A stretch of DNA of 64,000 nt, taken from positions 1,266,834 to 1,330,833 of the forward strand of contig NW_018406762.1 in NCBI RefSeq assembly GCF_002113885.1. Direction: 5' to 3'. The stretch's first letter is position 1. The number at the start of each line of letters is the position of its first letter. Shown in pieces: positions 1-64,000 of this stretch. Under the pieces are notes generated by a model that was given only the letters and a program-made list of their open reading frames with translations, ran no database searches and had not been told where the DNA came from. The translations under genes were made by a program, and so were the position numbers. This DNA comes from Mizuhopecten yessoensis (Eukaryota).

Positions 1-320
1 TCCATTTAAAGTCTCCTTGACCTCTTTAACCATTTGTGGATCATATAGAAAACTCTTCAAATATGTCTTGTCAACCTAATCAATTTATCATTTGAGGAAA
101 GTTGTCTTCATATGATCTTAGCTGTTACTAGGATGTTAAACCCTTACCCCCCCATCAAAGCTATGTTATTTTTTGTTAAACAATTATTCTTTTGACAAAA
201 GGTTGATAATGTCTATGGCATTTCAGTAAGATCACACTATAATATTAGCTTGATCTGAATTATCTTTATAGTTAATGTTACATAATTTTTTTATTTAGAA
301 ATATATTATATAGGATATAT

Positions 321-593
321 TATACCGTCAAATCGGATCATGTGATCACCTCTATTAGGGGACCACCTGTGTTAAGAAACCACTTTAAATGTTTACCATT
401 GTTGTGATTTTATTGTTATCTGAACCTGTGATAAGAGACCACCTGTAATAAGAGACCACCTGTGATAAGAGACCACCCATGTTAAGAGACCCCCTGTGAT
501 AAGAGACCACCTGTGTTAAGAGACCACCTGTGTTTAGAAAACACTTCTTGGGACTTCCCAAGGGTGATTTCTTACTATAAGTTTGGCAGTATA
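321..593. mobile_element. MITE with internal 17-bp tandem repeats (TAAGAGACCACCTGTG[A/T])
   Basis: Imperfect TIRs tataccgtcaaa / tttggcagtata with TA ends (Tc1/mariner-pogo style); tandem units at ~425-540. Confidence 0.6.
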
Positions 594-678
594 AGTGACA
601 CTCTAGATCTTCAGTCAGTTAATAATAATATAATTATAAAATAAGCTGTAATATTTTGTCCATTTCTGTCTTTCACAG

Positions 679-734
679 TATACACACTGCAGTTACAAGC
701 ACCCAAGCCAAGAAGGATCATTTGTCAGTATGAG
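679..734 (+). CDS. CHN1: Chimaerin exon ([19 protein letters not shown])
   Basis: tttcacAG acceptor, GTAAGT donor; resembles the chimaerin N-terminal LYQLQQEAP..RRI.C motif. Confidence 0.9.
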
Positions 735-3700
735 GTAAGTGGTACAGTTGTTTAACGATTGAAAAAGTCCAATAAATTGCCAGGTCAAACTAAAGGCATT
801 TTACAGGAAACATATAAAAGTTCAGAGGTTCCTGGTCCCAAATCTGCAATTCTTCTCAAATTTAACAATCGTTCATGACATTTGAACAAACAGGAACGTT
901 GAAAGCATCTAAATAAATATCGGATCAATTTTCATTTATTTCCTGTTTACATTTTACACCAGGTCAAAATTATGTATCCTTCAAGTTCAGATTACACTTT
1001 CTGATTAGAGCATGATTGTAAACTTCTGAAGCCAGGTTGTTTAAGGAAGTTAACAGAGGTTATGTAGAATAATTTAATTGCGACTTCATCAGGAAAGTGC
1101 CGACAGTTTGCTTTTATAAAAACTTGTTTGTGTTCATCCAGTCATCTTTAAGCAGGGAACCTCTGACATAGAGCAGTATGAGTTGATATGTTACGATTGT
1201 ATATGAAGTACCAAACTCATTTCTCAGTTTGCATTTATTTGCCCCCATCATTTGTAACCCAGTGTAAAAGACTTTAACTGCAGTTACTTCCCTTGCAGAA
1301 ACTCTCCTTGTCCTAAACATAATCATGAACTGGCAGGACCTGCCCATCTACTGATTTAAGGGGATCTGATTGAAAATTTCCAAATGGGCAGATGGCTCAA
1401 ATGTTCTTAAAAAGAATATCTCTTTCTGTAATCAATCGAACAATGCTGGTCTTTTATGTTATTCCGTAGAAGTTACTGAATGAAAAAGGATATAACGTGA
1501 ATGAGTATAAGCAGGGGCCTGTTGGTTTATGCGGGACAACCGGTTTGTCCGTTTTTGAATATAACAATTTTGGGTATAAATCCTGGTGGACCTGCAAATG
1601 TGTATGCAGACCTTGCAAGGCTTTGTCAAGGCTACCTGAAAGCAGCATCATATTACTGGGTCCGACCTTATTTGATAAACGAACAACTGTGGTCCGACCG
1701 GTTCAACTGTTTGAACAGGGGGCATGTAAATTCTGGTGTAAACTTAAATCAGTAGAAAACCAAATTTGTCGAAGTAAAACATTGGTATTTGAACTGAATT
1801 TTCATATTCTGTAAGGAAGGGATATCTGATGACTAGCACCCTGTTGTTTAAGACTTTCAGACTTGAACAGTATGCCTTATTTTTTGCGAGTTGTTTTGTG
1901 CAACTCTCAAATTTTCTGTTTATAACGGAAGTACACATGCCCCCTTACCATGTGACATGCATATCTAAAACGTGGCTGAATCCGGAGAGAAAAAGTATAT
2001 GAGAAGCGACGTTTTAGACGATGCCAGCCTGGAAGAGCCAGCCAGCCAGACAGTGCCGTAGTATATTACTGTCATAGATTGGTGTTATGTAATGACATCT
2101 ACACACCAAAAAACCCACCAAACCTGATATACGATGTTTCACTGGGGAAATCACTGCCTTTTCAACAGTTCTGTTCCCTCGTAATACAGAGAGTTAATTA
2201 CTGTCAATACCAGGGAGAACTTGTAGCAATAAAATCTTGTTTCAGAGAAATGGTAGTCGAAGATTAGCTGTATACATGTAGTTATAGGTGTATCATTTGG
2301 TAGACCTTAACTTTTGTTTGCATGTTCAACTTTCGTAGATTTGAGCTTATTCATCCCTGCATATTTAAACTGGACTATGGTTTGGTAAGGTTCAAATGGG
2401 ACTTAAGGGGTGAATGGGTTAATTAATGAGGTTATTTGACTGAACTAAATTACTGTTGTTTTTTTTTTTTTACATTTTAGGTACCCAACAAACCACCATT
2501 TTATGGAAAAGAGTAAGTATTCTCCTTTCTTTGTGATTCAAAATTACTCTTGGGTTAAGTATATGCATCCAACATCTGACCTTAATAAAGAATTAAAGGA
2601 AGGAACAGTTTATAACTTTGATTACTTTTGTTCTACCCCTTTGTTTATAGGTATACAAAACAATGATCTTATAGTGTTAGTGATAATCACTGGCTTAAGA
2701 TCTAGAGCACCTCAACATGTATGTATGGAGGAGGTTTAGTGGAAACCTTTATATCCTAAGGATACTTGACGTGGTGTGTCTGAAGAGGATAAACACAATA
2801 GATTTATTTTGAAGTGGTAAGACATTTGGAAAATAAAGTCAAGCAGTCTAGCACATTGATTTCCAAGAATATCTTTGTTTGCTGAGCGTGAAGGGTTCTG
2901 GTTGAGGAAGATGACCCCCCCCCCCCCCCCCCCCCAAGGGAGTCGACTCCAGACATGTATCGATTGTGTAGGTGATGTTCGCTGATCAGCTTTGGTAACC
3001 AGTGATAACATTATTACACTGTTATCCAAAACCAGATGCGCTGTGTCTGTTTCTCTCACCTGAATTATTGGCTTTCTCCGTGGGAGTGATATTGGTAAAT
3101 TGGCCTTCAGAAGTCTGTGGTGGTCATGCTAAACAATGTAAACAAGATATTTGTTGAGTTAACACAAGAGATATGTTTGGTAAATGTGTAAACTGGTCCT
3201 CAGAAGTCAGAGTCTGTTGGTAAACCAGACACTTGTTGAGTTTACCGGAGTGTTCAGATGGGTAAATGTGGTAAAATTGTCCTCATAAGTTCAGAGAATT
3301 GGCAAGTAAACCAGACACTTGTTGAGTTTAAAGGGTGTTTATATGGGTAAATGTGGTAAAATTGTCCTCAGAAGACAGAGTCTATAAGAAAACCAGATAC
3401 TTGTTGAGTTTACCAGTGTTTAGTTGGGTAAATGTGGTAAAATTGTCCCTTAGAAGATGGAGTATGTAAGTAAACCAGATACTTGTTTAGTTTACAGGAG
3501 TGTTTAGTTGGGTAAATGTGGTAAACTGGTCCTCAGAAGCCAGAGTCTGTGGTGGTTTCACTACAATTTGATGACTGGTCTGACCAATAAATGTCAGACA
3601 GAGTTATTTGCTCCTCAGCCTTAAAACAAGGTAATAAGTAGTTTAATGTAAACAGGACATACTCAATATCATGGTCGGGCTACTGTCTGGGCTCAGATTG

Positions 3701-6700
3701 AACTAATTACCCTGAGGCTACAAATCAGACACATCTCTTGACCATTCTACCAGCCGCTAGATTACAAAGATTGAAAAGTTGAGAAAATTATTTGATTTCC
3801 AGAAAAGGCATTTGTTTTCAATAAACTGAACGGAATAAAACATTTGACAGAGACTTTTACTTACGATACAATTGAGTCTGGATAATCCAGTCACTTTAGA
3901 ACAGGTACCCATAAAAGGTGTCTTAATTACGAGACTGCTGGATAGCAGGGATAGCTTTGTCCCCTAAAACCCTGGCTGTACAGATAGTGCCAATCTGTCC
4001 CATAAAACCCTGGCTATACAGATAGTGCCAATCTGTCCCCTAAAACCCTGGCTGTACAGATAGTGTCAATCTGTCCCCTAAAACCCTGGCTGTACAGATA
4101 GTGCCAATTTGTCCCCTAAAACCCTGGCTGTACAGATAGTGTCAATCTGTCCCCTAAAACCCTGGCTGTACAGATAGTGCCAACCTGTCCCCTACAACAC
4201 TGGCTGTACAGATAGTGCCAACCTGTCCCCTAAAACCCTGGCTGTACAGATAGTGCCAATCTGTGTCCTAAAACCCTGGCTGTAGAGTTAGTGCCAATCT
4301 GTCCCCTAAAACCCTGGCTGTACAGATAGTGCCAATCTGTCCCCTAAAACCCTTGCTGTACAAATAGTGCCAATCTGTCCTCTAAAACCCTGACTTTACA
4401 GATAGTGTCAATCTGTCCCCTAAAACCCTGGCTGTACAGATAGTGTCAATCTGTCCCCTAAAACCCTGTCTGTACAGATAGTGCCAATTTGTCCCCTAAA
4501 ACCCTGTCTGTACAGATAGTGCCAATCTGTCCCCTAAAGCCCTGGCTGTACAGATAGTGCCAATCTGTCCTCTAAAACCCTGGCTGTACAGATGAACTAC
4601 GTGGATAAAGGGTATAATTTGAACTACGTGGACAAAGGGTATAATTTGAACTACGTTGACAAAGGGTATAATTTGATCTACGTTGATAAAGGGTATAATT
4701 TGAACTACGTGGACAAAGGGGATAATTTGAACTACGGTGACAAAGGGTATAATTTGAACTACGTTGACAAAGGCTATAATTTGAACTACGTGGATAAAGG
4801 GGATAATTTGAACTACGTGGATAAAGGGTATAATTTGAACTTCGTGGATAAAGGGTATAATTTGAACTAAGTGGATAAAGGGTATAATTTGAACTACCGG
4901 GATAAAGGGTATAATTTGAACTACGTGGACAAAGGGTATAAGTTGAACTACGTGGATAAAGGGTATAATTTGAACTACCGGGATAAAGGGTATAATTTGA
5001 ACTACGTGGACAAAGGGTATAATTTGAACTACGTGGACAAAGGGTATAATTTGAACTACGTGGACAAAGGGGATAATTTGAACTACGTGGACAAAGGGTA
5101 TAATTTGAACTCTGTGGATAAAGGGTATAATTTGAACTACCGGGATAAAGGGTATAATTTGAACTACGTAGACAAAGGGTATAATTTGAACTACGTGGAT
5201 AAAGGGTATAATTTGAACTTAATCCGTGGTTACAGTTTCCAATGAAAGGTTTCTCCTCCAGCAGATCCCGAAGATTTCAGCAGAATTAATTACCGTTGCG
5301 ATTCATGTCTGCTGATCACAGTTAAGGGTACTTAGGTATCGGAAGCCGGCTGCTAATGTTAACTTATTAGGTACATTTAGAAGGTCACCACACAAATGTT
5401 TGTCGTGAATCAATAAACATTTCGTCACCGTTTAATGCTGTAAGAACGGCTAATTACAACAGAAAACTAAACCTGAACACAATCAGGCCATATCAGCTGT
5501 CGTGTATAAGGTCAGAACACTAATGTTGACAATACCTTGGACTTGTAACACGCTAATGGCTTTTAGAGACAAATTACCGGGTTAGATGGAACTGTTAAGT
5601 CGTTGTTGGGTGTGTAATTAGTCTTTATCATTAAAGAATTTGGGAAGTGGGTCAATTAACCGATTTTAGCTTGTGTTCTATTGTTCAATTTTAAAATCTG
5701 GTAAATTTCTTCAGTTTTCCAAAAAAAGAATAGTATGCTACTTTCATGACTTGAGGAGGTCACTTGACCTTTGTTGAGAGTTACCATGGTGATGTGAAAC
5801 TGAGATTGTTTTGAGTTGTGTGGCCTAACAGCAGCTAAGGTCATTTGATTAGCGTCCACATGAGGAGGTCACTTACAACAACCATCTGTTGAAAATGTGG
5901 TAACTTGGAAACGGTAGCATATTGAAAGTGAGATAATGATTGTGAACTGTGTTTACAGGTACCAGGGTAACATAAGCCGTGACGAAGCTGAGCGTCTGTT
6001 GTGTGAGGGAGATGGGTGTTACCTGGTTCGGAAAAGTGACCGAGCCCCTGATGCGTTCACTCTTGCAATCAGGTAAAAAAAAGTCTTCACTTTCAATAAT
6101 CCACATTATGATATACATGTAGTGTAAAACACCAGATAAAGAATATTGAATGGCAACGATGGTTAAGTTCAGAACCAGTATACAATAAATTCACCACCAG
6201 ACTTACTGCCATATTTGACTCTACAAGTATGCATGAAATTCTTTCCCCAGATCTGTCTTGAATATAATAAAGTCTGCTAAGTGTAAACAAGGAGTTGAAA
6301 ATAATGAAAATAGACAAATCATTGTTAAAAGAACATTTTATGATGTCATTAAGTAATGATGGTGAGAATTGCAGTACCAGATCTATGTAGATGATTAGCT
6401 CTATATAGTAAGGGAGATAACCTAGACTTGACAAGTCTGAAAGAATCAAACACTTCATGTTTTCTTTTGCAGGTTTGAAAGTCAGACTAAGAACTTTAAG
6501 TTGTACTACGATGGAATGCACTATGTTGGTGAGAAGCGATTTGATACGGTTCACGACTTAGTGGCAGACGGACTCATCCACTTTTACGTGGAAGCAAAAG
6601 CTGCAGATTACATTGCATCTCTCTCGAACGAGTCGAACTATGCGGAGTCGCCGTATTTGGCATACAGTGCAAAAAAGAAACGGCTGCAGCGATCACAGAA

Positions 6701-9700
6701 ATCAGTGGTCGCCAGGAAATTAGAACACACAGATTCAGGAAATTCGAATGTTGATGGACCTAATAGACTAAGTAATGGCTCAAACGGGACAACTGTTCAG
6801 GCTCAAGGGGTGAGTTTGTCGTCCGTAGGATAATTAGATAGTACATTGTCATGTTAATAGCTGACCTGGACCCAGGATATTGTATTTAAGTTGGGAAATT
6901 TCAATTGTCAGTAAATATTTCAAGAAGTCTGTCCAAATTGATTGAAATATGACATTTACTTGTATATATTGTCAAACATATATACGGACAACGACACTGT
7001 AATATTTACGCATAGACCCTTGCTTTTGTCAATTTCATTAGGTGAAGGAGTTGATTACATTTTGTCACAAGACCGATTCAATTCATCAGCCATTGAGATT
7101 AGCTAAGGCAAGTTTCAATCCTTGTATTTTAAGTCAACTCATTTGTTAAAGTATGAAACTTGTGTAAGTCTACCATAAGGCTCTAGACACTGGAGCTTGT
7201 ACAAACCAAGGGGTAACATTATTGAGGTTTAAATATGGTCCGTCAGCAAATGTACTTTGTCGTGGCCCAGTCCTGAAATAAATAATTCCAAGAACAACAA
7301 TTTCATTTACATCAGATAAGCTCTCCTTTTGTGGCAGAACAGTGTGAAATTACTGGCAAATTACGGTGATCGGGTAGCGCAGTGGGTAGCCCACTTACCT
7401 GTCACGAATGCGGGCACGGTTTGATTCCCCAATCGGACGTGAAAAGGTATATGGACACCTGCCGTGGGTTTTCTCCTGGTTCTCTGGTTCCCCCCCCCCC
7501 CCTGCTCCAACATCTCGGCCAACAAATTAACTTGTTTCATAGTTGTTGTAAAAATAAGGTTTAAATACATGTATATACTTGTAAATCCATATACAGAGAC
7601 ATCCTTACTCTGGTCAGTTTCATGGAGAAATTAAATATACAAGATTTGGCTATTTCACTGAATCAAACTTCTGCTAAATTGAAATTTGATATTTAGCTTT
7701 GAGACTCAATTCATTCATGCTGTCATACATCAAGGTTCAAATGTGTTTGTAAATTGCAAAATATCATCCAGCATTGTACAGATGCAAGGAATATTAAAAC
7801 TCAGATGTTATGAGTAATTCATACAAGAGTAAAAACAGGAGGTGAATTGAGATAATTGCGTGAGTTGTTCATATGGAGATCCACCACTACTGATGCAGAG
7901 CAATGTTGTAGTGTATGTGAATCAGAAGTGTTTCTTTATAGTAAGACAAAGAAATATCAAAAAATTGCAAGACGTCGAGGACACCTTTGTTAGGGGTCGC
8001 CGTGGCCAAGTGGTTACAATGTCCGACATTCCGCTACCACTAGCCTTCCACCACTGGGTCGTGGGTTCGAGGCTGTCGTGGGGCAGTCCCCAGGTACTGG
8101 CTGTAGGTCGTTTGTTTTTCTCCGGGAACTCCGGCTTTTTTTTCACCACCAAAACCTGGCACGTCCTTAAATGATCATAGCTGTTAATAGAACGTAAAAC
8201 ACAAACAAACCATACACTTTTGTAATTTTAAATGTGTGTTTTAATTGAGATATTACAGCCTACTATGCAGAGAGATTTGTTGCTCATTGAGCTGAATTAA
8301 GTAGACACAGTAAAGATTACAAAAAAATGTCTTGATGTGTTAAGAATCTTTTGTTTCATTTTGTTTCATGACATTTGAAACACTAAGTCATTGTCCAATA
8401 TGTCTAGTTTTTAAAAATCTTATTATTACAGCAATTCCTAGAAGATGATGACGATGATATACTGGCTAACGTCCATGAGTTTGAAAAGGCACATAATTTT
8501 AAGGTTAGTTCATTGTACGTTGAATGATTGATCGATGTAACTTTGACACAAGGTCAAATTGTAAAGGAGTGGAGGTCACATGACCATTTAAATGAGGTCA
8601 TCGTAATTCAACATTTTGCCAGCTTCTTGTGCATAACTATTTAAGTAATGAAGGGGGTATCTAAACGGAGTTGTGGTCCTATGAAATAAATTGTTATCAA
8701 ACTTAATCATGAATCATGTTGATCATACAGACTCAGAATGTTAAATAAACCATCTATTATAATACTTCATAATTATAACTTTTCAATTGATTCCCACCAC
8801 AAGTAATGGTCTGTTTATGTTTTTTGTGGCATATCTGTTAGAATGTGCCATCATTTGCAAAGTTAAAACACATATAATTAAGGTTTTGAAAAATATTGTG
8901 GTACATATTTCATTTCTAACTTGCGATATATGATGTGTGTGACTTGTGATATACTCAGTTTTCCAACACATTGTGACTGCCCTAGAAAATTTCTCCGAAT
9001 GTCAGTTCATAAAGTTTTAGAACATGAAATTGGTATAGTCACAGTCAGATTGATGACATCACAATCAGTGGTCACCTGACCATATACTGTTATAGGCTCT
9101 CAATAGGTATTGTATTTTCTATGTATAGAGGTGAAAGGTTGCTGAGCAAATGTAAATATATGTACATGGATAGTAGATTTTGAATGTAAGCTATTTGCCT
9201 TTTCAGACTCAAAACTTCATGGGACTACACTGGTGTGACTACTGTGCCAACTTCATGTGGGGTCTCATTGCTCAGGGGGTCAAATGTCAAGGTGAGTCTA
9301 ATGTACAGGGTCAAAAATCAAAGTGAGTCTAATGTACAGGGTCAAATGTCAAGGTGAGTCTAATGTACAGGGTTTAATGTCAAGGTGAGTCTAATGTACA
9401 AGGTCAAATGTCAAGGTGAGTCTAATGTACAAGGTCAAATGTCAAGGTGAGTCTAATGTACAAGGTCAAATGACAAGGTGAGTCTAATGTACAAGGTCAA
9501 ATGTCAAGGCGAGTCTAATGTACAAGGTCAAATAGCAAGGTGAGTCTAATGTACAAGGTCAAATGTCAAGGTGAGTCTAATGTACAAGGTCAAATGTCAA
9601 GGTGAGTCTAATTCAAAAGGTCAAATGACAAGGTGAGTCTAATAAGGGGTTATTTGAAGGTCAGTTGTCAAATAAAGGTCAAGGTAAGTACTGCATTGTG

Positions 9701-12700
9701 TCAAATATCTTATGTCAAGTCTGAGTCTAGTGTCCAGGTGATCACGAGATGTTAGCAGTTAATTATCAGCGGTCAAATGTAAAATTGAATAAAGGTCAAG
9801 GTCATTGTACAAACCAAGTCTATCACTTGGGTCATATTAAAACCCAAAACAAATTCGTCAAAGGTGAGATGTATAGGCTTGGCATGTTGGAGGCAGATTA
9901 TTGGCCGGCTGTACTCATGTATCATATTTAGCCTTGAAAGTCATAAGATAGAATCAGTCCAACAGATGAAACATTAAACATAAGAATTGTTTTGAATAAA
10001 ATTCTTGTTGTACATTTTTACCAAAAAAGGCTTTCTGAGATGGTCCCTTTTGATTGTATGTTTGTTCTGTTTTGCAGATTGTGGATTTGAAGCTCACAAA
10101 AAGTGTTCTGAGAAGGTCCCTAATGACTGCATGCCAGACATTAAGTTTGTGAAGAACTTATATGGAGCTGATCTCACTACAGTGGTCAAGGCGAGGAATA
10201 CACCCATCCCTGTCGTCGTGGAAAAGTGTATAAAAGAGATAGAGTCTCGAGGTAATTGTCTGCCCTTGGCTTCCTTTGTAGTAAATCTCATTGGTGCAGA
10301 TATCATGATTTCTGAGAAAAAAATCAGATGTAAATAAATCTTTTTATATATCAAACAGAAAGGAAATGTCTGCAAGATGCAATGATTTTTCATTTAATAA
10401 CGAAACGGCCCTATTGCTTTGTGGGGAAAGGGAAGTAACTCAACATTTCTGATCATCAAATTTTTCATGAATTTACAAATATACTCTACCTTAGAGGTTA
10501 TTTTTTTCATGAAAAAAGAATCTGCATATGAGTTGTTTTTGGTAACATGTGTAAACCCACTGTGTCTGCCTCTAGGTCTGGAGTCTGAGGGACTCTACAG
10601 AATAGCAGGCCTACATGACGAAGTGGAAGGCATCAGGATGGCGTTTGATAAAGGTCGAGTATAATATCTTCTTTTTATATTGTCACCATTTGTCCTGTAT
10701 AATTTTGGCTTTTTAAAGGGGATGGGTTTTGTGTTATACATCGTATTTCAAGGGAGACATATTAAAAAGTTGTAAGTATTTACACGGAAAAGGGACTTTG
10801 AAATATCTTAGCAGTAAATCTTGAATATTGCTACAACTGTGTAAAATAATTGAATTATTGACTATTACGGGTAATTATGCAATTAACAGTTAATTGCAAG
10901 GACCTCAAATATTCGAAAGATTTGTCTTATGTACATGTAAATACTATTGCTTAGTTGGGACAAATTTTGTCCACAGGCTGAAGCTGAAATTAAGTTAGGG
11001 TGCTGTGCCTTGTAAATAAACGTTGTTGATGCGGTGTTTTGTAGACGGAGAGAACACGGACATCAGTGTCAATAGATACGATGACATCAACAGTATCACA
11101 AGTGTGCTGAAGCTGTACTTCCGACTCCTCCCCATACCACTGCTCACCTTCGACGCCTATAAGTTTATAATTGATGCCATAAGTAAGTGTACCACTGATT
11201 CTGTACTTCGTCATGTTACTAAGCCCGAAAGTAAGTCTTACAGAATTTGTCTTGAATCATCTTACAAGGGTCATATAATTTACTATAACAGATTTTTTTT
11301 CTCTGAATCTACTGGAGAGAAATTTCTACTACGTCAAAACGTCACACCTTGAATCAGATTTGCAGTGATTATATATATGCTGTGCTTGACTATATATAAT
11401 CTTAGATTACAGTTATCTACAGGACTTACATCGGCAATTAGTTTACATAATTCGCATATTGGGTCCAAACTTACAGAAAAGATACTCATAGCGAAAATGA
11501 ATTCTTTGTGAAATGTACCCCCTGTAGAGTGGTAAAAGTGGTGTATATACAGTGTACCATTATAAAGTTGACTACTGTGGAGCATGGTTCATTTGAATGC
11601 TAGGTTTTCAGCTCTGTTTGATAATAATATATATAGGATCTTAAAAGAGTTTTCATTTCATCTGAGATTTTATGAAACGAGTCTTAGTAGTTATTATTTT
11701 TGCGAGCCTTATCGAGCAAATATCAAAACTTCGAGATGAGTTTCATAAAAGCTCATATGAAATGAAAACAAATTTAAGATACATTTTATCACATAACTCA
11801 GAAAACTTACATTTTGACAGGTTTTAAAGCCCAAACGGAGACAGACATTTTGTTGCGCCATTCACAATTTATGACGTCATGTCATTATCCATATTATGAC
11901 GTAAAAGTATTACACGGGCGAATTCACTGGATAACAGGCCGATAATGTGATAAATATATATATCTAGACGAGACTGCCAAGACTGTTGTAAGCTGTACAT
12001 GTTGGTCCTAGCAATCACATACTGCCAGCTTTTTTAAATTTCCATACGGGAGATAACGCATGGTCAAAATTACAAACATCAATAAGATGGGTGTGTATAT
12101 ATCCCTAGGGACAAAATAACACTATAAAATGGCATCTTTTGAACAACACTTTCCCATGAAATCATCAGATGTTAGAGAATCCGAATACTTTAACAGATTC
12201 AGGGGTTGAAAATGCTCAATTTTAGGGTTTAAAATCAGATGCTTCCAATATAGGGAGAGTTGGCAAGTTTGCAAACATCTTTTTTAAAAAAAAACACCTC
12301 ATGAATATCAAAATGTTCAGAGATCAAAGATCACATAAATAGACAACAACCAATCATATAGATCGACAACCAAACATTTTAGCTTTAATAAAAATATTAG
12401 TACGCTGGTAACCTTGTGTTTGAAGTTTTAATTATAAGAGTTTTCCAGATTATCTCGATTTCTGAGATCACACGGTAAGAAATAGTAAGAAATAATTACC
12501 ACAATTTTCATCTTTTCCCCATAATCAATATAATCTGTGTAAGTTTTGTATTAATTTCAGAAAAATTAAGGCCCTTGTTATTTTTGTGTTGTAGAGCGTG
12601 AAGATATCCGTTCAAGGGAGCTAATCGTCAAGCTGAAGGAGGGACTATCCATATTACCCCCCGCCCACTACCAGACACTTAAATACCTCCTAGCACATCT

Positions 12701-15700
12701 AATCCGGTGAGTAACAGGTCCCTAATTATCAGGTCCTCATTTCACTATACTCCTCCTCTTTGTGTAATATTTGTATCACATACTCTAACTTGTCCGTGAC
12801 ATGGGTTGTTTTGCATGTGTGATACTGTTAGCTGTTTACAGGCCATATCCCGGACCAATCCATATCTGCCTGGCTTGCACCATATCCATTTAACTTCCGG
12901 TCAAGACTTTCCAAAAACAAAATCACGTGTCAGATTGTTGGAATACATGCTGAATATCCATCTGTATCTAAGGTAGAATGTGATTATAGTTCAGCTCATG
13001 AAATATTAACTTCCTGTGTGTTTATTTATTATTATGCCCCTGGCATAAAATGGGGGGGGATATAGTGTTGCTCAGGTCCGTCGTGTCACGTCGTGTCCCG
13101 CCCCGTCCCATCCATAGGCGGGGGCATTTATGTCTTACAGACATTTTCTAGTTGCTTATAATTTTGATGTTATATGATAGAAGGGTTACCATATGACCTT
13201 TACCATATCCTACGTCAGTATCTGTCCTCGACCCATATCAGCCTTTGGGCCTCTGGTCCCTTGGTCTTATAAGGGAGTCTCGGGCTGATCATACGGAGTA
13301 GCCTCTGTTAATGGTCGTCGGATCATACGGAGTAGGCTATGGTAACGGTCGGCTGATCATACGGAGTAGGCTATGGTAACGGTCGGCTGATCATAGGGAG
13401 TAGGCTATGGTAACAGTCGGCTGATCATACGGAGTAGGCTATGGTAATGGTCAGCTGATCATACGGAGTAGGCTATGGTACAGTCGGCTGATCATACAGA
13501 GTAGGCTTTGGTAATGGACGGCTGATCATACAGAGTAGGCTATGGTAAAGGTCAGCTGATCATACAGAGTAGGCTATGGTAATGGTAGTAGGCTATGGTA
13601 ACGGTCGGCTGATCATACGGAGTAGGCTATGGTACAGTCGGCTGATCATACAGAGTAGGCTATGGTAATGGTCGGCTGATCATACAGAGTAGGCTATGGT
13701 AACAGTCAGCTGATCATACGGCGGAGGCTCTGGTACAGTCGGCTGATCATACAGAGTAGGCTATGGGAACGGTCAGCTGATCATACAGAGTAGGCTATGG
13801 TAACAGTCGGCTGATCATACAGAGTAGGCTATGGTTATGGTCGGCTGATCATACAGAGTAGGCTATGGTACAGTCAGCTGATTATACAGAGTAGGCTATG
13901 GTAACGGTCAGCTGATCATACAAAGTAGGCTATGGTAACGGTCGGCTGATCATACAGAGTAGGCTATGGTAACAGTCAGCTGATCATACGGAGGAGGCTA
14001 TGGTACAGTCGGCTGATCATACAGAGTAGGCTATGGTACAGTCGGCTGATCATATGGAGTAGGCTATGGTAACGGTCAGCTGATCATACAGAGTAGACTA
14101 TGGTAACGGTCAGCTGATCATACAGAGTAGGCTATGGTAAAGGTCCGCTGATCATGCGGAGTAGGCTATGGTAATGGTCAGCTTATCATACAGAGTAGGC
14201 TATGGAAACAGTCAGCTGATCATACGGAGGAGGCTATGGTACAGGTCGGCTGATCATACAGAGTAGGTTATGGTAAAGGTCCGCTGATCATACGGGGTAG
14301 GCTATGGTAATGGTCAGCTAATCATACAGAGTAGGCTATGGTAAAGGTCCGTTGATCATACGGAGTAGGCTATGGTAATGGACAGCTGATCATACAGAGT
14401 AGGCTCTGGTAATGGTCAGTTGATCATCCAGAGTAGGCTATGGTAATGGTCACCTGATCATACCGAGTAGGCTATGGTACAGTCGGCTGCTCATACAGAG
14501 TAGGCTATGGTAATGGTCGGCTCATCATTCGAGGTAGGCTATGGTAACGGTCAACTGATCATACGGAGTAGGCTATGGTAATGGTCAGCTTATGGTGCAG
14601 GGTAGGCTATGGAACAGCTGATCATACAGAGTAGGCTTTGGTACAGTCAGCTGATCATACAGAGTAGGCTGTGGTAATGGTCAGTTGATCATACAGAGAA
14701 GGCTATGGTACAGTCGGCTGATAATACAGAGTAGGCTATGGTACAGTCGGATGATCCTACAGAGTAGGCTATGGTACAGTCAGCTGATTATACAGAGTAG
14801 GCTATGGTAACAGTCGGCTGATCATACAGAGTAGGTTATGGTAAAGGTCCGCTGATCATACGGAGTAGGATATGGTAATGGTCAGCTGATCATGCAGAGT
14901 AGGCTATGGTAAAGGTCCGTTGATCATACGGAGTAGGCTATGGTAACGGTCGGCTGATCATACAGAGTCGGCTATGGTAACGGTCGGCTGATCATACAGA
15001 GTCGGCTATGGTAACGGTCGGCTGATCATACAGAGGAGGCTATGGAACAGCTGATCATACAGTGTAGGCTATGGTAACGGTCAGCTAATCATACAGAGAA
15101 GGCTATGGATCATACAGAGTAGGCTATGGTAGCGGTCGGCTGATCATACAGAGTAGGCTTTGGTACAGTCAGCTGATCATACAGAGTAGGTTATGGTAAA
15201 GGTCCGCTGATCATACGGGGTAGGCTATGGTAATGGTCAGCTGATCATACAGAGTAGGCTATGGAACAGCTGATCATACAGAGTAGGCTATGGTAACGGT
15301 CAGCTGATCATATGGAGTAGGCTATGGTAATGGTCGGCTGATCATTCGAGGTAGGCTATGGTAACGGTCAACTGATCATACGGAGTAGGCTATGGTTACG
15401 GTCAGCTGATCATACAGAGTAGGCTATGGTAACGGTCAGCTAATCATACAGAGAAGGCTATGGTAATGGTCGGCTGATCATACGGAGTAGGCTATGGTAA
15501 CGGTCAGCTGATCATACAGAGTAGGCTATGGTAACGGTCAGCTGATCATAGGGAGTAGGCTTTGGTAATGGTCAGCTGATCATACGGAGTAGGCTATGGT
15601 AACGGTCAGCTGATCATACGGAGTAGGCTATGGTTACGGTCAGCTTATCATACAGAGTAGGCTATGGTAACGGTCAGCTAATCATACAGAGTAGGCTATG

Positions 15701-16863
15701 GTAATGGTCAGCTAATCATAGGGAGTAGGCTATGGTAATGGTCAGCTGATCATATGGAGTAGGCTATGGTAATGGTCTGCTGATCATCCGAGGTAGGCTA
15801 TGGTAACGGTCAACCGATCATACGGAGTAGGCTATGGTTACGGTCAGCTTATCATACAGAGTAGGCTATGGTAACGGTCAGCTAATCATACAGAGAAGGC
15901 TATGGTAATGGTCGGCTGATCTTACGGAGTAGGCTATGGTAACGGTCAGCTGATCATACGGAGTAGGCTATGGTAATGGTCAGCTGATCATACTGAGTAG
16001 GCTATGGTAATGGTCAGCTGATCATACGGAGTAGGCTATGGTTACGGTCAGCTTATCATACAGAGTAGGCTATGGTAACGGTCAGCTGATCATAGGGAGC
16101 AGGCTTTGGTAATGGTCAGCTGATCATACGGAGTAGCCTATGGTAACGGTCAGCTGATCATACAGAGTAGGCTATGGTAACGGTCGGCTGCTCATACAGA
16201 GTAGGCTATGGTAACGGTCGGCTGCTCATACAGAGTAGGCTATGGTAACGGTCGGCTGCTCATACAGAGTAGGCTATGGTAACGGTCGGCTGCTCATACA
16301 GAGTAGGCTATGGTAACGGTCGGCTGCTCATACAGAGTAGGCTATGGTAACGGTCGGCTGCTCATACAGAGTAGGCTATGGTAACGGTCGGCTGATCATA
16401 CAGAGTAGGCTATGGTAACGGTCGGCTGCTCATACAGAGTAGGCTATGGTAACGGTCGGCTGCTCATACAGAGTAGGCTATGGTAACGGTCGGCTGATCA
16501 TACAGAGTAGGCTATGGTAACGGTCGGCTGATCATGTATGTTGTGTGTAAGTTTGGGTTATTTTTCAGGAAAAAAAAGAAGTACTCCGCTCTTAATTATA
16601 ATCTTTTGTTGTCTGTTTTTAGAGTATCAGATAAGAAGTCCAAGAATATGATGGGGAGTGACAACTTGTCTATAGTGTTCGCTCCAACCCTGATGCGGAG
16701 TCCCGATGCCAACCCCATGATCAGTCTTATGGCCGCCCAGTTTGAACAGAAATGTGTGGAACTCTTGCTGAATAACTATCGGGAACTGTTTTCCAGAATG
16801 AGCACACAAATCAGTGTTGACATACCAAGAGTCGATCCGTCTCGTCTGGTAGACCATGTGTGA
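679..16863 (+). CDS. CHN1: Chimaerin (N-/beta-chimaerin-like Rac GTPase-activating protein; SH2-C1-RhoGAP), 5'-partial, 11 coding exons
   Basis: Phase-consistent GT-AG exons: 679-734, 2481-2512, 5959-6072, 6473-6809, 8432-8503, 9207-9291, 10078-10251, 10576-10653, 11045-11182, 12595-12706, 16623-16863. The spliced protein ([82 protein letters not shown]) follows vertebrate chimaerin colinearly. An invertebrate gene is probably co-orthologous to CHN1 and CHN2. Confidence 0.95.
2481..2512 (+). CDS. CHN1: Chimaerin 32-nt exon ([11 protein letters not shown])
   Basis: Poly-T tract + AG, GTAAGT donor; resembles VENRPKYYGRE. Confidence 0.88.
3093..3555. repeat. Degenerate ~83-bp tandem repeat, 5-6 copies
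   Basis: ggtaaatgtggtaaa..cctcagaag..aaaccaga.acttgttgagttt recurs at ~82-85 bp spacing. Confidence 0.8.
3957..4592. repeat. 38-bp minisatellite, ~17 copies
   Basis: Unit CTGTCCCCTAAAACCCTGGCTGTACAGATAGTGCCAAT. Confidence 0.95.
4593..5219. repeat. 27-bp minisatellite, ~23 copies
   Basis: Unit TGAACTACGTGGATAAAGGGTATAATT. Confidence 0.95.
5959..6072 (+). CDS. CHN1: Chimaerin SH2 exon ([26 protein letters not shown])
   Basis: SH2 motif with the conserved Arg; AG/GT boundaries. Confidence 0.93.
6473..6809 (+). CDS. CHN1: Chimaerin SH2 C-terminal half and linker exon
   Basis: [35 protein letters not shown]; GTGAGT donor at 6810. Confidence 0.93.
7365..7570 (+). mobile_element. tRNA-derived SINE (degenerate)
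   Basis: A-box-like TAGCGCAGTGG, B-box-like GGTTTGATTCC, core GTGGGTTTTCTCCTGGTTCTCTGGTTCC; related copy on the - strand at ~41200-41340. Confidence 0.65.
7993..8212 (+). mobile_element. tRNA-derived SINE with (CAAA)n tail
   Basis: A box TGGCCAAGTGG, B box GGTTCGAGGC, core TTTTCTCCGGGAACTCCGG; probable TSD acacctttgtta / acacttttgtaa. Confidence 0.8.
8432..8503 (+). CDS. CHN1: Chimaerin exon, start of C1 domain (..EFEKAHNFK)
   Basis: EK.HNFK motif; AG acceptor, GTTAGT donor. Confidence 0.88.
9207..9291 (+). CDS. CHN1: Chimaerin C1 domain exon
   Basis: [28 protein letters not shown]. Confidence 0.95.
9278..9643. repeat. 31-bp minisatellite, 12 copies, spanning the C1 exon/intron junction
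   Basis: Unit GGTCAAATGTCAAG|GTGAGTCTAATGTACAA. Confidence 0.95.
10078..10251 (+). CDS. CHN1: Chimaerin exon, end of C1 and start of RhoGAP
   Basis: [40 protein letters not shown]. Confidence 0.95.
10576..10653 (+). CDS. CHN1: Chimaerin RhoGAP exon with arginine finger
   Basis: [17 protein letters not shown]; the donor GTCGAG is weak but in phase. Confidence 0.92.
11045..11182 (+). CDS. CHN1: Chimaerin RhoGAP exon
   Basis: [26 protein letters not shown]. Confidence 0.95.
11632..11956. mobile_element. Palindromic non-autonomous DNA element
   Basis: Internal inverted repeat (ttcatttcatctgagattttatgaaac / gtttcataaaagctcatatgaaatgaaa); related copies in Ly6 intron 2 (~30066-30635 and ~54497-55060). 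Confidence 0.55.
12018..12272. mobile_element. MITE (TIR catact[t]gcca..ttggcaagt[a/t]tg)
   Basis: Similar ends and subterminal sequence at a second copy ~17708-17915. Confidence 0.55.
12595..12706 (+). CDS. CHN1: Chimaerin RhoGAP exon
   Basis: [21 protein letters not shown]; GTGAGT donor. Confidence 0.93.
13030..13153 (+). mobile_element. Miniature Helentron/HINE-like element
   Basis: ttatgcccc..ggggatatag 5' subTIR, gtccgtc microsatellite, gcgggggcat, 3' hairpin and ctagtt end. Confidence 0.6.
13284..16535. repeat. 34-bp satellite, ~95 copies, in the last chimaerin intron
   Basis: Unit GCTGATCATACAGAGTAGGCTATGGTAACGGTC[G/A]. Confidence 0.97.
16623..16863 (+). CDS. CHN1: Chimaerin last coding exon
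   Basis: [34 protein letters not shown] stop. Confidence 0.93.
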
Positions 16864-17707
16864 TGAATACTCAAGAAGCTTGGAATTGTATATTATTGCA
16901 ATACATATATATGACTCAGAAGACTTTTATCAGTGCAAGAGTTTCATTGGGTCGGACAAAGTTTTATCAGTGCAAGAGTTTATGTGATGCAGATGTATTT
17001 CTCCGAATGTAAAGAATGATGCAGTGAACATTATTATGTAGAAATTTTTATTATAATCATGTTTGTAAACTGTTTTCAAAATCACACACATACATCATTA
17101 CATTCATGTTTCATAAGCTGTAGCAGGCTTTTATAACTGTATTATGGCAAATATTTGACGCAGCTCAACATTGGAACCTCCGCCCTTTGTTAGTAATGAG
17201 GACAAGGTTGTACTGTCATAGAATATGGGTACACCGACAGCTTGCTACATATTCTAGTACATCAGTATTGAAGAGAGAATCTAACACTGGGTGAATGTTA
17301 CCGTCGGGGGGCGAATATTTCACTGGACAGCTGTATACAGTATTTATTGAAAGTATTGACTATTTAACGCTCTAATCAGAAGTTTTAGATTATCCATGTA
17401 GCTACTGTTTCACCTGTATTAGTACATGGAATGATACATTCTCTGATGCTAGGCGAATAACTATGTGTGAACTTTGTCATTTTCCCTAGCATGAAAAGAC
17501 ATTTTCATTATTCTGTTGTTCAGTTTCATGTAATGTACTAATGCAATTATTGCCTCTTGTTGAGGAATCTTTGGGTATGGGTAGTAACGGTTCCTTCTCT
17601 TCAACACAGACACTATATAATAACTAATATCATAGTTCACTCATCAGAAGGTAATATTGAATTAGTAGTGTTTGGGAAAAAGTCAGCATCATCAGGTATA
17701 CTTATAG

Positions 17708-17915
17708 TATACTTGCCAATTTCTTTAAATTTCCATGGGGGAGATTACAGGAAAATTAACACTTTTAAATTGCATCAATTGAGCTGTTGCTTCAAGTACA
17801 ATTGTCAAATCTTAGAAAAAAGAAATATTTTAGCCGATTCACCGATTGAAAATACTCAATTTTAGGCTCCAAAATCGGGAGTCTCCATCCTAAATAGGGA
17901 GAGTTTGCAAGTATG
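17708..17915. mobile_element. MITE, same family as 12018-12272, in the probable 3' UTR
   Basis: atacttgccaa..ttgcaagtatg terminal inverted repeats. Confidence 0.55.
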
Positions 17916-18076
17916 CTTATTATACCTCTAATACTAATCTTCACCTCTAGCGATGTGTGTGATTTTAGCATTTATATGCTGAAGCTAAAATGTCCTGTGT
18001 TGGCTTTCAATTTTGCAAGCTTTGAACATTTGTGTTAATTTGACAAGATGTGGAATTTGTAATTCTACTGCTGATT

Positions 18077-18082
18077 AATAAA
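18077..18082 (+). terminator. Candidate chimaerin polyadenylation signal
   Basis: AATAAA ~1.2 kb after the stop; weak evidence in AT-rich DNA. Confidence 0.3.
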
Positions 18083-20409
18083 GACACAATCAAACTTAAA
18101 ACAGCTCCAAACAATCGTGTCCTTGAGAGAACAATTGGACAAATATGTATTTCTGAAGTTCAATGATTTACAGTTCATCTTTATACATATCTTGTATGAT
18201 ATGAAGTTTAATCTAATCACAGGGTTGAAAAGTTAAAATATATTAGTAGATTCAAATCACGACCTACATTTCTGGGATTACCTCTCCAGATAGAGATCAA
18301 AGGTTATCATCCATTGTTTTCCATTCTCTAAACCAAGTCTTGTGTTAGTTAGTCTCACATATTGTGTATTTTATAAAACCCCACGGTACATGTAGACGAC
18401 TACCTAGGTCTTACTGTTAACATTTATGGGTAAATCAGACAGTGGTAATCTAAATCCATTTAAAAAAAAATGCATACAAAGTCAAAGTTCCTCCCAGTCT
18501 CAAGAGATGAGATACAAACTGTAAGAGTGTTAAATATTTTTTTATCAAATTTCTTTTATTTTGTGGATCCAAAATTTTCTCTGAAAAATGTCCATTTGAT
18601 ATTGTTAAAATGGACCATTTCTCTCAATTTAAACAATGATTCAAAGAAAGTAAGATTGTGTGAATTATCAGTTCTTTGTACATTTCTTACAAATAGAACC
18701 AGACAGAAAAACACCCTCTTTAGAATTTGAGAAATTGTGTTTGTATACCCAGGAACCTAGATGTTAGAATCAAATTAAGGTTTAGCATGTAAAGTTAGCG
18801 TATGATAAAGTTGTTTTTCTTAAAGTGATAAATATATGAAGGAATCTAAGTCCGTATGTAGTTTGTATGGGAGACTATACAATGTCTGGTCCAGTGTGTG
18901 TGACCATCACAACAATGACAGAAACAGATGTCAAGTTGTACAACGTCAGAGCTGTGTTGACAGGCGGTTCAAACCCAATCAATTACCAAATCACCAATCA
19001 ATCAAACACCCAAGTCCTCTGGAAAGGATCCATCAATATGATGGGGAAAAAACCCATATAATCTGATTAAAAAAAACACTCATTTGCATACCGTGTTTAA
19101 ATACAATTCATTGATGACCTGTTTGTTTGAACATATGACCAATCAAATTTCTGTTTCATAAATGAACCAATGAGGACAAACCACTGAGAATGCAATATAC
19201 AAAAGTGACCTGAGTGAAAGGGCAGAGGTTTGAGATCAGGGTTTTCCTGAGAGTCAAAACATATCTCATTTACACCAGGGACTTGTAAACCTACGCAGAG
19301 TGTTAAATTTTGGGAGTCACAAAATGAACACACTTTGATGGTCGTCTGGAAGTGATGGAGTAATGTTTAAAGTCTGTCCAGGTTCTCTGCATCCCTGCTG
19401 AGTATAACACTGTAAAAGCTAGGACTGCACAAGACACAATATTCCTTCTGTGTACTATTTAGATGACATTCATTAGGTTGATGTCTTTTTCATAATTCGG
19501 TCACAATATTCACGTCGCAAGTGCAATAAAACTTGAAACTTTTCCCCAAGAAACTTTGGAATGATTGAAAATGTCCTATTGGAAAACAGTTGATAATTAT
19601 GTTTAGATGAGTTGTTTTTCTATAGGTGTATAACATGTAGTATATATTGTTGGCTGAAAGTAGAACACGTATTTTTGCAATTTGATAATTTGCAATTTGA
19701 TAAATCATTTATTCAGACCTCCTTGTTTTGTTATGTAGTTATATTTATTTTCCGTGTTTTAGAACAAGTTTTCAGTTTTTGTATGCGATGTTTAAATCAA
19801 GGTTTGCACCCTAGATTAATAGGTGCGACAGCCTCAGTAATCAAATTCACTTCCCGCCTATACAAACTGATCAAACTATTTACATTACATACATGTTAAC
19901 CTTTGAAGATTTGTTAAATGTTTTCTCGAAAAAAAATCAAATCACTTTGATTCACCACCATCTAAACCTAAATTTTTTCTATACTCCGAGTAGTGTTTGT
20001 GATTTTACAGACTATAGTTGAATTCTGTAGTATAGGCTGTATGTCAATCAATGCTGTACACCTGCTTAATATTTGCTTATGAAAAAAGAAATCATGTATG
20101 ATAATCAAAGGTACCTTGTTGCAAGATGTGTTTATATTCGCTTTATATATAGAAACTAAATCCATATATACATCGATCAAAGTTACCTGCTTGCTAAACC
20201 TTTTTATATTCACTTATGAAAAAGTGTCCATATATGTCAATCAAAATTATATGCTTGATAAATCTGGTTATGGTAGCTTACGGAATGGTTGTCCCGTGTA
20301 TAAACTGTAGTGGCCACTTATTTCACCTCTACGGGTGTGTCTGTCTGGTTAGCTCAAGTTTAGTGGGGTGCAATTATATGTGTCAGTATCATATACTCCA
20401 TACTTTTAG

Positions 20410-21160
20410 CTTTTTTTTCAGAGATGTCAAATGGCATTAACTAGTGCTTTACTAAAATTGTGAATTTCTTGACCCTGGGGTCTCACGTTTTCCCCTGGGG
20501 AGTGGGTAAACTTTACTATAGTTTATATAGGGAAATCACATTTTGGACCAACATTTGTTTAATTGCCATTGGAAGTAATTCAATTTAGGTTAGCATGATC
20601 AGTATTGGGTAGCAGTTTGATAGTATGCGCATATCAGCCCTGACTGACCCCCCGGGGCTAATGGGTGGGTGGGGCCAAAAAGGGTTGAATTGACTGAAAT
20701 TTCAAAAATCTTCTTCTCAAGACCCAGATATGGTAGAATCAAATACTCTTCATAGATGGAAGGGTCTTAAGGTGCTTTACCAAAATTGTGAATTTCNTAT
20801 GGTTTATAATGGCAAATGATACTTTGAATATTACATGTTGATAACTTGATTGGAATTATAACCCTAAGTTGACAGTTTGATACTTTGTAAATTTTGAGCC
20901 ATCCCTACCCCCAAGGGCTGTAGGGTGGGGCCCAATGGAGTCTGTGTGCTAAAATAAAATTTCTTCATTTTCCTTGTTTAGAATCAGAGGTGCTAGTTTC
21001 AAATACTTTTCAGTCTTAAATCTGCATGCTAGATATTGAATAAGGTGGTTTTATTGTTTTTTGTCACTTTGAATAATATTTCTGTTCATGTTAAAAACAA
21101 AAATCAACTCTCTGTATAAATATATCAGGTGACCGTTAAGGCCCATGGGCCTCTTGTTAA
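20410..21160 (+). mobile_element. Helentron/HINE-like element with internal degenerate repeats; contains an assembly N at 20797
   Basis: 3' end CAGGTGACCGTTAAGGCCCATGGGCCTCTTGTT; repeated gtgctttac.aaaattgtgaatttc. Confidence 0.65.
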
Positions 21161-21274
21161 ATGATAACTTACAGCATTTGCAGATTTACTGCGAATACAT
21201 TTACAACTTCATCTTTATTCCTTTAAAATTGAATATAAGTTCTAACAGTGTTTTTTTTTTATAACTCAAAGCAT

Positions 21275-21408
21275 TAAACACATAAACTTAGTGTACACTA
21301 TTGCCATGCTTTCCATTAAACACATTAACTCAGTGTACACTATTGCCATGCTTTCCATTAAACACATGAACTCAGTGTACACTATTGCCTTGCTTTCCAT
21401 TAAATACA
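21275..21408. repeat. 42-bp tandem repeat, 3 copies
   Basis: TAAACACATTAACTCAGTGTACACTATTGCCATGCTTTCCAT. Confidence 0.9.
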
Positions 21409-21963
21409 TCACATCTTGTTCATTTCATTCATCATTTCATGGAAGTTGTGTAGAATTATTAGATGTAACCATTTCATTTTATTACAGTATTTAATTGATA
21501 AAACATGTTATTGTGGACAGATCTATATTTTATGGTTATCATTTAAGCTAGCAATAACTTACATGTATCAATGGATTTGTTCGTTTTAGTGTTTATTGTT
21601 TATTGCGAGTTAAATTTACTGTATTCTACCAGTGGTTAGCCCGATGCCCCGATATAGTTCCCTTCTACAACCAAACGGAAACCCCTTTCCTAACCTGCAT
21701 CTTTTGATCAAATAAACCTGTTCTTAATCTATCGGTTTGGAGTTAGGTGTTTGGAGAAGATTTTATATGAGTAACCTCCCTTCACAGACTCCGTGAGTTA
21801 TGTCCCTTGACATACTTCACGCGTTATGTCCCTTTGTGCTTGTCACTGGTAGAATGCTAAGTTATGGACGCTACTTATTGACTTGTTTATGTGGGGGTGT
21901 CATTAGAGTATCGTGAATGTTGATATTGTTCTCAGATCTGTCAATAAACTTATATGTTCTTCA

Positions 21964-22545
21964 GAGACGTGATAACATTGGTTTGTTGTCTTTATACCCA
22001 AGTCAGGAGGAGACGTGATGACATGGTTTGTTGTCTTTATACCAAAGTTAGGAGGAGACGTGATGACACGGTTTGTTGACTTTATACCCAAGTTAGGAGG
22101 AGACGTGATGACATAGTTTGTTGTCTTTATACCCAAGTTAGGAGGAGACGTGATGACATGGTTTGTTGTCTTTATACCCAAGTTAGGAGATGTGATTACA
22201 TGGTTTGCTAGCTTTATACCCAAGTTAGGAGGAGACGTGATTACATGGTTTGTTGTCTTTATACCCAAGTTAGGAGGAGACGTGATTACATTGGTTTGTT
22301 GTCTTGATAACCAAGTTAGGAGGAGACGTGATGACATGGTTTGTTGTCTTTATACCCAAGTTAGGAGGAGACGTGATTACATGGTTTGCTAGCTTTATAC
22401 CCAAGTTAGGAGGAGACGTGATTACATGGTTTGCTAGCTTTATACTCAAGTTAGGAGGAGACGTGATGACATGGTTTGCTAGCTTTATACCCAAGTTAGG
22501 AGGAGACGTGATTACATTGGTTTGTTGTCTTTATACCCAAGTTAG
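21964..22545. repeat. 45-bp minisatellite, ~13 copies
   Basis: Unit GGAGGAGACGTGATGACATGGTTTGTTGTCTTTATACCCAAGTTA. Confidence 0.95.
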
Positions 22546-22711
22546 CATGAGACATGATTGTATATTCGTGATACATACATGTCAACTTTCAGAAATTCAA
22601 ATGGGGAAGAAAAGTGTGGGAGCAACATTTTTGACATTCAATATGAATTAAAATAAGAAACAACATATTGGTTCTTGGAAATAGAAAGATGATGTAACGG
22701 GAGATGTTAAA

Positions 22712-22790
22712 CGCACGGCCAGACTTGGATTCAAACTCGGAACCCTACAAACTAGACCGACACTCTATCATCAACTGAGCCACCTAATCA
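22712..22790 (-). mobile_element. tRNA-like head (SINE remnant or tRNA pseudogene)
   Basis: The - strand reads GTGGCTCAGTTGATGATAGAG..GAGTTTGAATCC (A/B-box-like). Confidence 0.45.
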
Positions 22791-22874
22791 CTTGTGAACA
22801 ACCCGGTCCTGTTCCACTCCAGTACTACGACAGAAATATAAACAATGGGCATGACGTACCATAACCTTCACTTA

Positions 22875-22965
22875 TTAACCCTTTCACCACTGTAGACTAT
22901 AATGGACTCATCCAGATGAATGTATGGTACAGTCTACTAAAGTTAACTAGGGGTGAAAGGGTTAA
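22875..22965. mobile_element. piggyBac-type MITE, ~91 bp including TTAA sites
   Basis: TTAA-CCCTTTCACC..GGTGAAAGGG-TTAA perfect TIRs; degenerate relative at ~2345-2422. Confidence 0.8.
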
Positions 22966-23994
22966 ATGCAAACAAACAAATGTAAATAGGCAATCACAAC
23001 ACCTCCAAATGACATTCTAGCGGACAAAGCAACTATAAAAGCTTAAATACATTGCATTAATTGTCACAATATATAATAGCCTTGTCTTTCAAGAAATTTC
23101 ATTGAAACATCCAGCAGCAATCATAACAAATATACTTAAATTCTGAACAAATTAATACTTAAATGGAATTAAAGATGTAGACATTTATAAAATAATATCG
23201 TTTCACGCCTCAAACAAGTACAAGTGTACAGCATTGACTAGCCAGATCAATGGTATCGGGAAATTAGATTAGATGCTATCTATGTCCGTGATGGTATTGA
23301 TTAAATAATTTTACAGCTTTAAATAACAACTTGACACTAAACAACCTAATGTAACTTTAACAATAATATAACATTCTTACGTATCCATGTAATACACCAA
23401 CTCTTAACAATAAAATATATCAAATGTTAACATTTACATAATGTCAATAATATGATCTGTATTGGTGAAAATAAAGATAAACATATTTTACTCTATATTA
23501 ATTTAAGTATAGATCTGTTTCAAGTGTCCCTATATATAGCTATCTGAGGTTCAGCGGTTGCCAATCTGTGGTTCGTAAACCCATATTGATGTGATGGCCA
23601 TTACAGGAAAACTTGCAGGAGTTTTGCCCCAGGAATACCATGCTGAGCTGGAAGTGGAGCTTTCGGACTATTGTGTTACTCCTGGCAACGATCTTCCACG
23701 TTACATTCCTAGAAAGACTCGTTCGGTTTGGTTTGGTTTGGTTGTGCCTTACCTCCCATTAACAGCTATGGTGATGGAAGAAAACCAGAGTATCTGGAAA
23801 AACCACCGACAACAGCCAAGACAATGTAACACTGGTAATGCAGTGCTCTTCTTGCGACTGAAGAGACAAATAGAAGTCACCTATTAGGATATTTCCAATT
23901 CTCTCTCGCCTTCCTAGAACATTATCCTTGGTGTGAAAATAGAAATAGAAATCCAATTAACAATTTATTGACTGTATACCACGAGATGACCATC

Positions 23995-26399
23995 AAATAG
24001 CATATCACATGGTATAAAACACAGTCAATGCAAAAAGCATATCACATGGTATAAAACACAGTCAATGCAACTAACATATCACATGGTATACAACACAGTC
24101 AATACAACTAACATATCACATGGTATAAAACACCGTCAATGGAAATAGCATATCACATGGTATAAATCACAGTCAATGCAAATAGCATATCACATGGTAT
24201 AAAACATAGTCAACGCAAATAGCATATCACAGGGTATAAAACACAGTCAATGCAAATAATATATTACATGGTATAAAACACAGTCAATGCAAATTGCATA
24301 TCACATGGTATAAAACACAGTCAATGCAACGGACATATCACATGGGATAAAACACAGTCAATGCAAATAGCATATCCCATGGTATAAAACACAGTCAATG
24401 CAAATAACATATCACATGGTATAAAACACAGCCAATGCAAATGACATCTATTTAGTTGAAACACATGTAGATGTAACAACTATTTAGTTGAGTTATAAAA
24501 CACAGTCAATGCAACTAACATATTACATGGTATAAAACAGTCAATGCAACTAACATATCACATGGTATAAAACCCAGTCAATGCAACTAACATATCACAT
24601 GGTATAAAACCCAGTCAATGCAACTAATATATCACATGGTATACAACACAGTCAATGCAACTACCATATCACATGGTATACAACACAGTCAATGCAAATA
24701 GCATATCACACGGTATAAAACATAGTCAACGCAAATAGCATATCACAGGGTATAAAACACAGTCAATGCAAATAGCATATCCCATGGTATAAAACACAGT
24801 CAATGCAAAAAGCATATCGCATGGTATAAAACACAGTCAATGCAACTAGCATATCACATGGTATAAAACACAGTCAAGGCAAATAACATATCACCTGGTA
24901 TACAACACAGTCAATGCAACTAACTTATCACATGGTATAAAACACAGTCAATGGAAATAGCATATCACATGGTATAAATCACAGTCAATGCAAATAGCAT
25001 ATCACATGGTATAAATCACAGTCAATGCAACTAACATATCACATGGCATAAAACACAGTCAATGCAACTAACATATAACATGGTATAAAACACAGTCAAT
25101 GCAACTATCACATGGTATAAAACACAGTCAATGCAACGGACATATCACATGGGATAAAACACAGTCAATGCAAATAGCATATCCCATGGTATAAAACACA
25201 GTCAATGCAAAAAGCATATCGCATGGTATAAAACACAGTCAATGCAACTAATATATCACATGGTATAAAACACAGTCAATGCAACGGACATATCACATGG
25301 GATAAAACACAGTCAATGCAAATAACATATCACATGGTATAAAACACAGCCAATGCAAATGACATCTATTTAGTTGAAACACATGTAGATGTAACAACTA
25401 TTTAGTTGAGTTATAAAACACAGTCAATGCAACTAACATATTACATGGTATAAAACAGTCAATGCAACTAACATATCACATGGCATAAAACACAGTCAAT
25501 GCAACTAACATATCTCATGGTATAAATCACAGGCAATGCAAATAGCATATCACATGGTATAAAACCCAGTCAAGGCAAATAACATATCACATGGTATACA
25601 ACACAGTCAATACAACTAACATATCACATGGTATAAAACACCGTCAATGGAAATAGCATATCACATGGTATAAATCACAGTCAATGCAAATAGCATATCA
25701 CATGGGATAAAACACAGTCAAAGCAAATAGCATATCACATGGTATAAAACAGTCAATGCAACTAACATATCACATGGTATAAAACACACTCAATGCAAAT
25801 AGCATATCACATGGTATAAAACATAGTCAACGCAAATAGCATATCACAGGGTTTAAAACACAGTCAATGCAAATAATATATTACATGGTATAAAACACAG
25901 TCAATGCAACTAACAGATCACATGGTATAAAACACAGTCAATGCAAAAAGCATATCACATGGTATAAACCACAGTCAATGCAAATAGCATATCACATGGG
26001 ATAAAACACAGTCAAAGCAAATAGCATATCACATGGTATAAAACAGTCAATGCAACTAACATATCACATGGTATACAACACAGTCAATGCAAATAGCATA
26101 TCACACGGTATAAAACATAGTCAACGCAAATAGCATATCACAGGGTATAAAACACAGTCAATGCAAATAATATATTACATGGTATAAAACACAGTCAATG
26201 CAAATAACATATCGCATGGTATAAAACACAGTCAATGCAACTATCACATGGTATAAAACACAGTCAATGCAACGGACATATCACATGGGATAAAACACAG
26301 TCAATGCAAATAACATATCACATGGTATAAAACACAGTCAATGCAAATGACATCTATTTAGTTGAAACACATGTAGATGTAACAACTATTTAGTTGAGT
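23995..26399. repeat. 37-bp satellite, ~60 copies, with higher-order structure
   Basis: Unit ATATCACATGGTATAAAACACAGTCAATGCAAATAGC; a ~51-bp non-unit block at 24443, 25361 and 26349. Confidence 0.97.
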
Positions 26400-27239
26400 C
26401 TAGCAGCTATTAGTGTACTCCTCCGTTATTCTTCACGGAGCATGGGTAGAATGACTCCCAAACAGTCACAAGTCATACACAGAATCTATCCTGCTAATAA
26501 AAGGTGCAAGATTTTGTTGAAAAATATATATCTTAAAAATGTGTAATGTGAAGTTACATATTCTATGCTTTAATATTGACAATGAATACATTTTTAATAA
26601 AGCAGAGATCCCTAGTAAGATGAAGACATGTTTGAATTTCATACATTTTAATTAATCGGTTGTTTTTAAAATGGCCGTCACATATCTGTGGGAAAAGTGA
26701 AAGTAGATGTCTGATAGCAAATCCTCGATAAGCTTGGGAAGGTCCAGTCACGGTACATAGATCAGTCAGACGATAGATGCAGCTGTCATAAAAAACATCG
26801 GGCAGGCTGCTTCTCCGTGATACGCATCATCCTGAATATAAATTGCATTCAGGTTTATGTATCACAATCTGTGACGTTTCGATGACGAGCACATTATGAA
26901 CTCTGTGTCCCTCATCGTACAAATGACCGGCAAAGCGTATGTACACTAAGGTGTAAAGTGTGTATGATTGATCATACACTTAAATAATATCAAATAGACG
27001 ATTAGTTTTGGCCACGCTTTGTTTAATAGCTGGTCAGAGATGTGCTGATGGTCAGCTAACTACTTGTAACAGCTTCAATTCAGAACAATCCAAGGCGCAA
27101 GTTTACACTCCTTACATTCATCCTGTCTAACAAAAGATAAACGAGATGATGCCGATACCTTAACGCAAGTTTACACGGCTCCTTACAGCCATCCTGTCTA
27201 ACAAAATATAAACGAGATGATGCCGATACCTTAACACAA

Positions 27240-28150
27240 TGCAGAGAACAGCCCTAGCATGTACTGTACATCCAACGTCAACCCACTAAAACCCACGGAG
27301 ATTTACTAGGTCCAGCGGTTCCAATGTTTCCAGGTTGTTAGTAGACATCCTTGGACCGCTAATGGATAAATCGGAACACTATGTCCGGAACTCAAATCCT
27401 CTATACCGGAAAGTATATCCACGATCACGATTCAAAAGATACATGAATTTCGTGTCACATAAAACGGTCACTCGCTTACACAAGCTTAACAATGCACTTA
27501 GAATCATTTGAAGCCTCTTAAGACGGATCCTGGTTAAGACCACAAATCTGCAGATCAGGACAACATGAATTTGCTGGAATTTGTAAGGCTGACAACAACA
27601 TATGTCAGTCTCCGAGATAACATCTATCTGTAACGCTTCAGCACCACTATGGCCAGTCCAGTGTCTCCACTTGTGCCAATAGATCATTTGGAACAAAACT
27701 TAATTGGCACTGCCTCCAAAGAGTGCAAGCAAGGGTTATGGAAACATCACGAAAGGATCGCAAAAGGATTTTACCGTCAATATCAACACCGTAGACTCAA
27801 CAAACAGCATCGATTTCACATGTAAAGAAGAAATCAACGGCATTATGACGTACCTGGTCATCCCCCTGGTAACGACAGATCCTGGTGCAAGAACACAGAA
27901 CTATACAGGTTTTGGTCTGCAGAAAAAAAAGACGTAAGCGGACCTATATCTGACTTCTAATCCCACCATCCATCCTTACCCCAAGAAGTTGCAACAGGAC
28001 AAAATACAAGAACAGAATTGCATCTACTGGACAAAGGAAATATGTACCTATTATGGACGGAACGAAGGAGAAGACAAGGGACCGTCTCCCGGGGCACTCC
28101 AGTGATCTCTGAAACCACGTGTTGGGGTTTCGCATATCTGACACCTTTAA
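27240..28150 (+). mobile_element. Decayed Penelope-like retroelement reverse transcriptase fragment
   Basis: Broken frames give AENSPSMYCT..NPLKP, LVDILGPLMDKSEHYVRNS, VDSTNSIDFTCKEEINGIMTYL and V.RKKT..DLYL, recalling Penelope/Poseidon RT motifs (PR.YG.PKIHK...PLRP; I.FT.E.E....FLD; VYRK.THTD.YL). Confidence 0.65.
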
Positions 28151-29103
28151 TCTAGGACAGTTAGCCTTATACCATTTGTTTCATTTGACAACAGCTTAGG
28201 TCATAAGTCGGTCTTTAGAGTAAATGGGGTCAGTCAAACCCAAGAAAGTTTTATGTCACTGAAAGAATGACACTCCACGCGGTCATTATGCTGACAACGG
28301 ACTTGCAAGAGATACCTTGGGAAACAGATAACATTGGAGAGAAATAGAAAAGATATTTAGCTAAATTATATATCTTTGTATTTATGGTGGAACATCTAGC
28401 TCAGGATGTGTGAATGGGGTGGGGGGGGGGTTATTGTTTACGGAAAGTGCTGACGATTCCTATAGTTGTTGCATTTCATTTCGCCCAATGAAATGCACAA
28501 GCATCATTATTGGAAATATATAGACCGAACACTTGAGTCCCTTTTAACATATTTATGTCCAATTGAAACATTACAATATACTATGATCTGCTTTTAGAGA
28601 ATCAAGTGTTCGGTCCATGAACTGTCGAAAGTCCTGGAGCGGGTTAGTCATTTTCAGAAGCAGGGCGTTGATCAACTTACATCACTTCTACATTTTTCTT
28701 TTCCTATCCTATAACGGAACTGGTCTGACAAGGATTTTAGCAACTGTACCGTATATATGACAGTGACCGACCACGCTTTCTATCCGTACCGTAGATAAGA
28801 CATTCTGTTTGTACCATGCACTCCTACACAGTCGACTGTCCTGTAGTTGTCTGTGTAATCTACCCACGTCCCGATGCTTTATCAGGGTAACTACGGTCTG
28901 TACGCGTTATCTCCTCACTACCGGTCGATATGGAGTAGGCGAGTTTGTAGAGTAGTTGGAATGTTCGGGTGTCACCACCATTTATATAAGGATTATGCTC
29001 CTACTATCTCACACGCACTTTCCGTCATTAGAGGCGTGTGGCCGGTATTATAAATTTCAGATATATGTCGCATAGCCCAACTTTTATAATTCTTATTAAC
29101 AAA

Positions 29104-29111
29104 TGACGTCA
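29104..29111. promoter_or_regulatory. Perfect CRE palindrome upstream of Ly6 copy 1 (also 52923-52930 in copy 2)
   Basis: TGACGTCA retained in both paralogous upstream regions, ~200 bp before the ATG. Confidence 0.35.
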
Positions 29112-29327
29112 GAATAACACATGTGAAATAATTCATGTAAAGTTAATTTCTAAAACAAACTACTTTGTCAGTCGTTTCTTTGCAAACGAGGAAATTAACA
29201 TGAAAGTACAAGGTTTTTATATACCGTCAATTTACGACTATGCGCCTTTAACTTTCTGTTAGATTTTCCGACAATATACTTAGTAATGGCCATCTGACGA
29301 CTTATTTAATTTTCGTTTAAAACCAAA

Positions 29328-31419
29328 ATGGAACGGCGTACAGGTGGATGGATACTGTTACTGCTGGTGATCTGTTTCACATACAGCCAAGGTAAAATTA
29401 AATACCACATTCATTCATATATTTGGTACTATTTCAGTTTGCTCAATATAACCCCTAGCTCAGAATTGTGGGCAAAAAAATAATTATGATATATGTAAGT
29501 ATGTATAATGAAAATATATCTGTTTTGGATTGACTGTTCAAGTGATTTATTGCAGAAATAACTAGTGAGAAAACTTTCATTATGGGATTTTCAAGACTTT
29601 CTGTACGTTTAAAATCCAAGTTTTTGCAGTAATGTCGCATGAAACCACTAGTGACATAACACAATATACAAAAAATATTCTGGGAATTAGTTAAGTTTGA
29701 TGGACAATTTGTTTTTTCTTACAGCCCGGTTGTGTTTCATCTGTGGATATAACGCACCGACAGACGGGAAAGTGGGCATCAATTGTGTGAACGATACTTC
29801 TAAAGCAAGTGTTCATACCAATTGCTCCAACGACCGGGTGTGTACATTCGATGTCCAGTTCCTCAAAAGTAAGTCCCATATTTTTTTTATTTTTATTTTT
29901 TCGCTATTTTATGCTTTTAAGAAAGTTGAGCCATTCATTGCAATAAATTCACGATATAGTATTTTTGATTTTTTTAATCAATCTTTGTTTGTCTGTGGCC
30001 GTACGAAAATGTCCTTCTGTGGTATGGCTCCGTCCAAATAGGTCTTTCAATTTAGACCTTTAATTAAGGATCTTACACAAGTTGACATTTCTATGAGATT
30101 TATGAAAAAAGTCTGTTGCAACATATAATATCAATGATGTCAAATGCGTTCAGTATCATTCTATCCGCCATCGCCATTTCGTACTAGACCGGTAGTTGTA
30201 ATAAAGAGGAAAAACTCCGAGAACACGGAGACCACAATCAACATCTGTAGCTATTTTCAATCAGGAAGTATGAGGTTGCTTTTATCTCTGATTCATGACA
30301 AAATTGTTAAGAATGTTCAATTTCAACGAGCTATGATTAAAATTAGTGAGCATCATGAATCTTATATGAAATTTAAACGAATGTAAGATACTCTTTATCA
30401 CATAATCAACCTATGTTTCAATTAATCACGAATTATTATCGACTTCTCACTTTAATCCTTTTTGTTTTATGACGTAACAATGCAAATTAAGATTAGTGAC
30501 GTCATGAAATCATGGCATCACGATTAAAACCATACTAATCTACAGCCAGTAACAGCTTCGCTAGGTGTTTTAAAAATTTTATTTTTGAAAATGGCTTTAT
30601 AACCATGATTACAGGGTAATTATGTGTCAAATATATTTTTACTCGTTATTATTTGCGTCATTCAGTAGTTTAAATGACCAAACTGACCAAGCATAACGAA
30701 ACACGTAGTTGATGCATTCTTAACGCATCCGAAGATATTTAAGGATTAACTTGAATATATTTTTATGTTATGGAGGTTTAACACAAAAATACGGAGTGTA
30801 CTCTAAATAAATCGCGAAGCGGTTTATAATGAGAGTCCACTCCGGATTTTTGTGTTATAGCTCCGTAACATAAAACAGTTAATTATTATAATTTAATCTA
30901 CTATACACAATCCATGAGGAAATCCACTTTTATTGATGGACTCCTTTCTCTTAGAAATTGTTACGCCCCTGTATAAGCAAATCAAACGCGGCGTTACAAA
31001 AGGCAACGTCATTTTTTTACGTTATGTAGTGATAACATAATTTTTAAGCCAATTAAAATGCTTGCTACCAGCAAGATTTAATTATTAGTCAATACTAAAT
31101 AACAAAACATAAATGGGAATTTTCTGACACACAATGTCCGTTTTCTGTAGGTTCCCTCGAGTTAGTGTCAGTGACCCGGAACTGTCTTCCGTCATCCGCC
31201 CCTCGTTCCAACACGTGCTTAGACGACTGGACACACCGACAGTGTACATTTTCATGTAATACGGACTTGTGTAACAACTTGACGGCCCAGGAGCTCAACA
31301 ATCGATACGGCGACAGGGGAGCGAACTCTGCACATTCCTCGGTCGAAATTATCTCCCTTGTTTCCAGTTCTCTCGTGGTGTGCGCTGTTTGGATTGTAAA
31401 GACACGGATTAGTCTCTAA
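29328..31419 (+). CDS. Ly6/uPAR (three-finger, quiver/sleepless-like) secreted, probably GPI-anchored protein, copy 1, 158 aa, intact
   Basis: Exons 29328-29391 (signal peptide MERRTGGWILLLLVICFTYSQ), 29725-29868 and 31151-31419; both introns phase 1 GT-AG. 10 Cys from LCFIC to CTFSCNTDLCN; hydrophobic C-terminal tail. Confidence 0.9.
30736..31101. mobile_element. Hairpin-containing insertion in Ly6 copy 1 intron 2, absent from copy 2
   Basis: Palindrome ~30762-30875 (ttatgttatggag..acaaaaatacggagtg / cactccggatttttgtg..ctccgtaacataa); the flanks are contiguous at ~55168 in copy 2. Confidence 0.65.
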
Positions 31420-32659
31420 TTGGTGTAAGACATATTACGGAACCTTGTACATCCGTAATCCGGAAATCAAGAAAGAACGTTGTCTAGATATTGATATTAG
31501 ATACATTATACACACTTCGAGGAAAGGGAGACAAACAGAAAATATGTTTCTCTTTCCAGTTACTACACAATATCCCACGTAAGGTTCTACAATTAATAAA
31601 CTATTAATCATACATTATTACAGCTCTTAATCACCAAGTTAAAACAATTGTTAGGATTTGAATAATTACTATTTTCCAATCAGTTTTATGTTAATAAGTT
31701 TAATCTTATCTTTTTCAAAACATGGATTTTTTGAGGTATCTTATGTATGTTATACATGTGTCCTACACTGGACATTCACGTGAGATTAATAGCATATTTC
31801 GCCCCTTTTGGTTTAATAAAGGGAATCTCTTATCATGGCGAGGTGTATCCACGTCTACCCTAATGTGATGTTCATTTACTATTTGTCCTGTTGGGTCGTA
31901 GATAAGGAATTTAGTACCAAGAAAGAAGATTCCTAAGTTGTCAAACACGACGCTCGCCAAGTGTTTGGCAACTGCGGTATCTTAAAAACTATTAACTCCT
32001 TCCCGAAGGTGGAGATTCTCCCGTTTTATCCAAAAAGAATTGGATTATTCTTTTTCTCTTATCCTGTTTGCTCTGTCATCTGTTCAATGTTGACATTGAC
32101 GTTAATCAAGCGAATGTTGTTTGATCAATGATAATTATATGCACTGCATCCTCTGTCTATCGTAAACTTTTCTATAAGGATTGCCTCCCTCCATTGATAT
32201 TCAACACATGTTTCTTATGCGTGTTTGGAATGTGTCCTTAATTCTTTTATTCTTCTTATGTTTTGTCAATCATTTTGTGTACGTCTAACACGTGTCATAA
32301 ATATTTGCGCACGGTTGAAAAGCGTTATAAATTCTCTTAAACTCCTGAAATGTGTCATCAATACTTGAATTCCGCTCAAATTTATCCTCAGCGTTTGTTT
32401 ATTCTGTTAATGTTCTCAATTCAATTATAACATCAATTAATAGATTTAGTTTGAATTACCAATCTTACATTATGTTTTAGTGTGAATCTCTCATGGATAT
32501 GAAATGGAAGTCAGTTCAGACAGCATATGCCGTTAAATAGGTTGTGATGTGAAGTCACAAAGAGAAAACATATATTCCGTTTGGGCTAGGTTCTTAGTTC
32601 TCGGTGCGTTTGACGCTGGATTCACGTTAACTATAACATCTGAATGACTCACGAACACT

Positions 32660-33050
32660 CATCTGGTGAATTGAATTGTATATTATAAGATAGGAAAAAC
32701 GATGTTAATTTATGATATGACAACATATCCAAATATCAGAGAGCGATATTTGTTGACTTTTTAAACATGTCCAACCATCAATAACTATTGCCTGTATATT
32801 ATAAGATAAGAAAAACGATATAAATTTATGATATTACTACATATCCAAACTTCAGAAAGCGATCTTTGTTGACTTTTAAACTTGTTCAACCATCAATAAC
32901 TATTGCCTATGCACTCATCTGGTGAATTGACTTGTATATTATAAGATAAGAAAAACGATATTAATTTATGATATTACAACATATCCAAACAAGCAAAACA
33001 TCAAATAGTGATATTAGTTTAATATGGTTTTTTTACATGTTCAACCATCA
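32660..33050. repeat. ~118-150-bp degenerate tandem repeat, 3 copies (paralog at 56770-57115)
   Basis: tatattataagataagaaaaacgat..tttatgatat..catatccaaac three times in both cassette copies. Confidence 0.8.
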
Positions 33051-35972
33051 AAAATTATTCCTATAAATCATGCCTTTACATATATCTGGTTATTGTTGTA
33101 TTAGTTTATACTATCTGTTGATATTAAGTGATGATATTTGTTCAACCTTTAATAAAACCGTTAACATAAAATTATTGTACTTGTATATTGTATAATGTAC
33201 TAGATGTGATAGTTAAACTATTTGGGAGTGATAGCAATTGATGATATTTTATCATGTTAACATATTACTATTAAAGTACAATGTCATTTTCGTCTGTCCG
33301 CTTGTCTGTAATGTCTGTTTTGTGAAAGATCCCGCTGATTTGTGATTTAGTACGGCTTTGCTTTATGGTATTAAAGATATCTTCATAAACATGGCCTTTG
33401 TCTTGTAATTATATACACAGATTCGTGATTTTTTTTAGATATTCTAGTATTTCATGGGAGTCTTAATTACGCAAAAACTATTATGTGAACACATCAATAA
33501 TAAGATTCATTTCTGGTGTAGAGCTTTAGAGCATTGACTTGATTTTAACAATTTTAACTGTTACAAATTATACAGCAAAGACTGGACACAAGTTATAGTA
33601 ACCTACAAAATCATCTCCTATTCTAGATACACAACAGGGTTTGATACCAGTCATTTAGAAATAATAAATAAATTAAAACTCAGTCGAGTTGATGTTTGGA
33701 ACAATTTGATAACGAAGATGCTGCCTTTGCCTGAGTGAAGTGTTGTCCAAAACATATTAAAGTTTGCCCTCTTCGTAACTAACAATTACGCAACGCGAAT
33801 TGGCTTACAGACTTGGATGTAAGTATATTTAGAAAGGATAGAACACCATTTAAGTCAAAAAATGATTTTTGTTTTTAAAGTTGATTTGCAAATAAATAAA
33901 TAAAAAAAGTTTTTGTAGGAATTATGGATTTAAATTTAACCAAAATCATTTATGTCAACTGTTTCCTTGCAAATATAGTCTCGATACTCAAGGTGTTGCG
34001 CTCCCTGGAATATGTCATGACAACATCGAAGTCTCCGTACGTGCGACCTTCTGAATGATAGAAATAGATCAGTATGAACCTTTGATATACATCAAAATAG
34101 TCGTGTGGCACCGTAACGGTAAAATTGACGTCGGTGTCGCCACTCAGTAATCCTCAATGAACGTGTATCTCCCTAGCAATTGGTCTTTTGTTTACATGAG
34201 ACCAACCAAACAGCTACCTTCGTGCTTTAAATTCCACTATGACATAGTCCACGGCTGCAGTGATCGTAAGTGAGCGTAACTCCTGGAGTATCGAGGGGGC
34301 CTCAACGTATTTGATGTTTCGACTTTTTGAATGAACTGGAAAACTCGCGCTCACGCTTTTAATTTCTTTGGCTAGTTATTATTTGTTCGCTTTCCGAGAC
34401 GATTGATAGTTTACATATCACGTCCACATACCAAAGGCGTAAACAATTATATTACAAATATTGACAAAAAGGCGGAAAAACTAAATACTTCTGACTTAAT
34501 TTCTAGTTTGTTCGTGTAGATTCTTGTCAGTCTAATCCGTCAGTAAACTAACAAAAATGTTGATCATGAGTTTTTTCTTCATTTGTTTCAGTTCACAGAA
34601 TTGTCGCTTATTAAATAATTGCTTTAAATGCATAATCAGTCACACCCGGCCTGCGACCAGGATACGATCTAGCTGCGACTAAAAAATGTACGAATCGCAG
34701 GCAAATCGTAGAACGATTGTGCGTTTTATGACACTAAAACGGAACAAAAGACAATAACATTTGTTTAGAAATTCACTTCAACTAAGATAATTTTTGATGC
34801 ACCTCATCATTGCCCCCCCCCCCCTCCATCAAATATTGAAGCAGCTTAGGATAAAGATGGAGCATTGAAACCCATGTGAAATATTTAGTGTATTTCACAA
34901 ATACCACGACGACATTCTCGAAAAGAAATATATATTCGAGTAGGAAACATTATGCTTTAAATAATAAGATCAGGAAAGAAAAATAAGATAAAATAAAATA
35001 AAAATAAAATAAGGCAAAATGAACACTGATATACGATCTGAACATTAAGAAAAACCTTTATATATAGTGCTAGCTTCGAGTTACTTCCCTGTCTACGTAG
35101 GAATCTCTTATTTTCATAGACTTTTCGTCCCATACATTGGACTTCAATTTCGGTGCCAATTTCTTGGATGGAAGTATTAGCGTAGTAGAATATTTCATTT
35201 AAAAGCAATTTTTTACATCAGTAACAGTGGTAATAATGGAAGTTAACTAATTGTTACCCTCAAATAGATAACAAACTATACAAAGACACAGCAGTAATAC
35301 AAATAAAAAGACTTTTAAGAGTTTCAACTTAAATTGTGTTTTCTACATGAATAGAAAATAAGAAATAATGTACAAATATAACACCATTTAATAGTATGTA
35401 ATTGGACGTTTGTATTATTTGGAAACGAACTTTTCGAGTTACAAAACTTAATGCAGATAATTTCTTAAATATTGATAAAGTGATTTTCTGTCTGATTCGT
35501 TCTCTTTCCCCCCTTCTATCTCTTCATGTGTGCATAAATTAATTACTTGGTGCAAAAATGCTTTAAACAAATATTTCATCATTTTGACAATTATAATAAG
35601 TTATTTTAACTTTATTGTACTCAATCTTTCTCTGAAGATGACATGAAATATTTCTAATTAAATCCTTGAAAACTATTTAAATAATAACAATACCTAATCC
35701 CACAAATAAATAAAACGAAACCCTCAGTGCAGCTCACTAGTTAATTCGTTGATCAGTTTAATGATCAGGCATTGTCGGTTCAAAAACCTTATAACTTCAA
35801 GATGTTTTTCACATGTCATTTACACCAATTGATTAATTGTTCGAAAATCTCTACAAAATTAATCGATATTTGAGAGGATTAATCAGACATTGATGAATTG
35901 TTTGTGATGATATTTACATAATGTAGTATTGTACCACGAGGTCAAGTGTTCACCATGTACTATATCCTCGTG

Positions 35973-37539
35973 TTACAGTCCCATCACGTGTACGGTACCG
36001 TCTACACACCCAACCCACACGTTACCACACGTGTCCACACCCACCGCTTTAGATCCACTCACTCCATGTTTCTGGTCCAGGAGACACGTGGCCTGTGTAC
36101 AATCTCTCTGTAGGACATACACCTGGCTGTTCTTGTAGTCTGGTACAAACAGTCTGTCGTACTTGTCACGTGACAGATTAAAGAGGTTCATACTACCAAC
36201 CTTTTGACCGTTGTTGAGTTCACCAGTCCATTTATATTTGGTTGTACCAGATTTGTCTGTTATGATTGATACATTACTAACGTCCGACACTGCAATGTCT
36301 CCTGACGACAAACATGTAATAAACCCCACAACCATTCCACACGTCACCTTCCTCACAATCGTACCTGTCTGATTCAGTACCACTATGTCTGGTGTACCTG
36401 TACTAACAAACACCTCGTTCCTCTTGTTGATGCTGATGTCATGTGGTTCATGTGGCTTGATGTCAGCAAATGTTGTCACTTGTTGTTTGTGTAGTGATAG
36501 TTTATATACAAATGTACTATCATTAAAACGGCTCATAAGTATGTCTGTTGTCCCGACCATGGTGATCATGTCCGGACAGAAGACCAGTTTTACTGTCTCT
36601 ATGACCACACCATACCTGACTGTCGTCGACTGGACATATACCGAATATTCGATTTTGTTGTGAAACAGTAAACTCAGAGAGACGTTGAACGTGTTTATTG
36701 TTGATGTCTGTCTTCTCGTACTGGTTCTCGTGGTGTAATTTACCTAACATTTTTGTCAACGGGACTCGGTTGATACTTCCGGTAACAAAGCTTGGTTGTT
36801 TTGGTGAAATATGTTTCATCTTAACGTCATACAGGGGCAGAGTTTTCCTCAATGACGTTTCAAATATGGATACACTAGATGTATCCGTCACTTCCGCCTT
36901 TTCAAGCAGACGCGTCAGCTCTTCGATATTTTTCTCCGATCGTTGAATATCTTTCTTGTACAGCAGTGATTCCTCTTTTTCTAAAGATGATAACTCGGCC
37001 AGCACTGCTTCCGCGATATAATCTACTTCTGCCTTTAGCTTAGTCCTCTGTGAGTTTACCTCTTTCCTCGTTGTATCAATGTTGTCTTTAAACGTTTTGT
37101 TCACGCGATGTCGCTCGGATGTCTCGTTCTTGAAATGTGCTATTTTATCAGCTAACGTTGTCATATGTTCCTTAAAATGTTCCTTTTTGACAAACAGTTC
37201 GTCTTCAAAAAGATTCCAGTTGTGTTGTTTATGATTTTTAGATAAACATATCGAACAAATCAACTCGTTGCAGTCCGAGCAGAACATATCACACAGTTTA
37301 CCGAGATGTAGTTTACATACCTCTGATAGAGGCTTGTCGCCCTGACGGGTAGCCTTCCCTATCGACACGACGTCATCGTTTTTGGTTTTCCTTCCGCGTG
37401 TATGGATTTCCTTACACCGGTCACATAAATTCTCCCGACAATCGTTACAATACCATCGTACCCCGTCTTCACTGTCACACAAATCACACGTGTAGGTAAC
37501 GGGTTCCTGGGCACGTCTTACGGATCTGTTACTTGCCAT
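35973..37539 (-). pseudogene. TRIM-like B-box/B-box/coiled-coil/NHL gene (TRIM-A, copy 1), frameshifted
   Basis: Two overlapping ORFs (338 aa and 211 aa) together match the 60645-62264 paralog. A 47-bp deletion at ~36609/36610 removes LSIHEYEGLVLINSEA and shifts the frame. Confidence 0.88.
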
Positions 37540-38224
37540 GGTGTTGGTACTTTCACGGAATACGTTAGAATTTTAGAAACAAACTGTGAACTGCCACCAT
37601 TTTGTTATGTCGGTACAATTTTGTCTATACACCTCCTTGTTACGGGTATATCACGTGACGTAATCGACAAACAGTATAAAAAGTCCTAGACTCCTGGCGC
37701 TAGGTAAAAAATAATCTAAAAGACAGAGCTTGCTATCTTACGTAACCATCATAACATGTGTGTACGTACATGTGTGCTTAAGTTGTGGTTTGTACTTGAG
37801 TTGTGTAACTTCGACCAATATTTAAACTATCGAAACAGAATGTTAAGTGAAGAATATTTGATGAAGTATAATATTTGCCTGTTATTGTTCATTACTGTGT
37901 TTGATAACAGACAGGTTATATAAATAGATATAAGCATCAGGAGGACACATCTACAACTTAATTCAGTCTTAGGAGGACGAAGAAGCTGTATGATGCACTG
38001 TAATTTTATGTTTTGCATACTTCATGTATTACATACTTTGAAAGGTGCATCACATTTATTTGTGTTATGTCATCCCTTTACCAAATACATGTACATTAGA
38101 TATAACGAGTTGGTCGCCGCCAAAACTAGCCTTGTAATGATGCATAAGTGTCACAAAATTCCCGTTAGCGCCATTTGACGTAACAAACACAGTTTATGCA
38201 CAGGGGTTCGTCACAAATGTCTGA

Positions 38225-38400
38225 AATTCACAATGTAGCCTATGTGAAATACAGGCATATGTAACGAACCCTTGTATGCTGTGACCAATAGCACTGTAGC
38301 CTATGTAAATTACAGATATACGTAATGAACCCCTGTATGCTGTTACCCATAGCAGTGTAGCCTATGTGAACTAAAGACACATGTAACGAACCTTTGTACA
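38225..38400. repeat. ~60-bp tandem repeat, 3 copies
   Basis: tgtagcctatgtgaaatacag.catatgtaacgaacc; single copy at the paralogous site ~62880-62925. Confidence 0.8.
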
Positions 38401-38947
38401 ATGGTACAGATGCGTGTTAATTTTCCCCACTTTTCACTAAAGACCCATGCCGTCACAAAGTTGTGATGCATAATGTTTATATACTTAGTTTCAGATAGAT
38501 AAAATACTACTGTTTTATTATATATCCTATATACCCCTGTTTGTAACAAAATCATACATAAATATATATATCGTCAATGAAAAAACAAAGAACGTTTCTG
38601 GTTTGTTGAGTTTGTTAGATGTCAGTTCAATGTATCATGTTGTTAAAACTGTAGCACAACTAGTCATTTGTTTTGAAACAAAGAAATATGTTTCTTTATC
38701 TTGATATTTGTTCCTGCATTTGACACTTTTTGGCATATTTGCTTTCAATTGTTTGATTGAGACAAACAAATTATACTGATGTCTTTTGTAAATGCTAAAC
38801 TATGTGTTTCTGGATATTTCAGATATAAAAAAACTTAATCAAAATGACTATTCGTGATTTCCAACTTCAAATGTTCAGGAAATATTTTGCTATTGCAATA
38901 TATTGATATAAGTACCCGGAGGAGGGAGCGGACCTTGCACACCCATG

Positions 38948-39055
38948 TTCGTCCCGACACCGATGCCCTTCCTGACAACGATGCCCCTCCCCACACCGAT
39001 GCCCCTCCCCACACCCATGCCCTTCCCGACACCGATGCCCTTCCCGACACCGATG
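38948..39055. repeat. 18-bp GC-rich minisatellite, ~6 copies
   Basis: CCCGACACCGATGCCCTT units. Confidence 0.9.
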
Positions 39056-39881
39056 AAAACTTTGTTAATCACATGACAGGCCGCATATATCACGGTACAT
39101 ATCGCGCTTCCTTGGTAAAATCTAATAGGGCTGAGTTGACCGCGTTGAACTTGTGATGTCACAGGTCTGGGACACCGAAACGGGGTCATCGCTGTAGGGC
39201 CACAGGGGAGATTTCAAGAAATATCGTGATTTCTCTGAAACGAGAGTCGCTATGGCGTTCGCGCTTTCTCCACTTTCTGTTTTATGGAGTGGTGTATTAT
39301 CAAACTTAATATTGCAAATCATTCCGCGTACACTTTAAAGGGTACATAAAATGCTATCCATGTTGTGGTATTAAGTGTTCTATATAAGCTATATTTACTA
39401 TTGATTTCTTTTCAATATGTTTTTTAATGAAGAACTAAGTGCAAATAAACAGAATAGGCTGTTTGTTCTTCGAAAAGTGTCATGGCGACTGGTTGCGCGC
39501 GTGGGTCCGATATACATAGCCGACGTGCCAATAACTGAATGTACAAGGTACACTAAAATGTTATCATTCAAAACATTGAAATAAATACCTGCTGACTCAA
39601 AGTTCTATATAAGTATAGGGCATAGATTCCTTGCTCCGTAAAGTTGATTAAAAGACATATTGTCTGTGTGATCAATATAAATAATGTCAGGGCGGCCATG
39701 TGTGCAAAGTGCACGTAAAACGTCTATATCCTCACTTCTCCATCGTTTTGAAAAATATTTGCTATTAAAAAATGCATTCTTACAGTATTCAGTTACAAAC
39801 ATGACATATGGTTGTGCTTACTGACGGTCTGAAAAGATCTTTTCTTAGGCGTAAAATGAGAGCAGTTGATAGTCGATGCAC

Positions 39882-39994
39882 AGGGGCTTGTATAAACTTA
39901 CATGATAAAATTAGCTTGAAATACCTATACATAATGTCTTTATATATATAGGTATTTCAAGCTAATTTTATCATACAAGTCTATACAAGCCCCT
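39882..39994. repeat. Long hairpin, ~48-bp arms (probable palindromic MITE core)
   Basis: aggggcttgtataaacttacatgataaaattagcttgaaatacctata / tataggtatttcaagctaattttatcatacaagtctatacaagcccct. Confidence 0.85.
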
Positions 39995-41199
39995 TTTGTC
40001 GATGTCAGCTCTCTTCAGCAGCAGCAGAAAAAGTGAATCTCCGAAGAAGTCAGAAGAAATTTTACGATTATTTTGGAAGCTCTGTTTCTTTTTCTTATAT
40101 CCGAAGATTTTTTAAATTTAGTTATACATCGATATTGACAAATGAAAATGATATTCAAATAATAATTAAATGTTTCAAATCCACAATAACAATGTTGGTT
40201 TGACCGACTGGCGACTGGACGGTGCAAAGTTTATCTCGCCATTCATGGCATAAATATGTATCACAAGTGATTCAAAGCGTGTAGGATTATGCGATGTGGA
40301 ATATAAAATTATATTGAGATGACTTTTTTGATGATTGATATACCATTCCTCATTTTTTATAAACAAAAATCAGCAGTTTGAATTTCCCGGAAAGTCAGCA
40401 CTATGGACTACGAAGTCAGTCATCCCATAATCCAGTTCGCCCCGCCATATTGTCACGTATCGGAGAATTAACGTAAACCAGAGCAATGTATGTTCATGTT
40501 TGACGTGTGTGTCAATATGAAAAGTGTCAGAAATGCGTAACATTTTTGATAGGGCAAGCTTCTTGTTTATTTATTGTTTGTCTCGCAGAAATTGTATATA
40601 TACAAAAAAACATTTTGAGTAATGGCGGCAATACCTTTATGATAGACCGTTTACACATTTCAACACTAGGGGGTGTTAGTAACTTGTTTGAAGACATAGA
40701 CCAATCAGAATGCTAGGATTGTAGTTGTACACAGGCTTTCGGAGGCGTTGACAATAGGCTGCAACGTAACTGCGTTTCGTTTGGCCTACTAAAGAGGTGT
40801 AAACGCTAAGGAGGTAATAAGACACTCTTTGTATTTGTTATATATATATATATTTGAGCCATCGTGTTATTGCTGTTACTTGCGACTCAATCCTATTTGA
40901 GTATTTTACTTTTTCATATACACAATGTAAATGTGAAAATTATTGACGTGTTTTGTCTATTTCAAACCGTAATAGATATGACTCGACTTTACAAAGAAAA
41001 CGTACCGCCTTGGTCGGAGAAACACACTCACAAATCATGGTGGTAGCTGTGTACGCTGACTCTGGCAGAGATGACAGGGTGCTACACTATGATCCTTTCC
41101 TCCAGGATGTCAGGAGTGGATAGTCAGGATACTGGATTTTTCATAATATAAAACTTCATTCATATAACAATAAGTATAAAACAAGTGATTAAAACCCAT

Positions 41200-41342
41200 A
41201 TTTAACTCGTATTTTACCTGATGTTAACGTGTGGGGGTCTCAATTTTGGAGGAAACTGGAGTACCTGGAGAAAACCCACGTGGTAAGGTATGTGAGTTCA
41301 TACCTTTCGACGTCCGATCGCGGAATCAAAACCGGCCACTTT
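41200..41342 (-). mobile_element. SINE (same family as 7365-7570)
   Basis: GGAGGAAACTGGAGTACCTGGAGAAAACCCAC core, then ..GACGTCCGATCGCGGAATCAAAACC; truncated in copy 2 at ~63550-63615. Confidence 0.7.
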
Positions 41343-42544
41343 GGTGAAAGATTTAACGAGTTAGTGCGAGCATTATATACTATTATGATATGTGATGGCC
41401 ATGGTATGCACACCAAGTCCTCTGTATCAATTTTGTAAATAGGAAGGATGTAATAGTCAGTAACTACATAGCCCTACCTATTAACGTTATTGGTACAGGG
41501 GACTCAATCCCAAGAGAGATGAAACGAGAAAAACGATAAGAAAAAGGAAACTGTTTATAAATATCCATCCATGGTCGTGTTAATCCCCACATAGGATCTT
41601 GCATGTAATAATTCCACAAAGCATTGTTCTACCAATATTAGTGTTTTTGTATTTAGATGGCGTCATCATTTGTTCACTATTGTGACGTCATCAGTTTGTT
41701 TTTACTATTGTTATGAAGTCACCAAATATCATTTACTTCTCCTTAAGTCTCACCGTTATTGTTGAAAACAATCCGATGACCTTTTTTTACGTTTCGAACG
41801 TGTGAACGTCCGTCATCGAAATGTATATAGTACAGCTCGTTCAACGACAAAAACTATCGTGGCGTCACCTAATTGACACGTTATATAATAGACAAGACAA
41901 TTAGAACAGAGGCAGGGAGGAAATCTGTTGTCACATTGTGGTCCATATCGGTCCATACAAAACAATGGTATTTTATATAGGCAATTATTTCAAAATTATT
42001 TTAATTTTTCAACACTTTCACATCAAGTTTAACTTGAACATTTTTGTATTAAATAAAACTTCAGAACAGAACAAAAAACATCCAAACAAATGAAAAGAAA
42101 CTGTCACGACTTCCGTCGTGTTCTTTGTTGACTTCCCTACATCAATGTTGATACCCCAGGCCAAATATCAGCGCCGCAGTACCGCAGCGTTCACACTGGT
42201 ATTTTCTAACAATTCCTAATGAAGCAATTAGAGGTTGAACCGTTATACGTGATTAAGGAAACTTCATTTTTGAAACGTATATGAAAACGTTAAAATACAC
42301 AAGAGAAAGGAAAAACCCAGGTGGAGTATAAATTGGTCTGGGGTGGATGTTGCGGTATCTGTGCTGTAGCATTCAAGTGAGGTGGCATTATAAATGATGC
42401 CGTTTGAAGCACGGTCCCACTACAAACAGAAAACATTACATATCCAGCACAAATGCAGGCATACACACATAGGGAGATATTAGCCAGGGGACATAGGACT
42501 AGTAGTTAACGCCTGATAAGGAAGCTCCTGCGCATTCCTCAAAA

Positions 42545-42668
42545 TTGTATTGCTTAATGTATATGCTAATTGTATTAATTGTATATCTATGTTCTGTAAA
42601 GCGCTTTAGAGTGGCTTATGTTTGCTAGATAGGTCGCTTTATCAAATGCTGTAAATTATTATTATTAA
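42545..42668 (+). mobile_element. L2-type LINE/SINE 3' tail
   Basis: TGTAAAGCGCTTTAGAG..CGCTTTATCAAAT plus (TTA)n, similar to the 44536-44615 tail. Confidence 0.55.
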
Positions 42669-43619
42669 ACCAATAATGAAGGAAAACTTTTAATAAATAA
42701 AGCCCAGCAAGCAAAAACCTGATATTTGTATTTATTATAAGGTTGTGAAAACAAACTGCATGCCATACAAAATCGTGATAACTATGCGCTAACAACTTAT
42801 AGATAGAGCTGTAGTACATTAAACAATAATTTATTTCGAAATCGATTTTTGTATACTTTATTTCATGTTTATTGTACATTTATGTGAACACAAATCATCA
42901 TGTAATACATGTAATGTATAACTTTCACATTTATCATGTAATACTTTCACGCACTATATTTGTACTCTTTCCAAATTTCAATACGCTAAATAAAGCCTTG
43001 TTTTGGCACATTTTCTTATACAAAGATACATATTTGTACAGGTATGTTTAGATAATCGAAACAATCATCTGGTTTTCAAACCTATAATAGAACCATTTGG
43101 ATGTATTTGGTAACAAGAAGGTAGATTTTATTCTGGTTGAGTGTTCCGAATGTGTGAGAGTGTATATGTAACTATGTGATAACGTTTCCACTTATTTTTG
43201 AGTGTCTTTTAAAATAAAAACAGACCGCTTTATAGGATTAGAAGGACATGCTATTGTGGAGAATCAATGTGTATATCACGACGATATCTAATACAGCGTA
43301 GTGCATTGATGTATATAAATCTGTACATGAAGGTAAACGCTTCAAATATTGATTTAAAATACGTCGGTCATTACCCGAACAACTCTGGAATGACAAAAAG
43401 GGCGAAACAAAACACACAAAAAACACTTTCAGTCAAAATCAATACTTGATTAATTATCTTTGTCGGTTAAACAATCTAATGACTTATGTCTGACCGATAA
43501 CCGATGTCATATAACATCATAACGGTCATAGTCTCTACAATTTGATTCGATATTTGAGGATGTTTTATACTCCATACATCGGTTAATCGTTGTGAAGTTA
43601 TATCTACACACTAGATATT

Positions 43620-44752
43620 GTTGTACCACGAGGTTCCTCATGTTGCAGTCCAAGACTGGGACGGTACCGTCGCGACAATCGACCCACACGTGTCCACACC
43701 CACTCTTTTAGGGGTTACCGATCCATGTCTCTGGTAAAGGACATACACCTGATTGTTCCTCAGGTCGCGTACACAGACTCTGTCGTACTTGTCACACTGT
43801 ATACTTTGACAGTTCTCTGAACATGGAGAAACAAGTGAACGCTATTGCCAAATCCTGTTACTACCAGATCAGGAACATCGGCTGTATTCGGCAGTTTCTA
43901 ACTGCAGATGCATGCAAGATTTTGGTGCATTCACTTGTTACCTCTCGGTTGGATTATCGTAACGCCCTGCTCTGTGGTATATCTGACAAACTAACTAGTC
44001 GTCTGCAGAGGGTTCAGAACACTGCAGCACGGCTAGTTACTCGTACTCGAAAGAGAGAGCACATCACACCTGCGCTTTATTCGTTGCACTGGTTACCTGT
44101 ACGATACAGGTCGCAGTACAAAATTCTGGTATACACATACAAGGCACTGAATGGAACAGCTCCTCAGTACCTACAGGAACTTGTTACCCTGTATCAGCCG
44201 TCAAGATCACTGCGGTCGGAGTCAGAATCTTTGTTGTGTGTCCCAAAATCTCGTACTGTGACCTACGGAAACAGATGCTTTGGGAGGGTTTCGGCTACGT
44301 TGTGGAATAGCTTACCATCTGCTATTAGGAAGTCGAATACCCTGGCCAAGTTCAAGAGGGACATAAAAACTCACCTCTTCACGTCTGCATTTTAGAATCT
44401 TTGCAAAGACGTCATGTAAATACCACCCTTTTATTTGTTCAATTATGTGCACATTGCTTGTTAAATATATGAAAGTGATTGCAAGCCTTTGTTGTTTGTT
44501 TTCACAATTATAACCATTACTGTTATCCATATGTTGTAAAGCGCCTTAGAGTAATTTTACAAATTATATAGGGCGCTATATAAATGTTGTATATTATAAT
44601 TATTATTATATATTATGGCTACTCCTACTACGAACCTTTTGGCGATTGTTGAGTTCACCAGTCGATTTAAATTTAGTTGTACTTAATCTGTGTACTATGA
44701 TTGATATATCATACCATGTCGACATTGCAACCTCTCATGACAATAAACATGC
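43620..44752 (-). pseudogene. Degenerate TRIM/NHL 3' remnant split by a LINE
   Basis: 43620-43795 matches the TRIM 3' end (GVDT..WV.C.DGTV, DKYDR); 44625-44752 matches the next upstream part (GELNN..). Multiple indels. Confidence 0.8.
43796..44616 (+). mobile_element. 5'-truncated L2/CR1-group LINE (C-terminal region of the RT ORF)
   Basis: ORF 43823-44395 with LVHSLVTSRLDY.NALL..LQRVQNTAARLV..HITPAL.SLHWLPV..YKALNGTAPQYL; 3' stem-loop gtaaagcgcc..ggcgctatataaat and (TTA)n tail. Confidence 0.92.
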
Positions 44753-45809
44753 AGCAAAATACACATTTGTTTTAAACGAAAAGTTAGAATAGGTACCATT
44801 TATTTGTATTGTAAAAGTAAAATGCCTCATCAAACAAAAGAAATGTGCTCCATTACTTTTGTAATCAAACAATAAACAACGACAATACGTTATATGTTTA
44901 GCAAGTGCCCCATTTAAAACATATTTACATCGCATATTTACATGTAAATATCAATTAGCATGATAGTTTACACGCGTATTTAAGCTAAACCAAGGAAATG
45001 ATTAAATGTAACCTCAGTAAGTATATTTAAAAGACAACAAATGTCGGAATACAGTAAGCCGGGACTCAATTACAGTTATCTGTACACAAATCATATGTGG
45101 TAATATCGTTATTTACTACAAAGTTTGATCGACAATCAAGTGTAGACTCGTCATATTATATTTATATCTCGCATGTAAAATCGCGTTCTACATGTACCTT
45201 TAACAGTTTATATTTCACAACTGTGTATTCTGGCTTCCCTTAAAAAAGATCGGTATTACTATGGTGCTGTAGGGATATCTCTGTCAATCTGTATAATAGA
45301 GTACAAAAACAACTTTATCATGTCACCTTAAACACTGATCTTATTACAAAACTTTCCAATTTTGGTCGCAGCTATGGATAATCTGTAGGTCTAAACCAGG
45401 GAAGCATGGGGCTCCTTAAAGGGGTAAAAACATATCCGACTATTTGGTTAACCGGCTAACAGTTGACAACCCAAACTAAAAACAACGTCATTTTCGTCCA
45501 TATGTCCATCACGTCTGTCCGCTTGTCTGTATTGTCTGTTTTTTGAAAGATCGCCTTGATATGTGATTTAGTACGACCCTGCTTGATGGCATTTAAAATC
45601 TCTACATAAAGTCGGATATACATATTTCATGGGAGTCTGAATTACGCAAAATATATGTAATGAACACATCAACATCTTATTCATTTCTCATCAAGAATTT
45701 AAGAGCACCAAACTGATTGTAACTCTGATTTGACTTTTTAAAAACCCATTTTATTGTTACAGAGTATACAGCAAAGACTGGACATAAGTTATCGTAACCT
45801 ACGAAACGT

Positions 45810-48800
45810 CCCTCTTATTCAAGTTAAAAAGCCGGGTTTGATACCAGTCATTCCCATCTTATTCCAGTTACACATCCTGGTTTGATACCAGTCATTCCCC
45901 TCTTATTCCAGTTACACAACCGGGTTTGATACCAGTCATTCCCTTCTTATTCAAGTTACACAACCGGGTTTGATACCAGTTATTCTCCTCGTAATCCAGT
46001 TACACAAACGGGTTTGATACCAGTCATTCCCCTCTTATTCCAGTTACACAACCGGGTTTGATATCAGTCATTCCCCTCTTATTCCAGTTACACAACCGGG
46101 TTTGATACCTGTCATTCCCAACCTATTCCAGTTACACAACCGGGTTTGATACGAGTCATTCTTCTCTTATTCCAGTTACACAACCGGGTTTGATACCAGT
46201 CATTCCCCTCTTATTCCAGTTACACAAACGGGTTTGATACCAGTCATTCCCTTCTCATTCCAGTTATACAACCAGGTTTAATACCAGTCATTCTCCTTTT
46301 ATTCAAGTTACACAGGTTTGCTACCTGTCATTCCCCTCTTATTCCAGTTACACAACCAGGTTTGATACCAGTCATTCCCTTCTTATTCCAGTTATTCAAA
46401 CGGGTTTGATACCAGTCTGTATCCTCTTGTTCAAGTTACACAGCCGGGTTTGATACTAATCCTCCTCCTCTTATTCCAGTTACACAACCAGATTTGATAC
46501 CAGTCATTCCCTTCTTATTCCAGTTATACAACCGGGTTTGATACTTGTCATTTCCCTCTTATTCCAGTTACACAAACGGGTTTGATACCAGTCATTCCCC
46601 TCTTATTCCAGTTACACAACCGGGTTTGATATCAGTCATTCCCCTCTTATTCCTGTTTCACAACCGGGTTTGATACCTGTCATTCCCCACCTATTCCAGT
46701 TACACAACCGGGTTTGATACGAGTCATTCTCCTCTTATTCCAGTTACACAACCGGGTTTGATACCAGTCATTCCCTTCTTATTCCAGTTACACAAACGTG
46801 TTTGATACCAGTCATTCCCTTCTCATTCCAGTTATACAACTAGGTTTAATACCAGTCATTCTCCTTTTATTCAAGTTACACAACCGGGTTTGCTACCTGT
46901 CATTACCCTTTTATTCCAGTTACACAACCAGGTTTGATACCAGTCATTCCCTTCTTATTCCAGTTATTCCACCGGGTTTGATACCAGTCTGTATCCTTTT
47001 ATTCAAGTTACACAGCCGGGTTTGATACCAGTCATTCTCCACCTATTCCAGTTATACAACCGGGTTTAATACTAGTCATTCTCCTCTTATTCCAGTTACA
47101 CAACCAGGTTTGATACCAGTCATTCCCTTCTTATTCCAGTTATACAACCGGGTTTGATACTTGTCATTCCCCTCTTATTCCAGTTACACAACCAGGTTTG
47201 ATACCAGTAATTCCCAACCTATTCCAGTTATACAACCGGGTTTGATACTAGTCATTCTCCTCTTATTCCAGTTACACATCCAGGTTTGATACCAGTCTGT
47301 ATCCTCTTATTCCAGTTACACAGCCGGGTTTGCTACCAGTCATTCCCCTCTTATTCCAGTTACATAACCAGGTTTTATACCAGTCATTCTCTTCTTATTC
47401 CAGTCATACAACCGGGTTTGATACCAGTCTGTATCCTCTTATTCAAGTTACACAGCCGGCTTTGCTTCCAGTCATTCCCCTCTTATTCCAGTTACATAAC
47501 CAGGTTTTATACCAGTCATTCCCTTCTTATTCCAGTCATACAACCGGGTTTGATACCAGTCTGTATCCTCTTATTCCAGTTACACAGCCGGGTTTGCTAC
47601 CAGTCATTCCCCTCTTATTTCAGTTACACAACAGGTTTAATACCAGTAATTCCCTTCTTATTCCAGTTATACAACCGGGTTTGATACCAGTCATTCCCTT
47701 CTTATTCCAGTTATACAGCCGGGTTTGATACTTGTCATTCCCCTCTTATTCCAGTTACACAACCAGGTTTGATACCAGTCATTCCCCACCTATGCCAGTT
47801 TTCCAACCTGGTTTGATACTAGTCATTCCCCTCTTATTCTAGTTACACAACCAGGTTTGGTACCTGTCATTCCCCACCTATTCCAGTTATACAACCGGGT
47901 TTGATACCAGTCATTCCCCTACTATTCCAGTTACACAACCGGGTTTGATACCAATCATTCCTCTCTTATTTCAGTTACATAACCAGGTTTTATACCAGTC
48001 ATTCCCTTCTTATTCCAGTCATACAACCGGGTTTGATACCAGTCTGTATCCTCTTATTCCAGTTACACAGCCGGGTTTGCTACCAGTCATTCCCCTCTTA
48101 TTTCAGTTACACAACAGGTTTGATACCAGTAATTCCCTTCTTATTCCAGTTATACAACCGGGTTTGATACCAGTCATTCCCTTCTTATTCCAGTTATACA
48201 GCCGGGTTTGATACTTGTCATTCCCCTCTTATTCCAGTTACACAACCAGGTTTGATACCAGTCATTCCCCACCTATGCCAGTTTTCCAACCTGGTTTGAT
48301 ACTAGTCATTCCCCTCTTATTCTAGTTACACAACCAGGTTTGGTACCTGTCATTCCCCACCTATTCCAGTTATACAACCGGGTTTGATACCAGTCATTCC
48401 CCTACTATTCCAGTTACACAACCGGGTTTGATACCAATCATTCCTCTCTTATTTCAGTTACACAACCGGGTTTGATACTAGTCATTCTCCTCTTATTCAA
48501 ATTACACAAACTGGTTTGATACCTGTCATTCCCTTTTTATTCCAGTTACACAACCGGGTTTGATACCAGTCATTCCCTTCTTATTCCAGTTACACAACCA
48601 GGTTTGATACTAGTCATTATCCTCTTATTCCAGTTACACAGCCGGGTTTGATACCTGTCATTTCCTTCTTATTCCAGTTACACAACCGGGTTAGATACCA
48701 GTCATTCCCTTCTTATTCCAGTTACACAACCGGGTTTGATACCAGTCATTTCCCTATTATTCCAGATATACAACCGGGTTTGATACCAGTCATTGCCCCC

Positions 48801-49190
48801 TTATTTCAGTTACACAAACGGGTTTGATACCAGTAATTTCCCTCTTTATTCCAGTTATACAACCAGGTTTGACACCAGTCATTCCCCTCTTATTCCAGGT
48901 ACACAACCGGGTTTGATACCTGTCATTCCCAACCTATTCCAGGTACACAACCGGGTTTGATACCAGTAATTTCCCTCTTTATTCCAGTTTTACAACCAGG
49001 TTTGATACCAGTCATTCCCCTCTTATTCCAGGTACACAACCGGGTTTGATACCAGCAATTTCCCTCTTTATTCCAGTTATACAACCAGGTTTGATACCAG
49101 TCATTCCCCTCTTATTCCAGTTACACAACCGGATTTGATACTAGTCATTCCTCTCTTATTCCAGTTACAAATCCGGGTTTGATACCAGAC
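45810..49190. repeat. 44-bp satellite, ~76 copies
   Basis: Unit CCGGGTTTGATACCAGTCATTCCCCTCTTATTCCAGTTACACAA. Confidence 0.97.
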
Positions 49191-50132
49191 AAGTAGACCA
49201 GTCTGATCCTTTTTGCGTACATTTAAATATGTATGCGGCACCGTAACGCTAAAGTTGATTGGCTTTGAAATGTCTCTTCTCTGTCATCTTCTAAGGACAA
49301 GTATCAGCCTAGCGATTGTTATTTGTTACCTGAGAGCAATCAAACAGCTACATTTGTGCCTTAGATTTTATCATGACATTTTCCAGGGCTGATAAACGGT
49401 ACCACTGCATTAGTTACACTCCTAAATAATCTTCCACCAAGTTTGTCTGACTTGAAGTAATATCCGTTATATATAGAAGATGAAAAAAGCAGATGGATTT
49501 TGAACAGAGATAAAAAAAAATATGTACAAATCTAAAACCATTTAATAGCCTGGATGTGCATGTTTGTATTGTTTGGAAACGAACTGTTCGAGTAACAAAA
49601 CTTACTGGAGATATTTTATATAGTATGTTCTTAAATATTGACAAAGTGACTGTCTTTCTCTAACTACTTCTTCATATGTGCATATAATTAATTACATGTC
49701 GCAAAAATACTTTAAACAAATATTTGATAATTCTGACAATTATAACAAGACAACTTAACTTGATGGTACTCGATCTTTACCTTAAGATGACATGAACAAT
49801 TTCAAAATAAATCCTGATAAAGCAAGTAAATAATAACAATACCTAATCCCACAAATAAATAAAACAAAACCCTCAGTGCAGCTCACTAATGAATTAGTTG
49901 ATCAGTTCAATGATAAGGACCTGTCAGTTCAAAAACCGAATTACCTTTAAATGATTTTTGGTACAGATGTCATTAACACCGATTGATCAATTTCTTGAAT
50001 GTCTTTATAATATGAATTGAAATTCGAACGTAATTTCATGCACCAGACATTGGCGAATTGTTTGTGATGATATTTACATAAAGTAATACTGTACTACGAG
50101 GTCAAGTATACATCATTTACTGTATCCTCATG

Positions 50133-51746
50133 TTACAGTTTGATCACGTGTACCTTACCGTTCACGCACCCGATCCATACGTTCCCACACGTGTCCACAC
50201 CCACCGCTGTAGGTTCATTCACCTTAAGGAATGTCCAATTAATGAGACACGTGGCTTGTGTACTATCTCCCGGTAGGACATAAACCTGATTGTTGTAGGA
50301 GTCTGGTACAAACAGTCTGTCGTACTTGTCACGTGACATCTTAAACAGGTTCCTAATAATTGGCTTTGAACTGCTGTTGTTTTCACCAGACCATTTGTAT
50401 TTGGTTGTACCAAAACTGTCTGTTATGATTGATATATCAAAATGGTCTGACACTGCAATGTTTCCTGACGACAAACATGTAATACACTTCCCATCCGTTC
50501 CACACGGCACCTTCCTCACAATCGTACCTGAATGATTCAGAACCACTATGACTGGTGTACCTGTACTAACAAACACCTCGTCCTTCTCGTTGATGCTGAT
50601 GTCATATGCTTTATGTGGTCTGATGTCAGCAAATGTTGTCAATAGTTTGTTGTTTAGTGATATTTTATATACAAATGTACTAGGTGGATTACTGGTCATA
50701 AGTATGTCTGTTGTTCCGACACTGGTGGTTCGGTACGGACAGAAGTCCAGTTTAACTGTCTCTTTGACCACACCCTCCCTGTTGACCAGTACAAGACCCC
50801 GGTTATGGTCTATTGATAACCACGCGTGCCTGTCGTCAACAGGAGAGATGCTTGATATTTTCTTTAGCTGAGTAACAGTAAACCTAGAAAGACGTTGAAC
50901 GTTATTACTGTCGATTTTTATCTTCTCGTACTCGTGCAATTCCCCTAACATTTTCGTCAACAGAACGTGGTCGATACTTCCGGTAACAAAGCTTGGTTGT
51001 TTCGGTAGCCCGAATTTCACCTCAACGTCATACAGGGGCAAAGTTTTCCTCAATGACATTTCTGTTTGAAAAATAAATACACTAGATGTATCAATCACTT
51101 CCGCCTTTTCAAGCAGACACGTCAGCTCTTCGACATTTTTCTCTAAATTTTTAATATCGTTCTTGTACAGCAGTGATTCCTCTTTTTCTAAAGATGCTAA
51201 ATCGGTCAGCACTGCTTCCGCGATAGAATCTACTTCTGCCTTTAACTTAGTCCTCTGAGAGTTTACCTCTTTCCTCGTTGTATCAATGTTGTCTTTGAAC
51301 GTTTTGTTCACGCGTTGTCGCTCTGACGTCACGTTCTTGAAATGTGCTATTTTATCAGCTATCGTTGTCTTATGTTTCTTAAAATGTTCCTTTCTGACAG
51401 ACAGTTCGTCTTCCAAAAGTTTCCAGTTGTGGTGTTTATGATTTTTAGATAAACATATTAAACAAAGCAACGCATCGCAATCCGAGCAGAAAAGATCATA
51501 CAGTTTACCGGGATGGATTTTACATACCTGTGGTACAGGCTTGTCGCCCTGACGGTTAGCCTCTCCTATCGGTACGACGTCGTCGTTTTGAGTTTTCTTT
51601 CCTCGTTGATGGAATTCCTTACACCGGTCACATAAATTCTCCTGACAATGGTTGCAATACCATCTTACCCCGTCTTCACTGTCAAATAAAGCACAAGTGA
51701 AGGTTACGGGCTCCTGAACAATGCGTACGGGTCTGTTTCCTGCCAT
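50133..51746 (-). CDS. Intronless RING-less TRIM-like protein (B-box x2, coiled coil, NHL-type beta-propeller), TRIM-B, 537 aa
   Basis: Open ORF from the ATG at 51746 (MAGNRP); C/H B-box motifs, helical coiled coil, NHL-like repeats (PTAVGVDTCGNVWIG). First B-box reads CALF instead of CxxC. Confidence 0.88.
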   Translation of the reverse strand: MAGNRPVRIVQEPVTFTCALFDSEDGVRWYCNHCQENLCDRCKEFHQRGKKTQNDDVVPIGEANRQGDKPVPQVCKIHPGKLYDLFCSDCDALLCLICLSKNHKHHNWKLLEDELSVRKEHFKKHKTTIADKIAHFKNVTSERQRVNKTFKDNIDTTRKEVNSQRTKLKAEVDSIAEAVLTDLASLEKEESLLYKNDIKNLEKNVEELTCLLEKAEVIDTSSVFIFQTEMSLRKTLPLYDVEVKFGLPKQPSFVTGSIDHVLLTKMLGELHEYEKIKIDSNNVQRLSRFTVTQLKKISSISPVDDRHAWLSIDHNRGLVLVNREGVVKETVKLDFCPYRTTSVGTTDILMTSNPPSTFVYKISLNNKLLTTFADIRPHKAYDISINEKDEVFVSTGTPVIVVLNHSGTIVRKVPCGTDGKCITCLSSGNIAVSDHFDISIITDSFGTTKYKWSGENNSSSKPIIRNLFKMSRDKYDRLFVPDSYNNQVYVLPGDSTQATCLINWTFLKVNEPTAVGVDTCGNVWIGCVNGKVHVIKL

Positions 51747-53120
51747 AGTATACGTTACTTGATTAAACACGTTAATGCTTTACCTGCAGAGAAATACAAT
51801 TCTTTCTGCATTAATGTCAGTACAACTTTAACTATACACTTCCTTGTCACGGATGTATCACGTGATAAGTCCGATAACGATATAGACATATTATGTCCTT
51901 GACTCTTGGCGTGATACCAAAAATTAAAGGACTTGCTCTCGTGAAAGGTCAAAATGTTCGACTGACTTGATTGTTTTGAGACATACGTTATTTTAAAGAG
52001 AATAGGAGAAAATTTCAAATATGAAGGAAATGATATATATTTCTGCCAGTTCTTTTGCTAATGTCGTTCAAACATACACATTTTACGTAATAAGTGATTC
52101 CAAATGGTGTTATCCGAAGTATTTGACTGTTTTCACAATTGATGAAATATTTTTTCTTCTAGATTTTGTAAGTTAAAAGTCCTCAAATTATATTTTGATC
52201 TCAGAGAAGCAGTTTGGGTTTCCCCTACCCCGTATTTTTTGAATAAAATAAAACCTTCAATGTTTTCATTGTTTTTTTTTCAGTTTTAATAATTGATATA
52301 AAAAAGTATTCACTGAATTGAAAGAAAATGCGATTCCCTTCCTAAAAGGTTTCCTTATTAGTTGATCTTGAAATATTGCCTAGAAAACATTTAATGAGAT
52401 AAAAATATCAACAGCTACAACAAAATGCATTGGAATTAAAATGATTGAATGATATATTTTTATTATATGAATTATCTCCCTTGTAATTAATGCACAAATT
52501 ATGCACATATCTTTTTTCCTATTTCACCATTGATTAATAAATAACCTAGAGTTTAAGTCCGATAAACTATGTAATGGTCAGCGTTTTGATAGAGCAGGTG
52601 ACGACATAGATATTTTTTTCCAAAAAATAAAATAATTATAGAAACTTGATATATCACTTTCAACTGTTTCCGAGATAAACTTAAAATGAAAACAAAAAAA
52701 ATCATTACTGCCACATTTAGGAACAAGTTGGAAAAATAACATTTATTTTCATTGTAGGAACTGCCTCCTTTGTATTTGTAGGGAAGTTGGAACATTAGGG
52801 TGTCACCGCGATTTATATAAGGAATATGATTCACTATCTCAACCACACATAGCGTCATTAAAGCCGCATGGTCAGTAATATATGTGTCACATTATCCAAC
52901 TTTTATCATTCTGATTAAAAACTGACGTCAGAGCAACGCGTGAAAAATTATCAATGTAAGATTCATTAAAAAAGACCACTTTTTTCGTAGTTATTGTACA
53001 AACAAGGAAATTGACATGATATATATACAAAACGTCGATATATACCTATGCAACTTTGACTTTCTATTTACGTAGTAAAACATGTAGCAATCTGACGGCT
53101 TGCTTAATTTTAAAATTTAA

Positions 53121-55483
53121 ATGGAGCGGCGTACAGGTGGATGGATACTGTTACCGCTGGTGATCTGTTTAACATACAGCCAAGGTAAAATTAGATACCA
53201 CATTCATTCATATACTTGGTACTATTTCAGTTTGCTCAATATAAACCCTAGCTCAGAATTATGGAAAAAATTATTGTGATATATATAAGTATGTGTAATG
53301 AAAATATATCGGTTTTGGCTTGACTGTCTAAATGGTAAATCCAAATGTGGAAACAATTGACTTTATTGCAGAAATACCTAGTGAGAAAACTTTCAATCTG
53401 TACGTTTAAAATCCAAGTTTTTGCAGTAAACACAATATACAAAACATATTCTGGGAATTAGTTAAATTTGATGGACAATTTATTTTTCTTACAGCCCGGC
53501 TATGTTTCATCTGTGGATATAACGCACCTACAGACGGAAAAATGGGCATCAATTGTGTGGACGATACGTCTAAGGTAGCAGAATACAGTAGAAATGGCCC
53601 GACTCTGATAAACAAGGCACATGTCGAGGAAATGTAAACACAGCGGATTTACCCTACACAACACATGTATACATGTATATATATTTGTAAACTGCATTAC
53701 ATTTACAACACATATAAAGTACTGAGAAGTGTATAAACCTCTTTTTTCTATGTATGTCACTTGTGTGAAAACAATGGTTACCCTATCAAAAATTACCAAA
53801 AAATGCCAAAAAATGCCAAAAATTGCTATTTTTAACCCAAAATGTGACCCCCGCAACTAGTATTTTTTTTCTAAGCTCTGTCTGAAATTAAAGATTACCT
53901 ACCTGGTTGCAGAATTATCTGGGTCCCAGTAAAGTTGTAAAACTATTGTTTTTGCAATTTTGCGTCGTGTGCTGTTGTCAAAATTTTACTTCCTGTAAAG
54001 CTAGCTTTTCATGTGTACGCAACCTTTCGGATTATGGCCAAAATTTTTATTCTCGAACCAAAAAAATCTTCTCTCTTTTTTACAAATGTGAAGCTCACAT
54101 ATCCCACTTCATCATGCTTATACCAATTTTAGTACAGTTTTATTTTTATATTTCTTTTACATATCATTATACAGGTGTTAGCCATTTAACAAAAATATCA
54201 CCCATGGCCACAACCCTCTACTGTACACTGCTACCTACAGCAAGTGTCCATACCAATTGCTCCAACGACCGGGTGTGTACATTCGATGTCCAGCTCCTCA
54301 AAAGTAAGTCCCATATTTTTTTTTTATATCTATTTTGCTATTTTATGCTTTAAAGAAAGTTGAGTCATTCATTGAAATAAATTCACGATACAGTATTTTT
54401 GTCTTTTTTAAATCAGTCTTTTTTTGTTTGTGGCCGTACGAAAATGTCCTTCTGTGGTCTGGTTCCATCCAAATAGGTCTTTCTGTGGTTTTAATTAAGG
54501 ATCTTACACAAGTTGACATTTCTATGAGATTTATGAAAAAAGTCTGTAGCAACATATAATATCAATGAACTATCAAATGCGTTCAGTATCATTCTATTCG
54601 CCATCGTTATTTCGTACTAACCGATAGTTGTAATAAAGAGGAAAAATTCCGAGAACACGGAGACCACAATCAACATCAATAGCCAATTTCAATCAGAATC
54701 TCTGATTCATGACAACAGTGTTTTAAAAGAGTTTCCAAATTAAACGAAATCTAGCGAGCTATAATTAGAATAAGTGAGCATCATGAATCTTATATGAAAA
54801 TTAAACGAATATAAGATACTCTTTATCACTTAATCTACATATGTTTCAATTAATCACGAATTTGGTTTACCTGACAAATGAAATAATAATTATCGACATT
54901 TCACTTTAATCCTTTTTGTTTTATGACGTAACAATGCAAATTAAGATTAGTGACGTCATGAAGTCATGGCATCACGATTAAAACTATACAAATCTACAGC
55001 CAGTAACAGCTTCGCTAGGTGCTATAACCATGATGACAGGATATTTTTGCGTCAAATATATGTTTACTCGTTATTATTTGCGTCATTCAGTGGTTTAAAA
55101 GACCACACTGACCAAGCATAACGAAACCTGCACATAGTTGATGCATTCAAAATCGCATCAGAAGCAAAATATAAATGAAGATAATTTCTGACACACAATG
55201 TCCGTTTTCTGTAGGTTCACTCGAGTTTGTGTCAGTGACCCGGAACTGTCTTCCATCCTCCGCCCCTCGTTCCAACACGTGCTTAGACGACTGGACACAC
55301 CGACAGTGTACATTTTCATGTAATACGTACTTGTGTAACAGCTTGACGGCCCAGGAACTCAACAATCGATACGGCGACAGGGGAGCGAACTCTGCACATT
55401 CCTCGGTCGAAATTATCTCCCTTGTTTCCAGTTCTCTCGTGGTGTGCACTGTTTGGATTGTAAAGACACGGATTAGTCTCTAA
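53121..55483 (+). pseudogene. Ly6/uPAR gene copy 2, exon 2 interrupted by a TIR element
   Basis: Exons 53121-53184, 53495-53573 + 54238-54303 (split), and 55215-55483. Read-through into the insertion hits a stop at ~53635. L>P in the signal peptide and D>Y in CNTDLCN. Confidence 0.8.
53574..54235. mobile_element. ~660-bp non-autonomous DNA transposon in Ly6 copy 2 exon 2
   Basis: TIRs GGTAGCAGAATACAGTAGA / TCTACTGTACACTGCTACC; flanks TAA / TAC; empty site TCTAAAGCA in copy 1. Confidence 0.9.
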
Positions 55484-58400
55484 TTGGTGTAAGACATATA
55501 TTACGGAACCTTGTAAATCCGTAATCCGGAAATCAAGAAAGAACGTTGTCTAGATATTGATATAAGATACATTGTTTCCACTTCGAGGAAAGGGAGACAA
55601 ACAGAAAATATGTTTCTCTTTCCAGTTACTACACAATATCCACCTGCACGTAAAGTTCTATGACTAATAAAATATTAAATCATACATTATTACAGCTCTT
55701 AATCATCAAGTTAAAAAATTGTGAAGATTTAAATAATTACTATTTTCCAATCGTTTTTTAGTGTTAATAAGTTTAACCTTTATGTTTTTCAAAACATGAT
55801 TTATTCGGGTATCTTATGTATGTTATACATGTGTCATACGCTGGACATCTACGTGAGATTAATAGTATATTTCGCCCCTTTTGGTTTAATAAAGTGAATC
55901 CCTTATCATGGCGAGGTGTATCCACGTCTGCCCTAGTGTGATAATCATTTACTATTTGTCCTTTTGGGTCTTAGATAGGGAATCTAGGACCGAAAGAGAA
56001 GATTCCTAAGTAGTCAAACACGACGCTCGCCAAGTGTTTGGCAACTGCGGTATCTTAAAAACTGTTAACTCCTTCCCGATGGTGGATATTTTCCCGTTTT
56101 ATCCCAAAATAATTGGATTATTCTTTTTCTCTTATCCTGTTTGCTCTGTCATCTGTTCAATGTTGACATTGACATTTGCAACGAAATAGTTGGAAACCGT
56201 TATTAATCATGCGAATGTTGTTTGATCAATGATAATTATATGCACTGCATCCTCTTTTTCTTCCATTGCCCCATCGTAAACTTTTCTATAAGGATTGCCT
56301 CCCTCCATTGATATTCAATACATGTTTCTTATGCGTCTTTGGAATGTGTCCTTAATTCTTTTATTCTTTCAATCATTTTGTGTACGTCTAACACGTGTCA
56401 TAAATATTTGCGCACGGTTGAAATGTGTCATACATTCTCTTATACCCCTGAAATGTGTCATCAATACTTGAATTCCGCTCAAATTTGTCCTCAGCGTTTG
56501 TTTATTATGTTAATGTTCTCAATTTAATTATAACATCAATTAATATATTTAGTTTGAATTACCAATCTTACATTATGTTTTAGTGTGAATCTCTCATGGA
56601 TATGAAATGGAAGTCAGTTCAGACAGCATATAGGTTGTGATGTGAAGTCACAAAGAGAAAACATATATTCCGTTTGGGCTAGGTTCTTAGTTCTCGGTGC
56701 GTTTGACGCTGGATTCACTTTAACTATAACATCTGAACGACTCACGAACACTTATCTGGTGAATTGAATTCTATATTATAAGATAAGAAATCGATATAAA
56801 TTTATGATATGACAACATATCCAAACATCAGAGAGCGATATTTGTTGACTTTTAAAACATGTTCAACCATCAATAACTATTGCCTGTATATTATAAGATA
56901 AGAAAAACGATGTAAATTTATGATATTACTACATATCCAAACTTCAGAAAGCGATCTTTGTTGACTTTTAAACATGTTCAGCCATCAATAACTATTGCCT
57001 GTATATTATAACATAAGAAAAACGATATTAATTTATGATATTACAACATATCCAAACAAGCAAAACATCACAAAGTGATATTAGTTTTATATTTTTTTTA
57101 CCTGTTCAACCATCGAATATTATTCCTATAAGTCATGCCTGTACATATATCTGGTTATTGTTGTATTCGTTAATTTACAGTCTATTTATATTAAGTGATG
57201 ATATTTTTATTTTTTTTCAACCTTTAATAAAACAGTCAACATGGAATTAATGTCCTTGTATATTGTATAATGTATTAGAGTGAGAGTTAAACTATTTGTG
57301 AGTGATAGCAATTTATGATATTTTATCATGTTAAAATATTACTATTAAAACACAATGTCATTTTCGTCTGTCCGCTTGACTGTAATGTCTGTTTTGTGAA
57401 AGATCTCATTGATTTAGTACGGCTTTGCTTTATGGTATTAAAGATATCTACATAAACATGGCCTTTGCCTTGTAATTATATACATAGATTCGTTATTTTA
57501 TTCAGATATTCTAGTAATTCATGGGAGTCTTAATTACGCAAAATGAACACATCAACAATAAGATTCATTTCCCGTAGAGGGCTTTAGAGCATCGACTTAA
57601 TTTTAACAATTGTAACTGTTACAAATTACACAGCAAAGACTGGACACAAGTTATAGTAACCTACAAAATCATCTCCTATGCTAGGCACACTACAGGGTTT
57701 GATACCAGTCATTTAGAAATCATAAATAAATTAAAACGCAGTCGAGTTGACTTTTGTTTTAAAAGTTGATTTGCAAATCAATAAATAAAAAAAAGTTTTT
57801 GTAGGAATTATGGATTTAAAAAACCCCAACAAATCATTTATGTCAACGGTTTCCTTGCAAATATAGCTTCGACACTCAAGGTGTTAAGTTCCCTGGAATA
57901 TGTCATGACAACATCGAAGTCTCCGTACGTGCAACCTTCTGAATGAATTGACGTCGGGTGCTGCCCCTCTAATCCTCTAAGTTTTACTTTTGTTTACATG
58001 AGACCAATCCAACAGCTACCTGCGTACTTAAGTTTTCACTACAACATATTCCACGGCTGCAGAGATCGTAAGTGAGCGTGACTCCTGGAGTATCGAGGGG
58101 GCCTCCCAAAAGACAACGTATTATGATGTTTCGACCGTTAAACTGGAAAACTTACGCTTTTAATTTCGTTGGCTAGTTATTATTGGTTTGCTTTCCGAGA
58201 CGATTGATAGTTTACATATAACGTCCACATACCAAAGGCGTAAGCAATTCTATTACAAATATGGACAAAAAGGCGGGAAATCTAAATACTCATGACTTAA
58301 TTTCTAGTTTTTCGTGTAGTTTCTTGTCTGTCAAATCCGTCAGTAAACTAACAGGAATGTTGATCATGAGTTCTTCCCTCATTTTTTTCAGTTCACGGAT

Positions 58401-59112
58401 TTTTCGCTTATTGAATAATCGCTTTAAATGCATAATCAGTCGCACCGGGCCTGCCACCAGGATACGATCTAGCAGCGGCGAGTGAAAAATGTTGGAATCG
58501 CAGTTAAATCGTAGAAAGATCGTGCGTTCTATGACACTAAAACGGAACAAAACACAATAACATTTGTTTTGATATTCACTTCAACTAAGAGAATTTGTGA
58601 TGCACCACATCCCTCCCCTCCCCCCCGTTTCCATCAAATATTGAAGCTGCTTAGGATAGGAGATGGCGCATTGATACACATGTGAGATATTTAGTGGATT
58701 TTACAAATATCACGACGTCATTCTCGAAAAGAAATATTTATTCAATTAGGAATAATTCGGACAGGAAAGGAAAATAAGATAAAATACAATAAAAATAATA
58801 TTAGGCAAAATTAACACTGATATACGAACTGAACATTCAGAAAAAATCTTTATATATAGTGAAGATGAAGCAAGCAGAATTATTTTATAGCTTCGAGTTA
58901 CTTCCCTGTCTACGTAGGAATCTCTTATTTTCATAGACTTTTCGTCCCATAAATTGGACTCCAATTTCGGTACTAATTTCTTGGATGGAAGTATTACCGT
59001 AGTGGAATATTTCATTTACAAGCAAATAACAGTAACAGTGGTAATAATGGAATTCAACTAATTGCTGCCCTCAAATAAATAACAAACAATACAAAGACAC
59101 AGCAGTAATACA

Positions 59113-59985
59113 AACAAGAGGTCCAGAGGGCCTGTATCGCTCACCTGAATACTTAAGCAGCCAAAGCAAACTATTCTCATCAAATATTATATTGCACTAC
59201 AAACATTTCCCTCGCAAACTTTGTCGGTTCTATCTGGTGAAACTACCAGCTAAATAATATTATAAGATTCTATGCATTTTGGTTTTTTTTCAGAAGTAGT
59301 TTGACATATTTTCCCCTGTGACCTTGTAAGTAGGTCAATGTCATTCTCCTTCTCAAACGTTATAAGCTCTATCCCAAAAAAGGCTACCAATCTAACCTAT
59401 GAATCCATTCCTTTTGGTTCTTTAGAACAAATTGTTTGATATGTTGTTGACCTCTGTGACCTTTAAAATAGGTTGAGGTCATTTTCATTTGCAATCTTTA
59501 GTGAGCTCTATCCCAGGAATCCAAATATGAAGATTCCATACCTTTTAGTTCTTCAGGAGAAGTGGTTTGAAGCAATTGACATATTGAACCGCTGTGACCT
59601 TGAAAGTAGGTCAATGTCATTTTAATGGGGTAACATTTTAGCACTCCATTCCTAGGTACCTACTGGCAAAATAGCATGATCCTATGCCTTATAGAACTTG
59701 AGAAGAATATTGTTTAAGAGGAAACATTATAGCACTCCATCCTAAGTATCGACTTGCAACATATTATGACCCTGGACCTTATGGGGCTTGAGAGGAATAT
59801 TGTTAAAGTTTTTAACATATTTGACCCCTGTGACCTTGAAAGTAGGTCAAATATCATAACACTAAGTCATCAAGTTCTTCAGAAGAAGTCGCTCAGAGAA
59901 AAAGTTGACGGACAGACGGACAACGGACGCTGCAGTGCGGCATAAGCTCACATTCGCATGGCCTTTTGGTCCCTGTGAGCTATTA
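59113..59985 (-). mobile_element. Helentron/HINE-like element, present in copy 2 only
   Basis: aacaagaggtccagagggcct..gctcacctg end hairpin, internal TGTGACCTTGAAAGTAGGTCAA repeats, ggacagacggac microsatellite, gctca..tgagcta subTIR; empty site aatacaaa|taaaaag at ~35303. Confidence 0.85.
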
Positions 59986-60644
59986 AAATGACTATTTAGA
60001 GTTTCATTTTTAATTTTTTTAATTGTGTTTTCTGCATGAATAGAAAATCATAAATAATGTGCAAATATAATACCATTTAAAAGTATGTAATTGGATGTTT
60101 TTATTTTTTGGAAACGAACTTTTTGAGTTACAAAACTTAATGCAGATAATTTCATGCAACACACTCTTAAATATTGATAGTGTTTTTCTGTCTGATTCTC
60201 TCTCTCTCCCCCTTCTCTTTAACTACCTCTTAATGTGTGCATATGATTAATTACGTGGCGCAAAAATGTCTTCAAGAAATATTTCATCATTGCACAAATT
60301 GTAATAATATATTTGAACTTGATGGTACTGGAAATTTTCCTTAAGATGACATGAAATATTTCAAAATAAATCCTTGAAAACTAATTAAATAAATAAAACG
60401 AAACCGTCAGTGCAGTTCACTAGTTAATTCGTTGATCAGTTCAATGATCAGGCATTGTCGGTTCAAAAACCATATGACTTTAAAATGTCATAAACACCAA
60501 TTGATCAATTGTTCAAATGTCTCTACAAAATGAATCGATATTTGAGAGTGTTTATTAGACATTGATGAATTGTTTGTGATGATATTTACATAATGTAGTA
60601 TTGTACGACGAGGTCAAGTGTTTATCATGTACTCTTTCCTCATG

Positions 60645-62264
60645 TTACAGTCTCATGACGTGTACGGTACCGTCCTCACACCCGATCCACACGTTCCCGC
60701 ACGTGTCCACACCCACCGCTATAGGGCTGATCACTCCATGTTTCTGATCCAGGAGACACGTGGCCTGTGTACTATCTCTAGGTAGGACATACACCTGGTT
60801 GTTAGTGTAGTCCGGTACAAATAGTCTGTCGTACTTGTCACGTGACATATTACGGATGTCCCTACTACCAATCTGCTGGCCGTTGTTGAGTTCACCAGAC
60901 CATTTATATTTGGTTGTACCGGATCTGTCTGTTATGATTGATACATTATCATAGTCCGACACTGCAATGTCTCCTGACGACAAACATGTTATACACCACG
61001 CCTTCATTCCACACGTCACCTTCCTCACAATCGTACCTGTCTGATTCAGTACCACTATGTCTGCTGTGTTTGTATTAACAAACACCTCGTCCCTCTCCCC
61101 GATGCTGATGTCGTATGCTTTATGTGGTCTAATGTCAGCAAATGTTGTCACTTGTTTGTTGTGTAGTGATAGTTTATATACAAATGTACTAAATGGATCA
61201 ATGGTCATAAGTATGTCTTTTGTCCCGACAATGTTGGTTTTGTGCGGACAGAAGTCCAGTTTAACTGTCTCTTTGGCCACAGCCTCACTGTTGATCAGTA
61301 CCAGACCCTCGTATTCATGTATTGATAACCACGCGTGACTATCGTCGACTGGACTTATATCCAATATTTGATTTTGCTGAGAAACAGTAAACTTAGAGAG
61401 ACGTTGAACGTGTTTACTGTCGATGTCTGTCTTCTCGTACTGGTCCCCGTGGTGTAATTCACCTAACATTTTCGTCAACAGGATGCGGTTGATATTTCCG
61501 AGAACAAAGCTTGGTTGTTTTGGTGAAACATGTTTCATCTTAAAGTCATACAGGGGCAGAGTTTCCCTCAATGACATTTCCGTTTCAAATATGGATACAC
61601 TAGATGTATCCGTCATTTCCGCCTGTTCAAGCAGACGCGTCAGCTCTTCGACATTTTTCTCCGATCGTTGAATATCTTTCTTGTACAGCAGTGATTCCTC
61701 TTTTTCCAAAGATGCTAACTCGGCTAGCACTGCTTCCGCGATATAATCTACTTCTGCCTTTAACTTAGTCCTCTGTGAGTTTACCTCTTTCCTCGTTGTA
61801 TCAATGTTGTCTTTGAACGTTTTGTTCACGCAATGTCGCTTGGACGTCTCGGCCTTGAAATTTGCTATTTTATCAGCTAACGTTGTCATATGTTCCTTAA
61901 AATGTTCCTTTTTAACAGACAGTTCGTCTTCAAAAGGTTTCCAGTTGTGCTGTTTATGAGTTTTAGATAAACATATCGAACAAATCAATTCGTTGCAGTC
62001 TGAGCAGAACATATCACACAGTTTACCGGGATGTAGTTTACATACCTCTGGCACAGGCTTGTCACCCTTACGGTTAGCCTTCCCTATCGACACGACGTCA
62101 TCGTTTTTAGTTTTTCTTCCGCGTGTATGGGTTTCCTTACACCGGTCACATAAATTCTCCTGACAATCGTTACAGTACCATCTTACCCCGTCTTCACTGT
62201 CACACAAAGCACATGTGTAAGTAACGGGTTCTTGGGCACGCCGTACGGATCTGTTACTTGCCAT
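60645..62264 (-). CDS. Intronless RING-less TRIM-like protein (B-box x2, coiled coil, NHL-type beta-propeller), TRIM-A copy 2, 539 aa, intact
   Basis: ATG at 62264 (MASNRS); CALC..CNDC..CDRC..H and CKLH..CSDC..CSIC..HKQH B-boxes; coiled coil; NHL-like repeats to the stop. Confidence 0.92.
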   Translation of the reverse strand: MASNRSVRRAQEPVTYTCALCDSEDGVRWYCNDCQENLCDRCKETHTRGRKTKNDDVVSIGKANRKGDKPVPEVCKLHPGKLCDMFCSDCNELICSICLSKTHKQHNWKPFEDELSVKKEHFKEHMTTLADKIANFKAETSKRHCVNKTFKDNIDTTRKEVNSQRTKLKAEVDYIAEAVLAELASLEKEESLLYKKDIQRSEKNVEELTRLLEQAEMTDTSSVSIFETEMSLRETLPLYDFKMKHVSPKQPSFVLGNINRILLTKMLGELHHGDQYEKTDIDSKHVQRLSKFTVSQQNQILDISPVDDSHAWLSIHEYEGLVLINSEAVAKETVKLDFCPHKTNIVGTKDILMTIDPFSTFVYKLSLHNKQVTTFADIRPHKAYDISIGERDEVFVNTNTADIVVLNQTGTIVRKVTCGMKAWCITCLSSGDIAVSDYDNVSIITDRSGTTKYKWSGELNNGQQIGSRDIRNMSRDKYDRLFVPDYTNNQVYVLPRDSTQATCLLDQKHGVISPIAVGVDTCGNVWIGCEDGTVHVMRL

Positions 62265-63887
62265 GGTGTTGGTACTTAACACACAAACAGTGAAATACTA
62301 CCATTTGTTTCTGGGTCGGTACAACTATAACTATACACTTCCTTGTTACGGTTATACCACGTGACTTGACCGACAGACAGTATAATGTCCCGGACTCCTG
62401 GCGCTAGGCCAAAATAATCTAACTTAAAGGCAGATCTTGCTATCATACGTTACCATCATTACATGTGTGTATTAGACATACATTTAAGTTGTGATTTGTT
62501 CTTGAACTGTGTCCCTTCGACCAAACATTTAGACTTTCAAAAGAAAACGACTAGTGCTGAATACATATGATGAAGAAGCTGTATGAGGCAATAATCTTTT
62601 TGGCAAATTTTATGCATTACTTAATGTTAAAGGTGTATCACATTTATTTGTGTTACGTTCATCTCATGTATATTACATATAACGAGCTGGTCGCCGCCAA
62701 ACTAGCCCGGTAACAGTACAGAAGTGGCACGAAATTCCCGTTAACGTCATTTGACGTCACAAAACAGTTTATGCACAGGGGTTCGTCACAAATGTCTAAA
62801 ATTAACAAATGATTTACTGTTGAATCAAAGCACATCAAGGCACAACTAATTAATTATCTTAGTTTGATGTGACTCATAGCAGTGTAGCCAATGTTTATTT
62901 CAGACATATGTCACAACCCCTGTACAATGATACAGATGCTTGTTAATTTTAACTTTCTGCCCCACTTTTCACTTAAGATCCACGATATCACACAGTTGTG
63001 ATGACTTATGTTCATCTACTAAGTTTCGGAAAGCGTAAATACTACTGCATTATTATTTATACTATATATACCCTGTTTGAACAAAGAACATTTCTAACCC
63101 CCTAAAATAAAGAATCGTTACTGTAAAGTTGACACTTGAGTGTTTTGAATTGTTTTCAACCCCACTACAACATCTGTTTGTTATACATATGTATATTCGA
63201 GTTTTCGTGTAATGACTGTTACTTGTGACTCAATAATATTTGTGTATTTTACTTTTTTAATATACATAATGTCAATATGAAAATTGTTGATGGGTTTTGT
63301 ATATTTCGACCCATGATAAATATGACTCGACTTTATAAAGAAAACGTACCGCCTCGGTCGGAGAAGCACACTCACAAAACAGTGTGGTAGCTGTGGACGC
63401 TTACTCTGTCAGAGATGACAGGGGACTACACATATGATCCCTTCCTCCATGATGCCAGGAGCGGATAGTCAGGATACTTGATGTTTTTCATTATGCTATA
63501 AAACGTTATTCATATTACAATAAGTATAAAACAATTAATTGAAACTCATATTTTACTATCTTTTTGGACCTGATGTAAGCGCGCAGGGGTCTCAATTTGG
63601 GAGGAAACTAGAGTGCTTTTATTAAAAAAGAAGAATGTATAATCCACTGCACCCCCGACCACCCGATGTTTGCATGCTTTAAGGAGTTAGGGCGAACGTC
63701 ATATACAAACATGATATGTGATCACCATGGTATGCACACCAATACCTCTGTTTCAATTTTGAAAATAGGAAGGATGTCATAATCAGTAGATACATAGCCC
63801 TAGCTATTAACATTATTGGTACAGGTAAATAGGAAGGATGTAATAGTCAGTAGTTACATAGCCCTACCTATTGATGTTATTGGTTCA

Positions 63888-64000
63888 GGTACCGTCGTGA
63901 CAATCGATCCACACGTGTCCACACCCACTCTTTCAGGGGTAACCAATCCCTGTCTCTGGTAAAGGACATACACCTGGTTGTTCCTCAGCTCTCGTACACA
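63888..64000 (-). pseudogene. TRIM/NHL remnant, copy 2 (partial)
   Basis: Close match to 43663-43775. Confidence 0.75.

Follow-up and report, generated by a model that had tools for sequence, protein, structure and literature searches.

Here we describe a scallop gene family whose proteins probably serve, as a germline-encoded repertoire, in recognition or restriction within the cell; each carries an NHL-like propeller that is hypervariable on one face. About 20 propeller positions evolve with dN/dS well above 1; all of them fall on one face by loop parity and recur in independent clades. Purifying selection acts on the scaffold, which comprises the strands and the A-B and C-D loops. The window, a 64,000-nucleotide stretch of Mizuhopecten yessoensis DNA, contains three copies, A2, B and the broken A1, which are members of a tandemly expanded family in this species with relatives in other scallops. 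Genome matches to the family number at least 115, many of them in arrays (scaffold C3435 and others), and the 48 word-search matches listed comprise scallop proteins only. The family thus displays the large lineage-specific tandem expansion that characterizes diversified TRIM multigene families. A repeat of roughly 70 kb (L001/L002, L004/L005) may be either a genuine duplication or a haplotype left uncollapsed in the assembly.

All gene features given here lie on the minus strand. The intact A2 open reading frame (60645-62282, 545 aa) contains a single coding exon (60645..62264, Met at 62264, stop at 60645-60647) encoding 539 aa. Pfam PF00643 matched two stretches (E = 6e-13), indicating two B-boxes. 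The first is a B-box1-type zinc finger resembling the ANCHR B-box (62106..62213; PF22586 and PF00643, two stretches), which occupies the position where a TRIM protein would have its RING; the second is a B-box2 zinc finger (61935..62045; PF00643, E = 5.7e-13, residues 80-116 of the 545-aa frame). No RING family in Pfam matched at E <= 0.1, the first zinc finger fitting the two B-box models instead, and with the RING absent the proteins are not themselves ubiquitin ligases. A linker of about 170 residues, probably a coiled coil (61431..61934), joins B-box2 to the propeller; in paralog B this segment gave only weak matches, to long helical families.

A2 is probably transcribed, as judged from contigs placed on the exon and 3′ untranslated region and from their splice-like ends. 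Across four public runs from four studies, none recorded as RNA, contigs cover 60125-62323 and leave the flanking DNA uncovered. This coverage marks a probable 3′ untranslated region at 60125..60644, and loose contig ends at 62271-62277, with one joint from 62272, point to a probable splice acceptor AG at 62275..62276, where the minus strand reads ...gttaag|tacc..., the coding exon starting at 62274 with one or more 5′ untranslated exons upstream. An annotated M. yessoensis protein, LOC110452761, is 95% identical to A2. Paralog B (locus L022) is likewise intact and has the same architecture (open reading frame 50133-51770; 50133..51746 from Met 51746). A1 (35973..37539) is probably a pseudogene: alignment and BLAST breakpoints show that it has lost 47 nt present in A2 and B (A1 36610-36616, matching A2 61282-61335), a frameshifting deletion that splits it into two overlapping reading frames, and a further 6 nt.

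The C-terminal domain of A2 (60648..61403; model residues 10-261) was modelled by AlphaFold2 with pLDDT 92.6 and pTM 0.90 as 24 canonical strands in six blades of four antiparallel strands, the N-terminal strand closing the propeller at blade 6. The NHL repeat model PF01436 had no match at E <= 0.1 in A2, B or A1, and precomputed Pfam lists for family proteins held B-box families only. Structural and profile comparisons nevertheless converge on this fold: the top Foldseek matches were the NHL domains of TRIM2, TRIM3, Brat and Thin together with the NHL-derived design Pizza6 (TMq 0.72-0.82 across these and PknD, with the TRIM2 NHL domain at 0.82), the Brat-RNA complex 4zlr was also among the matches, and a family profile searched against the PDB scored Pizza6 at 2.7e-12, Brat at 3.5e-8, PknD at 2.3e-5, Thin at 1.2e-3 and TRIM71 at 2.9e-3. 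No C-terminal B30.2/PRY-SPRY domain is present; by the model and Foldseek, the NHL-like propeller stands in its place.

The original prediction had noted, from A1, A2 and B, a shared propeller framework interrupted by short hypervariable patches, and had proposed diversifying selection on a recognition surface. All 21 peptide strings that it quoted occur in the translations, and DNA alignment shows the patches as multi-nucleotide differences between near-identical stretches. We compared codon site models across 34 intact paralogs, using our own implementation of GY94, in which branch lengths could change only by one common scale factor, rather than PAML or HyPhy. In the propeller, M2a was preferred to the nearly neutral M1a with LRT = 409, assigning 9.5% of sites to a class with omega 4.7; as a control, the N-terminal halves of these 34 genes gave LRT = 7.5. 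Thirds of the domain, each on its own tree, gave LRT values of 73, 159 and 88.5 and recovered the same sites. When two clades were analysed separately (LRT 158 and 181), 11 of 19 sites were common to both (p = 4e-10), and sites chosen in one clade had a pooled omega of 2.41 in the other (p = 1e-4; reverse direction 1.78, p = 0.035), estimates that use the hot spots' own synonymous rate.

Could the patches simply be unconstrained surface loops, with A1 a decaying pseudogene and its differences neutral? The frameshift in A1 fits such relaxed constraint, as do a dN/dS of 0.78 at non-hot-spot codons between A1 and A2 and a pooled omega of 1.11 over all top-loop codons, which does not differ significantly from 1. 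Neutral sites, however, cannot outrun the neutral rate. Between A1 and A2, 56% of nonsynonymous sites differ at 14 independently defined hot-spot codons (pN 0.556), compared with dS of about 0.14-0.17 in the remaining codons and K = 0.065-0.127 in five of six non-coding flanking blocks (0.23 in a short 5′ block), so that the strong change of patch codons noted originally amounts to at least four times neutral divergence. The same excess appears without any tree in 13 sister pairs of intact genes, where hot-spot pN was 0.286 versus a pS of 0.120 in other propeller codons (p = 5e-20). With the pattern also recurring across the 34 intact paralogs and M1a losing to M2a, we regard neutral decay as highly improbable, contradicted as it is by hot-spot divergence above the neutral rate. 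None of the outcomes that would have spoken against diversifying selection (dN/dS of 1 or below at the patches, scattered residues, differences accounted for by neutral decay of A1) was observed.

The hot-spot codons also show more synonymous change than the rest (pS 0.252 versus 0.120; maximum-likelihood alpha 1.8-2.8 times background). High path-averaged synonymous differences account for a crude pairwise dN/dS inside these codons, over the 13 sister pairs, of 1.17, which is not significant; we therefore place weight on the maximum-likelihood estimates and on how hot-spot change compares with neutral divergence. When synonymous rates were allowed to differ by site, per-site FEL (24 x 24 rate grid) returned only 11 sites at p < 0.05. 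Selection acts on one to three positions per loop, not on entire loops.

We located hot spots on A2 from M2a posteriors, the two-clade comparison and the separate trees for domain thirds, numbering residues by the propeller model. In blade 1, the D-A loop and strand A entry (61362..61370) contain residues 21 and 23, both with posterior 1.00 and found in both clades. Blade 2 varies at the strand A entry CPHKTNIV (61227..61250; residue 63, posterior 0.94) and in the B-C loop TIDPFST (61185..61205), where residues 78-80 are selected and residue 80 takes 15 amino-acid types in 34 paralogs (grid FEL p = 0.004). Blade 3 follows with the D-A loop PHKAY (61113..61127; residues 104 and 106) and the B-C loop NTNTA (61062..61076; residue 121). 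In blade 4 the corresponding loops are GMKAWC (60993..61010; residues 145 and 146) and SDYDNVS (60939..60959; residues 160, 161 and 164), the latter B-C loop carrying a 6-residue insertion in a second clade. Blade 5 has SRDIRN in its D-A loop (60849..60866; residues 191 and 193) and DYTNN in its B-C loop (60798..60812; residues 208 and 209), and blade 6 has VISPI (60720..60734; residues 234 and 235) and CEDG (60669..60680; residue 252, 13 amino-acid types) at the same two places.

Hot spots thus occupy 11 of the 12 D-A and B-C loops, the one exception being the B-C loop in blade 1. The prediction of one patch per blade was right about the patches and short on their number, since each blade has two variable loops, one (D-A) leading into strand A and the other (B-C) between strands B and C; its list gave seven of the 12 and omitted the final B-C loop as well as the loops in blades 1 and 3. 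The selected sites are clustered, as had been anticipated: all 18 that could be mapped lie in, or at most 2 residues from, D-A or B-C loops, and none falls among the 52 residues of the A-B and C-D loops (Fisher p = 3.6e-7), faces being assigned here by loop alternation and convention rather than from measured coordinates. Omega is 0.50 in the bottom loops and 0.64 in the strands. Positive selection is confined to the putative ligand-binding loops of the C-terminal domain.

A further explanation is that concerted evolution or mutation bias has produced a spurious omega above 1: conversion would homogenise the scaffold and lower its apparent neutral divergence, and the loops would represent ancient lineages, cassettes of micro-conversion or mutational hot spots. 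The roughly twofold synonymous divergence at hot-spot codons fits this account. So does exchange within the array, where framework distances are star-like (0.90-0.925) and loci L003 and L012 form a mosaic, differing at 2 of 938 nt in their 5′ flanks and N-terminal halves and at 17 positions within a 130-nt stretch of blades 2-3; gene conversion or recombination therefore does occur there. We nonetheless consider an artefact of this kind quite unlikely. Maximum-likelihood omega remains 2.4 and 1.8 when the hot spots' own synonymous rate is used, the signal remains when each domain third has its own tree, and conversion or mutation bias has no reason to choose 11 of 12 loops on one face and 0 of 12 on the other. 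To exempt just the binding-face loops from homogenisation would itself require selection for diversity. Gene conversion or recombination in the array can inflate site-model tests, and, together with the raised synonymous change at hot-spot codons, gene conversion is the chief reservation on the selection result.

The block containing A1 and A2 does derive from one duplication (~29.3-41.3 kb versus 53.1-63.6 kb), as the original prediction held, although the near-identity that it described applies only to some stretches: the median identity of the block is 90%, and 96-98% is reached locally, for example at 31159-31500, which contains a Ly6/uPAR-like last exon ending in a CN-type cysteine motif.

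Diversified families with related logic are known from B30.2-type TRIM proteins of vertebrates and from the hypervariable propeller faces of fungal WD40 NLRs. Teleost finTRIM (ftr), btr and trim35 (hltr) genes and primate TRIM5alpha have hypervariable C-terminal ligand-binding loops, with diversifying selection among paralogs (PMC3137616). The scallop family shares with them a lineage-specific expansion of B-box/coiled-coil proteins that combines a conserved scaffold with diversified loops; they differ in that the vertebrate proteins pair a B30.2/PRY-SPRY beta-sandwich with a RING E3, whereas the scallop proteins have an NHL-like propeller and a B-box1 replacing the RING. In the fungal NLR-like HNWD proteins (HET-E, HET-D and HET-R), an intracellular non-self recognition family, positive selection falls on a few positions per WD40 repeat on the interaction face (PMC4986451), which parallels the selected propeller face and concerted scaffold evolution seen here. 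HNWD proteins, however, have a NACHT/HET architecture and diversify by shuffling near-identical WD40 repeats within a gene, whereas in a single scallop protein the six blades do not resemble one another and it is the paralogs that vary. Among invertebrates, the coral beta-propeller tachylectin-2 is reported to show high amino-acid diversity and positive selection (PMC2880987); it is a five-bladed secreted lectin and putative immunity gene, unlike an intracellular B-box family.

In architecture the closest likeness is to the TRIM-NHL proteins Brat, LIN-41/TRIM71, TRIM2, TRIM3 and Thin/TRIM32, which also combine a B-box, a coiled coil (probable in the scallop proteins) and a C-terminal six-bladed propeller (TMq 0.77-0.82). 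TRIM-NHL proteins are conserved regulators of development, most of them single-copy, that have a RING (except in Brat) and often a filamin domain, and their D-A/B-C face binds RNA or protein. The scallop family, by comparison, is fast-evolving, exceeds 100 copies and shares only 12-14% identity with them in structural alignments. A full-text literature search found no report of this scallop family, of hypervariable NHL propellers or of any animal family diversifying an NHL-like propeller, and PMC5549309 and PMC9334734 contained nothing relevant to either the propellers or the family.

From the fold, the size of the family, the pattern of selection and the lack of a signal peptide, we infer that these are variable intracellular receptors. 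The proteins are cytosolic and RING-less, with two B-boxes, a helical and probably coiled-coil linker and a six-bladed NHL-like propeller. On this model the variable face would correspond to the top face with which Brat, LIN-41 and TRIM71 bind RNA or protein. The scaffold would stay constant while each paralog offers a binding surface of its own, and the B-box and coiled-coil part may mediate dimerisation and higher-order assembly. Tandem duplication, together with point substitution driven by diversifying selection, generates the diversity, and gene conversion keeps the scaffold alike among copies. The targets are most plausibly viruses or other fast-evolving intracellular molecules.

Diversifying selection may also be real and serve something other than pathogen recognition, with the proteins acting as sequence-specific RNA-binding repressors, like Brat and LIN-41, that track transposon or endogenous transcripts, or taking part in reproductive or self/non-self conflict, a reading that we judge somewhat unlikely. 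Known NHL top faces bind RNA motifs, as in Brat, LIN-41 and TRIM71, and this reading would suit the match to 4zlr and proteins that are not ubiquitin ligases in their own right. Hot-spot composition does not discriminate: Tyr (3.5-fold), Trp (2.4-fold), Phe (2.3-fold) and Asn and Arg (1.8-fold each) are enriched, and Arg plus Lys (13.2%) versus Asp plus Glu (10.4%) gives no net positive bias, an aromatic-rich surface equally compatible with contacts to protein and to RNA. More speculatively, and in our view rather doubtful, the propeller face that reads short RNA motifs in Brat and LIN-41 might have become a diversified germline repertoire in scallops, with each of the more than 100 paralogs dedicated to its own RNA or protein of viral or transposon origin and the B-box/coiled-coil part, lacking a RING, building restricting lattices. 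In that case the family would be an animal intracellular immune receptor class not described before, beside those based on LRR, B30.2 and WD40 domains.

Bivalves suffer mass mortalities from herpes-like viruses and, to our knowledge, have no adaptive immunity; more than 100 putative intracellular binders with a defined variable face offer concrete candidate resistance loci, and the coordinates of the 11 hot-spot loops make the hypothesis directly testable. As a scaffold from nature that resembles the designed Pizza propellers and accepts almost any residue at about 20 positions, the propeller could also aid binder engineering.

All three copies of the B-box gene in the window, which spans C3435:1266834-1330833 of a 988-Mb assembly of 82,659 contigs, lie on the minus strand, and their nearest database proteins are annotated in Mizuhopecten yessoensis. 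A2 (60645-62282; likeliest start Met at 62264, yielding 539 aa) and B (50133-51770) are intact. A1 (35973-37539) is split into two ORFs that overlap in different frames: 47 nt present in A2 and B are missing, such that A2 61282-61335 corresponds to A1 36610-36616 and the frame shifts just before the propeller, and a further 6 nt are missing from the linker. Because of these losses and the split frame, A1 is a probable pseudogene. Translations of the three copies contained all 21 of the 21 patch peptides quoted in the original prediction.

Pfam detected two B-box zinc fingers (PF00643, E = 6e-13, and PF22586) and no RING finger at E <= 0.1, and returned no match for the C-terminal 250 residues. 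Since the N-terminus (MASNRSVRRAQEP...), read directly, carries no hydrophobic leader, the protein appears to be cytosolic. A structure model of the C-terminal 261 residues, built from an input alignment of 35 scallop relatives (mean pLDDT 92.6, pTM 0.90), contains 24 canonical strands forming six four-stranded blades, with blade 6 closed by the N-terminal strand. The best Foldseek matches were NHL-derived Pizza6 designs and the NHL domains of TRIM2 (TMq 0.82), TRIM3, Brat, Thin and PknD, and a family profile searched against PDB sequences recovered Pizza6 (3e-12), Brat (3.5e-8), PknD (2e-5), Thin (1e-3) and TRIM71 (3e-3). Based on the model and these matches, the C-terminal domain is a divergent NHL-type propeller. 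Rather than a canonical TRIM, the protein combines B-boxes, a probable coiled coil and an NHL domain and has no RING.

A six-frame genome search with the A2 propeller as query yielded 115 matches at E <= 1e-10, a lower bound on family size, dozens of which have intact open frames of ~540-580 aa. Many copies reside in two arrays on the same scaffold as the window (0.2-0.47 Mb and 1.30-1.44 Mb), with more arrays on other scaffolds, and a word-based protein search found only scallop proteins (Mizuhopecten, Ylistrum, Pecten, Argopecten) among the matches listed. Two pairs of loci, L001/L002 (G000:C3435:1327481 versus 1397306) and L004/L005 (1333814 versus 1403795), share an offset of ~69.8-70.0 kb, with 95% and equal-score identity, reflecting either a recent ~70 kb segmental duplication or an uncollapsed assembly haplotype; some of the amino-acid differences between L001 and L002 cluster in the D-A loop of blade 6.

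We extracted 34 intact paralogs into a codon alignment, in which invariant strands are visibly separated by short columns of near-random residues, and analyzed it with our own GY94/F3x4 likelihood on IQ-TREE topologies, in which branch lengths could vary only by a common scale factor. Under a single ratio (M0), the propeller had an omega of 0.75, compared with 0.41 in the N-terminal half of these genes. Comparison of M1a with M2a strongly favored positive selection in the propeller (LRT = 408.9, p ~1e-89), with omega = 4.7 for 9.5% of codons and posteriors above 0.95 at 20 codons, whereas the N-terminal control gave an LRT of 7.5 and one site. Because recombination can inflate site-model tests, thirds of the propeller were each analyzed on their own tree; the signal persisted (LRT 73, 159 and 88.5) and the same sites recurred. 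Two clades of 13 and 15 genes, run apart, gave LRTs of 158 and 181 and shared 11 of the 19 sites selected in each (hypergeometric p = 4e-10). For sites picked in one clade and evaluated in the other, using the synonymous rate of those sites, pooled omega was 2.41 (p = 1.3e-4) and 1.78 (p = 0.035), bearing out the expectation of dN/dS > 1 at the patches. A tree-free comparison of 13 independent sister pairs, with hot spots taken from the opposite clade, gave a hot-spot pN of 0.286 against a pS of 0.120 in the remaining propeller codons (odds ratio 2.9, p = 5e-20), while dN/dS was 0.58 in the scaffold and 0.42 in the N-terminal half. Grid FEL, which fits a site-specific synonymous rate and is much more conservative, called 11 positive and 47 negative sites in the propeller versus 4 and 66 in the N-terminal half (positive sites at p < 0.05).

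Where blades consist of four antiparallel strands, each loop emerges on the face opposite to the one before it, which puts every D-A and B-C loop on a common face and every A-B and C-D loop on the other. By WD40/NHL convention the D-A/B-C face is the 'top' face, where Brat and LIN-41 bind RNA. With the model's DSSP strands as reference, selection maps to residues 21, 23, 78-80, 104, 106, 121, 145, 146, 160, 161, 164, 191, 193, 209, 235 and 252, with residues 63, 208 and 234 at posteriors of 0.83-0.94. Thirteen of the 18 mapped sites fall within D-A or B-C loops and the remaining five are in adjoining strands, within two residues of the strand end; none occurs in the 52 residues of the A-B and C-D loops (Fisher p = 3.6e-7). 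Selected sites are therefore not scattered over the fold, and the hot-spot face would by convention be the 'top' face. At least one selected site is present in 11 of the 12 D-A and B-C loops, the blade-1 B-C loop being variable but not significant, and omega was 0.50 in opposite-face loops and 0.64 in strands. Tyr (3.5x), Trp (2.4x), Phe (2.3x), Asn and Arg (both 1.8x) are overrepresented at the hot spots, and Val, Met, Gly and Ile are underrepresented. The diversifying selection originally proposed for the propeller patches is supported.

Hot-spot codons also show a roughly two-fold rise in synonymous differences among sister pairs (pS 0.252 versus 0.120), and across the 34 paralogs their maximum-likelihood alpha is raised 1.8-2.8-fold over the remaining codons of the domain; this may stem from successive replacements via multi-step codon paths, multi-nucleotide mutations, or short-segment exchange between paralogs. 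One pair of loci, L003 and L012 (G000:C3435:385659-389411 and 429442-433194), is mosaic: the 0.6 kb 5' flanks are nearly identical, as is the ORF up to nt 938 (2 differences), but 17 of 130 nt differ in blades 2-3 and divergence continues downstream, including the 3' flanks. Judging from this mosaic, gene conversion or unequal exchange does occur in the array. Framework identities within the array are star-like (0.90-0.925), and hot-spot codons are already ~45-55% different. We read this pattern as concerted evolution of the scaffold, with selection favoring diversity on the presumed binding face; fungal WD40 NLRs have been described as evolving in this way (PMC4986451).

A1 and A2 lie within one duplicated block (~29.3-41.3 kb versus 53.1-63.6 kb), as predicted, together with a plus-strand Ly6/uPAR-like terminal exon (~31165-31419, copy near 55229-55480) encoding the cysteine motif ...SCNTDLCN followed by a hydrophobic tail. 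Near-identity, originally noted for the Ly6 exons, holds for some stretches (96-98%, including the Ly6 exon) but not for the block, whose median identity is 90%. Non-coding K between A1 and A2 was 0.065-0.127 in five of six blocks (0.23 in a short 5' block) and dS was 0.14-0.17, yet at 14 hot-spot codons defined in an unrelated clade the two copies differ at 56% of nonsynonymous sites, exceeding neutral divergence at least four-fold; dN/dS outside hot spots was 0.78. The patches have thus changed beyond the flanking non-coding DNA. Although the A1 frameshift may have added some neutral change, decay of A1 is rejected as their source, since neutral change cannot exceed the neutral rate and the pattern is independent of A1.

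Of known systems, teleost multigene TRIMs and TRIM5alpha are closest in function, conserved TRIM-NHL regulators in fold, and fungal WD40 NLRs in evolutionary mode. The B30.2 loops of the first group are hypervariable and under positive selection among paralogs (PMC3137616); the scallop family has neither RING nor B30.2, and its copy number and rate set it well apart from the conserved TRIM-NHL genes. Full-text literature searches found no description of the scallop family. What the analysis shows is the fold, the size of the family, the selection and its restriction to one face; we infer that the family functions as a repertoire of intracellular recognition proteins, with viruses or other rapidly evolving factors inside the cell as the probable targets.

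No sequencing run is recorded as RNA. Coverage by contigs of four small assemblies, each from a different study, is nevertheless confined to 60125-62323. Several of these contigs finish in unrelated sequence at 62271-62277, adjoining an AG (62276-62275) ten bases upstream of the A2 ATG. These coverage limits and loose ends fit a spliced mRNA in which a 5' UTR exon lies upstream of a single coding exon, followed by a ~520 nt 3' UTR. Because some contigs carry variants of L002, a 95%-identical copy, reads of two copies, or alleles, are mixed. Contig ends at 62271-62414 and a joint linking 62272 with 62380 suggest that alternative 5' UTR exons are spliced to the acceptor at 62275/62274. Elsewhere in the window, a plus-strand 190-aa ORF (43823-44395) resembles, by eye, the C-terminal part of a non-LTR retrotransposon reverse transcriptase, and six tandem-repeat arrays (3956-5220, 9277-9643, 13283-16535, 21964-22559, 23994-26399 and 45809-49192), three of them longer than 2 kb, have units of ~27-68 nt (from BLAST offsets) that are 85-93% alike.
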